A program made the position numbers and the translations under genes. Under the pieces are notes generated by a model. It was not told where the DNA came from. It made no database searches and was given only the letters and a program-made list of their open reading frames with translations. Shown here one piece after another: positions 1 through 64,000 of a stretch of 64,000 nt of DNA (position 1 is its first letter; the number at the start of each line of letters is the position of its first letter). Origin of the DNA: a virus; the IMG/VR virus record IMGVR_UViG_3300048580_000526, positions 25,964 to 89,963 of that record, one strand, 5' to 3'.

Positions 1-545
1 ATTAACGCTAATCTATTAGATATTCTTCCTTTTTCCCCTACGAAACTACCATTTTCCAACCCATTTTCCCAATGACTTCTTCCACCTTCTTTTAAAATTA
101 TGTTGGTATATTTTGGGACTGTTGTAATGGTTATTACACCATTTTCATCTTCTTGTTCAATATCTGTATTGGTAATGTCCATACTATCTATAAAATAATG
201 TTTGAATGCTGCGAAATTTGTTTTAACTTTTGTGTCTTTATTTATTTTGGTTTCTGCTTTCGCTTCCCTTATTGGGCATACAGGGATATGTTCGTTTGTA
301 ATTCTTCTTATAACTATATCCAATGCTGAGACAGGTTCGTTTTTATTTTCCAAGCGTCGTTTTCTTGTAGCCAACGCCTTTTCAATTATTTCACTCGTTA
401 TATCATCTGTTGTTTCAACGATGACATCATAATCTTCATATTTTTTATCAATAAAATAGCAAAATGTTTTTTTGCTTTCGTTAATTTCTTTTAATATTTC
501 CTTATTAGAAAGATAATTTATTTTTTTAGGTGGTATATATGTCAT
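1..545 (-). CDS. gp55-like late-transcription sigma factor (3' end runs off the window)
   Basis: Not in the ORF track. Manual translation from ATG 545 gives MTYIPPKKINYLSNKEILKEINESK...GRSHWENGLENGSF..GRISNRLAL. The NYLxNK-ILKEI-SK start and SHW.NG motifs match jumbo-phage gp55 homologs as I recall them. Confidence 0.75.
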   Translation of the reverse strand, partial: MTYIPPKKINYLSNKEILKEINESKKTFCYFIDKKYEDYDVIVETTDDITSEIIEKALATRKRRLENKNEPVSALDIVIRRITNEHIPVCPIREAKAETKINKDTKVKTNFAAFKHYFIDSMDITNTDIEQEDENGVITITTVPKYTNIILKEGGRSHWENGLENGSFVGEKGRISNRLAL

Positions 546-623
546 AACTGTATTCTCCAAAAAACATTAAATAGTGTAATAAGTTAGTATATTTATAACT
601 ACTAATGATTGTCAATATATTTA

Positions 624-655
624 ATTAACTCTATAGTTAATAGAATGGATAAATA
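624..655 (+). promoter_or_regulatory. late promoter (GATAAATA) with upstream palindrome
   Basis: ATTAACT-CTAT-AGTTAAT 624-641, 6 nt, GATAAATA 648-655; T4 late consensus is TATAAATA. Confidence 0.7.
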
Positions 656-677
656 AAAGTAAAGTGAGGAAAAGAAA

Positions 678-1355
678 ATGAGATTGAGTGATTTAGAGCC
701 AGAAGTACAAGAACCAATACAAGGTGTTGATGATGTTGTTGTTGTTTATGGTGGACGTTTTCAACCACCCCATAAAGGACATTATGCTGTTTATAAATAC
801 TTGGCTGGATTATTTGGTGCTGATAAAACCTTTATAGGCACGAGTAACAGTTGTGATTTTGAAAACAAAGGGCAGTTATTTAAAGCTGGTAAAAATAAAG
901 GATTACCAAAACCAGTTAAAAGTCCATTCACATTTGATGAAAAGTTTAAAATTTGGACAACGATGTTTCCAGTGCCAAAGGATAAAGTGGTTCAGTGTGT
1001 CAACCCTACGTTTACACCAAAAGAAATCCTTGATGGATACTCTGGTAACGAAGCATTGGTTATGGCTGTTGGGGAAAAAGATTATGAGGAACGTTATAAG
1101 GACAGTGACCATTGGTTATTGTACCCGGATAATAAAAAATTTGGTGTGGTGAAGGGTGAATTATATCCAATGTCATTTAAAGGGTATTGTATTATAGTCC
1201 CAATGCAAGAGGATGGAATAAGCGCCAGTGTTGTTAGAAAGACACTTGGTAGTAACGCCCCACTTGATAAGAAGCAAGAAGCATTTGTAAAACTTTATGG
1301 TAAGTTTGATGAAGAAATTTTTAATTTAATAGTTGGAAAGGTTGAGGGGATATAA
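678..1355 (+). CDS. cytidylyltransferase-like (HIGH-class) nucleotidyltransferase
   Basis: VVVYGGRFQPPHKGH (HxGH), SPFTFDEK and ISASVVR motifs; family common in T4-like phages. Confidence 0.8.
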   Translation: MRLSDLEPEVQEPIQGVDDVVVVYGGRFQPPHKGHYAVYKYLAGLFGADKTFIGTSNSCDFENKGQLFKAGKNKGLPKPVKSPFTFDEKFKIWTTMFPVPKDKVVQCVNPTFTPKEILDGYSGNEALVMAVGEKDYEERYKDSDHWLLYPDNKKFGVVKGELYPMSFKGYCIIVPMQEDGISASVVRKTLGSNAPLDKKQEAFVKLYGKFDEEIFNLIVGKVEGI

Positions 1356-2293
1356 TGGTTGCAGTACCAATATCAGTATTACAGGCTAAAAAATCACAAG
1401 AGCAGGTTGCTGCTGCTGGTAATGCTGTGGTTGCTGCAACCAACAAAACACCAGTCCCAACACAACAAGATGCATTAGCTTCATTAAGGAGCCAAGGTTT
1501 TCAAACTGCAGAAGAACGAACAGCTGCAGAAGCCAAGCAAGCAAAAGAATTAGAAGATAAAACAGCGGCTGAAAAGGCTGCAGCTGAAAAAGCCAAACAA
1601 GAGGCTACAGTAAAAACCAGTCCAGATATGAGTCCTTTTAGTGATTGGCGTGTTAGGATTCGCCCTATGCGTGGTACTGATATTTTTGGTGATGGATTTT
1701 TAAAAGAAACATTTAGTGTCACAGATAATTCTGTGATATTTCCCTATACACCTGGGTCATTTCCATTATCAGTGTCGGCTGATTATTCACAACAAGCCAT
1801 GGCTGCTGTTAACCAAGATTTTTATGCTTATCAGAGAACACAAATGCCAACAATCACAGCATCGAGTATGTTTTCATCCCAAACTGTCAATCAGGCAAAA
1901 TATGCATTAGCTGTGATTCATTTTTTTAGAAGTATTACAAAGATGCGTTATGGTGAAAAAGATAAAAATGCAGGTGAACCACCACCAAGGGTTTTTCTTG
2001 ATGCATTTGGACAATATAATATTAGAAGTTTACCTGTTTACATAACAGGCTTTAGTTATGATTTACCTGATAGCGTTAACTACACCAAAGTTGATATTCA
2101 AGTTGGTGGTGTGACTAAAAGTTCTTGGATACCTGTTACCTTTACCATATCGGCAACATTGGTACCTCAAATTCATCAAAGCTTGTGGAATATACCTGGT
2201 GGAAAATCTGAAACAAGTTCACCAGGTGAACAAATGTTTAATTGGGATAAATTCGCCAGTGGTGAATTATTAAGGAACGGAGGTTGGATTTAA
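1355..2293 (+). CDS. baseplate / tail-tube initiator-like protein, paralog A
   Basis: FPYTP...IHFFRSITKMRYG...GEPPPRVFLDAFG motif; lies before the gp53-like gene. Confidence 0.6.
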   Translation: MVAVPISVLQAKKSQEQVAAAGNAVVAATNKTPVPTQQDALASLRSQGFQTAEERTAAEAKQAKELEDKTAAEKAAAEKAKQEATVKTSPDMSPFSDWRVRIRPMRGTDIFGDGFLKETFSVTDNSVIFPYTPGSFPLSVSADYSQQAMAAVNQDFYAYQRTQMPTITASSMFSSQTVNQAKYALAVIHFFRSITKMRYGEKDKNAGEPPPRVFLDAFGQYNIRSLPVYITGFSYDLPDSVNYTKVDIQVGGVTKSSWIPVTFTISATLVPQIHQSLWNIPGGKSETSSPGEQMFNWDKFASGELLRNGGWI

Positions 2294-3201
2294 TGGCTAC
2301 ACCTGAAGAATTAAAAGCCAGACAAGACTTGATAGATAGTAATTCACCTGAAGCTGCTGCATCGTTTCAGCAATCATTGAAACAAAAAGTAACCAATGAT
2401 GGTATTATAGCTAATGCGATTGCTAATGATAAATCACAGGCAGTATCAACAAGAGTTCAGGCTGAAGCTAAAGCAGTAGCTGATAAAATGAATTCTGGTA
2501 ATGAAAAAAAAGTATCGCCAGAACCAGTCAAAACAGAATTGCCAGCAGAACAACCAGACCAACGTGCAAGATTGCGTCCATATGCTGGCACAAGTTCAAA
2601 AGTTTATGTTGGTATAATGAAAGTGTTGGAAACAACAAATGGGATGTTGTTTCCCTATACACCATCAATAACTCATACCCCTGCTACAGAATATTCAAAA
2701 TATTCTCTTATTCATGCCAATACTGAATATCAAGCATTTAGTAAAAACACTGCTCAAAATTTATCGGTGAAGGGGACATTTACATCACAAACCCCAGACC
2801 AAGCAAGATATACTTTAGCTTGTATTCATTTTTTGAAGACAATAACCAAGATGCGATTTGGTTCTACCGATGAAAAGCGTGGGATGCCACCACCACTATT
2901 GTTGTTTGATGCTTATGGATTTTTTATGTTTAATCAATTGCCTGTTATATTGAAAAAATTTGACGTTAATTTTGAAGGGGGTGTTGATTATGTCCCTGTT
3001 GATGCATCAGGTGGTTCTATTAGTGATTTGAATTCAGATTCATTGACATGGGTACCGAGTAAATTGGATATTTCCATTGAGATGGTAGTTCAACAACAGC
3101 CAAGAGCTTGGCGTAAAGATTTTGATTTTGATGGATTTAGAAGTGGTAAATTAATGTTGAAAAATGATGGGGTTACAAAACGTTCAGGAGGATGGTTATG
3201 A
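2293..3201 (+). CDS. baseplate / tail-tube initiator-like protein, paralog B
   Basis: FPYTP...IHFLKTITKMRFG...GMPPPLLLFDAYG, aligns with the preceding gene; ATG 2293 overlaps the upstream stop. Confidence 0.6.
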   Translation: MATPEELKARQDLIDSNSPEAAASFQQSLKQKVTNDGIIANAIANDKSQAVSTRVQAEAKAVADKMNSGNEKKVSPEPVKTELPAEQPDQRARLRPYAGTSSKVYVGIMKVLETTNGMLFPYTPSITHTPATEYSKYSLIHANTEYQAFSKNTAQNLSVKGTFTSQTPDQARYTLACIHFLKTITKMRFGSTDEKRGMPPPLLLFDAYGFFMFNQLPVILKKFDVNFEGGVDYVPVDASGGSISDLNSDSLTWVPSKLDISIEMVVQQQPRAWRKDFDFDGFRSGKLMLKNDGVTKRSGGWL

Positions 3202-3497
3202 CAGTTTCTTATAATAAATCGAGTCCATACTATGGGACTTATCAAACATCTTGGTATTTAGATTTTTGGCAACAACGACCAATTCCACCGAGTTCAAAAG
3301 ATTTATTTATTGAGGTTGAACCTAAACATCACCAGCGCCCAGATTTATTGTCATTTGAATTATATGACACATCTGAATATTGGTGGGTATTTATGGTTAG
3401 AAATCGGGATTTGATAGAAGACCCTATATATGACTTGGTTGCTGGTATGAAAATATGGGTACCATCGAAGAATTATTTAAAGACCATTATGGGATAA
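3198..3497 (+). CDS. baseplate wedge protein, T4 gp53-like (LysM-type)
   Basis: RPDLLSFELY...YWWVF..RN...DPIYD..G..IWVP signature; GGAGG RBS favours ATG 3198. Confidence 0.8.
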   Translation: MTVSYNKSSPYYGTYQTSWYLDFWQQRPIPPSSKDLFIEVEPKHHQRPDLLSFELYDTSEYWWVFMVRNRDLIEDPIYDLVAGMKIWVPSKNYLKTIMG

Positions 3498-3553
3498 AAA
3501 TTAACCGAATGAATTATTTGATTATAAATAAACAATAAAAGGGAAGTATAAGT

Positions 3554-6500
3554 ATGACTGGAATGAATGATGCAGTAGAGAAAGCACAAAAGGCAAACGC
3601 TGATAGAACAGCTCAGTTGGCTAATAGAACTGACGCTGAAAAAGCTGCTGTTAAATTAGATTCACAAAAACCATCTGAAACTGTTGTAAGTATGGGTGGA
3701 ATGGCTGGTGCCCAAAAAGCAGCATTAGATAATAGAACCCCTGCTATGATGGCAAGGGATACTGCATTAGCAAATGCTAACACACCAGAAGCTAAAAAAA
3801 GAGCAGCAGCAGAAGCTAAAAAAAGAGCAGCAGCTGCAGAAATAACAGCACAATCTATTAGTGGGTTGAAAAAACCTGATACAGATCCAAGAAATGGTCT
3901 TGCCACATTATTAGATGGTATTTTCCCAAATGAATTGATCTATAATTATACAGAACCAACATACCATTTAACTTGGTCAATGATACCAGAAAAGTTAGCT
4001 ATATATGATAATAATATTACATCTAATACAGATTGGGATGAAGTAAGAGGAATTTTGGAGGAACAAAGGGGTGAATTTGAGTATGTCAGTCCAACCCCAG
4101 ATAAAGATGGAAAACCAAAACAAGGTAGATTTTTTGATGAAAGAATTATTATAGCAGAATCAGCAGTTACTGCTGATTTGAATATTCAATCATTTACTAT
4201 TGAGACAAATTTGGCTGTAAATTCAGATGCGAGAAAAACCATCCCTACAGAATTTACCATGGAATTATTTGAGCCATATGGTTGTACGATGTTTGATACA
4301 CTTTATCAAACAGCTATAATTTTAGGGTTTGAGGATTGGAAAAAAGGAACCCATCATGTTTTAGAAATTGAATTTTTTGGGAGAAATAAAAATACTGGTG
4401 TGTATGAACGATGTACATTTCCTCTTGGTGGAAAATCAAGATGGCTTTGGAGATTTTGCATAACAGGTATAAATGCCAAAGTAGATGAAGGTGGAACACA
4501 TTATACATTGAAAGGTTGTCCTATAGGTGATATGTCACAAAATAAGCAGGTATTTCAAATTCCAAAAACTATGGATTTTCCAAAAGGACAAAAAGTTTGG
4601 GATTTTTTTAACGGACATTTAAAAAAACAATTGGATACTTTTTATGAAAAAGCAAGAAATGAAAAAGTTCCAATACCAAGACATACTTTTAGTTTTATTT
4701 TTGAAAATTCTACTGCAAGTAAAGAAGCATTGACGTTGATGACTTCTCTTGGTATAAACCCTGATTTTAAAAATTGGACAATTGTTGATGACAAATCAAC
4801 ATCAAATAGAGCTGCATCGCAGCAAGGACGAGAAAAGATTGGTAAGTGGTCTGAAGGAACCACATTTGAACAAATTTTGCAAGATGTTCAGTGTGCTACA
4901 AAGGAAATGCAAATAGTTATTACAGGAAAAAAGACTCCACAAAGCGAGCCAATAGTTGATAGGAAACATATTTTAAAAGTTGATTTTAGAATAGTATCAG
5001 ATATTATACCAAAGCAATATGATGCTATATTGAGAGAATATGAGTATCATTATGTACATAGAATTGTTCCGTTTGTGACTACTATGCATATTGTTGATGA
5101 GAAAAAACCAAAAGACAGAGATTTAAAGGATAAGAAAACAGCAGAACATCAAGACGACCGTTATAAAAATATTGGTAAAAATAAAATGGTTTGTAAAAAA
5201 TATTCACATATTTATACAGGTGAAAACCAAGACCTTTTGAGTTTTAATATTGAATTGAATTTGATGACTTTTTCTCAGTTACCGAAAATGACTGCTACTT
5301 ATAATACACAAGATGCCGGTGTTATCAAAAATGCAGCATTTCAGGATGCAATTGCAAAAGTAAAAGCTGCTGGAGAGACACAACATAAAACAGATGCAGA
5401 AATACAAAAAATGGTTGATAATGAAGCAAAAAAAGGTATCTCTAATTATTATGGTGACGAATATGTTAGAAATTCTTTGGCAGGGAAGATATCTTCTAAT
5501 ATAAAGATTACTGATAGTGATGGAAAAGATGCCAACGTTAATACTACAGAGCTTGGGCAAAAAATGATTAATGCATTGAAAAATGATGTTGCGGGGCAAT
5601 CTGTTCTTATGTCGTTGGATGGGGCAATAGAAAGTAATAATAATATGCAACGCCTTATAGCGTTAGAACAAGGATTGCGTACTGCTGCGTTGAAAGGTGG
5701 TTCTGATAAAACTAACTTTCAAAAAGCTGCAGATAGTGTTAGGGCACAAATTAATCAAATTAGTGCAAAACAAATAGCTGAAAATGCTACAAATGCAAGA
5801 AAAGCTGCTGGGATGGTAGTTGGTGGACGCAATTACGCTATTGAATTAAAATATAAAAATTCTGATGTTGGTAAGGCAATGAAAGAAGCATTAGAAAAAA
5901 TGCAGCATATAGATATAATTCAAATACCAACATTGGCTGATATGGAAACTGCTGCTGCTGCAATGGAAGGAAATGATAAAACACCTGATATGCAAAAATT
6001 GACAATGGCAATGCTGAACCAAACGCATAATACTTCACAAATGATTGAAGCAAAAATTGAAATTGTTGGAGACCCGTATTGGTTGGGACAAGATAATATA
6101 GAAGACATTAAAAAATTAATGGAAAAAATGGAGGAAAGGGCTAATAAACAGCCAAATCCTATAGCAGCATCTGTCATGTTTTTGTTGGAATTAAAATTTC
6201 CAGAAGCATATAATGAAGAAACAGGGACGATGGAATTTAGTAGTGAGAATTTGTTCAAGGGTCTTTATAATGTCATAAAAGCAACCCATAAATTTTCTGA
6301 TGGTAAATTCACACAAGAGCTTACAGCATATAGAGAATTATTAACTAATATGTTAACACAATCGGTAGACCCAACAGAAGCAAAACCAAATCAAAAACCT
6401 GCAGAAGGAGTTGGGAAAGATGGTAATAAATCAACAACAAATCCACCACCAAAACCTTCTAAACCAACTAAAGAAGATAGCCCAGAAAGAATAGCTCAAC

Positions 6501-7003
6501 GTAAAAAATATGTTGAATATATGATGACGAAAAAAGGTCCAAATGGGGAATATTGGACAGAAGAACAAGCAAAAGGTATTGTTGCTAATCTTGAAAAAGA
6601 AAGTAGATTAAACCCAACAGCAGTGGAAGAGGGAAAATTGTCAGATAAAAGAATGGCTGCAGGTGGCGAGAGAGGTGAGGGGCTTGCACAATGGACTTCA
6701 AGGGGGCAGAAAGATGCTTTGGCACAACATGCAGGTTATCCACCGGGGACACCAATTGGGCAAATACCAGAAGAAAAACAATTGGATTATTTAAATTATC
6801 AATTGACTACTGGAAACCCTAAAGCTGGTGGATATGGTGAATTGGCAGCTGGTAAAGCTATGCAAAAGGAAACAACTATAGCTGGGGCAACTTCTACCTT
6901 CACTACTAAATTTGAACGTCCTGCTAATGCTAATGGTGAAGCTGCAGCGAGAGCACAAATGGCTGAAGCTAAATATGGTACATTGAATGTTACAAAAGTA
7001 TGA
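3554..7003 (+). CDS. baseplate hub protein with C-terminal phage tail lysozyme (Phage_lysozyme2-like)
   Basis: Hub motifs IVGDPYWL and GLYNVIKATHKFSDGKFTQEL; C-terminus QAKGIVANLEKES.LNP...GLAQWT...FERPA. Confidence 0.7.
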   Translation: MTGMNDAVEKAQKANADRTAQLANRTDAEKAAVKLDSQKPSETVVSMGGMAGAQKAALDNRTPAMMARDTALANANTPEAKKRAAAEAKKRAAAAEITAQSISGLKKPDTDPRNGLATLLDGIFPNELIYNYTEPTYHLTWSMIPEKLAIYDNNITSNTDWDEVRGILEEQRGEFEYVSPTPDKDGKPKQGRFFDERIIIAESAVTADLNIQSFTIETNLAVNSDARKTIPTEFTMELFEPYGCTMFDTLYQTAIILGFEDWKKGTHHVLEIEFFGRNKNTGVYERCTFPLGGKSRWLWRFCITGINAKVDEGGTHYTLKGCPIGDMSQNKQVFQIPKTMDFPKGQKVWDFFNGHLKKQLDTFYEKARNEKVPIPRHTFSFIFENSTASKEALTLMTSLGINPDFKNWTIVDDKSTSNRAASQQGREKIGKWSEGTTFEQILQDVQCATKEMQIVITGKKTPQSEPIVDRKHILKVDFRIVSDIIPKQYDAILREYEYHYVHRIVPFVTTMHIVDEKKPKDRDLKDKKTAEHQDDRYKNIGKNKMVCKKYSHIYTGENQDLLSFNIELNLMTFSQLPKMTATYNTQDAGVIKNAAFQDAIAKVKAAGETQHKTDAEIQKMVDNEAKKGISNYYGDEYVRNSLAGKISSNIKITDSDGKDANVNTTELGQKMINALKNDVAGQSVLMSLDGAIESNNNMQRLIALEQGLRTAALKGGSDKTNFQKAADSVRAQINQISAKQIAENATNARKAAGMVVGGRNYAIELKYKNSDVGKAMKEALEKMQHIDIIQIPTLADMETAAAAMEGNDKTPDMQKLTMAMLNQTHNTSQMIEAKIEIVGDPYWLGQDNIEDIKKLMEKMEERANKQPNPIAASVMFLLELKFPEAYNEETGTMEFSSENLFKGLYNVIKATHKFSDGKFTQELTAYRELLTNMLTQSVDPTEAKPNQKPAEGVGKDGNKSTTNPPPKPSKPTKEDSPERIAQRKKYVEYMMTKKGPNGEYWTEEQAKGIVANLEKESRLNPTAVEEGKLSDKRMAAGGERGEGLAQWTSRGQKDALAQHAGYPPGTPIGQIPEEKQLDYLNYQLTTGNPKAGGYGELAAGKAMQKETTIAGATSTFTTKFERPANANGEAAARAQMAEAKYGTLNVTKV

Positions 7004-7019
7004 TAAGGAGAATATATAA

Positions 7020-8216
7020 ATGGTAGTTTTATCAGGGGCACAACCAGCTAATACAGTATCAGCAGCAGCCAATAGAGGACCAGGTGTTGGACAAGTCCAA
7101 TTTAATCATGCCTATATTGGTTTTATTAAAAACAATAATGATGCAACAAGAATGGGAAGAGTTTCTGTTTTTATTCCAGGTTTTGCAGGTGACCCAGCTA
7201 ACCCAAATGATTGGTATATTTGTTCTCTCACTACACCATTCGCAGGTTCAACCCCTTTATCAAACGTAACTGGTGACCATAATTCAACGCAAACATCATA
7301 TGGTATGTGGTTCCCAGCACCTGATATTGATAACCAAGTGGTGGTTATGTTTTTAAATGGTGATCCATCACAAGGTGTGGTAGTTGGAATGTTATATGAT
7401 ACATCAATGAACCATACAGTGCCGGGATTACCAGGAAGTAAAGTTTTTACACAAGATGGTGTTCAAACATATGGCGTCCCAAAAGAATATAGTAAAACAG
7501 ATACTTCTGTTAATTATAATAGCCCAATTAGACCAGAAGCTAAAGGTATAAATGACCAATTAAAGAAACAAGGGCTAAACGAAGATTATGTTCGTGGATT
7601 GAACACATCATCAGCCAGAAGAGAGTCCCCATCTAAAGTTGCAGGATTTTTGACCAAAACAGGATGGCAATTATTTTTTGACGAGCACGACGAAGAAAAC
7701 TTTTTTAGAGTTCGTTCCCCAAAAGGTGCCCAAATAATAATCAATGACAAACATGGGTTTATTAGAATAAATACCCGTGATGGTAATTCTTGGATTGAAA
7801 TGAATTTGGATGGGTCGATGGATATCCATTGCAAGAAATCTATTAACTACCATACTGAAGAAGATTTCAATTTGAGAGCTGCCAGAGATATTAATATAGA
7901 AGCTGGTAGAAACATATCAATTAAAGTCTTGGGTGAGGTGCCGGGTGTAGATAGAGGGTCTGGTAATTTGATGCTTGAAACCAAAAACGATGTTCACGTA
8001 AGGTCACACAGAACGATTTATGTTGAAGCCACAAACGACCTTCATCAAAAATGTGATAACTTTTATTTACGAGCCAAAAGTTCTATAAATAACACTGCAG
8101 GGACAAATTTAGTAAGTTTGGGAAAGACAGTTTACACCACGGCATCTGGAAATATGACCAATGAAGCTGGCGGGACTTATGAAGAAAAAGCTGGATTAAT
8201 TAAAATGAATTGTTAA
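7020..8216 (+). CDS. baseplate central spike, gp5/Vgr-like OB-fold protein
   Basis: DATRMGRVSVFIP, SYGMWFPAPDIDNQVVVMF, then beta-helix-like repeats. Confidence 0.8.
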   Translation: MVVLSGAQPANTVSAAANRGPGVGQVQFNHAYIGFIKNNNDATRMGRVSVFIPGFAGDPANPNDWYICSLTTPFAGSTPLSNVTGDHNSTQTSYGMWFPAPDIDNQVVVMFLNGDPSQGVVVGMLYDTSMNHTVPGLPGSKVFTQDGVQTYGVPKEYSKTDTSVNYNSPIRPEAKGINDQLKKQGLNEDYVRGLNTSSARRESPSKVAGFLTKTGWQLFFDEHDEENFFRVRSPKGAQIIINDKHGFIRINTRDGNSWIEMNLDGSMDIHCKKSINYHTEEDFNLRAARDINIEAGRNISIKVLGEVPGVDRGSGNLMLETKNDVHVRSHRTIYVEATNDLHQKCDNFYLRAKSSINNTAGTNLVSLGKTVYTTASGNMTNEAGGTYEEKAGLIKMNC

Positions 8217-8226
8217 GGAAAATAAA

Positions 8227-10041
8227 ATGATACCACAGTTACCAAAATCGCCAATAACACCATTCGTTTATAACCATACAGATAACGCAAATGTTACCAA
8301 GAGTATAACCAGTATTTTACCTGAAGGCGAGCCTTGGAAACCCCATAAATTGGAAGGACAGGTTTTATATGCAGAAGAAAATCAACAGCCAAAAATGGGT
8401 CCAGAATCACTGTTGAAAGATGCACAAGACCTTCTCAGTAACCCTTTTAATATGTTGCCATTAAAAGACGCAATAGCCAAGCCAGATTATGTTCCACCAA
8501 AAACTGACAAGTGTACAAATTACAAACCACTATTACAACATGAATTGTCAGACAAAGGATTAGCCCATATGATGCAAGGGTCGAGTTATTCCCCTTATGC
8601 AAAAACATCAGAAGCAGACCCAACTAAAAAAACTATTGGTTTTGGATCATTGGAAAATTTCGGAACAGATTGGTTCACACGTTTCCCCCAAGGAGTCACC
8701 AAACAACAAAGTTTAGGATTGGCAAGAGAAGACACTTTCAACGATGTTCAAAATACCAAGCGAATTTTTGGTGCAAATAACCCAACAGTATCACAAGAAC
8801 AGTTTGATGCATTGGTTGGATTGACCCATAACGTTGGTGCTGCCAATTTGACAAAATACACAGACCTTCAATCTTTGGTTGGCAATCAAAAATATGCAGA
8901 AGCTGGTGTGGTTATTAACCAAATCGTTAGTAATACCCCTTCTTTAAAATCCCAATCAAATTCTTTAGCCTTATTATGGAATCAATGCGACTATGGGACT
9001 GCTACAAGCAAGGGATCAGGATTGTTTGATGGATTGGGGCTTGGAAATTCCAATGGCTCCAGTGATGGGCTAATGGGTTTGGGGGGATTAGGTTTGGGAG
9101 GCTTGGGTGCCTTATTGGGTGGGCTTGGTGGTGGAATGGCATTTCCAGCTTATGCCGATGGATTTTTTGATGATGACTTTAGTAACGCAAATCCATTTCA
9201 ACAGCTTCAAATTGCAGGTGTAGCAGCACAAGAAAACCGCCTATTGCGACTATCAGAAATGTACCCGAATAACGTCAACATCGCTACTATCGCTAAATTA
9301 TCACAGGATAACTTCGCAGGGTTCAAGAAGCACGAATTCTTCACCCCACCAGTCGTTGACCCAACATCCTATCAGAACATCTACAGTAACCCTGTTGTGG
9401 CTGAAACCTATAACATTACCACACCTGTGGTTAATCAGAAACATAATATGATTGGGTGTGAAGATTTAGTTCAATATGCTGAAAATTTCCAAAAGACGAT
9501 GCAACTTACTTCAAATTATCGTTTGTCGGATTTTACAATGTCTGGTTCTATAAATGGACAATTGGCTACTACTAAGACAGAAGTTGTTTGTAACCTTCGT
9601 GCATTGGCTATGAATATTTTGGAACCAATGATCACAGCAGGTATATTAAAACAAAATATCGTTATCGTTTCTGCCTTGCGTAACGGGAATGACACCAACC
9701 CACATTATAAAGGGCAAGCCATTGATTTTTATATTAAAAATTATAATATTGCTGCTATTGATGCTGCTATATGGATTGAAGAAAATTTGTCAAATAGCTT
9801 TGATGAGATTTGTATAATGAATTGTGGTAATAATACGTCAACTGTCCACGTAACATATAATCAATTTGCAGAACCACATTTACTCAAAAAACAATGGAAG
9901 CCTACCATTGATCGTAATATTTACCTTGATATTACCCAAGTCAATGGTACTTATGGTGGTGGTTGGAAAACTTATAGGGAAATGAAGAACAACACAACAA
10001 AATCCAAAATCAATGTTGGGTGGTTGGGTGAACTGATTTAA
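8227..10041 (+). CDS. virion-associated lysin: GH24 lysozyme-like domain, Gly-rich linker, peptidase M15 domain
   Basis: TIGFG...SQEQFDALVGLTHNVG (GH24-like); C-terminal SALR...PHYKGQAID...VHVTY (M15 H-D-H zinc ligands). Confidence 0.65.
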   Translation: MIPQLPKSPITPFVYNHTDNANVTKSITSILPEGEPWKPHKLEGQVLYAEENQQPKMGPESLLKDAQDLLSNPFNMLPLKDAIAKPDYVPPKTDKCTNYKPLLQHELSDKGLAHMMQGSSYSPYAKTSEADPTKKTIGFGSLENFGTDWFTRFPQGVTKQQSLGLAREDTFNDVQNTKRIFGANNPTVSQEQFDALVGLTHNVGAANLTKYTDLQSLVGNQKYAEAGVVINQIVSNTPSLKSQSNSLALLWNQCDYGTATSKGSGLFDGLGLGNSNGSSDGLMGLGGLGLGGLGALLGGLGGGMAFPAYADGFFDDDFSNANPFQQLQIAGVAAQENRLLRLSEMYPNNVNIATIAKLSQDNFAGFKKHEFFTPPVVDPTSYQNIYSNPVVAETYNITTPVVNQKHNMIGCEDLVQYAENFQKTMQLTSNYRLSDFTMSGSINGQLATTKTEVVCNLRALAMNILEPMITAGILKQNIVIVSALRNGNDTNPHYKGQAIDFYIKNYNIAAIDAAIWIEENLSNSFDEICIMNCGNNTSTVHVTYNQFAEPHLLKKQWKPTIDRNIYLDITQVNGTYGGGWKTYREMKNNTTKSKINVGWLGELI

Positions 10042-10501
10042 TAAAATCCAATTCAGTGCTAAACAATTCACTATAGATAATTTTGGTGTAAATCCAAGCA
10101 GCCCTATATTTTACATAATGGTTGCTTGTTTCCAATGGACCTTCATTGAACAACACATCCCAAGCCAATTGATTTTTATAAATCCTAAACTTGTGTAAAA
10201 ATTTATCTGTCAGACTCCTAACCATATCCAAATTATGCTTTGAAAACCGCCCAGATTTATCCCCGCCCTTTTTTAGATTGTTCACAATATAATCCCGAAG
10301 GGCATATTTAATTTGGACTGGGGCATTTCCGATAGCATTATTGACAAGGGAACAAGCAGGAACAACATTCATAAATCCAATTTTTTCAAACTGAATATTG
10401 CGGTAACGATGGCATGACAGAAGATGCTCCCTTGTCATTGCAGTTTGGCTTCTGGTATCATCGCAAATCAGCCCTGTATACCAGCAGATATTATTTTTCA
10501 T
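10010..10501 (-). CDS. HNH-like endonuclease, paralog 1
   Basis: CWYTG...TREHLL...NVVPACSLVNN motif. Confidence 0.55.
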   Translation of the reverse strand: MKNNICWYTGLICDDTRSQTAMTREHLLSCHRYRNIQFEKIGFMNVVPACSLVNNAIGNAPVQIKYALRDYIVNNLKKGGDKSGRFSKHNLDMVRSLTDKFLHKFRIYKNQLAWDVLFNEGPLETSNHYVKYRAAWIYTKIIYSELFSTELDFIKSVHPTTQH

Positions 10502-11067
10502 CGATTTTCCCCAACCAGCATATCACGAACGAAGTTGAGTTCATTCTTGACGAACGAGACACAGATAATCTTGGCATAAACGATAGCCAGTCGGAAGATG
10601 GCTCGTTCAAAAGCACTATCCTTGCGAGGCGGGAAATTCAGTGAGATGTTAACCATCTCCCAAGCGAGGGAATTCTTGTATACCCGATACTTATCGAGGA
10701 AGCTATCAACACTGGTCTTGATCAGTTCCATGTTGTGGGTGGTAAACTGACCAGTACCATCGCCATGTTCGGCAATGACAGTCTTGAGATGCTCTCGCAG
10801 GTCACACTTGACTTGGGCTGGGGCATTACCAATGGCGTTATTGACATACCGACAAGCGATGACAACATTGTTGACCCGAATGCGACGATTGAATTCATCA
10901 TGGGTCAGCATGTTCATGCGGGACTTGGGGAAGATGTGTTCACGAGTGGGGAAATAAAACGTATCAGGGTGGGTGTCATGTTCGATGACACAATTCAACC
11001 CAGTATACCAACAAGAAGAACCCAGCCGATTAATCAGGCGGCTAATTCCACGCTTCTTGAGGGACAT
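10498..11067 (-). CDS. HNH-like endonuclease, paralog 2
   Basis: CWYTG...TREHIFPKS...NVVIACRYVNNAIGN; aligns with 10010..10501. Confidence 0.55.
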   Translation of the reverse strand: MSLKKRGISRLINRLGSSCWYTGLNCVIEHDTHPDTFYFPTREHIFPKSRMNMLTHDEFNRRIRVNNVVIACRYVNNAIGNAPAQVKCDLREHLKTVIAEHGDGTGQFTTHNMELIKTSVDSFLDKYRVYKNSLAWEMVNISLNFPPRKDSAFERAIFRLAIVYAKIICVSFVKNELNFVRDMLVGENR

Positions 11068-11095
11068 GATGTTTTCTCCAATTCGTTATATAGAT

Positions 11096-11123
11096 ATAAT
11101 ACCATGATTTAAAAAATTGTCAA
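11096..11123 (-). promoter_or_regulatory. sigma70-type early promoter for the HNH pair
   Basis: TTGACA-N16-TATTAT with extended TG on the minus strand. Confidence 0.5.
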
Positions 11124-11128
11124 GGGAA

Positions 11129-11401
11129 TTAATTTTGTTTTTGGAATCTTGGTTGTGATTGTTGGTTTGGTAATGTTGGGGGAATTGTTAACTGTTGTCG
11201 TTGACGTCGCAATTCATCCATTTTTTGTTGTTGTTCTAATAGATTTTTTCTTTCTATTTCATATAATAATAAATCTTTTTCTTTTATACATTCATAATCA
11301 TATGGTGAACAATTAGGTTTTAATGGTGTTGCAGAACTAATAACAGAAATACTCATTATAAACATTATTATTGATAATAATATTAATAGTTTATTTGACA
11401 T
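11129..11401 (-). CDS. hypothetical protein with signal peptide or TM helix
   Basis: Hydrophobic N-terminus LLILLSIIMFIMSISVIS and Gln-rich tail. Confidence 0.5.
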   Translation of the reverse strand: MSNKLLILLSIIMFIMSISVISSATPLKPNCSPYDYECIKEKDLLLYEIERKNLLEQQQKMDELRRQRQQLTIPPTLPNQQSQPRFQKQN

Positions 11402-11786
11402 TTTTTATCTCCTTCAAACAATCTCGTTCATCTTGTTTGGATTTTTTATCAGTTAGTATTTGTATTTGTGTTTGGTGTTGTGTAATAACATCAGTTAATT
11501 TCTTTAATTCAACATATGCTTGTGCAGGGATATTATTTTTATATTTACCTGTTATAATAGCTTCTTGTTGGTATAATTGGTGTAGTCCTTCTTTTAATGA
11601 ATATAATTCATATTTTATATCTATTTGTTTAATTGAACGGTCATTTAAACATTGAACATAATCAACATTTTCTTTTAGTGCAAATTTTGTTGTAATATAT
11701 GTCCATCCAGCTGTTCCTATTGATACTGCTGTTATTAATGCTGTTATTATATCTTTAAACTGTTTAACTTTATCTAATATTGCCAT
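11391..11786 (-). CDS. hypothetical membrane-anchored coiled-coil protein
   Basis: N-terminal TM IITALITAVSIGTAGWTYI followed by a helical region. Confidence 0.55.
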   Translation of the reverse strand: MAILDKVKQFKDIITALITAVSIGTAGWTYITTKFALKENVDYVQCLNDRSIKQIDIKYELYSLKEGLHQLYQQEAIITGKYKNNIPAQAYVELKKLTDVITQHQTQIQILTDKKSKQDERDCLKEIKNVK

Positions 11787-11794
11787 AGCAATAT

Positions 11795-12148
11795 TTAGAA
11801 TGTTTTTGTGCGATTTGTAATAATTTTTTCACTATTTATATTGACTGTTTTTTCAAATTCTACTTTGGCATCATAATAATTTTCAAAAAATGTAGTCAAT
11901 GATGAATATGCTGTTGTGCATTCTCTAACCACCCATACTTCCTCTTTTTTAAATTTTGTAATGGTTTTGATACCATCCATTTCATTATAACCAGTTATTA
12001 TTTTTTCTTTTTTTAATTGGATAAATGGCGTCCAAAATAATTCTTTATTATATTTTGTAGGCATAAAAAAAACCTCTTCATCGAATTGAAGAGGTATAAC
12101 GTTATTTGGGACTGTGAAATCGAATTCAAGTTGAGTTTCTAAAAGCAT
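11795..12148 (-). CDS. hypothetical protein
   Basis: AGGAG RBS before ATG 12148; TATAAATA late box at 12178-12185 (-). Confidence 0.5.
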   Translation of the reverse strand: MLLETQLEFDFTVPNNVIPLQFDEEVFFMPTKYNKELFWTPFIQLKKEKIITGYNEMDGIKTITKFKKEEVWVVRECTTAYSSLTTFFENYYDAKVEFEKTVNINSEKIITNRTKTF

Positions 12149-12249
12149 AGTGTGACTCCTTTTTAAATCATTTTTTATATTTATACAAAAACCCATTTTC
12201 CAATGTTGCGTTTTTAGCGTTTTTTGAAAAATATAAAAAATAAATTTAA

Positions 12250-12281
12250 ATTAACTCTATAGTTAATAAAAAAGATAAATA
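12250..12281 (+). promoter_or_regulatory. late promoter with upstream palindrome
   Basis: Identical 18-bp palindrome 12250-67, 6 nt, GATAAATA 12274-81. Confidence 0.7.
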
Positions 12282-12302
12282 AAAGCAAAGGAGTTTATAA
12301 AA

Positions 12303-12716
12303 ATGGTAAAAACGATTTATCCCGGTGACAAATTTAGAGGTTTCTCAACAGTTGGTGTAATTGATGGAAATTACAAATTAACTGATATTGACCTTGTGAA
12401 AAGAGATTTATTAAACGAGTTCATGACCCCTCAAGGTTCTCGTCGTCGGTTACCATTGTTCGGGAGTATTATTTGGGGATTAATTTTTGAGCCAATGACA
12501 AGTGGTGTTGCGAGTATGATTAAAGATGATATTACCCGTATCGTCAATCGTGACCCAAGATTGGAATTAATTGATGTATCGGTTTATGAAATTGAATATG
12601 GTTTTGGTGCTACTGTTACTGTTAAATATAACCCAACACAAACAGTTGAAGTTTTTACAGCTAATTTTGACCAAAGAGTATTGAATGATGAGTTTACAGG
12701 TTCGGGGACACTTTAA
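12303..12716 (+). CDS. baseplate wedge / sheath initiator, T4 gp25-like
   Basis: LTDIDLVKRDLLNEFMTPQGSRRRLPLFGSIIW..IFEP...DPR. Confidence 0.85.
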   Translation: MVKTIYPGDKFRGFSTVGVIDGNYKLTDIDLVKRDLLNEFMTPQGSRRRLPLFGSIIWGLIFEPMTSGVASMIKDDITRIVNRDPRLELIDVSVYEIEYGFGATVTVKYNPTQTVEVFTANFDQRVLNDEFTGSGTL

Positions 12717-12736
12717 AATTTGGAGAATGAAGAGAT

Positions 12737-15700
12737 ATGGCACAGGCTACGAGGCAGAATGAATTATTAGCAGCAGAGGTTTGGGAAACAATTTACCAAA
12801 GCTTTAGCTCTATAAATTTCGCAAGTTATGATTTTAATACCATTAGAACATCAATGGTAAATTATATTCGTGCAAATTATCCTGAAGATTATAACGATTG
12901 GATTGAAAGTTCAGAATTTATTTTCATATTAGATTTATTAGCCTACCTTGGGGAACAATTGGCATTCCGCTTTGACTTGAACGTTCGTGAAAATTTTATG
13001 GACACAGCAGAGAGAAAAGATTCCATTTTGCGTCTTGCCAGAATGTTATCCTATTCACCAAAGAGAAACTACCCAGCCTCTGGTTTATTGAAGATCGAAC
13101 AAATAACCACCACCGAATCGTTGGTTGATTCTAATGATAGAGATTTGTCCAATCGTGTCATTTCTTGGAATGATCCAGCCAATGCGGATTGGTTTGAACA
13201 ATGGGTTATTGTTATGAATGCTATTTTCACTAACACTAATCCGTTTGGTCGTCCAGTTAATCAAGGGACTATTTTGGGAATTCAAACAGAACTTTACACA
13301 ATGAACAACATGCCATTTACTATTCCAACAATGTCTTTTAGTGCTGATATTGATGGAACTGGAATGAATTTTGAAATCGTTAATCCAAACTTTACCGATG
13401 GTGAATATTTTTATGAAGTCCCGCCTAACCCAGTTAATTCATTTGGTTTATTATACCAAAACGATAGTTTGGGGAACAATTCTAACAATACAGGGTTCTT
13501 TTTCTACTTCAAAGAAGGCAATTTACAAAAAGAAGATTACTATTTACAAAACCCAACAGAAAATCGTGTTTTGGATATCAATACTACAGGTATCAACGAA
13601 CCTGACGTTTGGTTCCATGAAATAACAGACAATGGATTATTCATTCAAGAGTGGAAGAACGTCCCAACATTATTCGGGGAAAACATTATCTATAACTCCA
13701 TCGCAGCCACCGTTCGTAACATCTATACAGTAACCACAAGGGAAGACGAGCAAATTTCTTTACGTTTCGCTGATGGACGTTATGGCTCAATCCCACAAGG
13801 ATTTTATCGTTTATGGTATAGAACATCCAATGGCTTGGTTTATCGTATAAAGGCACAAGATATTCAACGTCAAGAAGTATCAATGCGTTATTATAATTCC
13901 AGAAATGAGTTGAATACTGTTACTTTTACGTTTTCATTGAAGGACACAGTTTCCAATTCACAACCAGCAGAAACAACTGAAGAAATTCGTGTTCGTGCCC
14001 CAAGAGTTTATTATACCCAAAATCGTATGGTGTCTGGTGAAGATTACAACTTATTCCCACAACGTTCAAACGTTGCAGTAAAGGTCAAGGCAGTTAATAG
14101 AACATATTCTGGTCACAGTCGTTATATTGATATCAACGATCCAACAGGGACTTATCAAAATACAAATGTTTTTTCTAATGATGGTATAATTTATAAAGCC
14201 AGAGAAGACACTTATAAGAATATTTCACGTTCAACAAATTTAACTCCAACACAAATAGTTATTGATGAACTTCAGCCATTATTGGTTACAACTGAAATGA
14301 AAAATTTCTTGTTTGAACAATTGGCATCACAATTCATTTTAACAGCTAATAATACTCCAAATATGCCCGGTACACCTAATGCAATTTTCTGGGTTCCAAT
14401 CACATGGACAGCATCAGATTCGACTATCTACAATCATACAGGTATATTCAGTACTTCAGTATCACAAGGCACTGGTGGGAATAATGCAGACTATATAACT
14501 GAAGGTGCAATGATAAAATTTGCGTCTGCTGGTTGGGTAAAAGTTGAAAGTATTGTTAATTATGGAAATGAATTCCCAAATAATGATAGAACAGTTGCAG
14601 GTGAAGTTGTGTTGTCAGCGATAGTTAAAACTGGTGATACTGTTTTGCAAATAAAACCTGCATTTGATACCACTTTGGTACAAGTTGAGATTTCATCATT
14701 TGAAACTTATATTCGTAATTCAAATACTTTTGCGATTCGTTATGATATTCCAACAAAAACTTGGAAAGCCATTGATGGTAACCATATTAACTTGACCAAC
14801 GATTTTAATTTATCCACTGCTGGTGATGTTTTAAATCAAAACAACGATTCATCATGGTTAGTATATGTTGAATACTCCCCAGATAGTTGGAACATTACTG
14901 CAAGAGGAATGATTTATGTTTTTGAATCTGTGAAGGACACAAGATTTTTCTACGTTAACAACTATAAAGTCACAGATTTGACTACAGGCTTGGCAAAAAG
15001 AGATTACATTAAAATAGTTTCCACTAACAAGCGTCCAACATCAAACCCAATGGTGTGGCAATCAAACACAGTTTACCAACAAGGAGAATTCGTTTTATAC
15101 AACGGGAAGACTTGGCGAGCCACTGTTGCCAATACAGCGTTAAACACCATTCCACAAACAGGTTCGACCTCTTGGGTTGAAGTCCCTGTTTCATCATTTG
15201 GGGAAGATTTATATTTTAAAGTTTATGATTCTTTTATATACAACGATGGGCATGTTGAAACTCGTCGTGTTAAAATTGACTTTTATGATTCCCAAGACGA
15301 TGGTTTACCAGACGACCCAGAAAGTTTTGAGAAAATTGTTATGAATGACTTTTTCAATGGTGATGTTCAACTTTCAGAAAGGTTCAGATATGCATTTTGG
15401 GAAACCTATACAGAGACAGATGGTTATCTTTACAAACGTCCAAATTTGAATGTTAGACAATTACCAAATTTGGAATCAGGTAACATTTACTATTATAGCA
15501 CAGCAGCAACAAATAAAATAACATCAATCACAAGTTATGCTAATATTTCCACCCCAACCCTAACAGGGGCTGCTATTGGCGATCTTTATATGATATATTT
15601 TGACATTGATGATAATAATTCAGCTTTAATTTGGCGTTACAGTGGTACAGCATGGGTTCCATTGACTGGCACGACTGTTGATGAAGATGTTGTTTATGCT

Positions 15701-16519
15701 AATGGATTGTTCTTCATTAGAACATTTGATGGTTCAAAAGCTGTTCCTAATTACTTTGAACAAGTTGATAACGTTTATGGTAATGTTGTGTTTGATTGGA
15801 AAAATAAAAAATTCTGGAAATGTGACCCTATCACTAACCCATTATTGCCTTGGACACAAGCTGCAGATGGAGCATATGAATATAATGTTGGGCGTGTTAA
15901 TTTGGATTACCAATGGAAACATTATGCACCAAGAGATCAACGAATTGACCCAGCAATTACAAATATTATTGATTTGTACGTATTGACTACAGAATATAAT
16001 AGGTCATTGCGTAATTGGATAGCTACAGGGACATTGACAACTGATAAACCACTACCACCAACAATTAATGAACTTCAAAGTTCTTTTACAGAATTTGAAG
16101 ATTTCAAGATGGTATCAGACCAATTAATTTGGAAGCCAGTTAGATATAAATTATTATTTGGTAATGCTGCAGATGACAATTTGAAGGCTATAATTAAAGT
16201 AGTGAAAACTAATAGCACAACAATGTCTGATGGTGAAATTAAGAGTGCAGTTATTACTGCGATAAATAATTACTTTAGTTTAGTGAATTGGGATTTTGGT
16301 GAAACTTTTTACTTTACAGACATGGCTGCATATATCCATCAACAGATGGCTACTATCATTGGTTCTATTGTTTTAGTACCATTAAATGCAGAAGCAAAGT
16401 TTGGAAATTTATTCCAAATTAAATGTGAATCTGATGAACTTTTTATAAGTTGTGCAGATGTTACAAACGTGACAATTGAGACTAATTTTAATAATTCAAC
16501 ATTAAGGATTGGGAAATAA
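12737..16519 (+). CDS. baseplate wedge protein, T4 gp6-like
   Basis: YDFNTIR...DYNDWIESSEF...ENFMDTAERKDSILRLARMLSYSPKR; FADGRYG; TQNRMVSGEDY; WDFGETFYF. Confidence 0.85.
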   Translation: MAQATRQNELLAAEVWETIYQSFSSINFASYDFNTIRTSMVNYIRANYPEDYNDWIESSEFIFILDLLAYLGEQLAFRFDLNVRENFMDTAERKDSILRLARMLSYSPKRNYPASGLLKIEQITTTESLVDSNDRDLSNRVISWNDPANADWFEQWVIVMNAIFTNTNPFGRPVNQGTILGIQTELYTMNNMPFTIPTMSFSADIDGTGMNFEIVNPNFTDGEYFYEVPPNPVNSFGLLYQNDSLGNNSNNTGFFFYFKEGNLQKEDYYLQNPTENRVLDINTTGINEPDVWFHEITDNGLFIQEWKNVPTLFGENIIYNSIAATVRNIYTVTTREDEQISLRFADGRYGSIPQGFYRLWYRTSNGLVYRIKAQDIQRQEVSMRYYNSRNELNTVTFTFSLKDTVSNSQPAETTEEIRVRAPRVYYTQNRMVSGEDYNLFPQRSNVAVKVKAVNRTYSGHSRYIDINDPTGTYQNTNVFSNDGIIYKAREDTYKNISRSTNLTPTQIVIDELQPLLVTTEMKNFLFEQLASQFILTANNTPNMPGTPNAIFWVPITWTASDSTIYNHTGIFSTSVSQGTGGNNADYITEGAMIKFASAGWVKVESIVNYGNEFPNNDRTVAGEVVLSAIVKTGDTVLQIKPAFDTTLVQVEISSFETYIRNSNTFAIRYDIPTKTWKAIDGNHINLTNDFNLSTAGDVLNQNNDSSWLVYVEYSPDSWNITARGMIYVFESVKDTRFFYVNNYKVTDLTTGLAKRDYIKIVSTNKRPTSNPMVWQSNTVYQQGEFVLYNGKTWRATVANTALNTIPQTGSTSWVEVPVSSFGEDLYFKVYDSFIYNDGHVETRRVKIDFYDSQDDGLPDDPESFEKIVMNDFFNGDVQLSERFRYAFWETYTETDGYLYKRPNLNVRQLPNLESGNIYYYSTAATNKITSITSYANISTPTLTGAAIGDLYMIYFDIDDNNSALIWRYSGTAWVPLTGTTVDEDVVYANGLFFIRTFDGSKAVPNYFEQVDNVYGNVVFDWKNKKFWKCDPITNPLLPWTQAADGAYEYNVGRVNLDYQWKHYAPRDQRIDPAITNIIDLYVLTTEYNRSLRNWIATGTLTTDKPLPPTINELQSSFTEFEDFKMVSDQLIWKPVRYKLLFGNAADDNLKAIIKVVKTNSTTMSDGEIKSAVITAINNYFSLVNWDFGETFYFTDMAAYIHQQMATIIGSIVLVPLNAEAKFGNLFQIKCESDELFISCADVTNVTIETNFNNSTLRIGK

Positions 16520-19500
16520 TGGCAAATAACGAACAACTTTTTATATACGCAGACATAATTCAAGTACCAGATAAAAGAAAAATGATTAAACAACTTCCAG
16601 GGGTTGTTCAAACACAAACATTGCAAAATTTCTTTTCTGCTACTGTGGATCATTTATTTCAACCAGTTCAAAGTGAACGTGTCGCAGGATATATTGGTCA
16701 AAAGCCATCATATTATGACCCATCCAAAGATTTTTATGTTCCAGAATTATCTCAAGAACGTTCAATTTATCAATTGGAACCATGTGCAACCACAAAAAAT
16801 GGTAATAGCATCACCAATGCAATTTTCTTCGCAGATTTATTACAAGCATTGCGTTCTGAAGGTGCTAATATAACCAACCAAAATCGTTTGTTTGAGCAAG
16901 ATTATTATTCTTGGTGTCCACCTATCAATTTGGATATGCTTATCAACTACTCCCAATACTATTGGCTTGAAAATGGTCCAGAACCAATTTTAGTTAAAAC
17001 AGCCACTGATATTGATACACAATTGGTTGGTAAGACAGCACCAGATGCAGCTGACTTGACTTTTGGTGATTCAGGTTCTGTAAAAATCACTTCTGGTATG
17101 AGAATAATATTATTAAACGACTCAAATCCAGCTTATAATGGAAAAACTATATCTATTGAAGGCGTTGGGAAAAGTATTTTTATCGTTGAATTTAATGAAA
17201 CAGACCTAAATTCTACACCATGGGATTTATTCCCTTGGGATAGGTTTGATTGGGATTTGAGTACTTTGACAAGTTCTGATTATATCATCATGGAACGAGG
17301 CTGTAAGGATACAAATTCTTGGGCAAGAAACAATCACTGGTATCATAAAGACGTTCTTTTGGCATCAAATACTTCATTGTTTACTAACATTAATAAACAA
17401 GCCAGTAGACCTATTATTTGTTTTGAACGCAACTTGGAACTTTATAATTATGGGGATTTTAGAAGAAGTTCTGTGGACCTTATTGATGTTGATTCACAAT
17501 CTATGGACCCATTTAATAATTTCCACCCACCACAAGGGGAACGTTGGGTATTATTACAGGTTGATGGTACGTTGCAATTTATTAATGAAAACAATGGGAT
17601 ATCATACCAAGAACAAATTAGAACATTAAAAGCACAATATCCGGAACAACCAGAAAAAGTTCAAATTATTAAAAATGGTAGTACGATTTTATTTACTGCT
17701 ATTATTGATAGCGATGTTAAAAACAACAAACCATATTTGGTAAAAATCGACAATCCAGTTTCAACAAGCAGTGTTAATTCTTGGGATTCTGAACCATTGG
17801 ATATTGATGTATGGGAAGAATCAGACCCAGACATTAGCTTATCATATTCTGAAATAATAACTGGATTCTTGCGTTTTACACCTGTCACTGACAGTCAAGA
17901 TGGAACAGCTGGACCAAACATTGGTGATATTATTAAAATAAAATTTGGTGAATATCAAGGGAAAGAGATGTGGTTTGATGGGCATAATTGGATTATCGCT
18001 CAAGAGAAGAAAGACGTTAACCAAGAACCATTATTCACCCTTTATGATGCTAACCCAAATGGTAATGTTGGGGTAAGATTGGATGATGAAACCCGTTACC
18101 CAGGAAGCTCATTCAAGGGAAATAAAATTTTTGGGTTCTTGTTGAACACAGATAATAGAACTGTAACAGATCAATATATTGGTAAAAAATTAACCTATAA
18201 TGAATGGGGCGAAATAAAGTATCAAGATTTCTTGGATATAGTAACTGACAACGATTTGGTTAATACTCGTTATACCTATACAAAATCAAAATACAATAAC
18301 CAACCAATATCAGGTTATTATTTCTGGAAAATTAAATCAGATGAATTTTATGGTAATAATTGGTGGACTGTTAACGAAACATCAAAACAATTTATCGTTG
18401 ATAATTTTATAGTAACATCTGACCAACCAATAATTAATAAACAAACATTCATTGGTGATGGGGTAACTTCATCGTTTATTTTGAATCATAATGTTCCAAC
18501 AAAAGATTATTTGAGGGTCGTGGTAAAAGATTCTACCACCAATACAAATATATTTTATAAAATGGATGATAATAGTAATAAGGTTGAATTTTATGACATT
18601 CCATCTGTTGGACAAGTTATAACTTTTTATCACTATAGTAAACCAAAATCTAATTTAGAATTTATTATCAGTCAAGAACCAGATGTTAATTTACTATTAA
18701 ATAAACAAGATAATTTGATGGTTTATATTAATGGAAAAGTCGCAACACCAGGTGAACATTATTTATTAGTTAACCAAAGAGAATTTGATGCCACAACACC
18801 TATTAGTAAAATAGCAATATTACAAACAACAGATTCAACAAACATTAGTATTATGAAAAATACTAACATTACAGTTAAATCATATTCTCCTCTCACACCT
18901 GATTTGGACATTAATGGGCACTATGAAATACCAAATAACTTGGCAATCAATCCAGATTGGAGTGAAGTATCTTATATAACATCAGACCAATTCTTACCAC
19001 AATTTAGTGCTATTATTAAGAACCAACCAAATTTTTCTGGTATTGAATATGAAGCCAATAATTGGAGAGATACTATACAGGATCGTTCACTTGGTAGGAC
19101 AATTATCCAACATACATCCCCATTATTGCGCCTTATGATAAGCAATGCCAATGATGATTTGGATTATATGAAGTCCAGTCGTTTTGTGGAAACAGAATAC
19201 ACCAGATTTAAAAATAAATTCTTACAAAAATTGACTAAATTTTGGATTAAAGATTTTATTCATGTAGACATAACATCAACCACAGAAGCACAAAGAAAAA
19301 TTGTAAAGAAAGCTGCCATTGATAGTATTATGAAAGAAATCAACCTTGGAAAAGTTTATAAGGTATCACCATTCTCATATTCCAATATGGCTGGTATGAA
19401 TTGGTTTATCCCCCCAACTCCAAGTTTTCTTGGATTATTCCCAACATTCAAACCAGAAAAATATGTTGATGATACTTACCTAACTCCTATTGAAGTTATC

Positions 19501-22500
19501 CAATGCCATGATGGTTCATTGTTGAAAACTTTTGGTGATTATCGTGATGAAATTATTTTGGAATTGGAAACATTAATTTATGAATCAATCCCATTAAAAT
19601 TTAGAGATGGAAATCCACATAATGCATTCCAATACAAACGTTATTTCCCAGGAAAATTCAGAACACAACTTTCGGAATATACAAGGGAAGAAATAAACAC
19701 CATTTCACAACCTATGTTTGAACGTTGGGTATCTGAAAACCAACAATCATATCGTCCACATACAGGATTTGATTATACAAATTTGTGGACTTATAACTGG
19801 TCCACTTCTACAGATAATTTGGGAAATCCAGTACCGGGACATTGGAGGGGAATCTTCAATTGGTTCTTTGATACAGATAGACCTCATACTCATCCATGGG
19901 AAATGTTAGGTTTCAGCGAAAGCCCTGACTGGTGGGAAACATATTATGGACCAGTCCCATATACAAGAGGGAACATGAACCTTTGGGAAGATTTGGAAAA
20001 AGGTATTATTCGTGAAGGTTCGAGGGCTGGTATTGATCCATATTATGCAAGACCTGGGCTATTGAATATATTACCAGTTGATGAATATGGACACTTGATA
20101 GACCCATGGACAGCAGGTATGTTGAGAAGAAAACCAAATTATTCAGAAGCAGAAGCAGATTGGGTATATGGTGATGGTTCACCAGTTGAAACAAAATGGA
20201 AAAAAACTTCACAATTCCCGTTTGCAATGTCACAAATTGGATATTTGATTAAACCAGCACGTTGGATGGAACAATGCTGGAACCCATTAGACGATGAATT
20301 TATTTATGACCAAAAACAATTAATCAGAAAGTCAACATTGAATAGAAGTTCTCATTCAAAATTCACAGTTCATGGTGAAACTTATAATGGGCAATTGGTT
20401 ATAAATTATGGTTATCAACAATGGATAACTGATCGCTTATTATCAAACAACAAATCACCTGGAAGCAATTTCGGTGATGTTATCAGGGCACTTGGTGTTC
20501 AACTTGGTTATAAGGTTGGTGGGTTCTGTAATCCATATACATTCTATGCTGATAACATTTTGGGTTCATTGCCAGCAGAAAATATTAATCAATTTTTATA
20601 CAGAAGCCCATCTGTCAGGGAAGAAATCTACAGTGGTGTAATCATTGAATGGACAGGACGTTCTTATAAAGTTTCTGGTTATGATTCCATAAATCCAGTG
20701 TTCAAGATCATCCCAAGCGACGTTTTTGGTAAGAAAGTATCACATGACGTTGGTGGGACTGTTACCATCCAACCACCAGAATGGCAACAAGGGATTCTTT
20801 ATAATGTTGGCGACACAGTAATGTTTAACTACACATATTATAAGGCTATTAAAACAAATCAATCCACTACTTATTTCGACCCTACAGTTTGGGTGGAGAC
20901 AACATTGAGTGCATCATTAAGTGGCACCACTGTTTTTGAATATTTGGAACCAATTTATGACAGACGTATTGAGACAATTCCATATGGTTATGAGTTTAGT
21001 TCAAGACAAGATACTTTTGATTTCTTGGTATCTTATCAACGCTATTTAATATCTCGTGGATGGGCATTTGATGATATTGATGAAACCACCACCAACGAAA
21101 AAATTGATTGGATATTATCAGGTAGATTGTTTGTTCAATGGTCATTGGAAAGAGATAAGAACGTTGGGACATTTATTAAATTATCCCCATATGCAATTCA
21201 TGCCCAATACAAATCCTCCTTTGGCTCTATCCAATCAATTGAGCAAGTTCTCAATGGTGTGTATAGCTTGTTGGATGAAAATGGCTTTATTATTGAACCT
21301 CATGATATAATTTCTATGCGTTCTGATGACGTTATGGATATCAATTTATTATTAAATGATCGTTCATTATCATCTGTTAGATTGTTCGTTAGTGAAATTG
21401 AGCATGTTATATTATTTGATAACGTCACAGTGTTCAATGATTTGATATTTGACCCATTATTTAACCAACGCCAAGTTCGTTTGAAGGTCGATGGCACCAG
21501 AACACTTGCATGGAATGGAAGAATTGATGCCCCTGGTTATATCATTAGTGATAATTTGATTTATCCAAACTTTGAAAAAACCGCCAAAGATTTCTTGCGA
21601 CTTTATGGCATTGAGGACGTTGTTGATAACGTTGAATTACAAAACCGTGCTCGTCACCTTATTGGATACCAAGAGCGTCCATATTTACAAAATCTTCTTT
21701 TGAGTCCAACCACAAATTTCCAATTCTACCAAGGGATGATTCATGCGAAGGGTTCTCGTGGAAGTATGACCAAATTATTCAGAAGCGAATATGTTTCAGA
21801 ATCAAGGGACTTCAAAATATTTGAAGAATGGGCGTTCAAGTTGGGCGACTACGGCGCAATTGACACCAACCCAACCATGGAGTTTTATTTAGACCCATTG
21901 AACGGAAAACAAATCACTGAAGACCCACAATTGGTTACCTTTAATGAATTACAAAACAGTTCATCCTTGCCAGCAGAACCAAGCGACCTCGATGATCGTT
22001 ATGATAATATTATTTCACTTTATGACTATTTTGAAGATGGTAAATTGGTAACACCAGATAAACGCTGGTTGCGCCGTCCAAATGGTATTGGTAATCTATG
22101 GGAAAAACGAGACTTTGGGTTCTATGCATCAGATATTCCAAACGCTGGTCCAATAAAATTAGATGAAGTTGATTATTTCATAACCAATACTACAGAATTA
22201 TTGAAATTCTCCACAAATTTACGTGTTGATAAAAACAAGTCATTGACAGATGGTGAAAGATTGTGGATATATGACACTGGTTGTGGTGATTGGAGTGTTT
22301 ATCGTGTTACAGGTGTTACATCAAATAGTGCAAGTGTAACATCTGTGAGTCTGAATGCATCAATTGACCAAGATTCATTGTGTGGTTTAGACGTTTCCAC
22401 AGTCACATTAATTCCTAATCAAAAAATGGATTTAACATCTGTACACAGTTTGGTAGATGGACAATATTTTGTTGTTGTTGAACAACCAAAGTACCCATTA

Positions 22501-25500
22501 GGACAATATGAAAGTTTGTTGGGGACTTATAAGGCTGAGATTGGTACACATGGTACTATGATTTATTATTCTTCACCAAATACCATATCTAATACTTGGA
22601 CAGATGGTACTGGACCACAAATTTTTTCATATATGCCAATGAGATACCCAACATTGAATTCTGTTACTGGTATTAATCCAAATACAGGATGGAAATCAAA
22701 AAACAATAATTATATTTTTGAATTAAATTCGAACGTCTTGGCAGTTGATTCAAATGGGCATTATATTGGGAGTTTAAAATTAATCGATTCATCTAAAATC
22801 AACAGTACTACTATTTTGGGTGTGTCGTTAGAGTTGGTTACTCCAACAAATAATATCCATAACGAAGCTTTTACAGTTGAAATTGGTAATGTATTTAAAA
22901 ATAATTATTATACATTCACTACCCCATCATTAGTTTCTAATGATTTGGTGCAATCATTTACATTAAATGATAATATTGCAGGTACAGGTTTGAGACAGAT
23001 TATTATTGGTTCAACACCACATAATTTTAATGCAAAATATAAAATTGGTACACAAATTGTTGGAAAAATTTCAAATATACAAGTTGATATTACACATGCT
23101 TTTGCACAAACAGTTAATCCAGTTACTTTTAGTATTGGTACTTTGGCTGATCCAAACAAATATATTGTGAGTGGTTCTGTTAATATCACTGTTATCAACA
23201 CTGTTGTATTTGATACTTTGCATGAAATATATGAACCAGAAGATATTTATGTGTTTTATGATTTGGGGAATATCCCAGACCAATTGGGTTCAATGAATGT
23301 TGCAATCACCTATAAGAATGAAATTGATTATACCACTAACGTTTTATACACCACCAACGATGATTTGATGATGTACTATAACTTTGGTACTATTTTACCA
23401 TCTGACAACGCCATGGGCACCTTTAGGGTTCATATTACTATTAAAGAAGACAACAGTGATATTATTTGGGTTGATGATGCGAGAACATCTTATGAAATTC
23501 AAAAATCCATCACACCATATTGGGCATCTTACATACCTGCAATGATGGAGACAACAATTTCCTATAACGACCAAAAATATTTTAATGGGAATAAATTCCT
23601 AACAGCATCAACCCCACGTAATCTTTTTAATAATGAAGATAGATTGATTAATAAACAAATTACAAGAATTGAAGTTGAAGTGCAGGAAGCATTTACTAAT
23701 ACATCCACAGTATTTAATGGAAGTTTTGATTATAGTGATTTAGGGTCTGCTAACACTACTGTTATTAACGGGCAATCTTGGATGTACAATGAAATTAATT
23801 TGGTTGGTGAAACATCTAATGCTATGGATGGTGTTGTGACTGATTTACAAATCACCATTGCAAGTCAAGGTTCATTTGTTCGTCCAACAACAATTAAATT
23901 GTTTACACCAAACACTTCTTATGCTGCAGGGGCATTAATTTGTCAAAATGGATTGATTGAAAAAGCAAGAGTTTCATTCACCAGTGGTGCAACATACAAT
24001 CAATCAGATTGGATTCAGATGCCAAAGTTGCAAATGATGATTGGTACAATGTCCAATCCTAATATTGTTTTGAATGAAAATATTATTGATTTGGCTACAG
24101 CTAATGTTACAGATATACCAATGAAAGTTGAAGTAATATCACCAAACGTTGGTTCACCAGAAGCATTGTATGTTTTCTATAACTTCAATCAATATAATAT
24201 TAATACAAGTAACACAAGTGCTGTGACAATTTCTGGTACAATTAAATCATTTGTGAAAATTGGTCATATGTCTGGTAATAATTTTGGGTTCGCCCCAATA
24301 GTTCTCACAGATGAACTAAAAACCACAGGTGTTTACACTTATGCACCAAAATATTATTATGATTCATTATTGAAAACAAATAACTTGCAAATTGGTATAG
24401 TTGGACATGACACATCTACAGGTAAAATCATTGTTCGTGTTACCACATGGGATCAAACATGGGTACAAGATCGTGTTGAAATCAAGAAAATTTCACCAAA
24501 TCAAATTGAATCAGCATTATTATATAATATTGAAACAGATCGTATTGAACGTTATTTGACATATTATGATTTATATAAGGGCATCGTTCCAGGTAATGCT
24601 AATAGGGAAATTTATTACAGAACATTAACAGACCCTGCAAAATACACACATGGAACTGGATTGTCTGACAAAAATATTGACCCAGAACAAGCTTGGGGTA
24701 TGCCAGAGTTGGGCAGAGTTTGGTGGGACTTGTCCACCACACGTGCATTAGAATATGAAATTGGTGATGACTTGCAATACTCTTGGAAAAATTGGGGCAA
24801 GACAGTTCCAAATTCCACTATTGACATTTATGAATGGGTTCGTTCTCCAGTTGCACCAAAAGCATTGGCTGCAGGCAATTCATCATTCAACGCTTCATCC
24901 TATTCAGGGCAATTGGACGGTATCGTTAAAGACGCCGACAATCCATTCTGGGTCGAGAGTAAAGAATTTGACAAGACCGTTGGGACTTTTAAAACTTTTT
25001 ATTATTTCTGGATGAAGAACAAGAACACCGTTCCAGCAGTACCATTTAGAAACGTTTCTGTATCGCAAGTAGCGGCAATGATCTCCAACCCATCTGGGCA
25101 GGACATTCCTTGGTTTGCGCCTATCAACGAAAACTCCATTCTTTTGGGATCGCTAAAACAATACTACACCAATGGTAATATCGTTCTCCAAATCAACTGG
25201 AAAACTGGTACTAACGATGGTAACATCCATCGCCAATGGGTGTTGTTGCGTGAAAACGACCCAATGTCACAAATTGACACAAGACTTTGGAATAAAATGC
25301 GTGACAGTTTAACTGGCTGGGATTCCTATAGCGAGACGGTTGTAAATCTTGATGGAAGCCATTCTGTTGTGTCTACACCAAAACAAGTCCCAGAGCCAAA
25401 TTTGACAATCGTACAAAAATATGGTACACTATATCGTCCTCGTCAAACATGGTTCAAGACTGAAGCTGACAACTCACCATCACGTATGGCAAGAAAAGTG

Positions 25501-28500
25501 TTAGTCCAAAAATTGAATTCATCGTTTATGGACAGGACAACACCATTTGTGGATGACTATGCAGATTTCGTTGAATCGTTAAATGTCAGTTCTCCAATGC
25601 CTGCTGCAAGGTTCAAGCCTGTAGTTAGCCAAAACATTGCATATACTAACACAACATCTCCTATTACTTTGAAGCCAAGTGTTATTGGGTATTTGTCACT
25701 TATAACCATCACAGTGACTACAATGTTCGTCCAAGGTTCTCCAACAATATCTGTTGGTACAGATGCCAATCCAGAATTGTTTGTTCCAAGATCATCTGTT
25801 AATTTAAAAACAACAGGTACTTTTATATTTGGAACAAAACATCTATTGAATAGTAAAACAGATATTAAAATATTCACAGATTTTAATAACTCTATCGCTG
25901 GGGAATTCAAAATTGCAGTGACAACTGTTGAAGCTAACCTTGATGGTTATGATTATGTTGTTGGACCAACTAATGATGGGGTTACCGGTAGAGAAGTTCG
26001 TGATTTACTTCTTTATAACCCAGGATTAAATGATGGTGATAGGGTTCTTGTTACCAATGATATTGACGTTGCAGGGTTCTGGTCATTTTGGGAATGGCAA
26101 AAACCAGCATCATCAAGTGTTGGAAGTTTTGTGATGCTTGGCGTACAAACATATAATATTAATGTTGCAAATGATGATTTTATTGGTTATGTTGATTGGT
26201 ATCGCAATGATTCTACCTACCAAATTACTTCTAACAGCAAACCATTATTTTATTTTGATACCATTGAGGATATGGCTGCTGCAATTGATACTTGGCAAGA
26301 AGGTTCATTGGTCGCTGTTAATAATGTTGATGGGCGTTGGTCTTGGTATATTAGAAGTGTGACTACTATAACACTTGATTTGACTACTGGTTGGGTTCTT
26401 GTTGCAAGACAAAATGGGTCCATTGCATTAAATAGTTCATTTTATAATAACACAACAGTGTTCGCCCCAAAATTTAAAACATTTAGTGAATGGACGATTG
26501 ATTATGATACTATTGTGGCAAGAGATGGTAGTAATGAAATAGTTGAGTTGTTGGATATATTACAAACAAGAACAGATGAAGAATTTAAATTATTCCAAAA
26601 CCAATTATTCTTTACAATGGTGAAATTTGTATTGTCTCAACAACACTTGGTAGATTGGATATTCAAAACATCCTACATTTACATTACAGGGTTGAATCAA
26701 CAACTTGAACAAAATCCAGTCGTTATACCAGACAACACAGAAAGCATTCTTGATTATATCAAGGAAGTGAAACCATATCACACCAAGATCAGGGAATTCA
26801 TTCGTTCATTGGCTACTCCACTTGAGGTCAACACCTATATTGCCACAGACTTTGATAATCCTTCCACTTGGGATGCACCATTGCTTGACAGCACATTCTT
26901 GGGAACCTATCGCTTGGCAAATCCATCTGATTCTGACGCAGCGACTGCTGACGATATTGGACCATATGACGAGAAGACTGTTGCTGGACAAACTGGTTTG
27001 ACAACGAAGCGACCATGGAACGAATGGTGGGCTGCATATTCTGGTAGTGTATCTTTGGCAAACGACGCTACTGGTATGAGAATTGATTATAAAAATAATG
27101 ACAACAGATCACCAAACACAGAGCACTGGAAATATTTGAACACTGTCCGCACCTATAACATGGAGATGACATTTGATAGGGTCCAGACTGACCTTGACAC
27201 ATTGATGGCAAAACCATTTGACCAATGGACCACAGCAGATCACACTTTATTAGCCAACTCTGGTGTAGTGGCAAAAATGTTTGCCCAATACTCTGATTTC
27301 CAAGAAAACTGGGTATATTACAAATCCCTAATAAGCGGTTCACAATTCAGAGGCACTGTAATGGAAGGTGGTGAATTGTTGAATTATGACATTATCGACT
27401 TTGAAAACAATCAATGGGATACTCGTCCATGGTCTGTTTACAATTGGGACGAAACCCAATATAGCGATTCATACCCAACAACCCAAATCAAAAAATTGGT
27501 TTTCTCTTATACAGATTTCACAACCCCAATTACGGGTGTCCCATCAGGGAAGGGAACATGGTATAAGAAACGTATCACAAAAGATTTCGTTGGTATCGTT
27601 ACAGACGTTATATTCTTGGTTGGTACAGGATTTAAGAACGTCCCATTCCAACAAATCACATCATACGTTGGAACCGACGCTGCATTTGATTATTTGGTAG
27701 GAAATTCCACAACATCTTCTGATTTTGCGTTTGAAAACCAAGATTTGACATTTAGTGGGACATTTGTTCACCCAACTTTCACAGAAATCAACACCAAGCA
27801 GGATTTGAACCTTTATGTTCGTCTTGAAGGCACTCCAACAGCTGGTGAAGGTTTTGTGGTTGTGAAGTCGGCAGATAAAGTCCAGCATTTAACCTATACA
27901 GTTGAGATTGATGGTGCCTCTGGGCAATCTGGTTCAAAGATGTTGGTAGCCCATTCCATTGGAAACATTTCGACTGTTAAAGTTACAGTTTTGGAACCAT
28001 TTAGCGCCACAGAAATTCCAAATCTTTCTGTGTCTGTTGGAACACCATACAACCATTCGTCAATATTGGATTCAAGTTTGGTTAATTTATCAAATTATAA
28101 ACAACCAGTGGGCACGTCCTATCCAGGTGAAGTGGTTTACTCCATTGCACAACACAATAGAACACCTGTTAATTTGAACGTATATTATGACTTCCTTCAA
28201 GCAACGGCAGGTAAGATTAAAGTTGAAATTAACATTGATACTGTAAAACAAAAATTGTCCGCCGCAGGTCCACTTGAACCTTATTATGATTTGGGTGTTA
28301 GTGGTGGGACTTTAGAAGGGATTGCCAAGGGTGTTATTGAGCCAGCATATGACCCATTAACTGATAATGATCCAAACATTCTTATTGAAGGTGGAAGATT
28401 TATCCAACCATATATTGAGCAAGATCGTCCAGAAGAATTGGTTCGTTCATTTGTGAATGATATAGCTGCAGTAACTGTTAATACAAACAGTTCTTTTGGA

Positions 28501-31500
28501 TCGCCAATGATCCATATGCAAAGATTTAAAGGAACAGGTTCACCAGGACCATTTAATATTTTCTCTATAGGACAAAGTATTAGTGCTATCATTGTTCATA
28601 AAAACAATAAATTATTAATTGAAAGCGAAGATTATACTATTGATTGGATTAGTATGACTATTACCTTCTTGGATAGTTCTGTCAATTATGGTTCTATAAC
28701 CAATCCATCAACAACTGTTGATTATGGTTCTATAACTGAAGTAGTTACTTCATCTGTTGATTATGGTAACGTTTCTGATATTACAGATTCAGAAAATAAT
28801 TCAAATAATACCAACTTGAACGATGATTATTTGGTAACTACTTTCACTACAGGTGGTGCTCAAGTTCTTCAGGAAGCCACATTTATTGCGCCAACAGATT
28901 ATGTTTTATCAAATAGCATTATCAACGAAAGCGTTTGGGCTAACACTGGGGTAAATAAAAATGCAATAATGGTAACTGTCAACGGTTATATCCCAAGCAG
29001 TTTTGATTTTGATATTATTGAAAATAAAGTTATCGGTATCGTCCCAGAACCAAATATTGGTGATAGGGTCCAAGTAACATTATTTGATTCTGATGTTTAT
29101 AGTGTGGTTAGGGTTGAAAATTTCATTGTTGGTTCTGATCCAGTTGTGTATCCATATGATTTGAATTTGTCATGGCATCAACAATCCACTACCCCTGCAA
29201 GTTCAGCTATCTTGGTTTATAATAATGGTTATAGATTATTGCCACCTGATGTTGAATATTTTGATGGTAATGGTGTGAATAATATATTTGTCATCCCAGC
29301 CCCAAAAACATTAACCAACCTTACAGCAATCATCAATGGTGTGACCACCACAGATTATAAAATCCGCCCATTTAGTGACGTTACCATTAATCTATTATAC
29401 ACCATTACAATAAGTGGTGCTGATTATTTGGCAAATGGATATGTTGAAATACCATTCACCAGTATAACAGGTTCTGTGTGGGACATTGCAAAAGAAATTC
29501 CAAAAGATGCATTGTTTATTATTAAAAATAATCAAGTAATGCAGGATAGAGTTGTTGAGCACGGTAATAGGGTTCGTTTGATTAGATTTGATGAACAACC
29601 AATTGCATCAGATACTATCACTATTGAAGTTTATGATTCGTTTGTTTATCGCTTACCAACATTTGTGAAAGATGGTATCCATTATGACTTTACAAGTTTG
29701 ACCGCTAATTATACCTTTGAATCCAATATTCAAACATCAGACCAATTATATGTTTATGTTGATGGGATTGTTGTTTATAATTATTTTATATCAACACCAA
29801 ATATTCAAACACCAAGTATTAGAAAGTTAACATTCTTTGCCACAGATTCTTCTTGGGATATGGATAATATTGGTATTGATGCTTCGACTTGGGATGGTTT
29901 TGCTTCTTTTATGCCAGGAAAATCAATTCCAACAGCAGTTAATACTGTTAAAATTGTTGTTCTTGATACAAAGTTAAATAATCATGATGTTGAAATAGTA
30001 TTTGACGTAATCCCACCAATGAAGTCGTTGATTGAAGTTACAATTATGGAGAATTATGATTATATCGTTAATGGTGATATTGTAGAAATACAATCACAAG
30101 TTCAACTAACAGAAAAAGATGAGCTACAAGTAATTTCATTCTCTGAAGATTCATCATTTGGTATAAGGACAGAAATTTTTGAAGGAACAGTCGATTCCAC
30201 TTATGATTTGAGTCAAATGCCATATAGCTCCAACGCAATTTGGGCTACAGTTGATCGTTTTGACATGAATAATCCTACAGACCCAACCAAAGGTATGGAT
30301 CAATATCAAACCAAAGACTTTAAAGTATCATATAAAATGGTTGACGAAGGTAATGGTGTGACTAAAGAAGTTGCAGAAGTAAAATTCGGAATACCACATG
30401 CAAGATTATTTAATATTGGTTTGGGGTGGTCAATAAATCCTGGTTCTGAATTAGGAATGGACCAACAATACACTTGGGACAAGAAACCATGGGAAGACCC
30501 AAATTATACATTTGAACCAGATTCAAGCAAGACAGTTGGGCAAACAATTCCAGAACCAGCAGGATTAGTTTATGAACATGGTTGGGAAATGGATGCATGG
30601 GAAGGTGGGTCATCAATTGAGCGTGATAGAGTTTGGATCACATCATTCTCTGGTACACCAAACGTTCCAGCGGTGTCGTTTAGATTGTTTAAGACAAATA
30701 ACGGTACTTGGGAACATATTAGAATATCAGATTCTTATAAGACATATTTGAATAAACCAATTTATACAGCATCAAGGACTATTGAATTGGTAGCCAATCC
30801 TGAAATTCCTGTATCAAACATCCCAGTTGATTTATTAGATATTCCTGCTAATAAACCAGGTGTTATTTGGATTGAAAATGAGCGTATTGAATATAAGAAC
30901 ATGAGTATGTCAATGGTGAACAACCGTCCTGTGTATACATTATCAAATATCACCAGAGGATCGTTGGGAACCCCATCAATGCAATATTTGCGTTATGATA
31001 GACAGCATTATTATGGTGATGGATTGAATAAAGTGTTTATTATTGACCAAAACATTAAAAATAATTTTGATAATTTGGCATTTATAAAATACCAATACAT
31101 CGTTGATAAAATTGTTGATGGGTTTACCTATTATAAAATATATAAAGAAACACGTTTGGAATCAACTGATTATACAATTTATAGAGAAGCTGGTGTATGG
31201 TATGTTAAATTTAATACAGCCCTTCCACAAGCTGTTATTGCCAATCAAGAACCATTCTACCCAATTTATAATGTTAATTCTTATTCTTGGGATAGTAATG
31301 TTATATGGGGTAATGATGTTTGGGATCAAACTGGCACAATACCAAATCCAAATCCAACACCACAACCAACAATTGTGAATACTTATTACCCAACTGTTGT
31401 GATGGTAGGATTTAATAACGAAGCTACTTATATAAACGACGTTTTACAATATGAAGAAGGGACTATGGCAATTAACGGGGCACATATTATTCCTGGTGGC

Positions 31501-31587
31501 TATCATTTTGAAGTGAACCCATCTGGTATTCAACGTAGTGAGTCCGAAATAGCTAAATATTTAATTGCCGAACCTGGAACATTTTGA
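16519..31587 (+). CDS. giant (5022 aa) baseplate wedge / virion structural protein
   Basis: Uninterrupted ORF coupled to the gp6-like gene; conserved-looking blocks THPWEMLGF, FYQGMIHAKG, EEWAFKLGDYG, YIKEVKPYHTKIREF; CBM-like and W-D motifs. Confidence 0.75.
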   Translation: MANNEQLFIYADIIQVPDKRKMIKQLPGVVQTQTLQNFFSATVDHLFQPVQSERVAGYIGQKPSYYDPSKDFYVPELSQERSIYQLEPCATTKNGNSITNAIFFADLLQALRSEGANITNQNRLFEQDYYSWCPPINLDMLINYSQYYWLENGPEPILVKTATDIDTQLVGKTAPDAADLTFGDSGSVKITSGMRIILLNDSNPAYNGKTISIEGVGKSIFIVEFNETDLNSTPWDLFPWDRFDWDLSTLTSSDYIIMERGCKDTNSWARNNHWYHKDVLLASNTSLFTNINKQASRPIICFERNLELYNYGDFRRSSVDLIDVDSQSMDPFNNFHPPQGERWVLLQVDGTLQFINENNGISYQEQIRTLKAQYPEQPEKVQIIKNGSTILFTAIIDSDVKNNKPYLVKIDNPVSTSSVNSWDSEPLDIDVWEESDPDISLSYSEIITGFLRFTPVTDSQDGTAGPNIGDIIKIKFGEYQGKEMWFDGHNWIIAQEKKDVNQEPLFTLYDANPNGNVGVRLDDETRYPGSSFKGNKIFGFLLNTDNRTVTDQYIGKKLTYNEWGEIKYQDFLDIVTDNDLVNTRYTYTKSKYNNQPISGYYFWKIKSDEFYGNNWWTVNETSKQFIVDNFIVTSDQPIINKQTFIGDGVTSSFILNHNVPTKDYLRVVVKDSTTNTNIFYKMDDNSNKVEFYDIPSVGQVITFYHYSKPKSNLEFIISQEPDVNLLLNKQDNLMVYINGKVATPGEHYLLVNQREFDATTPISKIAILQTTDSTNISIMKNTNITVKSYSPLTPDLDINGHYEIPNNLAINPDWSEVSYITSDQFLPQFSAIIKNQPNFSGIEYEANNWRDTIQDRSLGRTIIQHTSPLLRLMISNANDDLDYMKSSRFVETEYTRFKNKFLQKLTKFWIKDFIHVDITSTTEAQRKIVKKAAIDSIMKEINLGKVYKVSPFSYSNMAGMNWFIPPTPSFLGLFPTFKPEKYVDDTYLTPIEVIQCHDGSLLKTFGDYRDEIILELETLIYESIPLKFRDGNPHNAFQYKRYFPGKFRTQLSEYTREEINTISQPMFERWVSENQQSYRPHTGFDYTNLWTYNWSTSTDNLGNPVPGHWRGIFNWFFDTDRPHTHPWEMLGFSESPDWWETYYGPVPYTRGNMNLWEDLEKGIIREGSRAGIDPYYARPGLLNILPVDEYGHLIDPWTAGMLRRKPNYSEAEADWVYGDGSPVETKWKKTSQFPFAMSQIGYLIKPARWMEQCWNPLDDEFIYDQKQLIRKSTLNRSSHSKFTVHGETYNGQLVINYGYQQWITDRLLSNNKSPGSNFGDVIRALGVQLGYKVGGFCNPYTFYADNILGSLPAENINQFLYRSPSVREEIYSGVIIEWTGRSYKVSGYDSINPVFKIIPSDVFGKKVSHDVGGTVTIQPPEWQQGILYNVGDTVMFNYTYYKAIKTNQSTTYFDPTVWVETTLSASLSGTTVFEYLEPIYDRRIETIPYGYEFSSRQDTFDFLVSYQRYLISRGWAFDDIDETTTNEKIDWILSGRLFVQWSLERDKNVGTFIKLSPYAIHAQYKSSFGSIQSIEQVLNGVYSLLDENGFIIEPHDIISMRSDDVMDINLLLNDRSLSSVRLFVSEIEHVILFDNVTVFNDLIFDPLFNQRQVRLKVDGTRTLAWNGRIDAPGYIISDNLIYPNFEKTAKDFLRLYGIEDVVDNVELQNRARHLIGYQERPYLQNLLLSPTTNFQFYQGMIHAKGSRGSMTKLFRSEYVSESRDFKIFEEWAFKLGDYGAIDTNPTMEFYLDPLNGKQITEDPQLVTFNELQNSSSLPAEPSDLDDRYDNIISLYDYFEDGKLVTPDKRWLRRPNGIGNLWEKRDFGFYASDIPNAGPIKLDEVDYFITNTTELLKFSTNLRVDKNKSLTDGERLWIYDTGCGDWSVYRVTGVTSNSASVTSVSLNASIDQDSLCGLDVSTVTLIPNQKMDLTSVHSLVDGQYFVVVEQPKYPLGQYESLLGTYKAEIGTHGTMIYYSSPNTISNTWTDGTGPQIFSYMPMRYPTLNSVTGINPNTGWKSKNNNYIFELNSNVLAVDSNGHYIGSLKLIDSSKINSTTILGVSLELVTPTNNIHNEAFTVEIGNVFKNNYYTFTTPSLVSNDLVQSFTLNDNIAGTGLRQIIIGSTPHNFNAKYKIGTQIVGKISNIQVDITHAFAQTVNPVTFSIGTLADPNKYIVSGSVNITVINTVVFDTLHEIYEPEDIYVFYDLGNIPDQLGSMNVAITYKNEIDYTTNVLYTTNDDLMMYYNFGTILPSDNAMGTFRVHITIKEDNSDIIWVDDARTSYEIQKSITPYWASYIPAMMETTISYNDQKYFNGNKFLTASTPRNLFNNEDRLINKQITRIEVEVQEAFTNTSTVFNGSFDYSDLGSANTTVINGQSWMYNEINLVGETSNAMDGVVTDLQITIASQGSFVRPTTIKLFTPNTSYAAGALICQNGLIEKARVSFTSGATYNQSDWIQMPKLQMMIGTMSNPNIVLNENIIDLATANVTDIPMKVEVISPNVGSPEALYVFYNFNQYNINTSNTSAVTISGTIKSFVKIGHMSGNNFGFAPIVLTDELKTTGVYTYAPKYYYDSLLKTNNLQIGIVGHDTSTGKIIVRVTTWDQTWVQDRVEIKKISPNQIESALLYNIETDRIERYLTYYDLYKGIVPGNANREIYYRTLTDPAKYTHGTGLSDKNIDPEQAWGMPELGRVWWDLSTTRALEYEIGDDLQYSWKNWGKTVPNSTIDIYEWVRSPVAPKALAAGNSSFNASSYSGQLDGIVKDADNPFWVESKEFDKTVGTFKTFYYFWMKNKNTVPAVPFRNVSVSQVAAMISNPSGQDIPWFAPINENSILLGSLKQYYTNGNIVLQINWKTGTNDGNIHRQWVLLRENDPMSQIDTRLWNKMRDSLTGWDSYSETVVNLDGSHSVVSTPKQVPEPNLTIVQKYGTLYRPRQTWFKTEADNSPSRMARKVLVQKLNSSFMDRTTPFVDDYADFVESLNVSSPMPAARFKPVVSQNIAYTNTTSPITLKPSVIGYLSLITITVTTMFVQGSPTISVGTDANPELFVPRSSVNLKTTGTFIFGTKHLLNSKTDIKIFTDFNNSIAGEFKIAVTTVEANLDGYDYVVGPTNDGVTGREVRDLLLYNPGLNDGDRVLVTNDIDVAGFWSFWEWQKPASSSVGSFVMLGVQTYNINVANDDFIGYVDWYRNDSTYQITSNSKPLFYFDTIEDMAAAIDTWQEGSLVAVNNVDGRWSWYIRSVTTITLDLTTGWVLVARQNGSIALNSSFYNNTTVFAPKFKTFSEWTIDYDTIVARDGSNEIVELLDILQTRTDEEFKLFQNQLFFTMVKFVLSQQHLVDWIFKTSYIYITGLNQQLEQNPVVIPDNTESILDYIKEVKPYHTKIREFIRSLATPLEVNTYIATDFDNPSTWDAPLLDSTFLGTYRLANPSDSDAATADDIGPYDEKTVAGQTGLTTKRPWNEWWAAYSGSVSLANDATGMRIDYKNNDNRSPNTEHWKYLNTVRTYNMEMTFDRVQTDLDTLMAKPFDQWTTADHTLLANSGVVAKMFAQYSDFQENWVYYKSLISGSQFRGTVMEGGELLNYDIIDFENNQWDTRPWSVYNWDETQYSDSYPTTQIKKLVFSYTDFTTPITGVPSGKGTWYKKRITKDFVGIVTDVIFLVGTGFKNVPFQQITSYVGTDAAFDYLVGNSTTSSDFAFENQDLTFSGTFVHPTFTEINTKQDLNLYVRLEGTPTAGEGFVVVKSADKVQHLTYTVEIDGASGQSGSKMLVAHSIGNISTVKVTVLEPFSATEIPNLSVSVGTPYNHSSILDSSLVNLSNYKQPVGTSYPGEVVYSIAQHNRTPVNLNVYYDFLQATAGKIKVEINIDTVKQKLSAAGPLEPYYDLGVSGGTLEGIAKGVIEPAYDPLTDNDPNILIEGGRFIQPYIEQDRPEELVRSFVNDIAAVTVNTNSSFGSPMIHMQRFKGTGSPGPFNIFSIGQSISAIIVHKNNKLLIESEDYTIDWISMTITFLDSSVNYGSITNPSTTVDYGSITEVVTSSVDYGNVSDITDSENNSNNTNLNDDYLVTTFTTGGAQVLQEATFIAPTDYVLSNSIINESVWANTGVNKNAIMVTVNGYIPSSFDFDIIENKVIGIVPEPNIGDRVQVTLFDSDVYSVVRVENFIVGSDPVVYPYDLNLSWHQQSTTPASSAILVYNNGYRLLPPDVEYFDGNGVNNIFVIPAPKTLTNLTAIINGVTTTDYKIRPFSDVTINLLYTITISGADYLANGYVEIPFTSITGSVWDIAKEIPKDALFIIKNNQVMQDRVVEHGNRVRLIRFDEQPIASDTITIEVYDSFVYRLPTFVKDGIHYDFTSLTANYTFESNIQTSDQLYVYVDGIVVYNYFISTPNIQTPSIRKLTFFATDSSWDMDNIGIDASTWDGFASFMPGKSIPTAVNTVKIVVLDTKLNNHDVEIVFDVIPPMKSLIEVTIMENYDYIVNGDIVEIQSQVQLTEKDELQVISFSEDSSFGIRTEIFEGTVDSTYDLSQMPYSSNAIWATVDRFDMNNPTDPTKGMDQYQTKDFKVSYKMVDEGNGVTKEVAEVKFGIPHARLFNIGLGWSINPGSELGMDQQYTWDKKPWEDPNYTFEPDSSKTVGQTIPEPAGLVYEHGWEMDAWEGGSSIERDRVWITSFSGTPNVPAVSFRLFKTNNGTWEHIRISDSYKTYLNKPIYTASRTIELVANPEIPVSNIPVDLLDIPANKPGVIWIENERIEYKNMSMSMVNNRPVYTLSNITRGSLGTPSMQYLRYDRQHYYGDGLNKVFIIDQNIKNNFDNLAFIKYQYIVDKIVDGFTYYKIYKETRLESTDYTIYREAGVWYVKFNTALPQAVIANQEPFYPIYNVNSYSWDSNVIWGNDVWDQTGTIPNPNPTPQPTIVNTYYPTVVMVGFNNEATYINDVLQYEEGTMAINGAHIIPGGYHFEVNPSGIQRSESEIAKYLIAEPGTF

Positions 31588-31611
31588 TAAATAGGGTAAA
31601 GGAGAAAATGA

Positions 31612-31779
31612 ATGAGTGATTTTAATGAACATGCAGGGGTAAAGGTTACAGATTTTTTGGTACTCACTGACCCTGATACCAGCGAAGTCCTATACAATGG
31701 GCGTGGAATGATGACTCGTGAAATTGTTGAACAAATTAAAAAAGATATGGAGAATAATGATGTTAATACCAGAAAATAA
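31612..31779 (+). CDS. small (55 aa) putative structural protein, not in the ORF track
   Basis: GGAG RBS and late box at 31586-31593; MSDFNEHAGVKVTDFLVLTDPDTSEVLYNGR... resembles the N-terminus of the next gene. Confidence 0.6.
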   Translation: MSDFNEHAGVKVTDFLVLTDPDTSEVLYNGRGMMTREIVEQIKKDMENNDVNTRK

Positions 31780-32365
31780 AATGGCAGAATTGGCTAAAAC
31801 GGGCATTATAGGGCATTGTAAAATTACTGATGACCTTGGAAATGTTTTGGTTGATAAATATAACTCAATTCATTACGAGAACATGTCCATTGCTTTGGCA
31901 AAATCGTTAGCCCATAAACCAGATGGCACCATTTATACAATGTGGTTTGGTAATGGTGGTGCCACCGTTTCAGGTTCAGGACAAATATCATACCTCCCAC
32001 CAAGAGTTTCTGGTTCAGGTGCAAATTTATATAATCCAACATATTATAAAGTTATTGATAATGAAAGTTCATTGAATACGAACATTGATTTAAATAATAT
32101 GACAATTCAACATACTTCTGGTGCATTATATACAGATATAGTTATAGCTTGTACTTTGGATTTTGGTGAACCAGCATCCCAAGCAGCATTTGATAATGCC
32201 ACTGATTTAAATGCCACTTATGTTTTTTCTGAAATTGGATTGAAGACATTCAACACCACACCATCTGAAGGATTGTTGGTGACACATTTGATATTCTCTC
32301 CTGTGCAAAAATCTCTAAATAGAAAAATCGCAATTCTCTATACCATTAGAATACAGAATGGGTAA
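31757..32365 (+). CDS. baseplate / fibre-attachment structural protein
   Basis: GHCKITD..VLVDKYNSIHYENMSIALA...FSEIGLK..LVTHLIFSPVQKSLNR; GGAG RBS before ATG 31757. Confidence 0.65.
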   Translation: MMLIPENKMAELAKTGIIGHCKITDDLGNVLVDKYNSIHYENMSIALAKSLAHKPDGTIYTMWFGNGGATVSGSGQISYLPPRVSGSGANLYNPTYYKVIDNESSLNTNIDLNNMTIQHTSGALYTDIVIACTLDFGEPASQAAFDNATDLNATYVFSEIGLKTFNTTPSEGLLVTHLIFSPVQKSLNRKIAILYTIRIQNG

Positions 32366-32426
32366 TGTTTCTTGAAATTATTTTGTCTATTTAACTGTGT
32401 AGTTAATAAACAGTTTCAAAATTGAT

Positions 32427-33680
32427 CTAAACGACCACTTTCGCTTTATTGAGCCGAAGGGAGACTGTGGACTTCCCTCTGTCAAGCATAAATTTACTAT
32501 TATTTATCCCAAGAGTCAATATTTGTTTGGCTCCATGAATATCTGCATCTTCTTTATGCCCACATTTCCTACAAATGAATAATTCGCCGTTGCGGTTATC
32601 CTTTTCGCAGTGCCCACATATTCTACAAGCCTGACTTGTATATTCAGGATAGATCAGACCCACATGGACTCCATGAGTTTCTGCTTTGTAGATTATGTTT
32701 TGATTAATGAATGAATAACTCCAGTGGTGCTTATTAAATCCGTTGGAGTATTTTCCATTATTTACTTTCATATATTTTAAATTTTCCAAATATATCTGAT
32801 TAACATTATTCCAATCAATATCATGATTTAGACTATAACCTATTTGGTTATTCATAAATTTCTTTATATCATTTATATTTTTACTATAATATCCTATTTG
32901 TTTTGTTTTATTATGTTTCTTATTATAATTTGTTCTATTCAGAGCCATGGCTTTAAATTTGGTATTTAATTTAGCGATCAATTCAGTTAATAATAATCCA
33001 TTTTTATGGGTCGTTTCCACTTTTCCGTCTGATACAGAGATACATTTGTTCATCCCAATATCAATACCCAAAACACCTGTATTGGAGTTATAAGTTAATT
33101 CTTTTTTAAAATATAAATCAATGCTACCATTTGGTCTAATCCTGATACTTTTGGTATTCAATGAATATCCTTGTTGGATTAAATTATTATGATATCTGGA
33201 CAATTTAATCGGTATAGTGATTTTTGGTTCTCTGGGCATTTTAATATGGATATAATGACTAAAAAATTTAGAGGTAGATACTTGTATTTCAACAGTTCGT
33301 TGGTCTAAATCAATCCCTCCTGTAAATTTTGGTGGAACCCATGTTGGGTCATTCAACGCTTTTAATAATTCAGTTTGGTATTTTGTTGGTGATTGATTTT
33401 TTAATGCCTTTTCTGCTTTATTAACTATTGACCTTGTAACTGATGATGCTGTTTTTGTCAAACATTGAGTTAATATTGCAGAAGCTGATTTAATTTGGTC
33501 TGTAATATGTTTTGGTGGAAATTGTTGTATTTCGTTGGTGGCTTTATAATCATTAAATAATAATTCTATTGATTGATTGATAATTGGTTGGTTGATGGAA
33601 ACGAAAGATATTAAATATTTCACCTTTTGTTTATTTGCGTGTTTCAAATTAATATTGGCTGTTCTATTTAATATCTTCAT
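32427..33680 (-). mobile_element. tnpB: IS200/IS605-family TnpB RNA-guided nuclease with no tnpA nearby
   Basis: RuvC-I LGIDIG, RuvC-II YLENL, YTSQACRICGH and CRKCGH zinc ribbon, RuvC-III DADIHGAKQI. Confidence 0.85.
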
Positions 33681-33695
33681 TTCTTTATTATACTC

Positions 33696-33875
33696 TTATT
33701 TGTCTTCGTTGTCCAATTCATTTATGGTTTGTTCTAATTTCAACTCTATTTTTTTACTATCAAGCCAGAATTCATAAATCATCGAAAGGTCGTCGCCATA
33801 TTTTTTTGACCTTTCCCTATAATATTCTAAATTCTCTAATAATTGTTTTTTAATTTGTTCGTTATGATTTGACAT
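33696..33875 (-). CDS. hypothetical protein (59 aa) upstream of tnpB
   Basis: AGGAGG RBS before ATG 33875; ends 15 nt before tnpB. Confidence 0.55.
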   Translation of the reverse strand: MSNHNEQIKKQLLENLEYYRERSKKYGDDLSMIYEFWLDSKKIELKLEQTINELDNEDK

Positions 33876-33892
33876 AATATGTCCTCCTATTG

Positions 33893-33992
33893 TATAAATA
33901 TAATTGTATAAGAAAGAAACGCGGATTAACTCCTGTTGTTCGCTGAAATGGAGGTTAAGCACTCCATTTCCTTTCTTATATATTTATTTATC
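33893..33992. other. structured inverted-repeat element bracketed by convergent late-promoter boxes
   Basis: TATAAGAAAG 33907-16 pairs with CTTTCTTATA 33971-80; inner hairpin GAAATGGAG 33945-53 with CTCCATTTC 33962-70; TATAAATA (+) 33893-900 and GATAAATA (-) 33985-92. Confidence 0.55.
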
Positions 33993-34012
33993 AATTTTCG
34001 CAAAAAAGTGCC

Positions 34013-34288
34013 TCAAATAGATGAAAAAATCGACTTTTTTAATCTATATTTTTCCTTATTTTTCTTACTGATTTCTTCTTTATGGGACTCATAATATTTT
34101 TTATCATATCCAACCCTTTCATATTCATGTTTTTGGCTGGTAATCTTACAACATTCGACACAGGTACCATTTAAAGTATATCTATCTGATAAATGCCCAT
34201 TTCGACAAGGCTTGCCTGTATTATACTTGTCCAGTCCCTGTGCTTTCGCTTCTTTTCTTTTCATCTTCATCCTTTTTCTTTTGGGCAA
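34013..34288 (-). CDS. Zn-binding domain typical of phage HNH N-termini, without a nuclease domain
   Basis: RKEAKAQGLDKYNTGKPCRNGHLSDRYTLNGTCVEC. Confidence 0.55.
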   Translation of the reverse strand: MPKRKRMKMKRKEAKAQGLDKYNTGKPCRNGHLSDRYTLNGTCVECCKITSQKHEYERVGYDKKYYESHKEEISKKNKEKYRLKKSIFSSI

Positions 34289-34427
34289 TATCAGCCAATT
34301 TCTTTTCTTTAGATATTTCTGCTTTGCGGTCTTTATCCAATTTTTCTTGCCTGTCTTTAACCAATTGTTTTTTGGCTAATTTTATATGCTGTTCTGTGTC
34401 TTCATTAACTATTTCATGCCATCTCAT
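34221..34427 (-). CDS. small charged protein, possible internal head protein
   Basis: MRWHEIVNE N-terminus; minus-strand GATAAATA box at about 34456-34463. Confidence 0.5.
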   Translation of the reverse strand: MRWHEIVNEDTEQHIKLAKKQLVKDRQEKLDKDRKAEISKEKKLADIAQKKKDEDEKKRSESTGTGQV

Positions 34428-34524
34428 AATAAAATACCTTCTTTTAATGTAAAAGTATTTATCAATACTGGGTCTAAAATGATAAATACTTTTATAAATA
34501 ATATTTAATTGAAGGAAACATAAC

Positions 34525-36216
34525 ATGCCATACACAATCAATAAGTATAACGGTGAATTATTAACCAGTATAAATGATGGTCAGATTGACACATCATCTA
34601 CATCTTTACGACTTTTGGGTAAAGGTTCAACCAATTATGGGGAATTGACTGCTGAAAATTTCATATTCTTGTTGGAAAATTTCGCAAGAACTAATTCACC
34701 ATCAAATCCATTAGTTGGACAATTGTGGTACCATTTAAATGCCAATGGCACAGGTAATCATATTCTGAAAATCTGTACAGCGATAACACCTGCGATAGTT
34801 TGGGAAGGTATAAATGAAATCAACAAAGACGCAATTGGTTCTGCTGTAGGTTCTGGTCGTCCACCATTGCCATCAAGTGGTACCACTTATTGGAATGGTA
34901 GTCAGTTGGAAGCATATTGCCCAACATACCCCTTTAATGGTGGTTGGAGAATAATTGGTCCGATTGCCCCAGCTGCAAATAATACCCTTACCAACAATCT
35001 TCAAAGTGATGTTTATTATGATGTTATTACCGATAGTGCAAATGTCACCCATGGCGTTGTTGTAATTGCGACTAATGGCGTACCTGTTGTGATTTTTTCT
35101 GAAACTGCTGCATCTTTTACCCCAAAAGCCAATACTTCAACAGCAAAAAACACACCATTAACAAAATTTACAAATATTTCTGGTGGAATGAACATCAATT
35201 CAGATTTCACCACCGGTTCTGTGTTTAACCCTGTTAGTATATCCACCAATCTTTTACCAAATGGTGATGCCAATTTGACTATTGGTAGTGTATCCAAACG
35301 TTGGGGAATCGTGTATTCTCGTGCTATTCAGTTTGATTATATTAGAACTTCAGACGTTAATGGTAATTGGTCTGGTGAAACTGATGTTAGAACATTGATG
35401 AGAAACAACATTGACAATACCCCTGCATTGTCAAATACCTATAATTTGGGTGGTAGTTCATCAAAATGGAAGAACGTTTATGGGCAAACAGTCAACGCAG
35501 ATACTTTATCTGTTGGTGGCTCGACAATTGATTTCTCCAAATATATGAGATTGGACGCCAGTAATGAGCCAACAACATCTTCTACAAGTTTGGGTTCTCC
35601 TATTACTGCTTGGGGAAAAGTTTACGCAGGTGAACTTCATGTCAATAATATTTTCTTGGGATTGACTGGTGCTACTTCAACAACATCGGTCAGCATATTA
35701 AATTTCGCAAGAAAAGATGATGATATTATTCCATTGATAGATTCTACTAATAATATTGGTAGTGCCACCAATCGCTACAATAACGTATACACCAATACTG
35801 CTACAGTTGCCACCTTGACCGTTAGTGGAACAATCAACAATATCGCTCCAGCGAATTTGGTTAGGACAGACTTGGTTCAAGCATTTACCAAGCAACACAA
35901 TTTCCCTGCTATTTTGTTAACAGGTATATCCATTGCTTGGAACCTTGATAATGCACAAACTGGGCAAGTGGTCCTCGATAGTGATAAATTGATAAATAAT
36001 CCTGTAGGTATGGTGAACGGTGGAAGATACACTTTAATCGTTCAGCAAGATGGTGTTGGGAATCATGTTTTAGCATTCCCATCTGTTGGTTCTGTTTATA
36101 AGTTTGATGCCAGTATGTCATCAAATGTTATGGCTGCAGCCGATTCCACCACTATCTATGAATTTATTAGCGACAGTGCATTTATGTACTGCGTGAATGT
36201 GAAGCAGTTTAGTTGA
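34525..36216 (+). CDS. tail fibre protein 1
   Basis: Shared ~95-aa N-terminal anchor (INDG..DT..L.L.GKG..YGE..AEN..LLENFA..P.NPL.GQ.WYHL); IGS...RW repeats; C-terminal YTLIVQQDGVG domain. Confidence 0.75.
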   Translation: MPYTINKYNGELLTSINDGQIDTSSTSLRLLGKGSTNYGELTAENFIFLLENFARTNSPSNPLVGQLWYHLNANGTGNHILKICTAITPAIVWEGINEINKDAIGSAVGSGRPPLPSSGTTYWNGSQLEAYCPTYPFNGGWRIIGPIAPAANNTLTNNLQSDVYYDVITDSANVTHGVVVIATNGVPVVIFSETAASFTPKANTSTAKNTPLTKFTNISGGMNINSDFTTGSVFNPVSISTNLLPNGDANLTIGSVSKRWGIVYSRAIQFDYIRTSDVNGNWSGETDVRTLMRNNIDNTPALSNTYNLGGSSSKWKNVYGQTVNADTLSVGGSTIDFSKYMRLDASNEPTTSSTSLGSPITAWGKVYAGELHVNNIFLGLTGATSTTSVSILNFARKDDDIIPLIDSTNNIGSATNRYNNVYTNTATVATLTVSGTINNIAPANLVRTDLVQAFTKQHNFPAILLTGISIAWNLDNAQTGQVVLDSDKLINNPVGMVNGGRYTLIVQQDGVGNHVLAFPSVGSVYKFDASMSSNVMAAADSTTIYEFISDSAFMYCVNVKQFS

Positions 36217-36226
36217 GAGATAGAAA

Positions 36227-39200
36227 ATGCCATATGAAATTATTAGATACAACGGTGCCCCATTAGTAGTAATCAATGATGGTACTATTAATACATCATC
36301 AACATCCTTACAATTAGTTGGTAAGGGAGTAGCGACATATGGCGAGGCAATAGCAGAAGATTTGGTTCATTTGTTGGAACATTGCACAAGTCCAACAGAA
36401 CCATTGAACCCAATTGTTGGGCAAGTATGGAATCATTTGGATGCTGGTGGCACTGGTGTTCATATTTTGAAAGTTTGTAAAGCAGAGTCCCCTGTTGTTT
36501 GGGATGCTATAATTCAATCATCTGGTGGAACAATGACTGGTTCATTGATGTTAGCCCATGATCCTGTGCAACCATTAGAAGCTGCGACCAAAAGATATAT
36601 TGATCAACGAAGTAATTTCACAGGATTGTTAGATGTTCCACATTCTTATACTGCTGGTGGTGCAGGACCGGGTTGGGTGCCTGTAATTAATTCTACCATG
36701 ACAGGATTGGAATGGGGTTTGGCTGCTGGAACTGGTGGCGGAACTGTTGGTAATTTGGTTATTGACCATCATGGAGGTGGTCCTAATACAGCTGCTAATG
36801 AATTATTGATAACAGTTGAAAATTTCACAGGAACTGGTTCACAGACGGTTTTTACACTTGCAAGTACAATTGGCTCGCAAAACAGAATAAATGTTTTTAT
36901 TGATGGTATATATCAAAATAAAAATACATTTACGTTGACAGGTTCAACATTGACATTTACAGAAATTCCTTTAGTTGGTTCAATTATTGAAGTTGAAATT
37001 TTATCAATAGTCAACCAAGGAACCACTACATTAGCTACCAATAGCACTTTGAATGTTAATATTGATAGATTTACTGGGAATGGTGTGTTGGTTAATTATA
37101 CTTTGACACATTCTTCTCTTTTAAATTATACAAATGTTTTTATTGATGGTGTATATCAAAACAAAGATTCTTATACAGTTTCTGGGACAACACTAACATT
37201 TACAGAAGCACCGTTAAATACTTCCATTATTGAAATAGAAGGATTGTATATTACAGGTACAGCCAATGATACATTAACTATTAGTGTTGACAGATTTACT
37301 TCTTCTGGTACAACTTATACATTATATGGTTCTTCAACATTGAATTATATAGATGTTTACATTTCTGGTGTATATCAAAACAAAAATACTTACACTGTTT
37401 CTGGGACAACATTAACTCTATCAACTGCACCAATAAATGGAGAGACAGTAGAAATATTGCGACATTCATTTGTTGCAGGTTCTGGTGGTAGTGTGACAGC
37501 TGTTACTAATGAATTATTGATAACTGTTGAAAATTTCACAGGCACAGGCACACAAACAATGTTTAATCTTGCGAGTACTATTGGTTCACAAAATAGAATA
37601 AATGTTTTCATAAGTGGGTTGTATCAAAACAAAGATACTTATGTTATCTCGGGAAGCATTTTAACATTATCAGTCGCTCCACCAAGTGGTTCAATCATTG
37701 AAGTTGAGGTAGTATCAATAGTCAACCAAGGAACCACGACATTAGCCACTAATAGCACTTTGAATGTTAATATTGATAGATTTACAGGAGATGGGTCTTT
37801 GGTTAATTATACTTTATCCCAAGCTTCTTCGTTGAATTTTACTAATGTTTATGTTGATGGTTTATATCAAAATAAAGATACTTATGCAGTTTCAGGAACT
37901 ACTTTAACATTTACACAGGCACCACCAAATGGTTCTATTATTGAAATAGAAGGTTTGTCAGTTACAGGAACAGCTAACGATACATTAACTATTAGTGTTG
38001 ACAGATTTACTTCTTCAGGTGTTACTTATACATTAGCTGGGTCTTCAACATTAAATAATACAGACGTTTATGTTTCTGGTTTATACCAAGACAAATCCAC
38101 CTATACAATATCAGGAACAACAATAACTTTATCAGCGGCACCGATAAATGGGTTGTCCATTGAAGTAGTTAGACATTCATTTGTTGCAGGAACGAGTGGT
38201 TCGTCTGTATCTGGTGGAACAGGAATTACAGAATTTTATAAATCAATTGTTTCATTTACAGGCACTGGTTCACAAACTGTATTCACTTTATCAAATACTT
38301 TGGCATCACAAAACACAGCCAATGTTTATGTTGATGGGGCATATCAGGATAAAAATACTTATACCATTTCAGGAACAACGTTGACATTCGTATCAGCCCC
38401 ACCAAATGCTTCTTCGATTGAAGTTGAGGTGATGGCAATTGTCAATACAGGTACCACCACAGCATCAACATCGAGCACATTGGTTGGTACTATTGGAAGA
38501 TTCACCAGTAATGGCACAACAACATCTTATACATTAGCACAATCATCCACAACATCAATGACTAATGTTTATATATCTGGACTATACCAATACAAAAACA
38601 CCTATACAGTTTCTGGAACAACTTTGACTTTATCATCATCCCCACCAAATGGTTCTATTATTGAGGTTGAAGAACTATCAATCACTGGTACTTTAGGTGA
38701 TTCTTTGATGATTTATTGTGACTATTTCACAAGTAATGGTGTAACATATACATTATCACATTCTACAACTTTGAATATGACTGACCTTTATATAGCTGGT
38801 GTTTACCAAAACAAAAATACTTATACTGTTTCTGGAACGACATTGACATTAACCACTGCCCCAATTAACGGGTTATTAATGGAAGTGACCAGTTATGCAT
38901 TTACAGCTGGTACGACAAGTGGTGGTGGAACTTCCACAAGTTCATTGAATGATCTTTATAAAGTTGTTGATACATTTACCGGCACTGGAACACAAACAGT
39001 ATTCACATTATCAAAAACATCATCATTTATAAACGTGTTTATTTCTGGTGTTTATCAAGAAAAAAATACTTATTCGGTTTCTGGAACAACTTTGACATTC
39101 TTATCAGCCCCACCATACGGAGATAAAATTGATGTTGAAATTTACACAATTGTTGTTTTTGGAACAACAACCAATGCAACAGATAGCACAATTAGTTTGA

Positions 39201-39931
39201 ACGTTGATAGATTTAATGGTAATGGTGTATTATCGTCTTTCACTTTGGCTACCACACCAAGCAATATTAATTCATTGGGTGTATATATTGATGGACTTTT
39301 CCAAGACAAGTCACTTTATTCATTAATATCTAATACAGTTACCTTTACCACCCCACCACCATCAGGGACAAATTTGGAAATTGGTACCATAATTATTTCT
39401 GGTGCATCTGGGGATACCTTGAATTATACTACAAATTCATTTGTTGGTGATGGCACAACAACATCTTATACCTTGACAACATCATCCACTTCATTGTATA
39501 CTGATGTTTATATTTCTGGATTATACCAAGAAAGTTCCACCTATACAGTGTCTGGGACAACGTTAACTTTCAGTACAGCCCCATTGAACGGCGATGTTAT
39601 CAATGTTGTAGTGGAAAAAATCACAAGCACATCAACATCAGGTGGTACAGGTGGACCGGGAACAGTTGAATGGAATCTTATTACAGCAAGCACAGGTTTC
39701 TTGGCGTTGACAGAAGATGTTACATTACATGCCCCTACCCACCAAATACGTGGGAACAAATATACATTGGTTGTGAATCAAACAGGCAATCATGCAGTTA
39801 TTTTTGACCCAGTTTATAAATTCCAAGGTGGAATAATACCAACAATCAGTCAAGGTGCTAATAAGACCGATATTTTCACATTTTTATCAAATGGGACATA
39901 TTTACTTGGAATAAGTTCTCAAAATTTCTAA
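36227..39931 (+). CDS. tail fibre protein 2 with 12 tandem beta-rich repeats
   Basis: Same N-terminal anchor; EAATKRYID; 12 copies of V(F/Y)(I/V)xG.(Y/F)Q...Y..SG..LT...P..G..IE. Confidence 0.75.
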   Translation: MPYEIIRYNGAPLVVINDGTINTSSTSLQLVGKGVATYGEAIAEDLVHLLEHCTSPTEPLNPIVGQVWNHLDAGGTGVHILKVCKAESPVVWDAIIQSSGGTMTGSLMLAHDPVQPLEAATKRYIDQRSNFTGLLDVPHSYTAGGAGPGWVPVINSTMTGLEWGLAAGTGGGTVGNLVIDHHGGGPNTAANELLITVENFTGTGSQTVFTLASTIGSQNRINVFIDGIYQNKNTFTLTGSTLTFTEIPLVGSIIEVEILSIVNQGTTTLATNSTLNVNIDRFTGNGVLVNYTLTHSSLLNYTNVFIDGVYQNKDSYTVSGTTLTFTEAPLNTSIIEIEGLYITGTANDTLTISVDRFTSSGTTYTLYGSSTLNYIDVYISGVYQNKNTYTVSGTTLTLSTAPINGETVEILRHSFVAGSGGSVTAVTNELLITVENFTGTGTQTMFNLASTIGSQNRINVFISGLYQNKDTYVISGSILTLSVAPPSGSIIEVEVVSIVNQGTTTLATNSTLNVNIDRFTGDGSLVNYTLSQASSLNFTNVYVDGLYQNKDTYAVSGTTLTFTQAPPNGSIIEIEGLSVTGTANDTLTISVDRFTSSGVTYTLAGSSTLNNTDVYVSGLYQDKSTYTISGTTITLSAAPINGLSIEVVRHSFVAGTSGSSVSGGTGITEFYKSIVSFTGTGSQTVFTLSNTLASQNTANVYVDGAYQDKNTYTISGTTLTFVSAPPNASSIEVEVMAIVNTGTTTASTSSTLVGTIGRFTSNGTTTSYTLAQSSTTSMTNVYISGLYQYKNTYTVSGTTLTLSSSPPNGSIIEVEELSITGTLGDSLMIYCDYFTSNGVTYTLSHSTTLNMTDLYIAGVYQNKNTYTVSGTTLTLTTAPINGLLMEVTSYAFTAGTTSGGGTSTSSLNDLYKVVDTFTGTGTQTVFTLSKTSSFINVFISGVYQEKNTYSVSGTTLTFLSAPPYGDKIDVEIYTIVVFGTTTNATDSTISLNVDRFNGNGVLSSFTLATTPSNINSLGVYIDGLFQDKSLYSLISNTVTFTTPPPSGTNLEIGTIIISGASGDTLNYTTNSFVGDGTTTSYTLTTSSTSLYTDVYISGLYQESSTYTVSGTTLTFSTAPLNGDVINVVVEKITSTSTSGGTGGPGTVEWNLITASTGFLALTEDVTLHAPTHQIRGNKYTLVVNQTGNHAVIFDPVYKFQGGIIPTISQGANKTDIFTFLSNGTYLLGISSQNF
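36795..39620 (+). repeat. intragenic tandem repeats, four triplets of ~70-85-aa units
   Basis: CTAATGAATTATTGATAAC.GTTGAAAATTTCACAGG at 36795 and 37506 (711-nt period); later triplets are more diverged. Confidence 0.8.
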
Positions 39932-39977
39932 AAATTCATAAATAGTATTATGAATTTTATTTTGAGGATACCAAATT

Positions 39978-41498
39978 ATGACATACAATATCAATACCTA
40001 TGATGGATTATTATTAACCACAATTAACGATGGTCAAGTTGATACCACTTCATCGTCACTAACATTATTAGGCAAAGGTGTCACCAGTTACGGTGAAAGT
40101 ATAGCGGAAAATTATATCCATCTTTTGGAAAACTTCGCAAGAACCACCGCCCCCACCAACCCGTTGCGTGGGCAATTTTGGTATCACCTTGACGCCAATG
40201 GTTCTGGCAATCATGTTTTAAAAGTTTGCAAGAGCGTCAGCCCTGCCACATGGACCACAGTGGGTGGTATTACCAGTGCATCCTCTTCCAACATCAGCGG
40301 GTTCCCTGCCAGCCCTGTGGATGGGGACATTTATTGGGACGGGCACCAACTTTGGGTATGGGACAATACAGCATCCACATGGGCACTTATAGGTCCAATG
40401 TCCACCCCAAACCAAAACACCTCAGTCAAGTTTGATGGTGGATTGGTATCTGACGGAACAGCGTTCAAGAACATCATCAAGGTAGTAGTCAACGGCAAGA
40501 TCGTCGCGATATTCTCTGACACATCATCTCCATTCACCCCAGTACCTGCGTTTAACGATGGTACAGGTGCCACAACAAAATTCCCAACAATTTATGGTGG
40601 GATGACCTTGAATGCAGATTTTATCAATTCCACCCCTTATGCCCCATTGAATGCCAGTTCGCAGCCTACAACTAATAATAGTTTTGATTTAGGTTCCAAT
40701 TCCAATCGCTGGGCAACAGTTTACACTACCACTTTAGATGCTACCACGATCAAAGTCGGTGGTTCATCTATCCCTGTTACCAATCTTATGAAGACCAACA
40801 CAGCCAATACTCCAACAGCAGTATCGTTGGATTTGGGTTCGCCCACTCACCCATTTGGGTCGGTATATGCAAAAAATCTAATATTGGATGATGACCCTGG
40901 TGTGCCAGCTTCTGTTGGTGATGGTGTGTTCAAAGTTCCAGTTGGAACTACAGCCCAACGTCCTGCATCACCTGTAGCTGGTACCTTGCGCTTTAATACC
41001 AACACGCCATCATTTGAGGGTTATAGTTCATCTGGTAATTGGGTATCGTTGACTGATCAAACATCTGGTGATTCTCGTTATCTTCAATTGGCTGGTGGTA
41101 CTTTAACAGGTGCATTATCATCATCAAGTAGTGTTACGTTAACAGGTTCTACTACTTTGACACAAATAAAAGAAACAAAAGCTGCTGTTACAGTGGCTGC
41201 AAATTCTGCAACTATTGATTTATCTGCAGGAACAGTATTTACTATATCATTGACCCAAAACATTACCACAGTGACCTTCAATAACGTTCCATCATCTGGT
41301 TTGGTTGCTGGTATAACTGTATTTTTGACCCAAGATGCCACTGGTGGTAGGACTGTTACTTGGCCATCGAGTGTGGCTTGGGGTTCTGCTAATGCTCCAT
41401 CATTGACAAGCACAGGAAATAAAACTGATATTATCACAATGGTTACCTACAATGGTGGTACCACATGGTATGGTGTATTGGTTGGAAAAGGATTTTAA
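39978..41498 (+). CDS. tail fibre protein 3
   Basis: Shared anchor; PVGTTAQRP..GTLRFNT; C-terminal LTQDATGGRTVTWP. Confidence 0.75.
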   Translation: MTYNINTYDGLLLTTINDGQVDTTSSSLTLLGKGVTSYGESIAENYIHLLENFARTTAPTNPLRGQFWYHLDANGSGNHVLKVCKSVSPATWTTVGGITSASSSNISGFPASPVDGDIYWDGHQLWVWDNTASTWALIGPMSTPNQNTSVKFDGGLVSDGTAFKNIIKVVVNGKIVAIFSDTSSPFTPVPAFNDGTGATTKFPTIYGGMTLNADFINSTPYAPLNASSQPTTNNSFDLGSNSNRWATVYTTTLDATTIKVGGSSIPVTNLMKTNTANTPTAVSLDLGSPTHPFGSVYAKNLILDDDPGVPASVGDGVFKVPVGTTAQRPASPVAGTLRFNTNTPSFEGYSSSGNWVSLTDQTSGDSRYLQLAGGTLTGALSSSSSVTLTGSTTLTQIKETKAAVTVAANSATIDLSAGTVFTISLTQNITTVTFNNVPSSGLVAGITVFLTQDATGGRTVTWPSSVAWGSANAPSLTSTGNKTDIITMVTYNGGTTWYGVLVGKGF

Positions 41499-41511
41499 TT
41501 AGGAGAACAAA

Positions 41512-42204
41512 ATGGCGTTAACAAAATTAGACTTATCATTAATAAATGGGCTTGGTACAGCTGCTATAATGGATGTTGGTACAGGGGCTAACAATGTTGT
41601 TCAATTGGATGGAACAGGAAAACTACCAACCATTGATATTAGTCAGGGGACTGGGCTAACCACTGGACAATTGCCTATTCATACCCATCCTGCGTCAAGT
41701 ATAACAGGGACAATTTCGGCATCAAGTATATCTGGGACATTATCATTGTCGCAATTGGGCACAGGTACAGCATCTGCGTCAACATTTCTTCGTGGAGATG
41801 GGACTTGGCAGGCAATGTCAACCATATCATCTGGTGGTGCAATAAAACAACAATACTTTTCAGCTAATGGGAACTTTACAGTCCCTGCTGGTGTAACATC
41901 ATTAAAAGTATTTGTGGCAGGAAATGGTCCTATCGGAGCAGGAACTAGTAGCTTTGGTAATTATGTTAGTTCAAATGGTGTGTTGGGGGAAGATTTTATT
42001 ATTTATGGTTCGCAAGGTGGGTCTTTTCTGACAGGAATAACAGAGACATATACTTATGGTAATGTTAGTGGGAGTAGTCCTTATATTGGTGGGGTTGGAA
42101 CAAATTGTCGTGTAAAGGTGATAACAGGTTTGTCTCCTGCTGCAGTAATTTCTGTTACAATTGGTGCTGGTGGCGGTGCAGTATTAGTAGAATGGATAGG
42201 TTAA
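41512..42204 (+). CDS. tail fibre tip / receptor-binding subunit
   Basis: MALTKLDLSLINGLG...STFLRGDGTW...FTVPAGVTSLKV (Gly-rich tip). Confidence 0.6.
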   Translation: MALTKLDLSLINGLGTAAIMDVGTGANNVVQLDGTGKLPTIDISQGTGLTTGQLPIHTHPASSITGTISASSISGTLSLSQLGTGTASASTFLRGDGTWQAMSTISSGGAIKQQYFSANGNFTVPAGVTSLKVFVAGNGPIGAGTSSFGNYVSSNGVLGEDFIIYGSQGGSFLTGITETYTYGNVSGSSPYIGGVGTNCRVKVITGLSPAAVISVTIGAGGGAVLVEWIG

Positions 42205-42228
42205 TAAATTTAAATTAGGAGTAGTATT

Positions 42229-42582
42229 ATGATAGAAAGATATGTTATAGTTGAAAATGGTGTTGTGATTAACGCTGTTGTTCATGATGAAGAAAGTGGG
42301 TGGAATCCACCAGAAGGTACTTTGTTGATAAAAACAGAAACTGCCAGTATTGGTGATATGTTTGATGGGACAAATTTTACATCCCCACCAGCACCAGTCC
42401 CAACAGCAGAACAAATCAGAGCCAGCGTTTTGCAACAATTAATTGTAATTGATCAAAAATCAATTAGACCAAATCGTTCCATAATGTCTGCAATTGCAGC
42501 AGGGCAAATTCCTGATGAAGCAGACGTTACAATGTTGAATGATTTAATCAACCAAGCAGCAACATTAAGAGGGCAATTATGA
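42229..42582 (+). CDS. tail fibre assembly / chaperone-like protein
   Basis: YVIVENGVVINAVV...IGDMFDGTNF..P; position after a fibre gene. Confidence 0.55.
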   Translation: MIERYVIVENGVVINAVVHDEESGWNPPEGTLLIKTETASIGDMFDGTNFTSPPAPVPTAEQIRASVLQQLIVIDQKSIRPNRSIMSAIAAGQIPDEADVTMLNDLINQAATLRGQL

Positions 42583-43223
42583 CACAATTTATATTAGTTG
42601 ATAACGACAAAAAAGTATTTGGACCACAACAATGGGATTCGATGGGATTTTCTCTTTTGTTGTTGAATCAATATGGTATGAATATTAGTTTGAATGAAAG
42701 AGAACCGTTAGGTGTGTTTAGATTGAACAATGAATTGGCGTTTTTCCCAGTTGAAATAAATTCCCCAACATATAATCCAGCATATCAAACGCTTTCCAAT
42801 GAAAAAATTGAAATTAGGGATACATCTGCGATTTTAACTTATGATGTTATTGACATACCTGTTGAAGTAGCTAAAAGTCAAGCATTATCAACGCTGGCTT
42901 CTTTGAGGTATGACAAACAGAGTTCTGGTATGAAATTTGGCGATACAACAATTGCAACAGACACATCCAGTCAAGCTTTATTAAATGGTGCTTATAATTT
43001 GGCGTTACATGATGCTGAATTAACTATTCAGTTCAAAACTAAAAAAGGATGGATAAATATTAACGCAGAGCAAATAATTCTGTTGGCTGTTGGTGTTGGT
43101 AAATTTATCCAAAAATGTTTTAGTGTTGAAAAAATACATTATGATAAAATTATGGCAATGTCATCATCGGAACAAATTTTTAATTATATAGAGCACCATT
43201 TAACTGATGGTTGGCCAGAATGA
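42579..43223 (+). CDS. DUF4376-like tail fibre accessory protein
   Basis: LASLRYDKQSSG...IATDTSSQ...FKTKKGWINI...FIQKCF..E. Confidence 0.6.
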   Translation: MTQFILVDNDKKVFGPQQWDSMGFSLLLLNQYGMNISLNEREPLGVFRLNNELAFFPVEINSPTYNPAYQTLSNEKIEIRDTSAILTYDVIDIPVEVAKSQALSTLASLRYDKQSSGMKFGDTTIATDTSSQALLNGAYNLALHDAELTIQFKTKKGWININAEQIILLAVGVGKFIQKCFSVEKIHYDKIMAMSSSEQIFNYIEHHLTDGWPE

Positions 43224-43234
43224 GGATGACATAA

Positions 43235-44146
43235 ATGATTTATCAAAAGATGATGATGGGTAGTGCGAGTAATTCTACTGGGAAATTTGTTTTATTTAAT
43301 AAAACTTCTGGTAGAGTTGCGACATCATTGGATGGTATTACTTGGGTTTCGGGTGATACACCTTTTACTACAGCAGGAAAAACAATTGCTGGTTTTAGTG
43401 CTGGAAATGGGATGTATGTTGCTGGTTCAAATGCATCTGGTGCATTTACTTGTTATTCAATGGATGGGTTAAATTGGACACAATGCCCAACTTCTTATAA
43501 TATGGAATGTTGTGCATATTCAAAAGAATTAGGAATGTGGGTATCAGGAACATATTATTATTCAACACAAGCAGCAAAATCAACCGATGGTATAAATTGG
43601 ACTCCAACAACCAATGTTCAAATCCAGGCAGTAACTGCATTTAACGGAAAATTTGTTGCGTCTTACACCGGATATGGAACCGGGTATACTTCTATTGATG
43701 GTATCAATTGGGTTAACACTTGGAATATGCCATCATCCGGAGGGGAACCTAGTGTGGCAAACGGAATTTGTTTTACTTGGACTGCAAATAACGATAATGG
43801 CTGGCATAATTTGTGGGGATACAAATCGCTAGATGGTACTACTTTTTCATATGATGCAAATTTACCAAATAATATATTCAGTATGATTTATGTTAATGGG
43901 GCATATTTTTCTGGTGCAAGATTTGGGTGGAATAGTTCGAATTATAAATCAACAGATGGTGTAAATTGGACTACGTTGGTTGTTCCAGCAGTGTTTTCAA
44001 AAATATTTACTAATGGTGTTAATTTAGTTGGGTTCGTTGCTAATGGTTCCGTGTATTATTCGACCGATTGGGGTAATAGTTGGGTTTCAGCAGGTCAACC
44101 AGCAGGTGCTGGTAATGGCGAAAACTATACAGTTTTATATGGTTAA
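43235..44146 (+). CDS. beta-propeller (S.DG..W repeat) putative receptor-binding protein
   Basis: About seven S-x-D-G-x-x-W repeats (Asp-box-like); MIYQKMMMG N-terminus. Confidence 0.6.
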   Translation: MIYQKMMMGSASNSTGKFVLFNKTSGRVATSLDGITWVSGDTPFTTAGKTIAGFSAGNGMYVAGSNASGAFTCYSMDGLNWTQCPTSYNMECCAYSKELGMWVSGTYYYSTQAAKSTDGINWTPTTNVQIQAVTAFNGKFVASYTGYGTGYTSIDGINWVNTWNMPSSGGEPSVANGICFTWTANNDNGWHNLWGYKSLDGTTFSYDANLPNNIFSMIYVNGAYFSGARFGWNSSNYKSTDGVNWTTLVVPAVFSKIFTNGVNLVGFVANGSVYYSTDWGNSWVSAGQPAGAGNGENYTVLYG

Positions 44147-44150
44147 ATTA

Positions 44151-44182
44151 ATTAACACCAATGTTAATTAAAAAGATAAATA
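44151..44182 (+). promoter_or_regulatory. late promoter with upstream palindrome
   Basis: ATTAACA-CCAA-TGTTAAT 44151-68, 6 nt, GATAAATA 44175-82. Confidence 0.7.
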
Positions 44183-44215
44183 ACCATATGAAATTATACA
44201 GAGGAAACTACTAAT

Positions 44216-45835
44216 ATGTCATATACGGTTAATAATTTTAATGGTTCATTTTTGACAACAATCAACGATGGTCAGACAGACACAACATCAACACCATTAC
44301 GTTTAATTGGGCGTGGTGTTGCAACCTATGGTGAAGCTATAGCGGAAAATTTCGTTCATATGTTAGAAAATTTCGCAAGAACCACCCCACCATCTAATCC
44401 ATTAATTGGGCAATTCTGGTATCACATTGACGCTAATGGCTCTGGCAATCACATTATGAAAGTTTGTAAAAGTGTCAATCCAATATCTTGGGCTATATTA
44501 TCTGGTGTAGTGTCAAGTCAAGGTGGCGGGTTAAATCTTTCTTCTGGGTTCCCAGCCAGTCCTCATGATGGGGATATTTTTTGGGATGGGCATCAACTCT
44601 GGGTATGGGATGACACAGATTCAGTATGGACACTTATAGGTCCAATGTCAACACCAACGCAAAACACACAAATGTTATTTGATGGTAATTTGGTTTCAGA
44701 TGGTACCCATTTTTATAATGTTATTAAAGTTGTAATCAACGGTAAAATTGTGGCAATATATTCTGATTCGTTGACAAGTTTTATTCCATCACCTGCTATT
44801 AATGATGGTAAGGGGAATACTAATAGTTTTCCAAGAATTACTGGTGGGTTGAACTTGCATTCAGATTATGCCAGCACAGCTTTATATGCACCATTGGCTG
44901 CAAGTTCACAACCAACTGTTAATAATAGTTTTGATTTTGGTTCGTCTACTAATAAATGGAAAACTATATATTGTAATACACTAAGCGCAACCAACTTGAC
45001 AGTTAATGGGACAACTTTTGATATATCAAATGTTATGCATAATAACACTTCTAACAACCCAACAACATCAGGTTTAAATTTTGGAACAGCCACCACACCA
45101 TTTGGTACACTTTATACTAAAAATGTTATATTGACGGATGACCCCCAAACAACTAATGTTGGTGATGCTCTTTTGACAATTCCATCTGGTACTACAGCCC
45201 AACGTCCAACTACTGCTGGCATTGGTACTATAAGATTTAATACTACTACTTCTGTTTTTGAAGGGAAAAATTCATCTGCTTGGGTATCATTGCTTGATAG
45301 CTCAACAGCATCAACCACTTATTTACCAAAATCTGGTGGGACGATGACTGGATTATTGACCTTGGCATCAAATCCTGTTGGTAATCTTGACGCAGCTCCA
45401 AAACAATATGTTGATACTTTTTATCCAAAAACTGGTGGTGTTATCACAGGTGCTGTTACAGTTAATGGTGCTGTTTCCATTTCTGGTGCTACAACATTGA
45501 CACAAATTAATGAAACTAAAGTCATCCCTACTATTAGTTCTGGTGCTATAACGTTAAATTTGGCGAATGGTACAATGTTCGCAGTAACGTTGACTTCTAA
45601 TATTACCACTATAACATTTACCAACGTTCCAACTGCTGGCAACGTTGCGTCCATTTCATTATTCTTGACTCAAGATGCTACAGGAAGTCGTTCTGTGTCA
45701 TGGCCAGCCAGTGTTAAATTCGCAGGTACCGCCCCAACATTATCCAGTACAGCTTCCAAGACTGATATTTTGACTTTGGTATCACATGATGGTGGGGTAA
45801 CATGGTTTGGTATGTTAGCAGGAAAAGGATTTTAA
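44216..45835 (+). CDS. tail fibre protein 4
   Basis: Shared anchor; close paralog of 39978..41498; DAAPKQYVD; LTQDATGSRSVSWP. Confidence 0.75.
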   Translation: MSYTVNNFNGSFLTTINDGQTDTTSTPLRLIGRGVATYGEAIAENFVHMLENFARTTPPSNPLIGQFWYHIDANGSGNHIMKVCKSVNPISWAILSGVVSSQGGGLNLSSGFPASPHDGDIFWDGHQLWVWDDTDSVWTLIGPMSTPTQNTQMLFDGNLVSDGTHFYNVIKVVINGKIVAIYSDSLTSFIPSPAINDGKGNTNSFPRITGGLNLHSDYASTALYAPLAASSQPTVNNSFDFGSSTNKWKTIYCNTLSATNLTVNGTTFDISNVMHNNTSNNPTTSGLNFGTATTPFGTLYTKNVILTDDPQTTNVGDALLTIPSGTTAQRPTTAGIGTIRFNTTTSVFEGKNSSAWVSLLDSSTASTTYLPKSGGTMTGLLTLASNPVGNLDAAPKQYVDTFYPKTGGVITGAVTVNGAVSISGATTLTQINETKVIPTISSGAITLNLANGTMFAVTLTSNITTITFTNVPTAGNVASISLFLTQDATGSRSVSWPASVKFAGTAPTLSSTASKTDILTLVSHDGGVTWFGMLAGKGF

Positions 45836-45848
45836 TGGGGATTAGAAA

Positions 45849-46766
45849 ATGGCAATGACAAAATTGGATTATGTGTTGGTTAATGGTTTAGGGGTCGCAG
45901 CCCAACTGGATGTTGGTACTACAGCCAATAATCTTATACATTTGGATAGTAATGGAAAATTACCAGCCATTGATGCCAGTCAATTGACTAATTTAACAGC
46001 TACAAATTTCACCACAGGTGCATTACCTACAGCACAAATGAATAATATTGATGCAAGTAAATTTACAACAGGAACTTTATCTGCGTCAATGATTCCAAAT
46101 ATTCCAGTATCAAAATTGAATTCTGGAACATCTGCATCATCTGGTAGTTTTTGGCGTGGTGATGGTACTTGGTCCACACCAGCGACGACAGGTGGAAATT
46201 ATGCTTTTGTGACTTCCCTTAATATAACTGGTGGTACTACTGTTGATTTTAATCTTCAATTTCAATCTGGGTATGATTATATTTTTGTTCTTGATGGTGT
46301 AAATTCTGTTGCGAATGACGCCTCTACTATTGATAGATTGTGTGTTCTTTTTGGTTATGGGACAACACCAACTTATACCAATTCAGGTTACACTACTGGG
46401 GGGCAAGGTTTAACGTCAAGAGATAGTGGCGCAAGAACTTGGGAATCAAACGATAATTCTACTGCAACAATAAATTTAGGTCTTGGTGCAAAATGCCAAG
46501 GATATTATAGCGGTGTAAATGGTGGTGGTATATCTGGGACTTTACATTTAACACACCCAGCAGAAGGATCGCCAAGAGGGTATATTTCTGGATTATTATC
46601 TTTTGGTTTTAGGGATGGTACTATTGGGCAAGGCAATTTTGGTACTGCTGCTGGAATGACAGCAGGTGCTGTATCTGCTATTAGATTTTTTTGGTATAAT
46701 TCTTCTTACCCAACTGTTAATTTTTATAATGGTAAGATTAACGTTTATAAAGTATCAAAGGTATAA
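45849..46766 (+). CDS. fibre tip subunit, paralog a
   Basis: MTKL...LDSNGKLPAIDASQLTNL...SFWRGDGTW...FNLQFQSGYDYIF..FGYGTTPTY. Confidence 0.6.
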   Translation: MAMTKLDYVLVNGLGVAAQLDVGTTANNLIHLDSNGKLPAIDASQLTNLTATNFTTGALPTAQMNNIDASKFTTGTLSASMIPNIPVSKLNSGTSASSGSFWRGDGTWSTPATTGGNYAFVTSLNITGGTTVDFNLQFQSGYDYIFVLDGVNSVANDASTIDRLCVLFGYGTTPTYTNSGYTTGGQGLTSRDSGARTWESNDNSTATINLGLGAKCQGYYSGVNGGGISGTLHLTHPAEGSPRGYISGLLSFGFRDGTIGQGNFGTAAGMTAGAVSAIRFFWYNSSYPTVNFYNGKINVYKVSKV

Positions 46767-46780
46767 CAGGAGAATAAAAA

Positions 46781-47692
46781 ATGTCATTAACTAAATTGAG
46801 TACAAATATGATTAATAATTTAGGGAGTTCAGCCCTATTATCTCCAGGTATTTCTGCTAACTCATTATTACAATTAGACAGTAACGCAAAAATCCCAGCA
46901 GTTGATGCAAGCCAATTGACTAATTTAACCCCTGCTAATGTTATTGGTACTGTGGCTAATACAAATTTACCAAACATGGATGTTAGTAAAATCACATCTG
47001 GGACATTACCATCAACAGTGTTACCAAATATTCCAGTGTCAAAATTGAATTCAGGTACCAATGCATCAGCATCAACATTTTGGCGAGGTGATGGGACATG
47101 GGCGTCTCCGACTGTAGCTGCTGGTGGGGCAATGCAATTTGTGACCAGTGTGGTAACATCTGGTATTAATACTATTGACTTCAATCTTCAATTCCAAGCT
47201 GGTTTTGATTATATTTTTATTTTTGATAGAGTTGTTGGTGCATCTGGGGATGGTGGGGACCAACACACTTTAGGGCTGAAATTTGGTTACGGGACCACCC
47301 CAACATATCAAGACAGTGGTTATTATGGGAATAGTATTGGTTCACAACAAGGTTATGCGTCTTCAAATTCTGCTGGTGGTTCTCAGCCTTGGTATTATGC
47401 AATATCGATGAATGAAATGGGTTCGTTGGGTGGTACTGGCGATGCTTCTGGTGGTGGCTATAACGGTTGGGTATATTTTAATAATCCAGGTGGCTCCCAA
47501 ACACCAACAATGACTTTTGAAATGTCAAGCGGGGCAAGACCAAGTTATATTCGTTATTACCATGGGAATGTTAATAGAGGATATAATACTGGTCCAATTT
47601 CTGCTATTAGAGTTATGCATTGGTCATATTATTTTGGTAGTTTGAATTTTACCTTTGGGAATATCTATGTTTATAAATTGGCTAAATCATAA
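46781..47692 (+). CDS. fibre tip subunit, paralog b
   Basis: Same architecture as paralog a with a divergent C-terminal half. Confidence 0.6.
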   Translation: MSLTKLSTNMINNLGSSALLSPGISANSLLQLDSNAKIPAVDASQLTNLTPANVIGTVANTNLPNMDVSKITSGTLPSTVLPNIPVSKLNSGTNASASTFWRGDGTWASPTVAAGGAMQFVTSVVTSGINTIDFNLQFQAGFDYIFIFDRVVGASGDGGDQHTLGLKFGYGTTPTYQDSGYYGNSIGSQQGYASSNSAGGSQPWYYAISMNEMGSLGGTGDASGGGYNGWVYFNNPGGSQTPTMTFEMSSGARPSYIRYYHGNVNRGYNTGPISAIRVMHWSYYFGSLNFTFGNIYVYKLAKS

Positions 47693-47706
47693 TTGGAGAA
47701 TTAAAA

Positions 47707-48573
47707 ATGACTTTAACTAAATTAGATTTGAGTTTAATAAATGGAGTTGGAACATCGTCTGCTTTCAATGCAGGAACGTCAGCCAACAATATTGTCCAAC
47801 TTGACGGTAACGCAAAAATCCCACCATTGGATGGTAGCCAATTGACCAATTTGAATGCACCAAATATAACTGGAACATTAGCTTCTTCTAATATCCCAAA
47901 CATTGATGCTGCAAAGATCACAACAGGGTTGTTCTCTACAAGCGCAATCCCGGCAATCCCAGTTTCAAAATTTAACGCTGGTTTGAATGCATCATCATCT
48001 ACATATTGGAGGGGTGATACAACTTGGGCACTACCAACTGGTTCTGCTGGAACATATTCATTTTTGTCAAGTGTTAATGCTACAAGTGGTGCTTCGGTTA
48101 ATTTGAATTTACAATTCCAAGCTAATCTTGATTATATGTTTATTCTTGATGAAATTATTAATCCAGCACAAGGCACAGCGAATTTATGTTGTGAATATGG
48201 TTATGGAACAACTCCAACATATCAAACATCAGGGTATTATATTGTTCGTTATGGTGGTTCAACTAATAATCCTGGTTATTCATATGATATTGGCGAACTT
48301 GAGTATGTGTCATCCTCTAATACATTTGATAATTCATTTAATGGAAATATTATTAATGGGAGATTTAAAATGATATCCCCAGCAACATCCACAAGACCAT
48401 TATTAATGGGTAATATGACTTATATATCGACTGGTAGTACAATGTGGTACAGTACATTTACAATATCAAGAGATGTTGCATCAGGACCAATTTCTGCATT
48501 AAGATTTTATTGGAGTAATGGTGGTTCATTTAGTGGTGGAAAAATTTATATTTATACATTAGCAAAATCATAA
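47707..48573 (+). CDS. fibre tip subunit, paralog c
   Basis: Same architecture as paralog a with a divergent C-terminal half. Confidence 0.6.
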   Translation: MTLTKLDLSLINGVGTSSAFNAGTSANNIVQLDGNAKIPPLDGSQLTNLNAPNITGTLASSNIPNIDAAKITTGLFSTSAIPAIPVSKFNAGLNASSSTYWRGDTTWALPTGSAGTYSFLSSVNATSGASVNLNLQFQANLDYMFILDEIINPAQGTANLCCEYGYGTTPTYQTSGYYIVRYGGSTNNPGYSYDIGELEYVSSSNTFDNSFNGNIINGRFKMISPATSTRPLLMGNMTYISTGSTMWYSTFTISRDVASGPISALRFYWSNGGSFSGGKIYIYTLAKS

Positions 48574-48586
48574 TAGGAGAAAAAAT

Positions 48587-48844
48587 ATGACAAGTTCGAT
48601 TATAGTAAATCCAGATGGAACAGTAACCACAAGAGAGTGGACACAAGAAGAAATAGCTGCTGCAGCAGCCCAACATGAAGCTACAAAGGTTGAAATGGCA
48701 ATATTTGAAATTCAAAATCAAATTCGTTCATTGGAAGCCACAGTTACTCCAAGACGTTTGCGTGATGCAATATTGGGAACTGATAATGGCTGGCTTGCAA
48801 ATGTTGAAACACAAATTGATGCATTAAGGGCACAATTAAATTAA
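48587..48844 (+). CDS. tail fibre chaperone-like protein
   Basis: REWTQEEIA...LEATVTPRRLRDAILG..WL..VETQIDALRAQL; position after the tip genes. Confidence 0.55.
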   Translation: MTSSIIVNPDGTVTTREWTQEEIAAAAAQHEATKVEMAIFEIQNQIRSLEATVTPRRLRDAILGTDNGWLANVETQIDALRAQLN

Positions 48845-48895
48845 CTATATGTTTTATTTTTTGATAAATAAAATAAAACTAATGAGGATACAAAT

Positions 48896-50542
48896 ATGTC
48901 ATATACAGTGAATAATTTTAACGGATTACTATTAACCACAATCAACGATGGTCAGGTTGACACAACCTCTTCACCATTGCAACTTCTTGGTAAAGGCATC
49001 CCAAATTACGGTGAAGCCATTGCAGAAAACTTTGTCCATCTTTTGGAAAATTTCGCAAGAACCTCCCCTCCACCAAACCCATTGATCGGGCAGTTTTGGT
49101 ATCACATTGATGCTAATGGTGTAGGCAACCATGTTATGAAAGTTTGTAAGAACACTTCACCTGTTTCTTGGGTTGTTCTTTCTGGTGTGGTCACAGGTCA
49201 AGGGACCGGGACTTCTTCAGGATTCCCAGCAGCCCCTGTTGACGGTGATCTTTATTGGGACGGACACCAATTATGGGCTTGGGATAATGGACAATCAAAG
49301 TGGATTCTTATCGCCCCAATGTCCACCCCATCTGAAAACACCTTCGTTTCATTCCAAGGTGATTTGGTATCTGATGGTACTCGTTTTTATAACATCATTA
49401 AAATAGTGGTCAATGGAAAAATCATCGCTATATTCTCTGATAACACAACATCATTCACCCCAAATCCAGCTATTGACGATGGTAAGGGTAATTTGACAAG
49501 TTTTCCAGTTATGTATGGTGGTATGACACTTCACGCAGATTATTTGAATCTTACCCCATATGCCCCATTGAATGCATCATCCCATCCAACAGTTGACAAG
49601 ACTTATGACTTTGGTGCATCAAATTTTAGATGGAAGACTATGTACGCCGACGTTATAGACACAAATTCTTTGAAAGTTTCTGGCTCTACAATTCCAGTAA
49701 GTTCTTTCATGCGTTTAGATTTAACCAACGTCCCAACTGATCCATTGTTGAATTTAGGTTCTACAACGAATCCTTGGGGAACATCATATATGAAATCACT
49801 CTTTTTGATTGACGATCCAAGCCAATTAAATTCTGGTGATGGTGTACTTCAAATACCAGTTGGTACTACAGCACAACGTCCAGCTGGTGCTAATGCTGGG
49901 ACAATTCGTTATAACACTACCATATCATCATTTGAAGGAAAGGGTGGTTCAGGGCAATGGTCATCATTGGGTGGCGTTAAAGACGTTGATGGTGATACTT
50001 TTATTAGTGCTGAAAACTCTCCAGGTGCAAATAACAATGAGTTAAAATTTGTAGCTGGTAACACACAACGTTTAGTTATGGGTTCCACAACTTCAACATT
50101 TTATGGGACTTGGACATTGGCAACTGGTGCAACAATGCAAACCACTCTTGCCGATTTGGCTGAAAGATATGCTGTTGATAATATTGTTGAGCCAGGTGAT
50201 GTTGTGAAGATTGGTGGTGATGCTGAAATCACTAAAACCACTTCAAGATATGATACTGATGTTTTTGGTGTTATATCTGACACAGCTGCATTAAAGATGA
50301 ATTGCGAAGCTGGTTCTGATAAAACCCATCCATATGTTGCATTGTCAGGACGAGTAATGGTTAAAGTTACAGGTCCAGTTACAAAAGGACAACGTTTGGT
50401 ATCAAGTAGTGTGCCGGGTGTTGCAATGGCAATTTCGAGTTCAGATGCCAGTGAAAACATTTTAGCGATTATCGGTAGAGCACTTGAGTCCAGTAATATA
50501 ACTGGGATAAAATTGATTGAGACTGTTGTTGGGGCGAAGTAA
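48896..50542 (+). CDS. tail fibre protein 5 with C-terminal intramolecular-chaperone (peptidase G2-like) domain
   Basis: Shared anchor; GGVKDVDGDTFI; ADLAERY...GDVV...VFGVIS...VALSGRVMVKV...IIGRALE. Confidence 0.75.
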   Translation: MSYTVNNFNGLLLTTINDGQVDTTSSPLQLLGKGIPNYGEAIAENFVHLLENFARTSPPPNPLIGQFWYHIDANGVGNHVMKVCKNTSPVSWVVLSGVVTGQGTGTSSGFPAAPVDGDLYWDGHQLWAWDNGQSKWILIAPMSTPSENTFVSFQGDLVSDGTRFYNIIKIVVNGKIIAIFSDNTTSFTPNPAIDDGKGNLTSFPVMYGGMTLHADYLNLTPYAPLNASSHPTVDKTYDFGASNFRWKTMYADVIDTNSLKVSGSTIPVSSFMRLDLTNVPTDPLLNLGSTTNPWGTSYMKSLFLIDDPSQLNSGDGVLQIPVGTTAQRPAGANAGTIRYNTTISSFEGKGGSGQWSSLGGVKDVDGDTFISAENSPGANNNELKFVAGNTQRLVMGSTTSTFYGTWTLATGATMQTTLADLAERYAVDNIVEPGDVVKIGGDAEITKTTSRYDTDVFGVISDTAALKMNCEAGSDKTHPYVALSGRVMVKVTGPVTKGQRLVSSSVPGVAMAISSSDASENILAIIGRALESSNITGIKLIETVVGAK

Positions 50543-50548
50543 TTTTTT

Positions 50549-50589
50549 GATAAATATATCTTGACAACGATAAAAAGTCCACCTACTAT
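50549..50589 (+). promoter_or_regulatory. tandem late box and sigma70 promoter for the GGDEF-EAL gene
   Basis: GATAAATA 50549-56; TTGACA 50561-66, N17, TACTAT 50584-89. Confidence 0.6.
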
Positions 50590-50612
50590 GATAGGATGGG
50601 AGTTGAGGTATT

Positions 50613-53072
50613 ATGTTAAAAAATATGATCCAAATATGGCAGAAAGCCGCACAACACACAACAGAGGGTATTTTTGTGACCACTGTTGATGGGGATATTG
50701 TGTGGGTTAACGAAACATTTTCCCATATTACAGGTTATTCTTCAGCAGAAGCTGTTGGTAAAAACCCAAGATTATTTCAGTACAATGACGGGACAGAAAA
50801 AAAGAAACTGTCTTGGCGTTCATTATGGGTAACTATTTTGGCTGGGAAACTTTGGCGAGCTGAAGTGACGAATAGAAAAAAGAATGGTGACTTATACACT
50901 TGCATCCAAACCATTGTCCCAATATTTGAACAAAATTCAACCAAAATAGAATATTTCGTTGCGATTCATAATGACATAACCGACAAAAGAAGTATAGAAT
51001 ATAATGTACAAATGCGAACCAACCAATTAGAGTTGGCACAGGATATTGCGAAATTGGGTTATTGGGAATGGAATGCTTTAACCAACGAGTTCCATTGGAG
51101 TGATAGAACTTATGAAATTTTTGGAGTTGAAAAAGAAACATTTAACCCTACAATGGAAAATATTCTTGGTTTAATAAGTGAAGATGGTGTTGACTTTTTT
51201 AGATCTTGGTTAAATAGGGCAGTATATGCAAGAGAAGATTTTATCATTGATATTAAAATTAAAAATGAAGATAGAATTATTTATTTAAATTTTGAGTCAA
51301 AGTGTGGTTTAGATGAAAATGGATTTGTCATAAACTTATCAGGTATTGTGCAAGATATTACAGTAAGAAAATTAATTGAAAAGAAATTAAACGAACAATT
51401 ATCATTTGTTCAAACAATGATTGAACATAATCCTAATGCACTCTATTATAAAGATGTTAATAATAGATTTATTGGTTGTAATTTACAATTTGAAAAACTA
51501 TACAATGTGGACAGAAAGGATATAATTGGTAAAACAAACTATGAAGTTTGGGGAAATAGATATAATAAAAAAATTGAAGAAATTGAGTTTGAGGCGTTTG
51601 AATCAAATCATCCAATTCAAACAGAAATTTTTAGTAAAAATATTAATAAAGATTTAATTTTTTCAATATCATCGTATGGTGATGGTGATGGGGAATCTAT
51701 TGGTATTGTTGGTACCATTATTGATATTAGTGAGCGTAAACAAAATGAAAATCAAATTAGATTCATGGCATTTCATGATAGTCTGACTGGTTTGGCTAAT
51801 AGATCAAATATTTATCAACAATTAGAAACACTTCTTTTTGTCAAAAAACAAGAAACCCATCGCCATAATGACAGTGATGATTACTTATCCATTCTCTTTT
51901 TAGACCTTGATCATTTTAAAAATATTAATGATACAATGGGGCATGATATTGGTGATTTATTATTGAAACAGGCAAGTTCCAGAATTCAATCTTGTCTGCG
52001 AAAAGATGATACCCTTGGGAGATTGGGCGGTGATGAATTTGTCATTTTGTGCCAAACCAAACAACCAGAAACAATTGCACAAAAAATAATCTCTGAAATG
52101 GCTACCCCATTTGATTTAAATGGTAATTTGGTTTATATTGGTGTTTCTATTGGTATCGCAATTTATCCAAAAGATGGTGATACAACTAAAGAATTAATGA
52201 AAAATGCAGATTTGGCTCTTTATAAAGCCAAAGAAGATGGGCGAAATACTTTTCATTTTTTCACAGAACAAATGAACATGACAATTCTTGAACGTAGACA
52301 GATAGAAGATGACATGAGGGCAGCAATTGAAAATAAACAATTTGAATTATATTATCAACCGAGGGTCGCTCTCAATGAGACTGGTTATGAAGTTGCAAGC
52401 GCAGAGTGTTTAATACGATGGAACCACCCAACGCTTGGATTGATTTTTCCAAATTCATTTATCAATATAGCAGAGTTGACAGGTTTGATAATACCATTGA
52501 GTGAATGGGTAATAGAAGAATCCATTAAATCGCTATCATTATGGGAAAATGCTCAACACCATCCAGTTATATTATCCATTAATATATCACCTGCACATTT
52601 TAAAACATCAACATTGGTTTCATATATTAAAACGACGTTGGAAAAATATAACGTTTCACCATGTTATTTAGAAATAGAAATTACAGAAAATGTTCTTCTT
52701 GAAAGATCAGAACAAATTATGGAAAATATTAGAGAATTAAAGTTTTTGGGTGTAAAAATGGCAATTGATGACTTTGGAACTGGATATTCATCAATGAATT
52801 ACTTACGAAAATTTAATGTTAACTGCTTGAAAATAGATAAAAGTTTTGTTGATGATTTGGGTATAAACCATGATTCAGAACTTATTGTTAATGCTATAAT
52901 TGGTTTGGCTAAAAATTTAAAAATTAGGTGTGTAGCTGAAGGTGTTGAAACCATTAGCCAATTAGAATATTTGGAAAATGAAGGTTGTGATGAAATTCAG
53001 GGATGGTATTTTTCCAAAGCTATAACTGAGAATAAATTTTTGCAATACGTTCGTGAATTTAATAAAATTTGA
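50613..53072 (+). CDS. PAS-PAS-PAS-GGDEF-EAL diguanylate cyclase / c-di-GMP phosphodiesterase
   Basis: Three PAS/PAC units each ending DIT/DIS.RK; HDSLTGLANR, DLDHFKNIND..GH..GD, RLGGDEF; YYQP, AECLIRW, EITE, DDFGTGYSS, KIDKSFV, VAEGVET, QGWYFSK. Confidence 0.95.
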   Translation: MLKNMIQIWQKAAQHTTEGIFVTTVDGDIVWVNETFSHITGYSSAEAVGKNPRLFQYNDGTEKKKLSWRSLWVTILAGKLWRAEVTNRKKNGDLYTCIQTIVPIFEQNSTKIEYFVAIHNDITDKRSIEYNVQMRTNQLELAQDIAKLGYWEWNALTNEFHWSDRTYEIFGVEKETFNPTMENILGLISEDGVDFFRSWLNRAVYAREDFIIDIKIKNEDRIIYLNFESKCGLDENGFVINLSGIVQDITVRKLIEKKLNEQLSFVQTMIEHNPNALYYKDVNNRFIGCNLQFEKLYNVDRKDIIGKTNYEVWGNRYNKKIEEIEFEAFESNHPIQTEIFSKNINKDLIFSISSYGDGDGESIGIVGTIIDISERKQNENQIRFMAFHDSLTGLANRSNIYQQLETLLFVKKQETHRHNDSDDYLSILFLDLDHFKNINDTMGHDIGDLLLKQASSRIQSCLRKDDTLGRLGGDEFVILCQTKQPETIAQKIISEMATPFDLNGNLVYIGVSIGIAIYPKDGDTTKELMKNADLALYKAKEDGRNTFHFFTEQMNMTILERRQIEDDMRAAIENKQFELYYQPRVALNETGYEVASAECLIRWNHPTLGLIFPNSFINIAELTGLIIPLSEWVIEESIKSLSLWENAQHHPVILSINISPAHFKTSTLVSYIKTTLEKYNVSPCYLEIEITENVLLERSEQIMENIRELKFLGVKMAIDDFGTGYSSMNYLRKFNVNCLKIDKSFVDDLGINHDSELIVNAIIGLAKNLKIRCVAEGVETISQLEYLENEGCDEIQGWYFSKAITENKFLQYVREFNKI

Positions 53073-53108
53073 TAAATAGTTTAAAGAACTATTTGGAGAA
53101 TTGATATT

Positions 53109-53522
53109 ATGCCAGTAACATATACGGGAATCACCAGAACCACATCATCCCCGATTTACACAGATTTTAACGTTTCATCATTCTTGGCTGAATGTAACGC
53201 CTTGAAAGCGTTATTGGTTCCTGGTGCATTATTGGATCACAATCTTCTTCGTCGTCTTCAGGTTGTTTACAATAATTTTGAAACCCATCGTCACACTGCT
53301 GCTGATCAATATTTCGTTGCCTATACTGGGTCTGGTAATCTTGGTGGGACTGATTCTGCTGGGACTATTACCACAACTGATCCTGTTGGGTTCAGTGCAT
53401 CCACTATAGCGGTATTATCTGGGACATTGGTTACTGCAGATTTGGTTGATGATTTTGTGTCCAAGATCAACGCTGCGAAAACCCATCTCCATAACGTTAC
53501 AGAAACATCAAACGCAAGTTAA
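53109..53522 (+). CDS. small late protein with two helix-HxH repeats
   Basis: GATAAATA box at about 53072-79; NNFETHRHTAAD and NAAKTHLHNVTE. Confidence 0.65.
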   Translation: MPVTYTGITRTTSSPIYTDFNVSSFLAECNALKALLVPGALLDHNLLRRLQVVYNNFETHRHTAADQYFVAYTGSGNLGGTDSAGTITTTDPVGFSASTIAVLSGTLVTADLVDDFVSKINAAKTHLHNVTETSNAS

Positions 53523-53584
53523 ATATTGAATGTTATGGTTAATATTTGGTATGATAAATAAATATAAAATAGGAGAATAAGATT

Positions 53585-54208
53585 ATGACAGATAATACTG
53601 TACCAACAACAACTAATACTTCGACAGTACCAGATGCCCCAACTAAAGCACCAGATGACACTGTTGATGCACAAACTTATCAACAGATGTTAGATATCCT
53701 GAAGGATTTGACTGACCACACCCATACATTTTATGACAGTTATGGTACCGCTTGCCAATGCAACTGCGCTTGTTTTGCAGGTGATACTTTAATTCATACC
53801 AGAGAAGGTGTGATGACAGCATTTAACTTGACTGGAAAAACAGTTGAAGTGTACTGTATTGATGATGTTTGGAGATCAGCTACTTGGAAATCTTATGGAT
53901 TACAAAAACTTTGGTCATTGACATTAAATAACGGGGAAGTTATTCGTGTAACTGAAGATCATCGTTGGCCGGTAATAGGTAAATCAGAAGTGGTATTAAC
54001 CAGAGATTTAATGGGTGAAAAACTTCATTGTAAGTTTGGGGATTTCAGAGAAGTAGAAGTTGTTGGTGTAACTGATTTGGGAATTTATGAATTGGTTCAT
54101 TGTTGTGAAGAACCAGTGACAGAAACTTTCGCTTTGGCTTCTGGAATTATTACTAAAAATTGTAATTGCACATGCTGCACTCGTGGGATGGTTTGGGGTG
54201 TGGCATAA
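53585..54208 (+). CDS. Cys-rich (Cx)n precursor-like protein interrupted by a mini-intein
   Basis: Late box 53553-60 and AGGAG RBS; DHTHTFYD..TACQCNCA|CFAGDT...IITKN|CNCTCCTRGMVWGVA. Confidence 0.8.
   Translation: MTDNTVPTTTNTSTVPDAPTKAPDDTVDAQTYQQMLDILKDLTDHTHTFYDSYGTACQCNCACFAGDTLIHTREGVMTAFNLTGKTVEVYCIDDVWRSATWKSYGLQKLWSLTLNNGEVIRVTEDHRWPVIGKSEVVLTRDLMGEKLHCKFGDFREVEVVGVTDLGIYELVHCCEEPVTETFALASGIITKNCNCTCCTRGMVWGVA
53771..54160 (+). mobile_element. mini-intein (Hint domain, 130 aa, no homing endonuclease)
   Basis: Block A CFAGDTLIHT, block B VTEDHRW (TxxH), block F/G ETFALASGIITKN followed by Cys +1. Confidence 0.85.
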
Positions 54209-54258
54209 ATGTCACAGTGTGATAAAAATAACACTATATTATTTGAAGAAATGATCTC

Positions 54259-54287
54259 TTGACAGAAAAGATAAATAATGTTATTAT
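54259..54287 (+). promoter_or_regulatory. sigma70 promoter with a nested late box
   Basis: TTGACA 54259-64, N17, TATTAT 54282-87; GATAAATA 54270-77 inside the spacer. Confidence 0.6.
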
Positions 54288-54313
54288 TGTTTTAACAGAT
54301 GGAGAAGACTATC

Positions 54314-54517
54314 ATGCGTAAATTGACCAAGGAAGAAATTGCGGCAAAGATCGCCAGTGCAAAGATTTATGCGGCAGCCCACCCTGAAATTCATTCAGAA
54401 TGGGATGCTGCTGTTGCAGAGTTAAAATCAAGGGTTTATATTGGTGAGTCTGGTGCCTATACTACTCCTGTCAAGGAAGGCGACCTTATTCGTATTGACG
54501 AGAATGATACAGAATGA
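54314..54517 (+). CDS. small protein, copy 1 (putative antitoxin)
   Basis: MRKLTKEEIAAKIASAKIY...YIGESGAYTTPVKEGDLI; ATGA overlap with the next gene. Confidence 0.6.
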   Translation: MRKLTKEEIAAKIASAKIYAAAHPEIHSEWDAAVAELKSRVYIGESGAYTTPVKEGDLIRIDENDTE

Positions 54518-55158
54518 GATGGGCTGAGATAATTACAGAAGTAGTTTTTAAAACAACCAAACAATATGGTATTCAACAAATTTTTGTGTCTAAACAATTT
54601 ATGAAAAGTTTTGACTCTTTTAAATTGATGGACAAAGATTTAGAAAAAGATTTAAATGAATTTTTATTTAAAAAAATAAGTGGTACGACTTTAAGTAAAG
54701 AAGCTCCACTATATGGTCCATTGGTTGGATTGTACCATTATCATCTTCGTCATGGTAGGGTGATTATAATTTATGCGTCAGATAATGAACATATAGAAAT
54801 TTATGCAATTGGTGGGCATGAATATGATGGTGATAATGCCCAACGACAATTGCGTAAAAGCATTAAGGGAATGACACAAGATAGTTTTGAAGTTTGGCAT
54901 TTACCAACTAATAAAATTGAATTTGCCAAACAACAATTATCTGTTGTTGAGAATTTGCTTTATTCATTGGTTGATGAAGTGGATATTTTAAAAGAGTATT
55001 TATCCACTGAAAATGGAATTATTGTTGATTTGATCACGCAAGAATTAAATATTTCTAACAAGACTGAATTTAAAGAATTTCTTTTAACTTGGGAAAAACA
55101 ATATAAAATATCGTTTGATAAATTTATCAAACGATTAATACCTGCTAATACAAATTAA
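54514..55158 (+). CDS. YafQ/RelE-family mRNA interferase-like protein with a C-terminal extension
   Basis: SKQFMKSF...EAPLYGPLVGLYHYHL..GRVIIIY...IEIYAIGGH follows the YafQ pattern DHPL.G...H....LIY....GTH. Confidence 0.6.
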   Translation: MRWAEIITEVVFKTTKQYGIQQIFVSKQFMKSFDSFKLMDKDLEKDLNEFLFKKISGTTLSKEAPLYGPLVGLYHYHLRHGRVIIIYASDNEHIEIYAIGGHEYDGDNAQRQLRKSIKGMTQDSFEVWHLPTNKIEFAKQQLSVVENLLYSLVDEVDILKEYLSTENGIIVDLITQELNISNKTEFKEFLLTWEKQYKISFDKFIKRLIPANTN

Positions 55159-55171
55159 TGAGGAAAATAAC

Positions 55172-55399
55172 ATGCGTAAATTCACCAAGGAAGAAATTGC
55201 GGCAAAGATCGCCAGTGCAAAGATTTATATGGATGCCCATCCACATCTAAAAGACATTGATTTTAAGAAAATTATGGATGAATTTGAAACTCGTGAATAT
55301 ATTGGTGAATCTGGTGCTTATACTACACCTGTCAAGGAAGGCGACCTTATACCATTTGATGAGAATGAACAATTAGAATTTCATTTTATGAAACAATAA
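55172..55399 (+). CDS. small protein, copy 2 (putative antitoxin)
   Basis: MRKFTKEEIAAKIASAKIY...YIGESGAYTTPVKEGDLI. Confidence 0.6.
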   Translation: MRKFTKEEIAAKIASAKIYMDAHPHLKDIDFKKIMDEFETREYIGESGAYTTPVKEGDLIPFDENEQLEFHFMKQ

Positions 55400-55669
55400 A
55401 TCTTCAGTTTTTTCAAATTGTGCAAATAATCCAATAGATTCTTTAAATTCTTCAGCATCTCCCCCTTGAACTTCCAGATTAATTTCATCTAAATACAACA
55501 CAACGTTCATTGATTTTTCTGTACAAGATTGTATTAATGCTATTACTTCTTTGCCTGAAGCTAATAAATCAAGGCACATTCTTTCAGTCCAACCATTTTT
55601 TAAAAAATGGGCTGGTAACGCTCCTAATAGAGCAGTATTGGAATCCACGATATGAAAAATCATCCCCAC
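55373..55669 (-). CDS. hypothetical protein
   Basis: Overlaps the upstream 55660 gene in the same operon. Confidence 0.5.
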   Translation of the reverse strand: MGMIFHIVDSNTALLGALPAHFLKNGWTERMCLDLLASGKEVIALIQSCTEKSMNVVLYLDEINLEVQGGDAEEFKESIGLFAQFEKTEDLLFHKMKF

Positions 55670-56349
55670 CTCAATCTAAAAAACATTGCGTCTTGAACAT
55701 TCATAAAATAATAATTATGACGAAAATAGTCATGGATAAATGGGCATTCAATTTTTTTCAACCAATCATAAACTTCATCAGATTGTAAGAAAGGATGACT
55801 TTCTTTATATTGGAAAATATTAAAAACATCATTTATTTGTTCACCAGATAAAATTGGTATTTCCACGAAAACTTGTTGTCCATTTTCATCTTCTACTGTG
55901 GTTGATTTAGCATCATAAATTCCTTCATAACTAATTTTGAAATGGTTAGAATATTTACTATTTAGGGTGCTTTCGTTAATACCATTTCTATGTTTAAATA
56001 AATGGAGCCATAATGATAAATGCTCACTCCAAAGTTCAAGAAATTTTTTGGCATCTTTTTTTCTTGGAAAATTATACAACCCTTTAGTCCACACACCACC
56101 TGATAGATAGTTATGGTAGTCTTGGTGAATTAACGTCCCATTGTTTGAACCAACCCAAGAATGAATTTCAGGGAACCAAAGTTTAAATTCTTCAAGATGG
56201 CGAAGGTGTTGTTCTTTTGTTGGAAATTGCCAATTTGAAACGTTATTATGTTCATAAAATAATGGAATATTCCAAGATAGAATTTTCTTTCTACCTGTCC
56301 CAAACCCATGATATTTTTCTTTAATTGGTTCTAATACTAAAAATTCCAT
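55660..56349 (-). CDS. hypothetical protein with two F....DA..F.L.W repeats
   Basis: YNFPRKKDAKKFLELW and YYFMNVQDAMFFRLRWG; GGAGG RBS; TTGACA promoter at about 56366-56393 (-). Confidence 0.6.
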   Translation of the reverse strand: MEFLVLEPIKEKYHGFGTGRKKILSWNIPLFYEHNNVSNWQFPTKEQHLRHLEEFKLWFPEIHSWVGSNNGTLIHQDYHNYLSGGVWTKGLYNFPRKKDAKKFLELWSEHLSLWLHLFKHRNGINESTLNSKYSNHFKISYEGIYDAKSTTVEDENGQQVFVEIPILSGEQINDVFNIFQYKESHPFLQSDEVYDWLKKIECPFIHDYFRHNYYFMNVQDAMFFRLRWG

Positions 56350-56389
56350 TTTCACCTCCAGCATTATCCTACCATGAATTATTTTATTG

Positions 56390-56695
56390 TCAAAGGATTA
56401 AAAATTTTAATTTTATGTATGAACATATATCCTTATGTTTGAAATACCAACATCCTCCCCAAAATTCCCATAAAGCATTTTTGTTTATTGGGAAAACATC
56501 CAATCTTGATTCTTCTAATATTAATGGATCGCCATATGTTTGTTTGAGATAATCATGAATTATTTTCCATTGCTCCATTGAAAGATCATCATTGCTTTCT
56601 ATTTTATATGGAAAATAATCGTTTAGGTACATATCAATTTGTTCTGTATGTGAGAAATTAAATTCTTTGAAATATGTTAAATCCATTTTAATCAT
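56390..56695 (-). CDS. hypothetical protein
   Basis: Overlaps the rSAM stop; C-terminal WYFKHKDICSYIKLKF resembles the motif in the neighbouring gene. Confidence 0.55.
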   Translation of the reverse strand: MIKMDLTYFKEFNFSHTEQIDMYLNDYFPYKIESNDDLSMEQWKIIHDYLKQTYGDPLILEESRLDVFPINKNALWEFWGGCWYFKHKDICSYIKLKFLIL

Positions 56696-58964
56696 GCCTA
56701 AAAGGTGTTATTTGTTTTAATTCTGTATATAAAATTGCTATTTTTTTGCACATATCATCAGGTTGAAATACAGGTCTACCTGCGACAGCATTCCCTGCTG
56801 GACATTGGTAACAATAAAGTGTATTACAGTCTTGGCATTCTGGTAATTTTTGTAATTTTTCATATTCTGACTGTATTTCCATAATGGCAACACGATTGAT
56901 TTCATTTTTGAATAAATTTCCTAAAATGGTATGGGGAACGTCTTCTTTTCTTGAGACGAATTTATAACACCCTGAAAAATCGCCAGAACCATCGATTGAA
57001 ATTTCATCCATTGCTGCAGACATACATCCAGTTCTACCTTTTTCCCCAACTCCTTCTGAAATTTGGAATTTTAATAAATCTTTGTGGGTCGATAAGATGT
57101 TTTTTATAGTTGATGAAAATGTTTCCCAAGTTTTATCATTCCAAGAAATCCAACCATCTGTAAAAGAATTTATCAATGGGTGAAATATAAATTTTCTAAC
57201 GCCAATATTATATAATGATGTGAACCAATGATTTATTTCATTGGTTTGGTCTGGTGTAAAAGTAGCCTGTATGGTTAATTGGTGTGGTTGTGTAATTGAA
57301 GCAATTAATTTTATATTATCAATAATTTTTTGGATTTGTTCTGTTGTTAGTTTTCTATTTTTGGTATTACCATTGAGTGAATCTAATGATACAGTCATTC
57401 TAACGTCTTGATATGAAAAATATTCTTGGATAAATTGTGGTGTTAATAATAGTCCGTTTGTTACAACGCTTATGGTTTGATGTCCAACAGATTTTGTTAT
57501 ATCATTTTTGTATTGGTTCATGAATGATAAAATTAATTTATTATGGATTAACGGTTCTCCCCCAAAAAATTGAACATATTTAAAATATTTAGAATTGATA
57601 TTAGCAAGAAAATCCCATGCTTGTTTGATTTTTTCTGGTGTAAATGGTTCATAATTTTTGACGTGTTGCATATAACAGTAATCACATTTTAGATTGCAAG
57701 AATTGGTTAAAAGCAAATCTACATATTTTAGGTTGTAGAATAGGTCATTGGCATCAGAAAGAACGTTTGTTTTTGTAACTTGTTGATTTTGTTCTGGTTT
57801 TTTATTGATATGTTTGATTAAATCATCTTCTTTGTTCAAATCATAATTGTAACGATTTAGAAAAATATCAATAAGCTTTGTAAAATCCTTGCAAGGACTT
57901 TTATCCAATGTTTGGTTATCTGCCCAAGTATAATAAAAATGAATATCGTTGCATATTGGTGGGTCCATATAGATGCAAGATTTGCATTTCTCTAAAATTG
58001 GTGGTTCCCAGTCATGGTATATTTCAATCTTATCTTTCCATTGTCCTTTTCTGGCTTTTTCATTATGATATTCGGCAGTGACATATTCTGGATATAGATA
58101 CCCATCTGCAGAAAGAATATAGTAGTCATAATTATCTGTTGACGGCAATCCAATATCTGGTGTTACCCCATCAAGACACACAGGTATTTTGTACACATAA
58201 AGCACTTCCAAAAATTGTTTCATTCTGGTAAAATATTCATTTAGTGAAAATCCTGGGATGGTTAATAGGTCAATGAATCCAACGTTTGGTTTATAGGTAA
58301 ATCTTGCAAGCACCAACGACAATTTATTTATTTTATTTCTGTGTTGGGAAAATAGCTTTACAATTGGGGCAATCCTGTCAATGGAAAAGAAATCCCTACT
58401 ATCTGGTGGAACTGTATAGTATAGTTCTATATTGGAAACATTTTGGTGCAAAAAATCCAACGTATCATCGATTAATAATGGCGGGGAATTTGTTGGCGAT
58501 TCTCTCAATGATTCTTGATAGGAAAAATCATAACTCAAACTAATCATTAGACGTTGGTTCCATTTTTGGAAGAAATCTTTATTTTTTAGGATTAGTAAAC
58601 CATTTGTGACGATTTGGAATTTCATTTTTTGGCAAACATTTTCCAACACACCTGTCATAATATCATCCATAATTTCAACCCAAAGTAATGGTTCCCCACC
58701 ATAAAATGTTATAAAATCCAATGGGGATTCTGAACCAACGTTGAAACTTTTGATAAAATTGATAATTTGGGGAACATCAGATTTTTTCATTTGAATATTA
58801 CCATGAAGTTCTTTGATTGCATCTCTGTCACAATAGGTACAATTTAGATTACAAGTTGACCCAAGATGGATTGAAAGATATACCCCTCTCCCTTCGATGT
58901 GACGATAATCTCCAAGATTGCATGAACGATTTTTTAAATATTCGCTATATTGTTGGGATGGCAT
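56688..58964 (-). CDS. fused tandem radical SAM enzyme (two rSAM domains, each with a SPASM/twitch-like Cys tail); putative peptide maturase
   Basis: CNLNCTYC + FYGGEPLL + VTNGLL + CKSC..C..C; CNLKCDYC + FFGGEPLI + VTNGLL + GC...SIDGSGDFSGC...CQDCNTLYCYQCPAGN...DMC. Confidence 0.9.
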   Translation of the reverse strand: MPSQQYSEYLKNRSCNLGDYRHIEGRGVYLSIHLGSTCNLNCTYCDRDAIKELHGNIQMKKSDVPQIINFIKSFNVGSESPLDFITFYGGEPLLWVEIMDDIMTGVLENVCQKMKFQIVTNGLLILKNKDFFQKWNQRLMISLSYDFSYQESLRESPTNSPPLLIDDTLDFLHQNVSNIELYYTVPPDSRDFFSIDRIAPIVKLFSQHRNKINKLSLVLARFTYKPNVGFIDLLTIPGFSLNEYFTRMKQFLEVLYVYKIPVCLDGVTPDIGLPSTDNYDYYILSADGYLYPEYVTAEYHNEKARKGQWKDKIEIYHDWEPPILEKCKSCIYMDPPICNDIHFYYTWADNQTLDKSPCKDFTKLIDIFLNRYNYDLNKEDDLIKHINKKPEQNQQVTKTNVLSDANDLFYNLKYVDLLLTNSCNLKCDYCYMQHVKNYEPFTPEKIKQAWDFLANINSKYFKYVQFFGGEPLIHNKLILSFMNQYKNDITKSVGHQTISVVTNGLLLTPQFIQEYFSYQDVRMTVSLDSLNGNTKNRKLTTEQIQKIIDNIKLIASITQPHQLTIQATFTPDQTNEINHWFTSLYNIGVRKFIFHPLINSFTDGWISWNDKTWETFSSTIKNILSTHKDLLKFQISEGVGEKGRTGCMSAAMDEISIDGSGDFSGCYKFVSRKEDVPHTILGNLFKNEINRVAIMEIQSEYEKLQKLPECQDCNTLYCYQCPAGNAVAGRPVFQPDDMCKKIAILYTELKQITPFRHD

Positions 58965-59948
58965 CTAATTACTCCTCAATACGGTGAATGACCAATCAAA
59001 TTCTTTGGTACAAGTTTCCCAAAATGCCCCTGTGGAAATTTTAATGTTTAGGTAATTGAAATTGGATATTGGGGTAATGTTCAATTTATTATTCTCCCAT
59101 GAAAATTTCATATTGGTATTTATCAAGACATCTTTGGAAATGTCCAACGAATGACCAATTAAACCAATTTCAGAACCTGACTTATGAACACCATTAAATG
59201 TTTCCCAACTTTTATTACTGAAAAAATCCAACTTGAATGGACCTTCTGTTATAACGACATTATCATTTCTAAATTGAATATTTTCAAAATCCAAATTAAA
59301 TATTCTTGTTTTCAATGGTTCTGTATTTTCTGCAAAAATGGTAAAATCTTTTGATTTATTAACGAACAATACCTTATTTGATATTAGACTATTATTCAAC
59401 ACCATAATATAAATTGGTAAGTTCCCCAATTTGAACATTGATATTGGGAACAGGGATAAATTTTGATGTTTGGAATAATCAGTTTCAATTTCTTGATTAT
59501 TATAAAACACTGTTTGAGATAATGGATTGTATAATTGTCCTTTATCATTTTTTGTTAAAAAATTCATATATTGGAATGGGTTCTTGGCTTTTTCTTCATT
59601 GAAATCCACTATTCCATAAAACGACGACCCTGCTATTGTTGGATGCTTTTCTTCATCACAATATTTCAACATTGCGTTTATGTTTATATTATAGCTATAA
59701 TCGTATTTAAAATTATTGGCATTTTTTGGGATGATAGTTAGAAGATTTTCTGGTTGATTATTGTCCCGAATTAGTTTCCACATATGTTGATTTTGTCTAA
59801 ATGGGAAACGATATTCAAGCGAAGTCCCAGACACCAATTGGGAATAGTTGTCTTCATCATCTGGACCACGATAATTTCTTATATATTCTTCCACAGAAGA
59901 AAACAAGTCATTATCTGGTATGCTATTTTGGATAAAAATGTATTTCAT
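58965..59948 (-). CDS. unknown protein, rSAM-operon paralog 3
   Basis: Stop codon directly abuts the rSAM ATG; FKLGNLPIYIMVLNN. Confidence 0.75.
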   Translation of the reverse strand: MKYIFIQNSIPDNDLFSSVEEYIRNYRGPDDEDNYSQLVSGTSLEYRFPFRQNQHMWKLIRDNNQPENLLTIIPKNANNFKYDYSYNININAMLKYCDEEKHPTIAGSSFYGIVDFNEEKAKNPFQYMNFLTKNDKGQLYNPLSQTVFYNNQEIETDYSKHQNLSLFPISMFKLGNLPIYIMVLNNSLISNKVLFVNKSKDFTIFAENTEPLKTRIFNLDFENIQFRNDNVVITEGPFKLDFFSNKSWETFNGVHKSGSEIGLIGHSLDISKDVLINTNMKFSWENNKLNITPISNFNYLNIKISTGAFWETCTKEFDWSFTVLRSN

Positions 59949-59985
59949 TGTTTGATTATAAAATAATTCTTTTAGATATTCAAAT

Positions 59986-61215
59986 TTAATCTTTTATGAA
60001 TTGTACTTTGGATAAATCTTTTATGAATTCGTCAACAGTTTGATTTTCATTTTTCGCAATACCATCAATCAATAATCCATTGGCGTCATATCTATCAAAA
60101 ATTTCTGGATTGTTTGGAACCAATGAAGTTTTATTGATTATGAATTCACAATACATTTTATTTGATTTTTGTAAAGCATCCATTTCTTTTCCAAGATTCA
60201 ATTTAACTTTCATATATGTTTTTTGTCCATTTTTCAATCCTGTAACATCAAATGTTATCCTATAAGACCCCACAGCCCCATAAAGAACTTTATTAACAGA
60301 GAACGGGATTGTGGTTTCAATATCAAAAATACTATCTGGAATTTTTTCAATATGATTATATAATGTTGCGTTATTTTCCCATTCATATTTTTCGATTGGT
60401 GAAAAAATTTCCATACTGAAGGTATCTTGGCTAACATGTAAATCATACTTTCCAGCCAAATAATCAACATTGAAGAATACAGAATTTAAAAATTCGTGTT
60501 TGAAGGTGAAATTTTCTTGTTTGCAAGTTTCAGTTTGAACATCCCCACAATAAGTGTGTGGTGAAATTTTTTCTTGGATGATTTCACTGTTGGTAATCAT
60601 GACATATATTGAAGTGTTTTCTAATTTGTTGACTGTGAAGACTGTAATTAATTTGTCCTTGCTCTCAACTATTTTATCATTATCACAACGATATAACGAA
60701 CCACCATTCAAGTACATGAAGAACATATTTTTTAACATATCTGCTGGGCTTATTGATTTTAATGTTGTTCCATCAATGCCATAAATCACTAATGATTGTT
60801 TTTTATCAACCCAATCAAGAATTTCCCAAGAAGGCATTTCTCTATAATAATGGGGTAATGTTTTAAAAATCCTATCAACTGGTGTTGTTGGGGTAATATC
60901 TTTAACATAATTGGGCATATCCAAAATAGTAAATGGGCTTTCAAAATAAAACCTATCTGGTCTTGGGTCTGTATCTTTTTTAGCCATGAGATTGGTATCA
61001 AATGGCTTTGGGTCTGTTATCAACACAAATCTTGCCTTATGAGTTGTGCCAGTTTGGGAAAAAGTGTTTATCTTACTACTTTGGATTGGAATATTGGTTA
61101 TAGAATTTTCATCATGCCCATGATTGAACATATCAATACTGGATAGAATTTCTTTACCTTTTTGGGTACCATCTGTAATAATGAGGAATCGTTTTCCATT
61201 GTTTATTGTTTTCAT
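59986..61215 (-). CDS. unknown protein, rSAM-operon paralog 2
   Basis: NKLENTSIYVMITNS; collinear similarity to both neighbours. Confidence 0.75.
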   Translation of the reverse strand: MKTINNGKRFLIITDGTQKGKEILSSIDMFNHGHDENSITNIPIQSSKINTFSQTGTTHKARFVLITDPKPFDTNLMAKKDTDPRPDRFYFESPFTILDMPNYVKDITPTTPVDRIFKTLPHYYREMPSWEILDWVDKKQSLVIYGIDGTTLKSISPADMLKNMFFMYLNGGSLYRCDNDKIVESKDKLITVFTVNKLENTSIYVMITNSEIIQEKISPHTYCGDVQTETCKQENFTFKHEFLNSVFFNVDYLAGKYDLHVSQDTFSMEIFSPIEKYEWENNATLYNHIEKIPDSIFDIETTIPFSVNKVLYGAVGSYRITFDVTGLKNGQKTYMKVKLNLGKEMDALQKSNKMYCEFIINKTSLVPNNPEIFDRYDANGLLIDGIAKNENQTVDEFIKDLSKVQFIKD

Positions 61216-61217
61216 CG

Positions 61218-62117
61218 TTATACCTTATAAATGTTGTAATCGTAGAATGTTTTTTGGGATTCGAAGATATAGTTATTCAAGAACTCGTTTGAATTCAATT
61301 TGATGCACAAATACCCGGTGGTCATGCTTGGAACATTAGACAAATCTAATGTTAAAATCGTCCCCTCTAAAGTGAATGGGATATTGGAACTGACTGTTAT
61401 CAAGTCTGCTAAATTTGGGGGCAACAATGGTTTAACATCATTTGTAAAAAGTTCAATCGTCAAAGTGTCTTCATTAACGAACACTGTTTTCTTCCCGATA
61501 ATTTGTTCCACTCCAGCAGTAAAATTGACTGTGAAGAATTTATTTTTTAGGTATTCGGTTGAAGAAGATGCTATAATGGTTGAAGTTGAACTTTTAATAG
61601 TCATCCCTCTATTAGCATTAACCACAGCAGCGGAATTCAAAATCCCTGTATAGATTGGAAGGGTACCAACTTTAAAGAATGTTGCGAATGAGAAGAAGAA
61701 CGCTGGCATGGATTCATCTGCCACAACCAATTCTGCGGTTTCGCAATTTATGAATGAACCATCTGGATTTCTTGAATAATACCCCAACCCTGTTAAAAGA
61801 TTTTGGTCTGTTACCAATCCCGGTACTGGGGACATAATATAGCAGTTATTGTATCTGTCACAATATTGTTTAATATTGGCTACTGAAACAACACGATGGA
61901 AATCTGTAGCATTTGGGTTTGTAATATCGTTGATGTTGAAAATTCTGTGCCCGAAAATTAGATTATCATTTGATTTGTCAAAATATAGTGTGAATAGATA
62001 GTTATTATTATGGAAGAAAGTGTATTGGGGTGCTTGTCCCCTTACATAATTTTCGATTTCATAAATCATATCTTTTTGGTTTAAAGCACTATCTTGGATA
62101 ATATATAAATCATTCAT
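61218..62117 (-). CDS. unknown protein, rSAM-operon paralog 1
   Basis: FKVGTLPIYTGILNS; AAGGAG RBS; late box GATAAATA 62139-46 (-). Confidence 0.75.
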   Translation of the reverse strand: MNDLYIIQDSALNQKDMIYEIENYVRGQAPQYTFFHNNNYLFTLYFDKSNDNLIFGHRIFNINDITNPNATDFHRVVSVANIKQYCDRYNNCYIMSPVPGLVTDQNLLTGLGYYSRNPDGSFINCETAELVVADESMPAFFFSFATFFKVGTLPIYTGILNSAAVVNANRGMTIKSSTSTIIASSSTEYLKNKFFTVNFTAGVEQIIGKKTVFVNEDTLTIELFTNDVKPLLPPNLADLITVSSNIPFTLEGTILTLDLSNVPSMTTGYLCIKLNSNEFLNNYIFESQKTFYDYNIYKV

Positions 62118-62163
62118 TTTAAAAATCTCCTTTTCTTTTATTTATCATTTTCGAACAAAGTGG

Positions 62164-62191
62164 TTGACATTTTTTAAAAACCTGTTATTAT
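62164..62191 (+). promoter_or_regulatory. sigma70-type early promoter
   Basis: TTGACA 62164-69 ... TGTTATTAT. Confidence 0.55.
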
Positions 62192-62216
62192 GATCAGACA
62201 ATTTAGGAGAAAGAAA

Positions 62217-62414
62217 ATGGATACCCCTTATAACGTCACCGCTGCAGCCAAGTATCTCAACGAAAACGGACGTCACCTTTATCTTGTCCCCAAGAATTTT
62301 CTTGATGAAGATGATGCCAATCCCATCATGCTCAGTACTGATGGACCTGACCATCCCAATTTTAACCTTTTCATTGAAACTGGTTTTGTCTATCTCGGTA
62401 AAGTCACCATTTAA
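62217..62414 (+). CDS. hypothetical early protein
   Basis: AGGAG RBS and ATG 62217. Confidence 0.55.
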   Translation: MDTPYNVTAAAKYLNENGRHLYLVPKNFLDEDDANPIMLSTDGPDHPNFNLFIETGFVYLGKVTI

Positions 62415-62429
62415 ATTAGGAGAACCATT

Positions 62430-62810
62430 ATGGCTAAAGAAGTTTCCAAGCTTGCGTATCAATTTTTCAACAATTCCCTCCCCCCTGAAACCCCTGTTCT
62501 ATTGTTTGGTGGGGTTCTGGCGAAGATGAATGAATTTCTTCTTCCCCTTGGTTTGGACGCTGGTGCATTGTGGGTTACCAATCTTAGTAAGTATGATAAC
62601 CTTGTCAAAGTCGTTGCGATGGGCGAACCACTCAATTCCCATTTCTGTCGATTTTGGATGGATCAGGTTGTTGATGGATTTGGGCATCAGCTTTTTAATA
62701 CTGTGTTCGCAACCCGTTTTCTCAATCGTGACGACCCGAACAAGTCAGATCGAGACGCAGACGCCCTTGCGACAAAAGTTACAAATCAATACTACGATTA
62801 CTTCCGTTAA
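62430..62810 (+). CDS. hypothetical early protein
   Basis: AGGAG RBS; follows the previous gene. Confidence 0.6.
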   Translation: MAKEVSKLAYQFFNNSLPPETPVLLFGGVLAKMNEFLLPLGLDAGALWVTNLSKYDNLVKVVAMGEPLNSHFCRFWMDQVVDGFGHQLFNTVFATRFLNRDDPNKSDRDADALATKVTNQYYDYFR

Positions 62811-62813
62811 AAT

Positions 62814-62842
62814 TTGACAACGACACAATTAACTGTTATTAT
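62814..62842 (+). promoter_or_regulatory. sigma70-type early promoter
   Basis: TTGACA 62814-19, N17, (TG.)TATTAT 62837-42. Confidence 0.6.
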
Positions 62843-62869
62843 CAGGTATAACTCAGAGAGGGATTCCAA

Positions 62870-63097
62870 ATGATAACAGTTAATTTTACTGAAGAAGAAG
62901 CTAAAAACGCTATAAGGTGCATAACAGCCACCACCAAAGAATTGAAGTATCTTATTGAAAACTATAAGAATTTTGGAGAGGAGAACACCAAGAACGCCAA
63001 AGACGCAAGAAGGGAGATGAAATTTTTTCGCAACTTGAAACAGACCTTGGAAGAACAATTAGCCCCTAAAGAGGAAGTAATTCCCCAAGAAGGATAA
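62870..63097 (+). CDS. hypothetical protein
   Basis: ORF directly after the promoter with a purine-rich RBS. Confidence 0.55.
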   Translation: MITVNFTEEEAKNAIRCITATTKELKYLIENYKNFGEENTKNAKDARREMKFFRNLKQTLEEQLAPKEEVIPQEG

Positions 63098-63119
63098 ATA
63101 GACGAAGGGGGAAAATATT

Positions 63120-63488
63120 ATGGACGAAGACGAAAAATTCCAAGAACCCAAGCGGGCGAAACGCAGACGAATATTAGAGAAATTGGTTCAACGCTTTTAC
63201 AAAGAGTCATTAGAGTCCAATAATTATTGGATTTATGACTGTGGGAATCGTTATTCAGCATATGGTGGTTATTCATACACAGACCCTGAAGACAACAAAC
63301 AATTTCTTTTGCGTCAAGCTAAAAAAATGGTCGACCATCCATGTAAACCTTGTAGATATTTTGGTAATCCAAGAAAGAAAAAGGGTTATACTTCTGGTGT
63401 GTATGTTTATACCCTTCAAGAACGAAGAATGCATGAAGATTTTATGCAACAATTAACTGATTTATATATGGAAGAGGATGATGAGTAA
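63120..63488 (+). CDS. hypothetical protein
   Basis: KRAKRR...DHPCKPCRYFGNPRK...TLQERR pattern of small phage proteins. Confidence 0.55.
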   Translation: MDEDEKFQEPKRAKRRRILEKLVQRFYKESLESNNYWIYDCGNRYSAYGGYSYTDPEDNKQFLLRQAKKMVDHPCKPCRYFGNPRKKKGYTSGVYVYTLQERRMHEDFMQQLTDLYMEEDDE

Positions 63489-64000
63489 TAAAAGAATACC
63501 GCTGCACAGTTTAGTTTTGTTGATTGGTTCTCCATGTTCTGGAAAGAGTAAATTCGCCAAAGAACATTTCCAACCTCATGAGATTATTGATGCCGAACAA
63601 TTAAAATATGATTTGTGTGGGACTTATAATCGATATGACATCTATAATGAAATTTTTGAGGAAATCAAGCATCGTATTAGAACAAAATTATCCATTGGTG
63701 AACGGGTGGTGGTTGATTACTTGAATTTGAAAAAATGGGAACGAGTGAAATTAGCCCAAATCGCCAATGATTTTGATGTTCCAGTATTTTATATAATCAT
63801 CAATTGTTCATTGGATGAAAAAATTTCCAGAACCACACCAGAAAACAAATGGCTTATTGAAAAGCAGCATGACATTTATTTAAAGAACGAAGCTGATATT
63901 TTGAAGGGTGATAGTGTAGCTGAAGTAGTCAATCCAAAGACAGACCAAATTACCATCATCAACAAATTGCCAGCGAAAGATTTAGTCCATCATCTTCGGG
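63481..64000 (+). CDS. polynucleotide kinase-like P-loop protein (AAA_33 / Pnkp kinase domain), 3' end runs off the window
   Basis: Manual translation: MSNKRIPLHSLVLLIGSPCSGKSKFAKEHF...VVVDYLNLKKWER. Confidence 0.75.
   Translation, partial: MSNKRIPLHSLVLLIGSPCSGKSKFAKEHFQPHEIIDAEQLKYDLCGTYNRYDIYNEIFEEIKHRIRTKLSIGERVVVDYLNLKKWERVKLAQIANDFDVPVFYIIINCSLDEKISRTTPENKWLIEKQHDIYLKNEADILKGDSVAEVVNPKTDQITIINKLPAKDLVHHLR

What the first reader, a model, noticed from the sequence alone, without database searches (positions are those of the whole stretch)
53109..62146. Candidate new system: late-expressed Cys-rich precursor, double radical-SAM/SPASM maturase and three paralogous accessory proteins
Seen: two convergent units carry the same (G/T)ATAAATA box as the tail genes. 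On the + strand (boxes at ~53072 and 53553) are a 137-aa HxH protein and a protein whose predicted spliced form is 77 aa, with a leader-like N-terminus and a CQCNCACNCTCC core. On the - strand (box 62139-46) is a tightly coupled operon of three paralogous unknown genes and a 758-aa two-domain radical SAM protein. Established: SPASM-type rSAM enzymes install thioether cross-links on Cys-rich peptides (sactipeptides, ranthipeptides such as SCIFF, CXXX-repeat targets). Inference: this is a phage RiPP-like pathway. Late timing, location next to the fibre genes and fibre-like HxH motifs suggest the product decorates or cross-links the virion rather than being a secreted bacteriocin; no transporter or leader peptidase is visible.
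Basis: partly seen in the sequence, partly recalled or inferred. Interest (0 to 1): 0.93.

Follow-up and report, generated by a model that had tools for sequence, protein, structure and literature searches.

The report
Phage radical-SAM cassette for cysteine-ladder protein
An uncultivated giant phage carries, next to its tail-fibre genes, a widely conserved gene set in which iron-sulfur "radical SAM" enzymes most likely cross-link the alternating-cysteine tail of a tiny protein, and here that tiny gene is split by a self-splicing intein; no paper I searched describes this set.

Summary
All named genes, the promoter-like boxes and the 77-aa spliced form are there. An intein-less homolog (P0001) reads straight across the predicted splice junction.

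The locus is not a one-off. A scan with the enzyme's C-terminal domain found 58 closely related viral loci, carrying 44 distinct precursor sequences, plus the cultivated Ralstonia phages RP12 and RP31. Every locus with enough flank has the same set:
- a ~130-aa two-HxH protein
- a 63-93-aa protein ending in H-x-H-x-[FY]-Y-D-D-Y-x-x-x-(C-x)4-6-R-G-x-x
- one or two ~300-aa helper proteins of unknown fold
- paired SPASM radical SAM enzymes, usually with two more

None was found in 185,579 prokaryote species genomes.

The small protein is a copy of the HxH protein's repeat unit, and a natural fusion exists. 36 of 44 distinct loci sit beside fibre-like genes, and no peptidase or exporter is conserved. 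I therefore read it as enzymatic maturation, most likely thioether cross-linking, of a small protein that works with the fibre apparatus, not a secreted peptide.

The chemistry and the virion location are inferred. RP31 virion proteomics did not detect the neighbouring proteins.

This window differs in having the intein, a fused enzyme pair and three helper paralogs. The scan has already noted the same system in at least six other genomes.

The parts
53071..53078 (+). GATAAATA promoter-like box, 30 nt upstream of the HxH gene
53109..53522 (+). HXH: 137-aa protein with two helix-HxHxxx[D/E] units
   Evidence: (phrog_31780)
53553..53560 (+). GATAAATA box, 24 nt upstream of the precursor gene
53585..53770 (+). 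PRE N-extein (62 aa): variable N-terminus, helix, DHTHTFYDSY, then the first three Cys-X pairs
53771..54160 (+). 130-aa mini-intein (Cys1 ... TEDH ... TKN), no homing endonuclease domain
54161..54208 (+). PRE C-extein CNCTCCTRGMVWGVA plus stop
62139..62146 (-). GATAAATA box, 21 nt upstream of the accessory/rSAM operon
61218..62117 (-). ACC paralog 1 (299 aa): N-terminal alpha/beta domain of unmatched fold plus C-terminal Ig-like sandwich
59986..61215 (-). ACC paralog 2 (409 aa)
58965..59948 (-). ACC paralog 3 (327 aa)
57810..58964 (-). rSAM N-domain (about residues 1-385), ortholog of the separate 'rN' gene of other loci; CNLNCTYC and a reduced 4-Cys SPASM-like end
56688..57809 (-). rSAM C-domain (about residues 386-758), ortholog of the separate 'rC' gene; CNLKCDYC and a full 7-Cys SPASM; best family PapB
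56390..56695 (-). 101-aa ORF overlapping the rSAM stop by 8 nt; no relatives found, so membership in the system is uncertain
55660..56364 (-). 234-aa ORF further down the same strand; no relatives found, so membership is uncertain
48896..50542 (+). Context: last fibre-like gene. Its N-terminal module (phrog_14394) recurs next to the cassette in 36 of 44 distinct loci.

Best explanation
This is a phage cassette for post-translational maturation of a small protein, not of an exported peptide. Its genes carry the same promoter-like box as the fibre genes, so it is probably expressed late.

The substrate is PRE, 77 aa after intein splicing. It has a variable N-terminus and one helix-HxHxxxD unit. 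Then comes an invariant [FY]YD-x-Y, and it ends in a ladder of alternating Cys and Asn/Gln/Asp/Glu/Ala residues closed by a conserved [TSG]-R-G near the C-terminus.

The fused two-domain SPASM radical SAM enzyme corresponds to the separate rN and rC genes of other phages. It most likely abstracts hydrogen from ladder residues and joins Cys sulfur to carbon atoms of neighbouring Asx/Glx residues. That would be ranthionine- or sactionine-type thioether chemistry, and it would turn the tail into a rigid knot that resists redox change and proteases.

The ACC proteins are obligatory partners of unknown fold. They are probably substrate-presenting or assembly helpers, because neither rSAM domain has room for an RRE.

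PRE is a stand-alone third copy of the repeat that occurs twice in the 137-aa HXH protein. I infer that the two proteins assemble, with three HxH units possibly around a metal, and act with the adjacent fibre or adhesin apparatus.

In this phage the ladder is interrupted by a mini-intein, so splicing must come before full modification.

Shown: gene content, homology, co-occurrence, intein anatomy. Inferred: the chemistry, the HXH-PRE complex, the virion location, the timing.
For: (1) Co-occurrence. A scan with the rC domain gave 62 viral loci, 58 of them 37-43% identical to the window. HMM annotation finds HXH, PRE, ACC, rC and rN, usually also X and r3 and often DUF3050, in essentially every locus with enough flank. 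The few exceptions are cut by contig ends. PRE-first scans returned only loci with the rSAMs.

(2) Enzyme type. Both domains keep CX3CX2C and GGEP. The C-domain has the 7-Cys SPASM motif. The best NCBIfam hit is PapB ranthipeptide maturase (E 1e-48, 166 bits), followed by SCIFF, QhpD, CcpM, CefB and CXXX-repeat maturases.

(3) Substrate logic. In 45 distinct PRE sequences the residues between the Cys are almost only N, Q, D, E or A. From the literature as I recall it, Asp/Glu/Asn are the acceptors used by PapB, QhpD and NxxcB. SPASM rSAM thioether cross-linking of a whole protein is experimentally established for CrpC/CrpA (PMC13692751).

(4) Protein rather than leader plus core. Invariant positions lie in the helix, HxH and FYD-Y. 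PRE aligns to the second HxH unit of HXH with hhalign probability 95.7% and E 9e-9. P0159 carries three HxH units plus the ladder in one chain. P0156, P0158 and L075:5829-6452 are longer proteins ending in the same unit and ladder.

(5) Fibre link. Fibre-like genes sharing the window fibres' N-terminal module flank 36 of 44 distinct loci. Some HXH-family members are fused to a gp38 tail-fibre adhesin domain or a Gly-rich domain. No peptidase or transporter family is conserved nearby.

(6) Phage restriction. No PRE relative was found in 185,579 prokaryote species genomes.

(7) Intein. An intein-less allele (P0001) and a second intein-bearing allele at the same site (P0155, 50% identical) both exist.
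Against: - No modification has been observed, and all rSAM scores lie far below the curated family cut-offs (166 against 340 for PapB), so the chemistry could differ.
- The band-based RP31 virion proteome (32 proteins) lists none of the orthologs of the two fibre-like genes, HXH or ACC. The 65-aa PRE ORF was not annotated, so it could not have been found.
- The AF2 model of HXH is a helical bundle with a hairpin, not a T4-like trimeric beta-structure. It matches no solved fibre part: best Z 5.5, and no sequence hit in the PDB.
- This contig lacks the X, r3 and DUF3050 genes found elsewhere, though only about 23% of the genome is present.
- A Cys-X ladder with HxH could equally be a metal or Fe-S ligand set.
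- The intein lacks the usual penultimate His (it has Lys), so splicing competence is assumed.
Confidence: 0.6

Rival explanations
1. A true RiPP. The N-terminal two thirds of PRE is a leader, the Cys ladder is the core, and the modified peptide is released at lysis or exported. It would act as a toxin, a signal or an agent that manipulates the host or competitors.
For: PRE has the size of a RiPP precursor, a Cys-rich C-terminus and adjacent SPASM rSAMs whose best hits are RiPP maturases. Multi-rSAM clusters are typical of RiPP pathways. RP31 virion MS did not detect the neighbouring proteins.
Against: No leader peptidase or transporter family is conserved in 44 distinct loci. The 'leader' is the most conserved part and is homologous to a repeat in a neighbouring protein. 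There is no conserved cleavage motif. Larger proteins end in the same unit and ladder. The cassette has a constant position among fibre-like genes.
Confidence: 0.12
2. PRE, with HXH, is not a substrate but a metal- or iron-sulfur-binding mini-protein. It could be a metallothionein-like scaffold, cluster or sulfur donor, or electron carrier serving the rSAM enzymes. Their real target would then be something else: a fibre protein, the HXH protein, a lipid or sugar, or a nucleotide.
For: Cys-X-Cys ladders and HxH motifs are classic metal ligands. Up to four rSAM-type proteins plus a DUF3050 (heme-oxygenase-like) protein need many clusters and electrons. The ESM Atlas's own low-confidence model of HXH resembled hemerythrin-type metal-binding bundles at TM 0.50, which is a lead only.
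Against: The enzymes resemble Cys-peptide maturases more than cofactor or sugar enzymes. The ladder spacers are restricted to known thioether acceptor residues. No second candidate substrate is conserved. I do not recall a dedicated peptide cluster donor for SPASM enzymes.
Confidence: 0.15
3. The rSAM enzymes perform another Cys chemistry on PRE. Candidates are Cys-to-formylglycine as in anaerobic sulfatase maturases, epimerisation, C-C cross-links to the invariant Tyr/Phe, or a peptide-derived cofactor as in PQQ and mycofactocin.
For: The invariant F-Y-D-x-Y just before the ladder is unexplained by a thioether-only model. The ladder ends C-x-C-x-R, which resembles the C-x-[PA]-x-R sulfatase motif. 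This resemblance is my own reading of the sequences, and the motif is from memory. anSME, cyclophane (YhhB, XyeB) and PqqE-like families are among the weaker hits. Several different rSAMs per cassette suggest more than one reaction.
Against: PapB, SCIFF and QhpD-type thioether synthases score best for the full-SPASM domain. Nothing here discriminates further.
Confidence: 0.1

Closest known systems
PapB/PapA (freyrasin) and CteB/CteA (SCIFF) ranthipeptide systems
   Same: A SPASM radical SAM enzyme sits next to a short Cys-rich ribosomal product. PapB is the top NCBIfam hit for the full-SPASM domain. Asp/Glu-type residues lie close to each Cys.
   Different: Scores are far below the family cut-offs. 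No N-terminal RRE is visible. The spacing is Cys-X rather than CX3D or the SCIFF pattern. The enzymes are paired or fused, with up to four per cassette. There is an obligatory ~300-aa partner of unknown fold. The cassette is phage-borne among fibre-like genes, and the product's 'leader' is a conserved folded-looking unit.
CrpC/CrpA of Methanococcus voltae (Dieter et al. 2026, PMC13692751)
   Same: A SPASM rSAM installs ranthionine thioethers on a Cys-rich protein rather than on a leader/core peptide. This is the nearest experimental precedent for protein-level cross-linking.
   Different: That system is archaeal and cellular, with a large substrate, different motifs (CAGM, CAVD, CPLV) and an RRE predicted in CrpC. 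No homology between the substrates was shown here.
QhpD/QhpC (quinohemoprotein amine dehydrogenase gamma subunit maturation)
   Same: A SPASM rSAM cross-links Cys to Asp/Glu within a small (~80 aa) subunit that stays part of a protein complex (this is from my own knowledge). TIGR03906 is among the hits, at 86 bits for the window enzyme.
   Different: That subunit belongs to a periplasmic enzyme with a Trp-derived quinone cofactor, and its maturation needs a dedicated protease and exporter. The score here is far below the cut-off of 453.
T4 gp37/gp12 HxH metal sites and gp38-type fibre-tip adhesins
   Same: HxH motifs occur in proteins encoded beside fibre genes. One HXH-family member (P0064) carries a Pfam GP38 adhesin domain. 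Three HxH units per HXH+PRE pair would supply six His, as in a trimeric Fe/Zn site (the coordination chemistry is from my own knowledge).
   Different: In the AF2 model the HxH motifs follow alpha-helices in a compact bundle rather than sitting in a trimeric beta-structure. There is no sequence or fold match to any solved fibre part.
Mini-inteins of phage and bacterial replication genes (DnaE, RNR, terminase)
   Same: The N-terminal splicing region passes the TIGR01445 cut-off. Cys1, TxxH, terminal Asn and Cys+1 are present. An intein-less allele exists.
   Different: The host protein is a 77-aa Cys-ladder protein and the insertion lies inside the ladder. The penultimate residue is Lys instead of His. 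There is no endonuclease domain.

Membership tests
Radical SAM superfamily (PF04055) | CX3CX2C cluster motif and a Pfam score above the gathering threshold | tested here: met
   CNLNCTYC and CNLKCDYC. PF04055 scores 94.9 bits against 29.5, in two stretches.
SPASM-domain rSAM peptide/protein maturases | C-terminal 7-Cys motif (C...GX4C...CX2CX4-5CX2-3C...C) for two auxiliary clusters | tested here: met
   In the C-domain these Cys are invariant across six orthologs. The N-domain keeps only CX2CX7C...C, so it is a reduced form.
PapB ranthipeptide maturase (NF047865) / SCIFF maturase (TIGR03974) | Score at or above the curated equivalog cut-off | tested here: not met
   166.2 against 340 for PapB and 93 against 425 for SCIFF. 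RP12 rC scores 125 against 340. It works like these enzymes, but it is not a member.
RiPP pathway (leader/core precursor) | RRE or another leader-recognition domain in the maturase or a partner | tested here: inconclusive
   No Pfam or NCBIfam domain lies before either rSAM core, and only about 30 to 50 residues precede each CX3CX2C. The ACC N-domain fold is unmatched.
RiPP pathway (leader/core precursor) | Leader peptidase and/or exporter associated with the cluster | tested here: not met
   Clustering of the non-module neighbours in 44 distinct loci yields only fibre-like and unknown families. None is present in the window region.
RiPP pathway (leader/core precursor) | Enzyme-installed modification of the core | not testable with these tools
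   This needs MS of the co-expressed product.
Intein (HINT) | N-terminal splicing region with Cys1 and TxxH | tested here: met
   TIGR01445 scores 27.2 against 24.5. CFAGDTL and TEDH are present. The region is 41% identical to an intein region in a phage RNR gene.
Intein (HINT) | C-terminal His-Asn followed by Cys/Ser/Thr +1 | tested here: inconclusive
   Asn192 and Cys193 are present, but the penultimate residue is Lys. The homolog P0155 has Met-Asn-Cys.
Intein (HINT) | Intein-less allele whose sequence is continuous across the insertion site | tested here: met
   P0001 and 45 other PRE sequences.
T4-type HxH fibre metal site | HxH on the axis of a trimeric beta-structured fibre | tested here: inconclusive
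   The monomer AF2 model puts HxH after helices in a bundle.
Virion structural protein | Detected in purified particles | tested here: not met
   RP31 Table S3 lists 32 proteins, none of them ORF68-71. The survey was shallow and band-based, and PRE was not annotated.

The most novel reading that the evidence does not exclude
PRE and HXH together form a pseudo-threefold cap at a fibre tip. The cap would have three helix-HxHxxxD units across two chains, or one chain in fusions such as P0159, holding a metal. Its protruding Cys-X ladder would be converted by two to four radical SAM enzymes into a thioether ladder. That would be the first enzymatically cross-linked, RiPP-like part of a virus particle. 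In this phage the mini-intein inside the ladder would add a splicing checkpoint, for example redox- or time-dependent, before maturation.
Probability: 0.3. Interest if true: 0.9.

Novelty: new variant of a known kind. Interest (0 to 1): 0.78.

Why it matters
Radical SAM cross-linking of Cys-rich ribosomal products is known for bacterial peptides. It was shown only recently for an archaeal protein. If the reading holds, a sizeable group of large phages, including one cultivated pair (RP12/RP31, which infect Ralstonia solanacearum), spends four to eight genes on such chemistry for a small protein tied to the host-recognition gear. That would be a new kind of virion maturation. It would also provide a new helper-protein fold and a new substrate motif, (Cys-X)n-Arg-Gly, for enzyme discovery.

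The system is directly testable because RP12 and RP31 can be grown. The window adds an intein inside a 77-aa modified protein, an unusual host for an intein, and a natural fusion of the two core enzymes.

Tried and rejected
- A single-protein scan of viral contigs with the 758-aa enzyme found nothing. The accessory alignment was too divergent to scan with.
- The first precursor pattern (HTH[TV]FYD) found only 6 viral loci and badly under-counted the family. The rC-domain scan corrected this.
- A DNA pattern for CNCNCNC-x-RG gave 9 loci. Six were already known, and the three new ones had no ORF carrying the ladder. So I could not confirm with that scan the earlier notes' claim that many true long tail fibres end in the ladder. 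I found only proteins of 135 to 230 aa that do.
- Fold searches of the accessory model gave only generic Ig-like matches for residues 190-299 (Z <= 6.8). Foldseek returned spurious Fab hits at TM about 0.16. BFVD returned only RP12 ORF075, at TM 0.77.
- The HXH model had no convincing PDB match: best Z 5.5 (IglD/TssK-like) and Foldseek E > 1. The HXH profile had no sequence hit in the PDB.
- ESM Atlas look-ups gave nothing above the chance level.
- PADLOC gave only viperin-like rSAM core matches, which I take as superfamily similarity.
- L073 and L074 are unrelated rSAMs without a ladder protein. L075 is a distant variant of the system, a 207-aa HxH-ladder protein next to 22%-identical rSAMs.
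- Literature searches for phage RiPP, SPASM or jumbo-phage combinations found no description of this cassette. The RP12/RP31 paper only lists the rSAM genes among 'other genes'.

Full report
WHAT IS THERE

The window is the last 64 kb of an 89,963-bp IMG/VR virus record that CheckV rates 23% complete, so it is a fragment of a very large phage. It has about 34% G+C. It carries a long run of fibre-like genes, including a 5,022-aa ORF.

All genes named in the finding exist as described. The octamer K-ATAAATA is enriched: 32 sites against 15.2 +/- 4.2 expected. 14 of the 32 lie 19-56 nt upstream of gene starts in the short intergenic spacers. These include two fibre-like genes (44216, 48896), the HxH gene, the precursor gene and the head of the minus-strand operon. 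Calling the box 'late' is an inference, from its likeness to the T4 late promoter TATAAATA and from its use ahead of fibre genes.

THE PRECURSOR AND ITS INTEIN

The 207-aa ORF contains a 130-aa mini-intein at residues 63-192 (nt 53771-54160).
- It starts CFAGDTL, has TEDH as block B, and ends TKN followed by Cys.
- It passes the NCBIfam intein N-terminal model, 27.2 bits against a cut-off of 24.5.
- Its first 80 residues are 41% identical to an intein region in a Thermobifida phage RNR gene.
- It aligns weakly to DnaE inteins in the PDB.

The predicted 77-aa spliced product is confirmed by homology. A 74-aa intein-less protein (P0001) reads ...TDHTHTFYDDYGTACQCNCQCNCTCCTRGMVW straight across the junction. 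A second phage protein (P0155, 50% identical) carries a homologous intein at the same site. The penultimate His usual in inteins is Lys here, so activity is assumed rather than shown.

THE CASSETTE IS CONSERVED

A tblastn search of cultivated phages found the enzyme only in Ralstonia jumbo phages RP12 and RP31, as two adjacent genes in the opposite order. Just upstream in RP12 lie three things:
- a 125-aa homolog of the HxH protein (E 3e-10)
- an unannotated 65-aa ORF ending HTHVFYDNYGSNCNCNCACTRGSL
- a 295-aa homolog of the accessory genes

Scanning IMG/VR with an alignment of the C-terminal rSAM domain gave 62 loci, 58 of them 37-43% identical to the window. I annotated these with HMMs built here. 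They show a near-constant set:
- HXH: 120-155 aa, sometimes about 290-450 aa
- PRE: 63-93 aa
- ACC: about 280-345 aa, one or two copies
- rC: 430-600 aa
- rN: 350-380 aa
- X: 350-440 aa, with a CX3CX2C motif but no family hit
- r3: 415-490 aa, an rSAM
- often a DUF3050 protein

The few loci that lack PRE are cut by contig ends. Loci whose rSAM is only 22-25% identical either lack the set (L073, L074) or carry a distant version: L075 has a 207-aa protein with one HxH unit followed by a very long Cys-X ladder. A pattern scan of one genome for each of 185,579 prokaryote species found no PRE relative.

This answers the finder's own refutation test in the system's favour. The rSAM and accessory genes were not seen apart from a Cys-ladder partner.

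WHAT THE PARTS LOOK LIKE

The 45 distinct PRE sequences share one plan:
- a variable, Ser/Thr/Ala-rich start
- an amphipathic helix (..TF+QMLDVLE.L..)
- H-x-H, then [FY]-Y-D-D-Y
- four to six Cys-X pairs, where X is almost only N, Q, D, E or A
- [GST]-R-G and two more residues at the C-terminus

The invariant positions lie in the helix, HxH and FYD-Y region. That is the reverse of a typical leader/core pattern.

A profile-profile comparison aligns PRE to the second helix-HxHxxxD unit of the HXH family, with probability 95.7% and E 9e-9. The HXH consensus shows the same unit twice. So three such units are spread over two proteins. P0159 (230 aa) has three HxH units plus the ladder in one chain. 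P0156 and P0158 are N-terminally extended forms.

The HXH family is sizeable: 247 clusters at E <= 1e-3 among 1.84 billion representatives. Its AF2 model (pLDDT 84.9) is three helices plus a hairpin, with no convincing match in the PDB. Longer members carry a gp38 tail-fibre adhesin domain, a Gly-rich domain or a C-terminal Hint domain.

The accessory model (pLDDT 87.7) has an N-terminal alpha/beta domain of unmatched fold and a generic Ig-like C-domain. Its only good structural relative is RP12 ORF075, at TM 0.77. The three window paralogs are distant from one another, with E 5e-7, 4e-5 and 0.11.

THE ENZYMES

Both halves of the 758-aa protein keep CX3CX2C and GGEP. The C-half has the full 7-Cys SPASM motif, invariant across orthologs. 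The N-half keeps four of those Cys. The best family is PapB ranthipeptide maturase (166 bits, cut-off 340), followed by SCIFF, QhpD, CcpM, CefB and CXXX-repeat maturases. The RP12 genes behave the same way. So these are SPASM peptide or protein maturases, but members of no curated family. Neither half has room for an RRE.

CONTEXT

The gene just upstream of the cassette is fibre-like or virion-structural by PHROGs in 7 of 10 diverse loci. Among 44 distinct loci, 36 have a neighbour that shares the N-terminal module of the window's own fibre paralogs. No peptidase or transporter family recurs.

In the window the order is:
- last fibre-like gene
- an inserted PAS-GGDEF-EAL gene
- HXH
- PRE
- a toxin-antitoxin-like cassette
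- the convergent ACC x3 and rSAM operon

MOST LIKELY MECHANISM

- PRE is translated and its intein splices out.
- The SPASM enzymes, with ACC as helper, modify the ladder.
- The spacers are exactly the acceptor types I recall for PapB, QhpD and NxxcB, and protein-level ranthionine formation is now demonstrated for CrpC/CrpA (PMC13692751). Cys-to-Asx/Glx thioethers are therefore the best guess.
- PRE then works with HXH, possibly around a metal held by the three HxH units, in or on the fibre apparatus.

I put 0.6 on this overall. I put more on 'PRE is the rSAM substrate' and less on 'part of the virion'.

Against the virion reading, the RP31 virion proteome (32 proteins from gel bands) lists none of ORF68-71, and PRE was not annotated. 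Rival readings remain open: a secreted RiPP, a metal or Fe-S scaffold, or another Cys or Tyr chemistry.

NOVELTY

I found no paper on this cassette. The RP12/RP31 paper only lists the rSAM genes. The scan itself has noted the same system on at least six other genomes. Those notes gave me the CrpC paper. They also claim that true tail fibres end in the ladder, which I could confirm only for proteins up to 230 aa.

Features seen only in this window, or only in its close relative P0155 for the intein:
- the intein inside the ladder
- the rN-rC fusion
- three ACC paralogs
- the divergent two-strand layout
- the apparent absence of X, r3 and DUF3050 from the 90 kb available

TOOLS UNAVAILABLE

Noticed in passing
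50613-53072 (+): A full-length PAS-PAS-GGDEF-EAL protein (819 aa; EAL 233 bits, GGDEF 158 bits) is inserted between the last fibre-like gene and the HxH gene, with a GATAAATA box 56 nt upstream. It is a phage-borne c-di-GMP enzyme.
   Followed up: partly
54299-55399 (+): A weak YafQ/RelE-like gene (214 aa, 18.5 bits, below the cut-off) is flanked by two small genes with near-identical N-termini (MRKLTKEEIAAKIASAKIY...). It looks like a toxin-antitoxin cassette and separates the precursor from the rSAM operon.
   Followed up: no
16519-31587 (+): A single 5,022-aa ORF lies in the structural region. The next large ORF (36227-39931) has nine DUF4183 repeats and tail-fibre PHROG hits.
   Followed up: no
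L001:8889-9086 (NC_041911.1 82888-83085): The RP12 precursor homolog (65 aa, ...SHTHVFYDNYGSNCNCNCACTRGSL) is not annotated in the GenBank or RefSeq records of RP12 and RP31.
   Followed up: yes
P0036, P0070, P0119 (HXH-family proteins, 451-488 aa): These HXH-family proteins have a middle domain and a C-terminal Hint module (CCFPAG...). They may be self-cleaving forms of the HxH protein.
   Followed up: partly
P0064 (313 aa) and P0101 (484 aa): These HXH-family members are fused to a Pfam GP38 tail-fibre adhesin domain (E 1e-7) or a Gly_rich_2 domain (E 1.7e-7). L008:7122-8282 has a Gly-rich insert between its two HxH units.
   Followed up: partly
L075:5829-6452 (+): A 207-aa protein has one helix-HxH unit followed directly by a very long Cys-X ladder (CNCECTCTCTCTGTCGCTCECTCTCDCATCG). 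It lies about 1.5 kb upstream of rSAMs only 22% identical to the window's, so it is a distant branch of the same idea.
   Followed up: partly
L072:9414-10675 (543-kb contig): A very large phage contig has five consecutive rSAM-motif genes, then a 288-aa HXH and a 127-aa PRE-like protein with an irregular Cys-rich tail.
   Followed up: no
32427-33680 (-): A 417-aa ORF on the opposite strand sits inside the structural block. I did not check this.
   Followed up: no

Follow-up and report, generated by a model that had tools for sequence, protein, structure and literature searches.

INTRODUCTION

To our knowledge, nearly all described inteins reside in large enzymes that act in replication, repair or nucleotide metabolism. 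Class 1 mini-inteins of the DnaE and DnaB type, whose host is a replication enzyme, have in common with the element described here an N-terminal Cys1, a block B TxxH motif, a terminal Asn followed by a Cys at position +1, a length of ~130-140 aa and the lack of an endonuclease. Class 3 inteins are recognized by a signature consisting of Trp at B:12, Cys at F:4 and Thr at G:5 (PMC5222942, PMC3196547). They are thought to have originated from a phage intein after loss of the first nucleophile, and class 1 inteins with Cys at F:4 also exist, as a polyphyletic set (PMC3196547). Very short exteins have been described for the intein of Arth_1007 of Arthrobacter sp. FB24, in which the exteins total 66 aa, the intein does not splice and the gene is a pseudogene (PMC3196547).

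The locus described here also resembles Cys-rich RiPP systems (the ranthipeptides PapA/PapB, SCIFF/CteB, and QhpD), in which, as in the present case, a small Cys-rich peptide is encoded beside a radical-SAM/SPASM enzyme. No natural RiPP-type precursor with an intein was encountered in the literature searches made, which returned engineering uses only.

The DNA studied here comes from a lake-water phage. The window, by which we mean the whole stretch of 64,000 nucleotides that was analyzed, is part of a 90-kb IMG/VR virus record. A first-pass annotation of its sequence had proposed that a Hint-type mini-intein splits the Cys core of a tiny precursor, and had suggested that it might be a domesticated domain that gates maturation or, instead, one that releases a 15-aa peptide by C-terminal cleavage.

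RESULTS

A small precursor is interrupted within its Cys core

The precursor open reading frame, which was read in the window and is real, encodes 207 aa (Table 1). All coordinates in the first-pass annotation proved correct, namely those of the reading frame and of the insert at residues 63-192. The box upstream of the gene is presumed to serve as its promoter, a role taken over from the earlier annotation. The N-extein consists of a variable T/P-rich start, a conserved helix (TYQQMLDILKDLTD), the motif HTH, the sequence FYDSYGTA and the first three Cys residues (CQCNCA), and its invariant positions in the alignment of the peptide family (A3) are H45, H47, D51, C57, C59 and C61. The insert starts with CFAGDT, contains TEDHRW and HCCEEP, ends with GIITKN and is followed immediately by Cys193. 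Its removal fuses the CQCNCA segment to the C-extein and yields a 77-aa product with seven Cys residues arranged as CxCxCxCxCxCC, a register that had been predicted earlier and is confirmed by intein-free alleles with the identical junction; it does not arise by chance.

Table 1. Positions in the window of the intein-bearing precursor gene, its catalytic residues and neighboring genes.
Feature	Position	Strand	Basis or remark
GATAAATA box, T4-type late-promoter-like	53553-53560	+	upstream of peptide gene; read directly
Shine-Dalgarno AGGAG	53571-53575	+	9 nt 5′ of ATG
Precursor open reading frame	53585-54208	+	read in window
N-extein, 62 aa	53585-53770	+	translation and family alignment A3
Mini-intein, 130 aa, Hint fold, without endonuclease domain	53771-54160	+	residues 63-192; HMM, profile, model
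C-extein, 15 aa, CNCTCCTRGMVWGVA and stop	54161-54208	+	Cys193 is the +1 nucleophile; matches P0004 and P0005 C-termini
Cys63, intein Cys1, block A nucleophile	53771-53773	+	invariant in A4
Block B T-E-D-H-R-W (Thr B:7, His B:10, Trp B:12)	53951-53968	+	A4 invariants T61, H64, W66
Cys173-Cys174 in block F, the first at F:4	54101-54106	+	C111 and C112 invariant in A4
Block G end, Thr190-Lys191-Asn192 (G:5, G:6, G:7)	54152-54160	+	T128 and N130 invariant in A4
137-aa protein with two helix-HxH modules, conserved peptide partner	53109-53522	+	phrog_31780; tblastn
757-aa double radical-SAM/SPASM enzyme	56688-58964	-	Pfam PF04055, two stretches
Three paralogous accessory proteins (327, 409 and 299 aa)	58965-62117	-	tblastn

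The insert has the sequence and fold of a mini-intein

One of two curated intein models passes its cutoff with the insert: NCBIfam TIGR01445 (intein_Nterm) scores 27.2 bits against a cutoff of 24.5, and Pfam PF14890 (Intein_splicing), at 13.8 bits against 35.8, falls below. A profile derived from an alignment of the intein with its relatives (A4) reached DnaE inteins in the PDB at E=3.6e-8; the class 1 DnaE and gp41-1 inteins were matched in this search, and no class 3 chain was. An AlphaFold (AF2) model of the intein alone, built with A4, has a pLDDT of 95.2 and a pTM of 0.86, and was used instead of a model of the whole reading frame, which was set aside (pLDDT 50, built on a 3-sequence alignment). 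When the intein model was compared with the PDB using Foldseek, 64 matches were obtained at E<=0.001 with inteins at the top, the Ssp and Npu DnaE inteins superimposing with TM scores of 0.86-0.88, the highest in the search, and rmsd values of 2.0-2.3 Å, while class 3 structures ranked lower (TM 0.74-0.79). Hint matches were therefore found both by HMM and by structure, and the Hint-type mini-intein of the first-pass annotation is borne out by HMM, profile and fold matches alike.

The residues required for splicing are in place. Block positions are numbered here according to PMC5222942. Invariant in A4 are Cys1, the block B Thr and His, the terminal Asn and Cys+1; in precursor numbering, block B reads T123-E-D-H126, followed by W128, and the cyclizing residue Asn192 adjoins Cys193, a pair that is itself invariant. 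Cys173 lies as far from the block F His/Glu and the terminal Asn as does the Asp at F:4 in DnaE inteins. The penultimate His (G:6), which is common in inteins and not obligatory, is absent; A4 confirms the Lys reported for this position in the earlier annotation (Lys191) and shows K, M, G or S across the family. Because all of the relatives have G, S or M there, and because DnaE inteins also lack this His, the penultimate Lys is not a peculiarity of the window copy. The block F His of the relatives (THTF) is replaced by Glu in the window copy and by Gln in P0002, the second intein-bearing allele described below.

The class 3 signature residues Trp B:12, Cys F:4 and Thr G:5 (W128, C173 and T190; W66, C111 and T128 in intein numbering) are likewise invariant in A4. 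The codons of this class 3-type triplet lie at 53966-53968, 54101-54103 and 54152-54154; it is accompanied by a second invariant Cys at F:5, and all of the relatives also possess Cys1.

Endonuclease-bearing relatives reside in large phage genes

A word-based search with the intein part identified a 1697-aa ribonucleotide reductase, P0044, which carries several inteins, the first of which is 36% identical to the window copy over its full length and ends with ILTGN followed by Cys. The same intein family occurs in viral contigs, in genes for ribonucleotide reductases (PF02867 hosts) and portal proteins (phrog_2739), and a further viral scan for relatives added one locus. The splicing domains of the relatives in A4 are 37-45% identical to that of the window copy. 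A LAGLIDADG block lies between blocks B and F in the relatives and is cleanly absent only from the window copy and P0002, which confirms the missing homing endonuclease of the earlier annotation. We also observed that the reductase hosts L033:6762-10634, L034:9707-13663 and P0044 each contain two or more inteins.

Intein-free alleles contain the predicted splice junction

A search limited to short proteins found two intein-free homologs of 74 aa, P0004 and P0005. The core of P0004, CQCNCACNCTCCTRGMVW, equals the predicted junction of the window protein letter for letter, and that of P0005 is CQCNCQCNCTCCTRGMVW. An intein also interrupts a second allele, P0002 (206 aa, 50% identical), at the same position, following the third Cys-X pair; the predicted junction of P0002 joins ACNCNCN to CTCCVRGMVW, and the resulting product, ACNCNCNCTCCVRGMVW, is that of the intein-free P0015 (74 aa). 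An exhaustive HMMER search with the N-extein yielded 38 representative clusters, almost all of 54-135 aa, and none of these has an insertion in the core; the same was true of viral loci encoding the peptide (0 of 24). Two family members were thus seen to carry the intein, compared with 38 representative clusters and 24 viral loci that are free of it; both carriers belong to one sub-branch, that ending in GMVW. Such sporadic presence within a single sub-branch is as expected of a mobile element.

The inteins of the window copy and P0002 are 44.6% identical, compared with 76.5% for the conserved part of the N-extein and 90% for the C-extein. Every catalytic position has been kept in both, which argues for ongoing selection for splicing. 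The GC content of the intein (0.354) equals the window mean (0.349), so the intein did not arrive recently. A third sequence, P0003 (154 aa, on a 1.4-kb contig), matches the family as far as CQCNCE, diverges at the intein site and is without a Cys-rich tail; it may represent another insertion, a decayed intein or copy, or an assembly fault.

The locus recurs in lake metagenomes

The locus is present in lake-water metagenomes of several studies. Contigs from other lake-water studies, in runs other than the likely source, show zero differences to the window, and bridge the N-terminal junction (X3 record 12, 53604-53877) and the C-terminal junction (X2 record 8, 54069-54313). These contigs rule out a chimeric assembly, and an assembly artefact was rejected as the source of the insertion. 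No contig skipping the intein was found in four runs, whose very low depth makes them uninformative on intein-free variants of this phage, and the metagenome scan gave no contig beyond one already found. None of the data sets that contain the locus is an RNA run, a result that has no bearing on expression at this depth.

The host is a conserved phage peptide

The extein sequences belong to a family of phage peptides of 54-135 aa, built of a helix, an HxH motif, a (C-N/Q)n repeat and an RGxL end. In A3, a variable N-terminus precedes an amphipathic helix, an invariant H-x-H followed by x3-D-x-Y, three to seven Cys residues spaced by single residues, and an invariant Arg-Gly located two residues from the C-terminus; nearly all members terminate in RG followed by two residues that are small or hydrophobic. 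Of the 129 residues lying between core Cys, 99 (77%) are Asn or Gln, and the proportion rises to 86% when Asp and Glu are included. Pfam and NCBIfam contain no precursor family that matches the window peptide.

One homolog, P0041 (256 aa), consists of a helix-HxH-CNCNCNC module, a proline-rich linker and a C-terminal domain of ~190 aa, and has no RGxL end. The fusion of the module to a larger domain hints at a structural role and suggests that the module can act as an anchor for a larger protein; the family product may be either a free peptide or a component of the tail apparatus. As a candidate alternative for its role, prompted by the HxH motifs, the extein peptide might form a homotrimer, with a trimeric metal site of the tail-fiber type around the HxH motif.

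Radical-SAM enzymes are encoded nearby

A radical-SAM cassette was detected with tblastn within a few kb of the peptide gene in 22 of the 23 loci from the family search, and also in locus L002, in the window and in the cultured Ralstonia jumbo phage RP12. Typical loci have two or three radical-SAM/SPASM enzymes among tail-fiber genes. In the 22 family-search loci and L002, the cassette comprises a radical-SAM/SPASM enzyme of 537-550 aa, a radical-SAM enzyme of 353-360 aa, a third radical-SAM enzyme and an ORF078-like protein, often with an accessory protein and a DUF3050 protein as well. Homologs of tail-fiber or virion proteins lie within a few kb in 22 of the 23 family-search loci, and in the window tail-fiber genes are found just upstream of the peptide gene (phrog_9017 and phrog_7760 matches). 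Homologs of the partner protein with two helix-HxH modules (125-137 aa) adjoin the peptide gene in the 22 family-search loci and in L002, as determined by tblastn.

The window enzymes are encoded on the opposite strand from the peptide, 2.5 kb away. The N-terminal half of the 757-aa enzyme resembles the radical-SAM enzyme of 353-360 aa and its C-terminal half that of 537-550 aa (tblastn), in B-then-A order; in all of the other loci the two halves are separate genes. Its best NCBIfam match is the PapB ranthipeptide maturase (166 bits against a cutoff of 340), with the SCIFF maturase at 93 bits against 425 and the other leading matches, QhpD and the CcpM maturases, far under their cutoffs. The three accessory proteins, for which no family match was obtained, are remotely related to the gene located after the peptide gene in other loci, and the 299-aa paralog (W_acc299) matches proteins of loci L023 and L024 that are encoded just downstream of the peptide. 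The third radical-SAM enzyme and an ORF078 homolog were not found in the 90-kb record, the completeness of which is estimated at 23%. A lead from the Atlas to FibroRumin Cys-rich RiPP targets was discarded, as its score of 0.78 is below the usable level.

The region at 54299-55399 has features of its own. Two small paralogous reading frames, of 72 and 75 aa and each beginning with MRK.TKEEIAAKIASAKIY, lie on either side of a gene for a 214-aa protein with a weakly RelE/YafQ-like N-terminus, contigs of the source run break within the region, and sequencing depth rises at 54303-54489. It seems that a repeated element lies between the peptide genes and the radical-SAM operon.

In RP12, the peptide gene encodes 65 aa and is unannotated (L003:8986-9183; AP017924.1, ~82888-83085). 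It is situated between ORF074, which encodes the HxH protein, and ORF075; three radical-SAM genes and a DUF3050/MgoB-like gene come after it. The published description of RP12 lists the radical-SAM genes, and the peptide is absent from it (PMC5468394).

DISCUSSION

Our studies indicate that the insert is very probably a genuine mini-intein of a phage lineage, probably able to splice, which resides within the Cys core of a small conserved phage peptide. The sporadic distribution of the intein, the mobile nature of its relatives and the family-wide lack of the penultimate His together point to a selfish intein that has lost its endonuclease. We propose that such an intein entered the peptide gene, lost its LAGLIDADG endonuclease and has persisted by splicing cleanly. 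Conventional protein splicing accounts most simply for the findings, and we infer the following route, in which a 207-aa precursor would be produced from a late-type transcription unit. The intein would remove itself as Cys63 forms a thioester with Ala62 and the N-extein is passed to Cys193, whereupon Asn192 would cyclize and an S-to-N shift would create the Ala62-Cys193 peptide bond. The product would be a 77-aa peptide with a contiguous CQCNCACNCTCC core, as in the intein-free relatives, and this restored core would then be modified, probably by the radical-SAM enzymes. Cys193 serves as the +1 nucleophile and is at the same time a Cys of the core; since it must presumably be a free thiol to act in splicing, splicing should precede the modification of this residue. 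The missing penultimate His and the change of the block F His to Glu could make splicing slower.

The splice junction is unusually dense in Cys, with eleven thiols in all (at -6, -4, -2, 1, +1, +3, +5 and +6, in the block F Cys-Cys pair, and others), and it is conceivable that their redox state or metal binding holds back splicing in a conditional or domesticated intein, which would allow the core to become a radical-SAM substrate only at the right time. Redox traps are documented, e.g. PDB 3nzm ('DnaE intein with N-extein in redox trap'), which was among the fold matches, and inteins sensitive to oxidative stress are documented as well (PMC6195587); in addition, the intein has been at its site long enough for the copies in two phages to diverge to 45% identity. 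Nevertheless, we consider both the conditional intein and its proposed effect on timing unlikely. Most members of the family have no intein, so that maturation does not depend on it, its closest relatives are mobile inteins of the ordinary kind, with the same residues, in unrelated genes, and the copies hosted by the peptide show no specific feature apart from the loss of the endonuclease. The gate suggested in the first-pass annotation is likewise disfavored by the sporadic distribution of the intein, by the endonuclease in its closest portal and reductase relatives and by the fact that the penultimate Lys reflects a family trait. A redox or metal influence on splicing as such would be conceivable. 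A broader and rather unlikely proposal holds that the intein is a maturation checkpoint, which keeps the halves of the core apart, requires Cys193 and its own thiols to be reduced and unmodified, permits cross-linking only after splicing and responds to redox state or metal load, and that at the same time its family, with Cys1 beside the class 3 signature, could be a living example of the proposed class 1 ancestor of class 3 or could use both nucleophiles.

That the intein is inactive or decaying and the gene effectively a pseudogene, like Arth_1007, is very unlikely. The only published case of tiny exteins that was found is indeed a pseudogene (PMC3196547), and the window copy has neither the penultimate His nor the block F His, but, unlike Arth_1007, it retains every essential residue, namely Cys1, His B:10, Cys F:4, the terminal Asn and Cys+1. 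Two alleles of 45% identity share the essential residues, the reading frame is uninterrupted, the exteins are strongly conserved and have real intein-free orthologs, and the allele is unchanged across several lake samples. Hint domains that only cleave exist, and structures of BIL and Hedgehog domains were among the fold matches. A domain of this kind might free the 15-aa C-terminal or the 62-aa N-terminal part with no ligation, and in some inteins the steps of splicing can become uncoupled when the penultimate His is missing. This is extremely improbable, as the flanks constitute one contiguous conserved core in all of the intein-free relatives, Cys1, Asn and Cys+1 are all present, and inteins that truly splice give the best matches in both sequence and fold. 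The release of a 15-aa peptide by C-terminal cleavage, as suggested in the earlier annotation, conflicts with the finding that the 12 residues after the intein (CNCTCCTRGMVW) belong to a core found uninterrupted in all relatives without an intein, and a cleavage-only domain conflicts with the retention of both N- and C-terminal splicing residues.

Understood as a splicing-competent mini-intein, the element itself is ordinary and its location unusual: its host is a 77-aa peptide, in which it is inserted in the middle of a motif that radical-SAM enzymes presumably modify. That the host gene is real is evident from the matching intein-free alleles, and this host is the shortest that we found for an apparently functional intein. 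For intein research, the locus is a compact natural system that combines a junction very rich in Cys with Cys1 and a class 3-like signature, and its short exteins would simplify splicing assays by mass spectrometry. The intein also marks the functional core of an undescribed family of phage peptides, which occurs in the cultured phage RP12 and in many uncultured phages, beside tail-fiber genes, and much of the wider interest lies in this peptide and its radical-SAM cassette. On the basis of neighborhood and composition, the peptide is most likely a substrate of the neighboring radical-SAM/SPASM enzymes, which are likely to introduce cross-links of the thioether or a related type.

The 77% Asn/Gln content between the Cys residues of the peptide would suit thioethers to side-chain carbons, of the kind to be considered in comparison with the Cys-rich RiPP systems. 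The window enzyme, on the other hand, scores far below the family cutoffs of the PapB and SCIFF maturases, and the system differs from these RiPP systems in being encoded by phages among tail-fiber genes, with two or three radical-SAM enzymes and an HxH partner. Neither a protease nor an exporter was seen in the phage peptide/radical-SAM system.

With respect to the intein, the LAGLIDADG inteins of phage portal and ribonucleotide reductase genes (L028, L030-L034 and P0044) have splicing domains that are 36-45% identical to that of the window copy, and share with it the signature EEVFCCEEPxTHTFxL..G..T.N followed by C, as well as Cys1, Cys+1 and the lack of the penultimate His. They contain an endonuclease insert of ~160-200 aa and are hosted by large essential genes. 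The window copy has no such insert, and Glu occupies the position of the block F His. The class 1 mini-inteins of Npu and Ssp DnaE and Ssp DnaB (PDB 4kl5, 1zde and 1mi8) have the same Hint fold (TM 0.83-0.88, rmsd 2.0-2.7 Å), although sequence identity to the window copy is only ~20%. The window copy differs from them in having a Cys-Cys pair in block F, where DnaE inteins have Asp at F:4, and a Trp at B:12, and its 77-aa Cys-rich host peptide has little in common with a replication enzyme.

Very short exteins flank both the Arth_1007 intein and that of the window, but Arth_1007 is without His B:10 and Cys F:4, while the window intein keeps all of the essential residues. Furthermore, the window exteins, unlike those of Arth_1007, form a conserved gene with intein-free orthologs. 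In relation to class 3 inteins (MP-Be DnaB, Msm DnaB-1 and MchDnaB1), the window family has all three signature residues and is borne by phages, as has been proposed for the class 3 ancestor. Since class 3 inteins are by definition devoid of Cys1 and the family possesses it, the family falls outside class 3, and it is closer to the class 1 DnaE inteins in both sequence and fold. It could be either a class 1 lineage with Cys at F:4 or akin to the proposed phage ancestor of the class 3 inteins.
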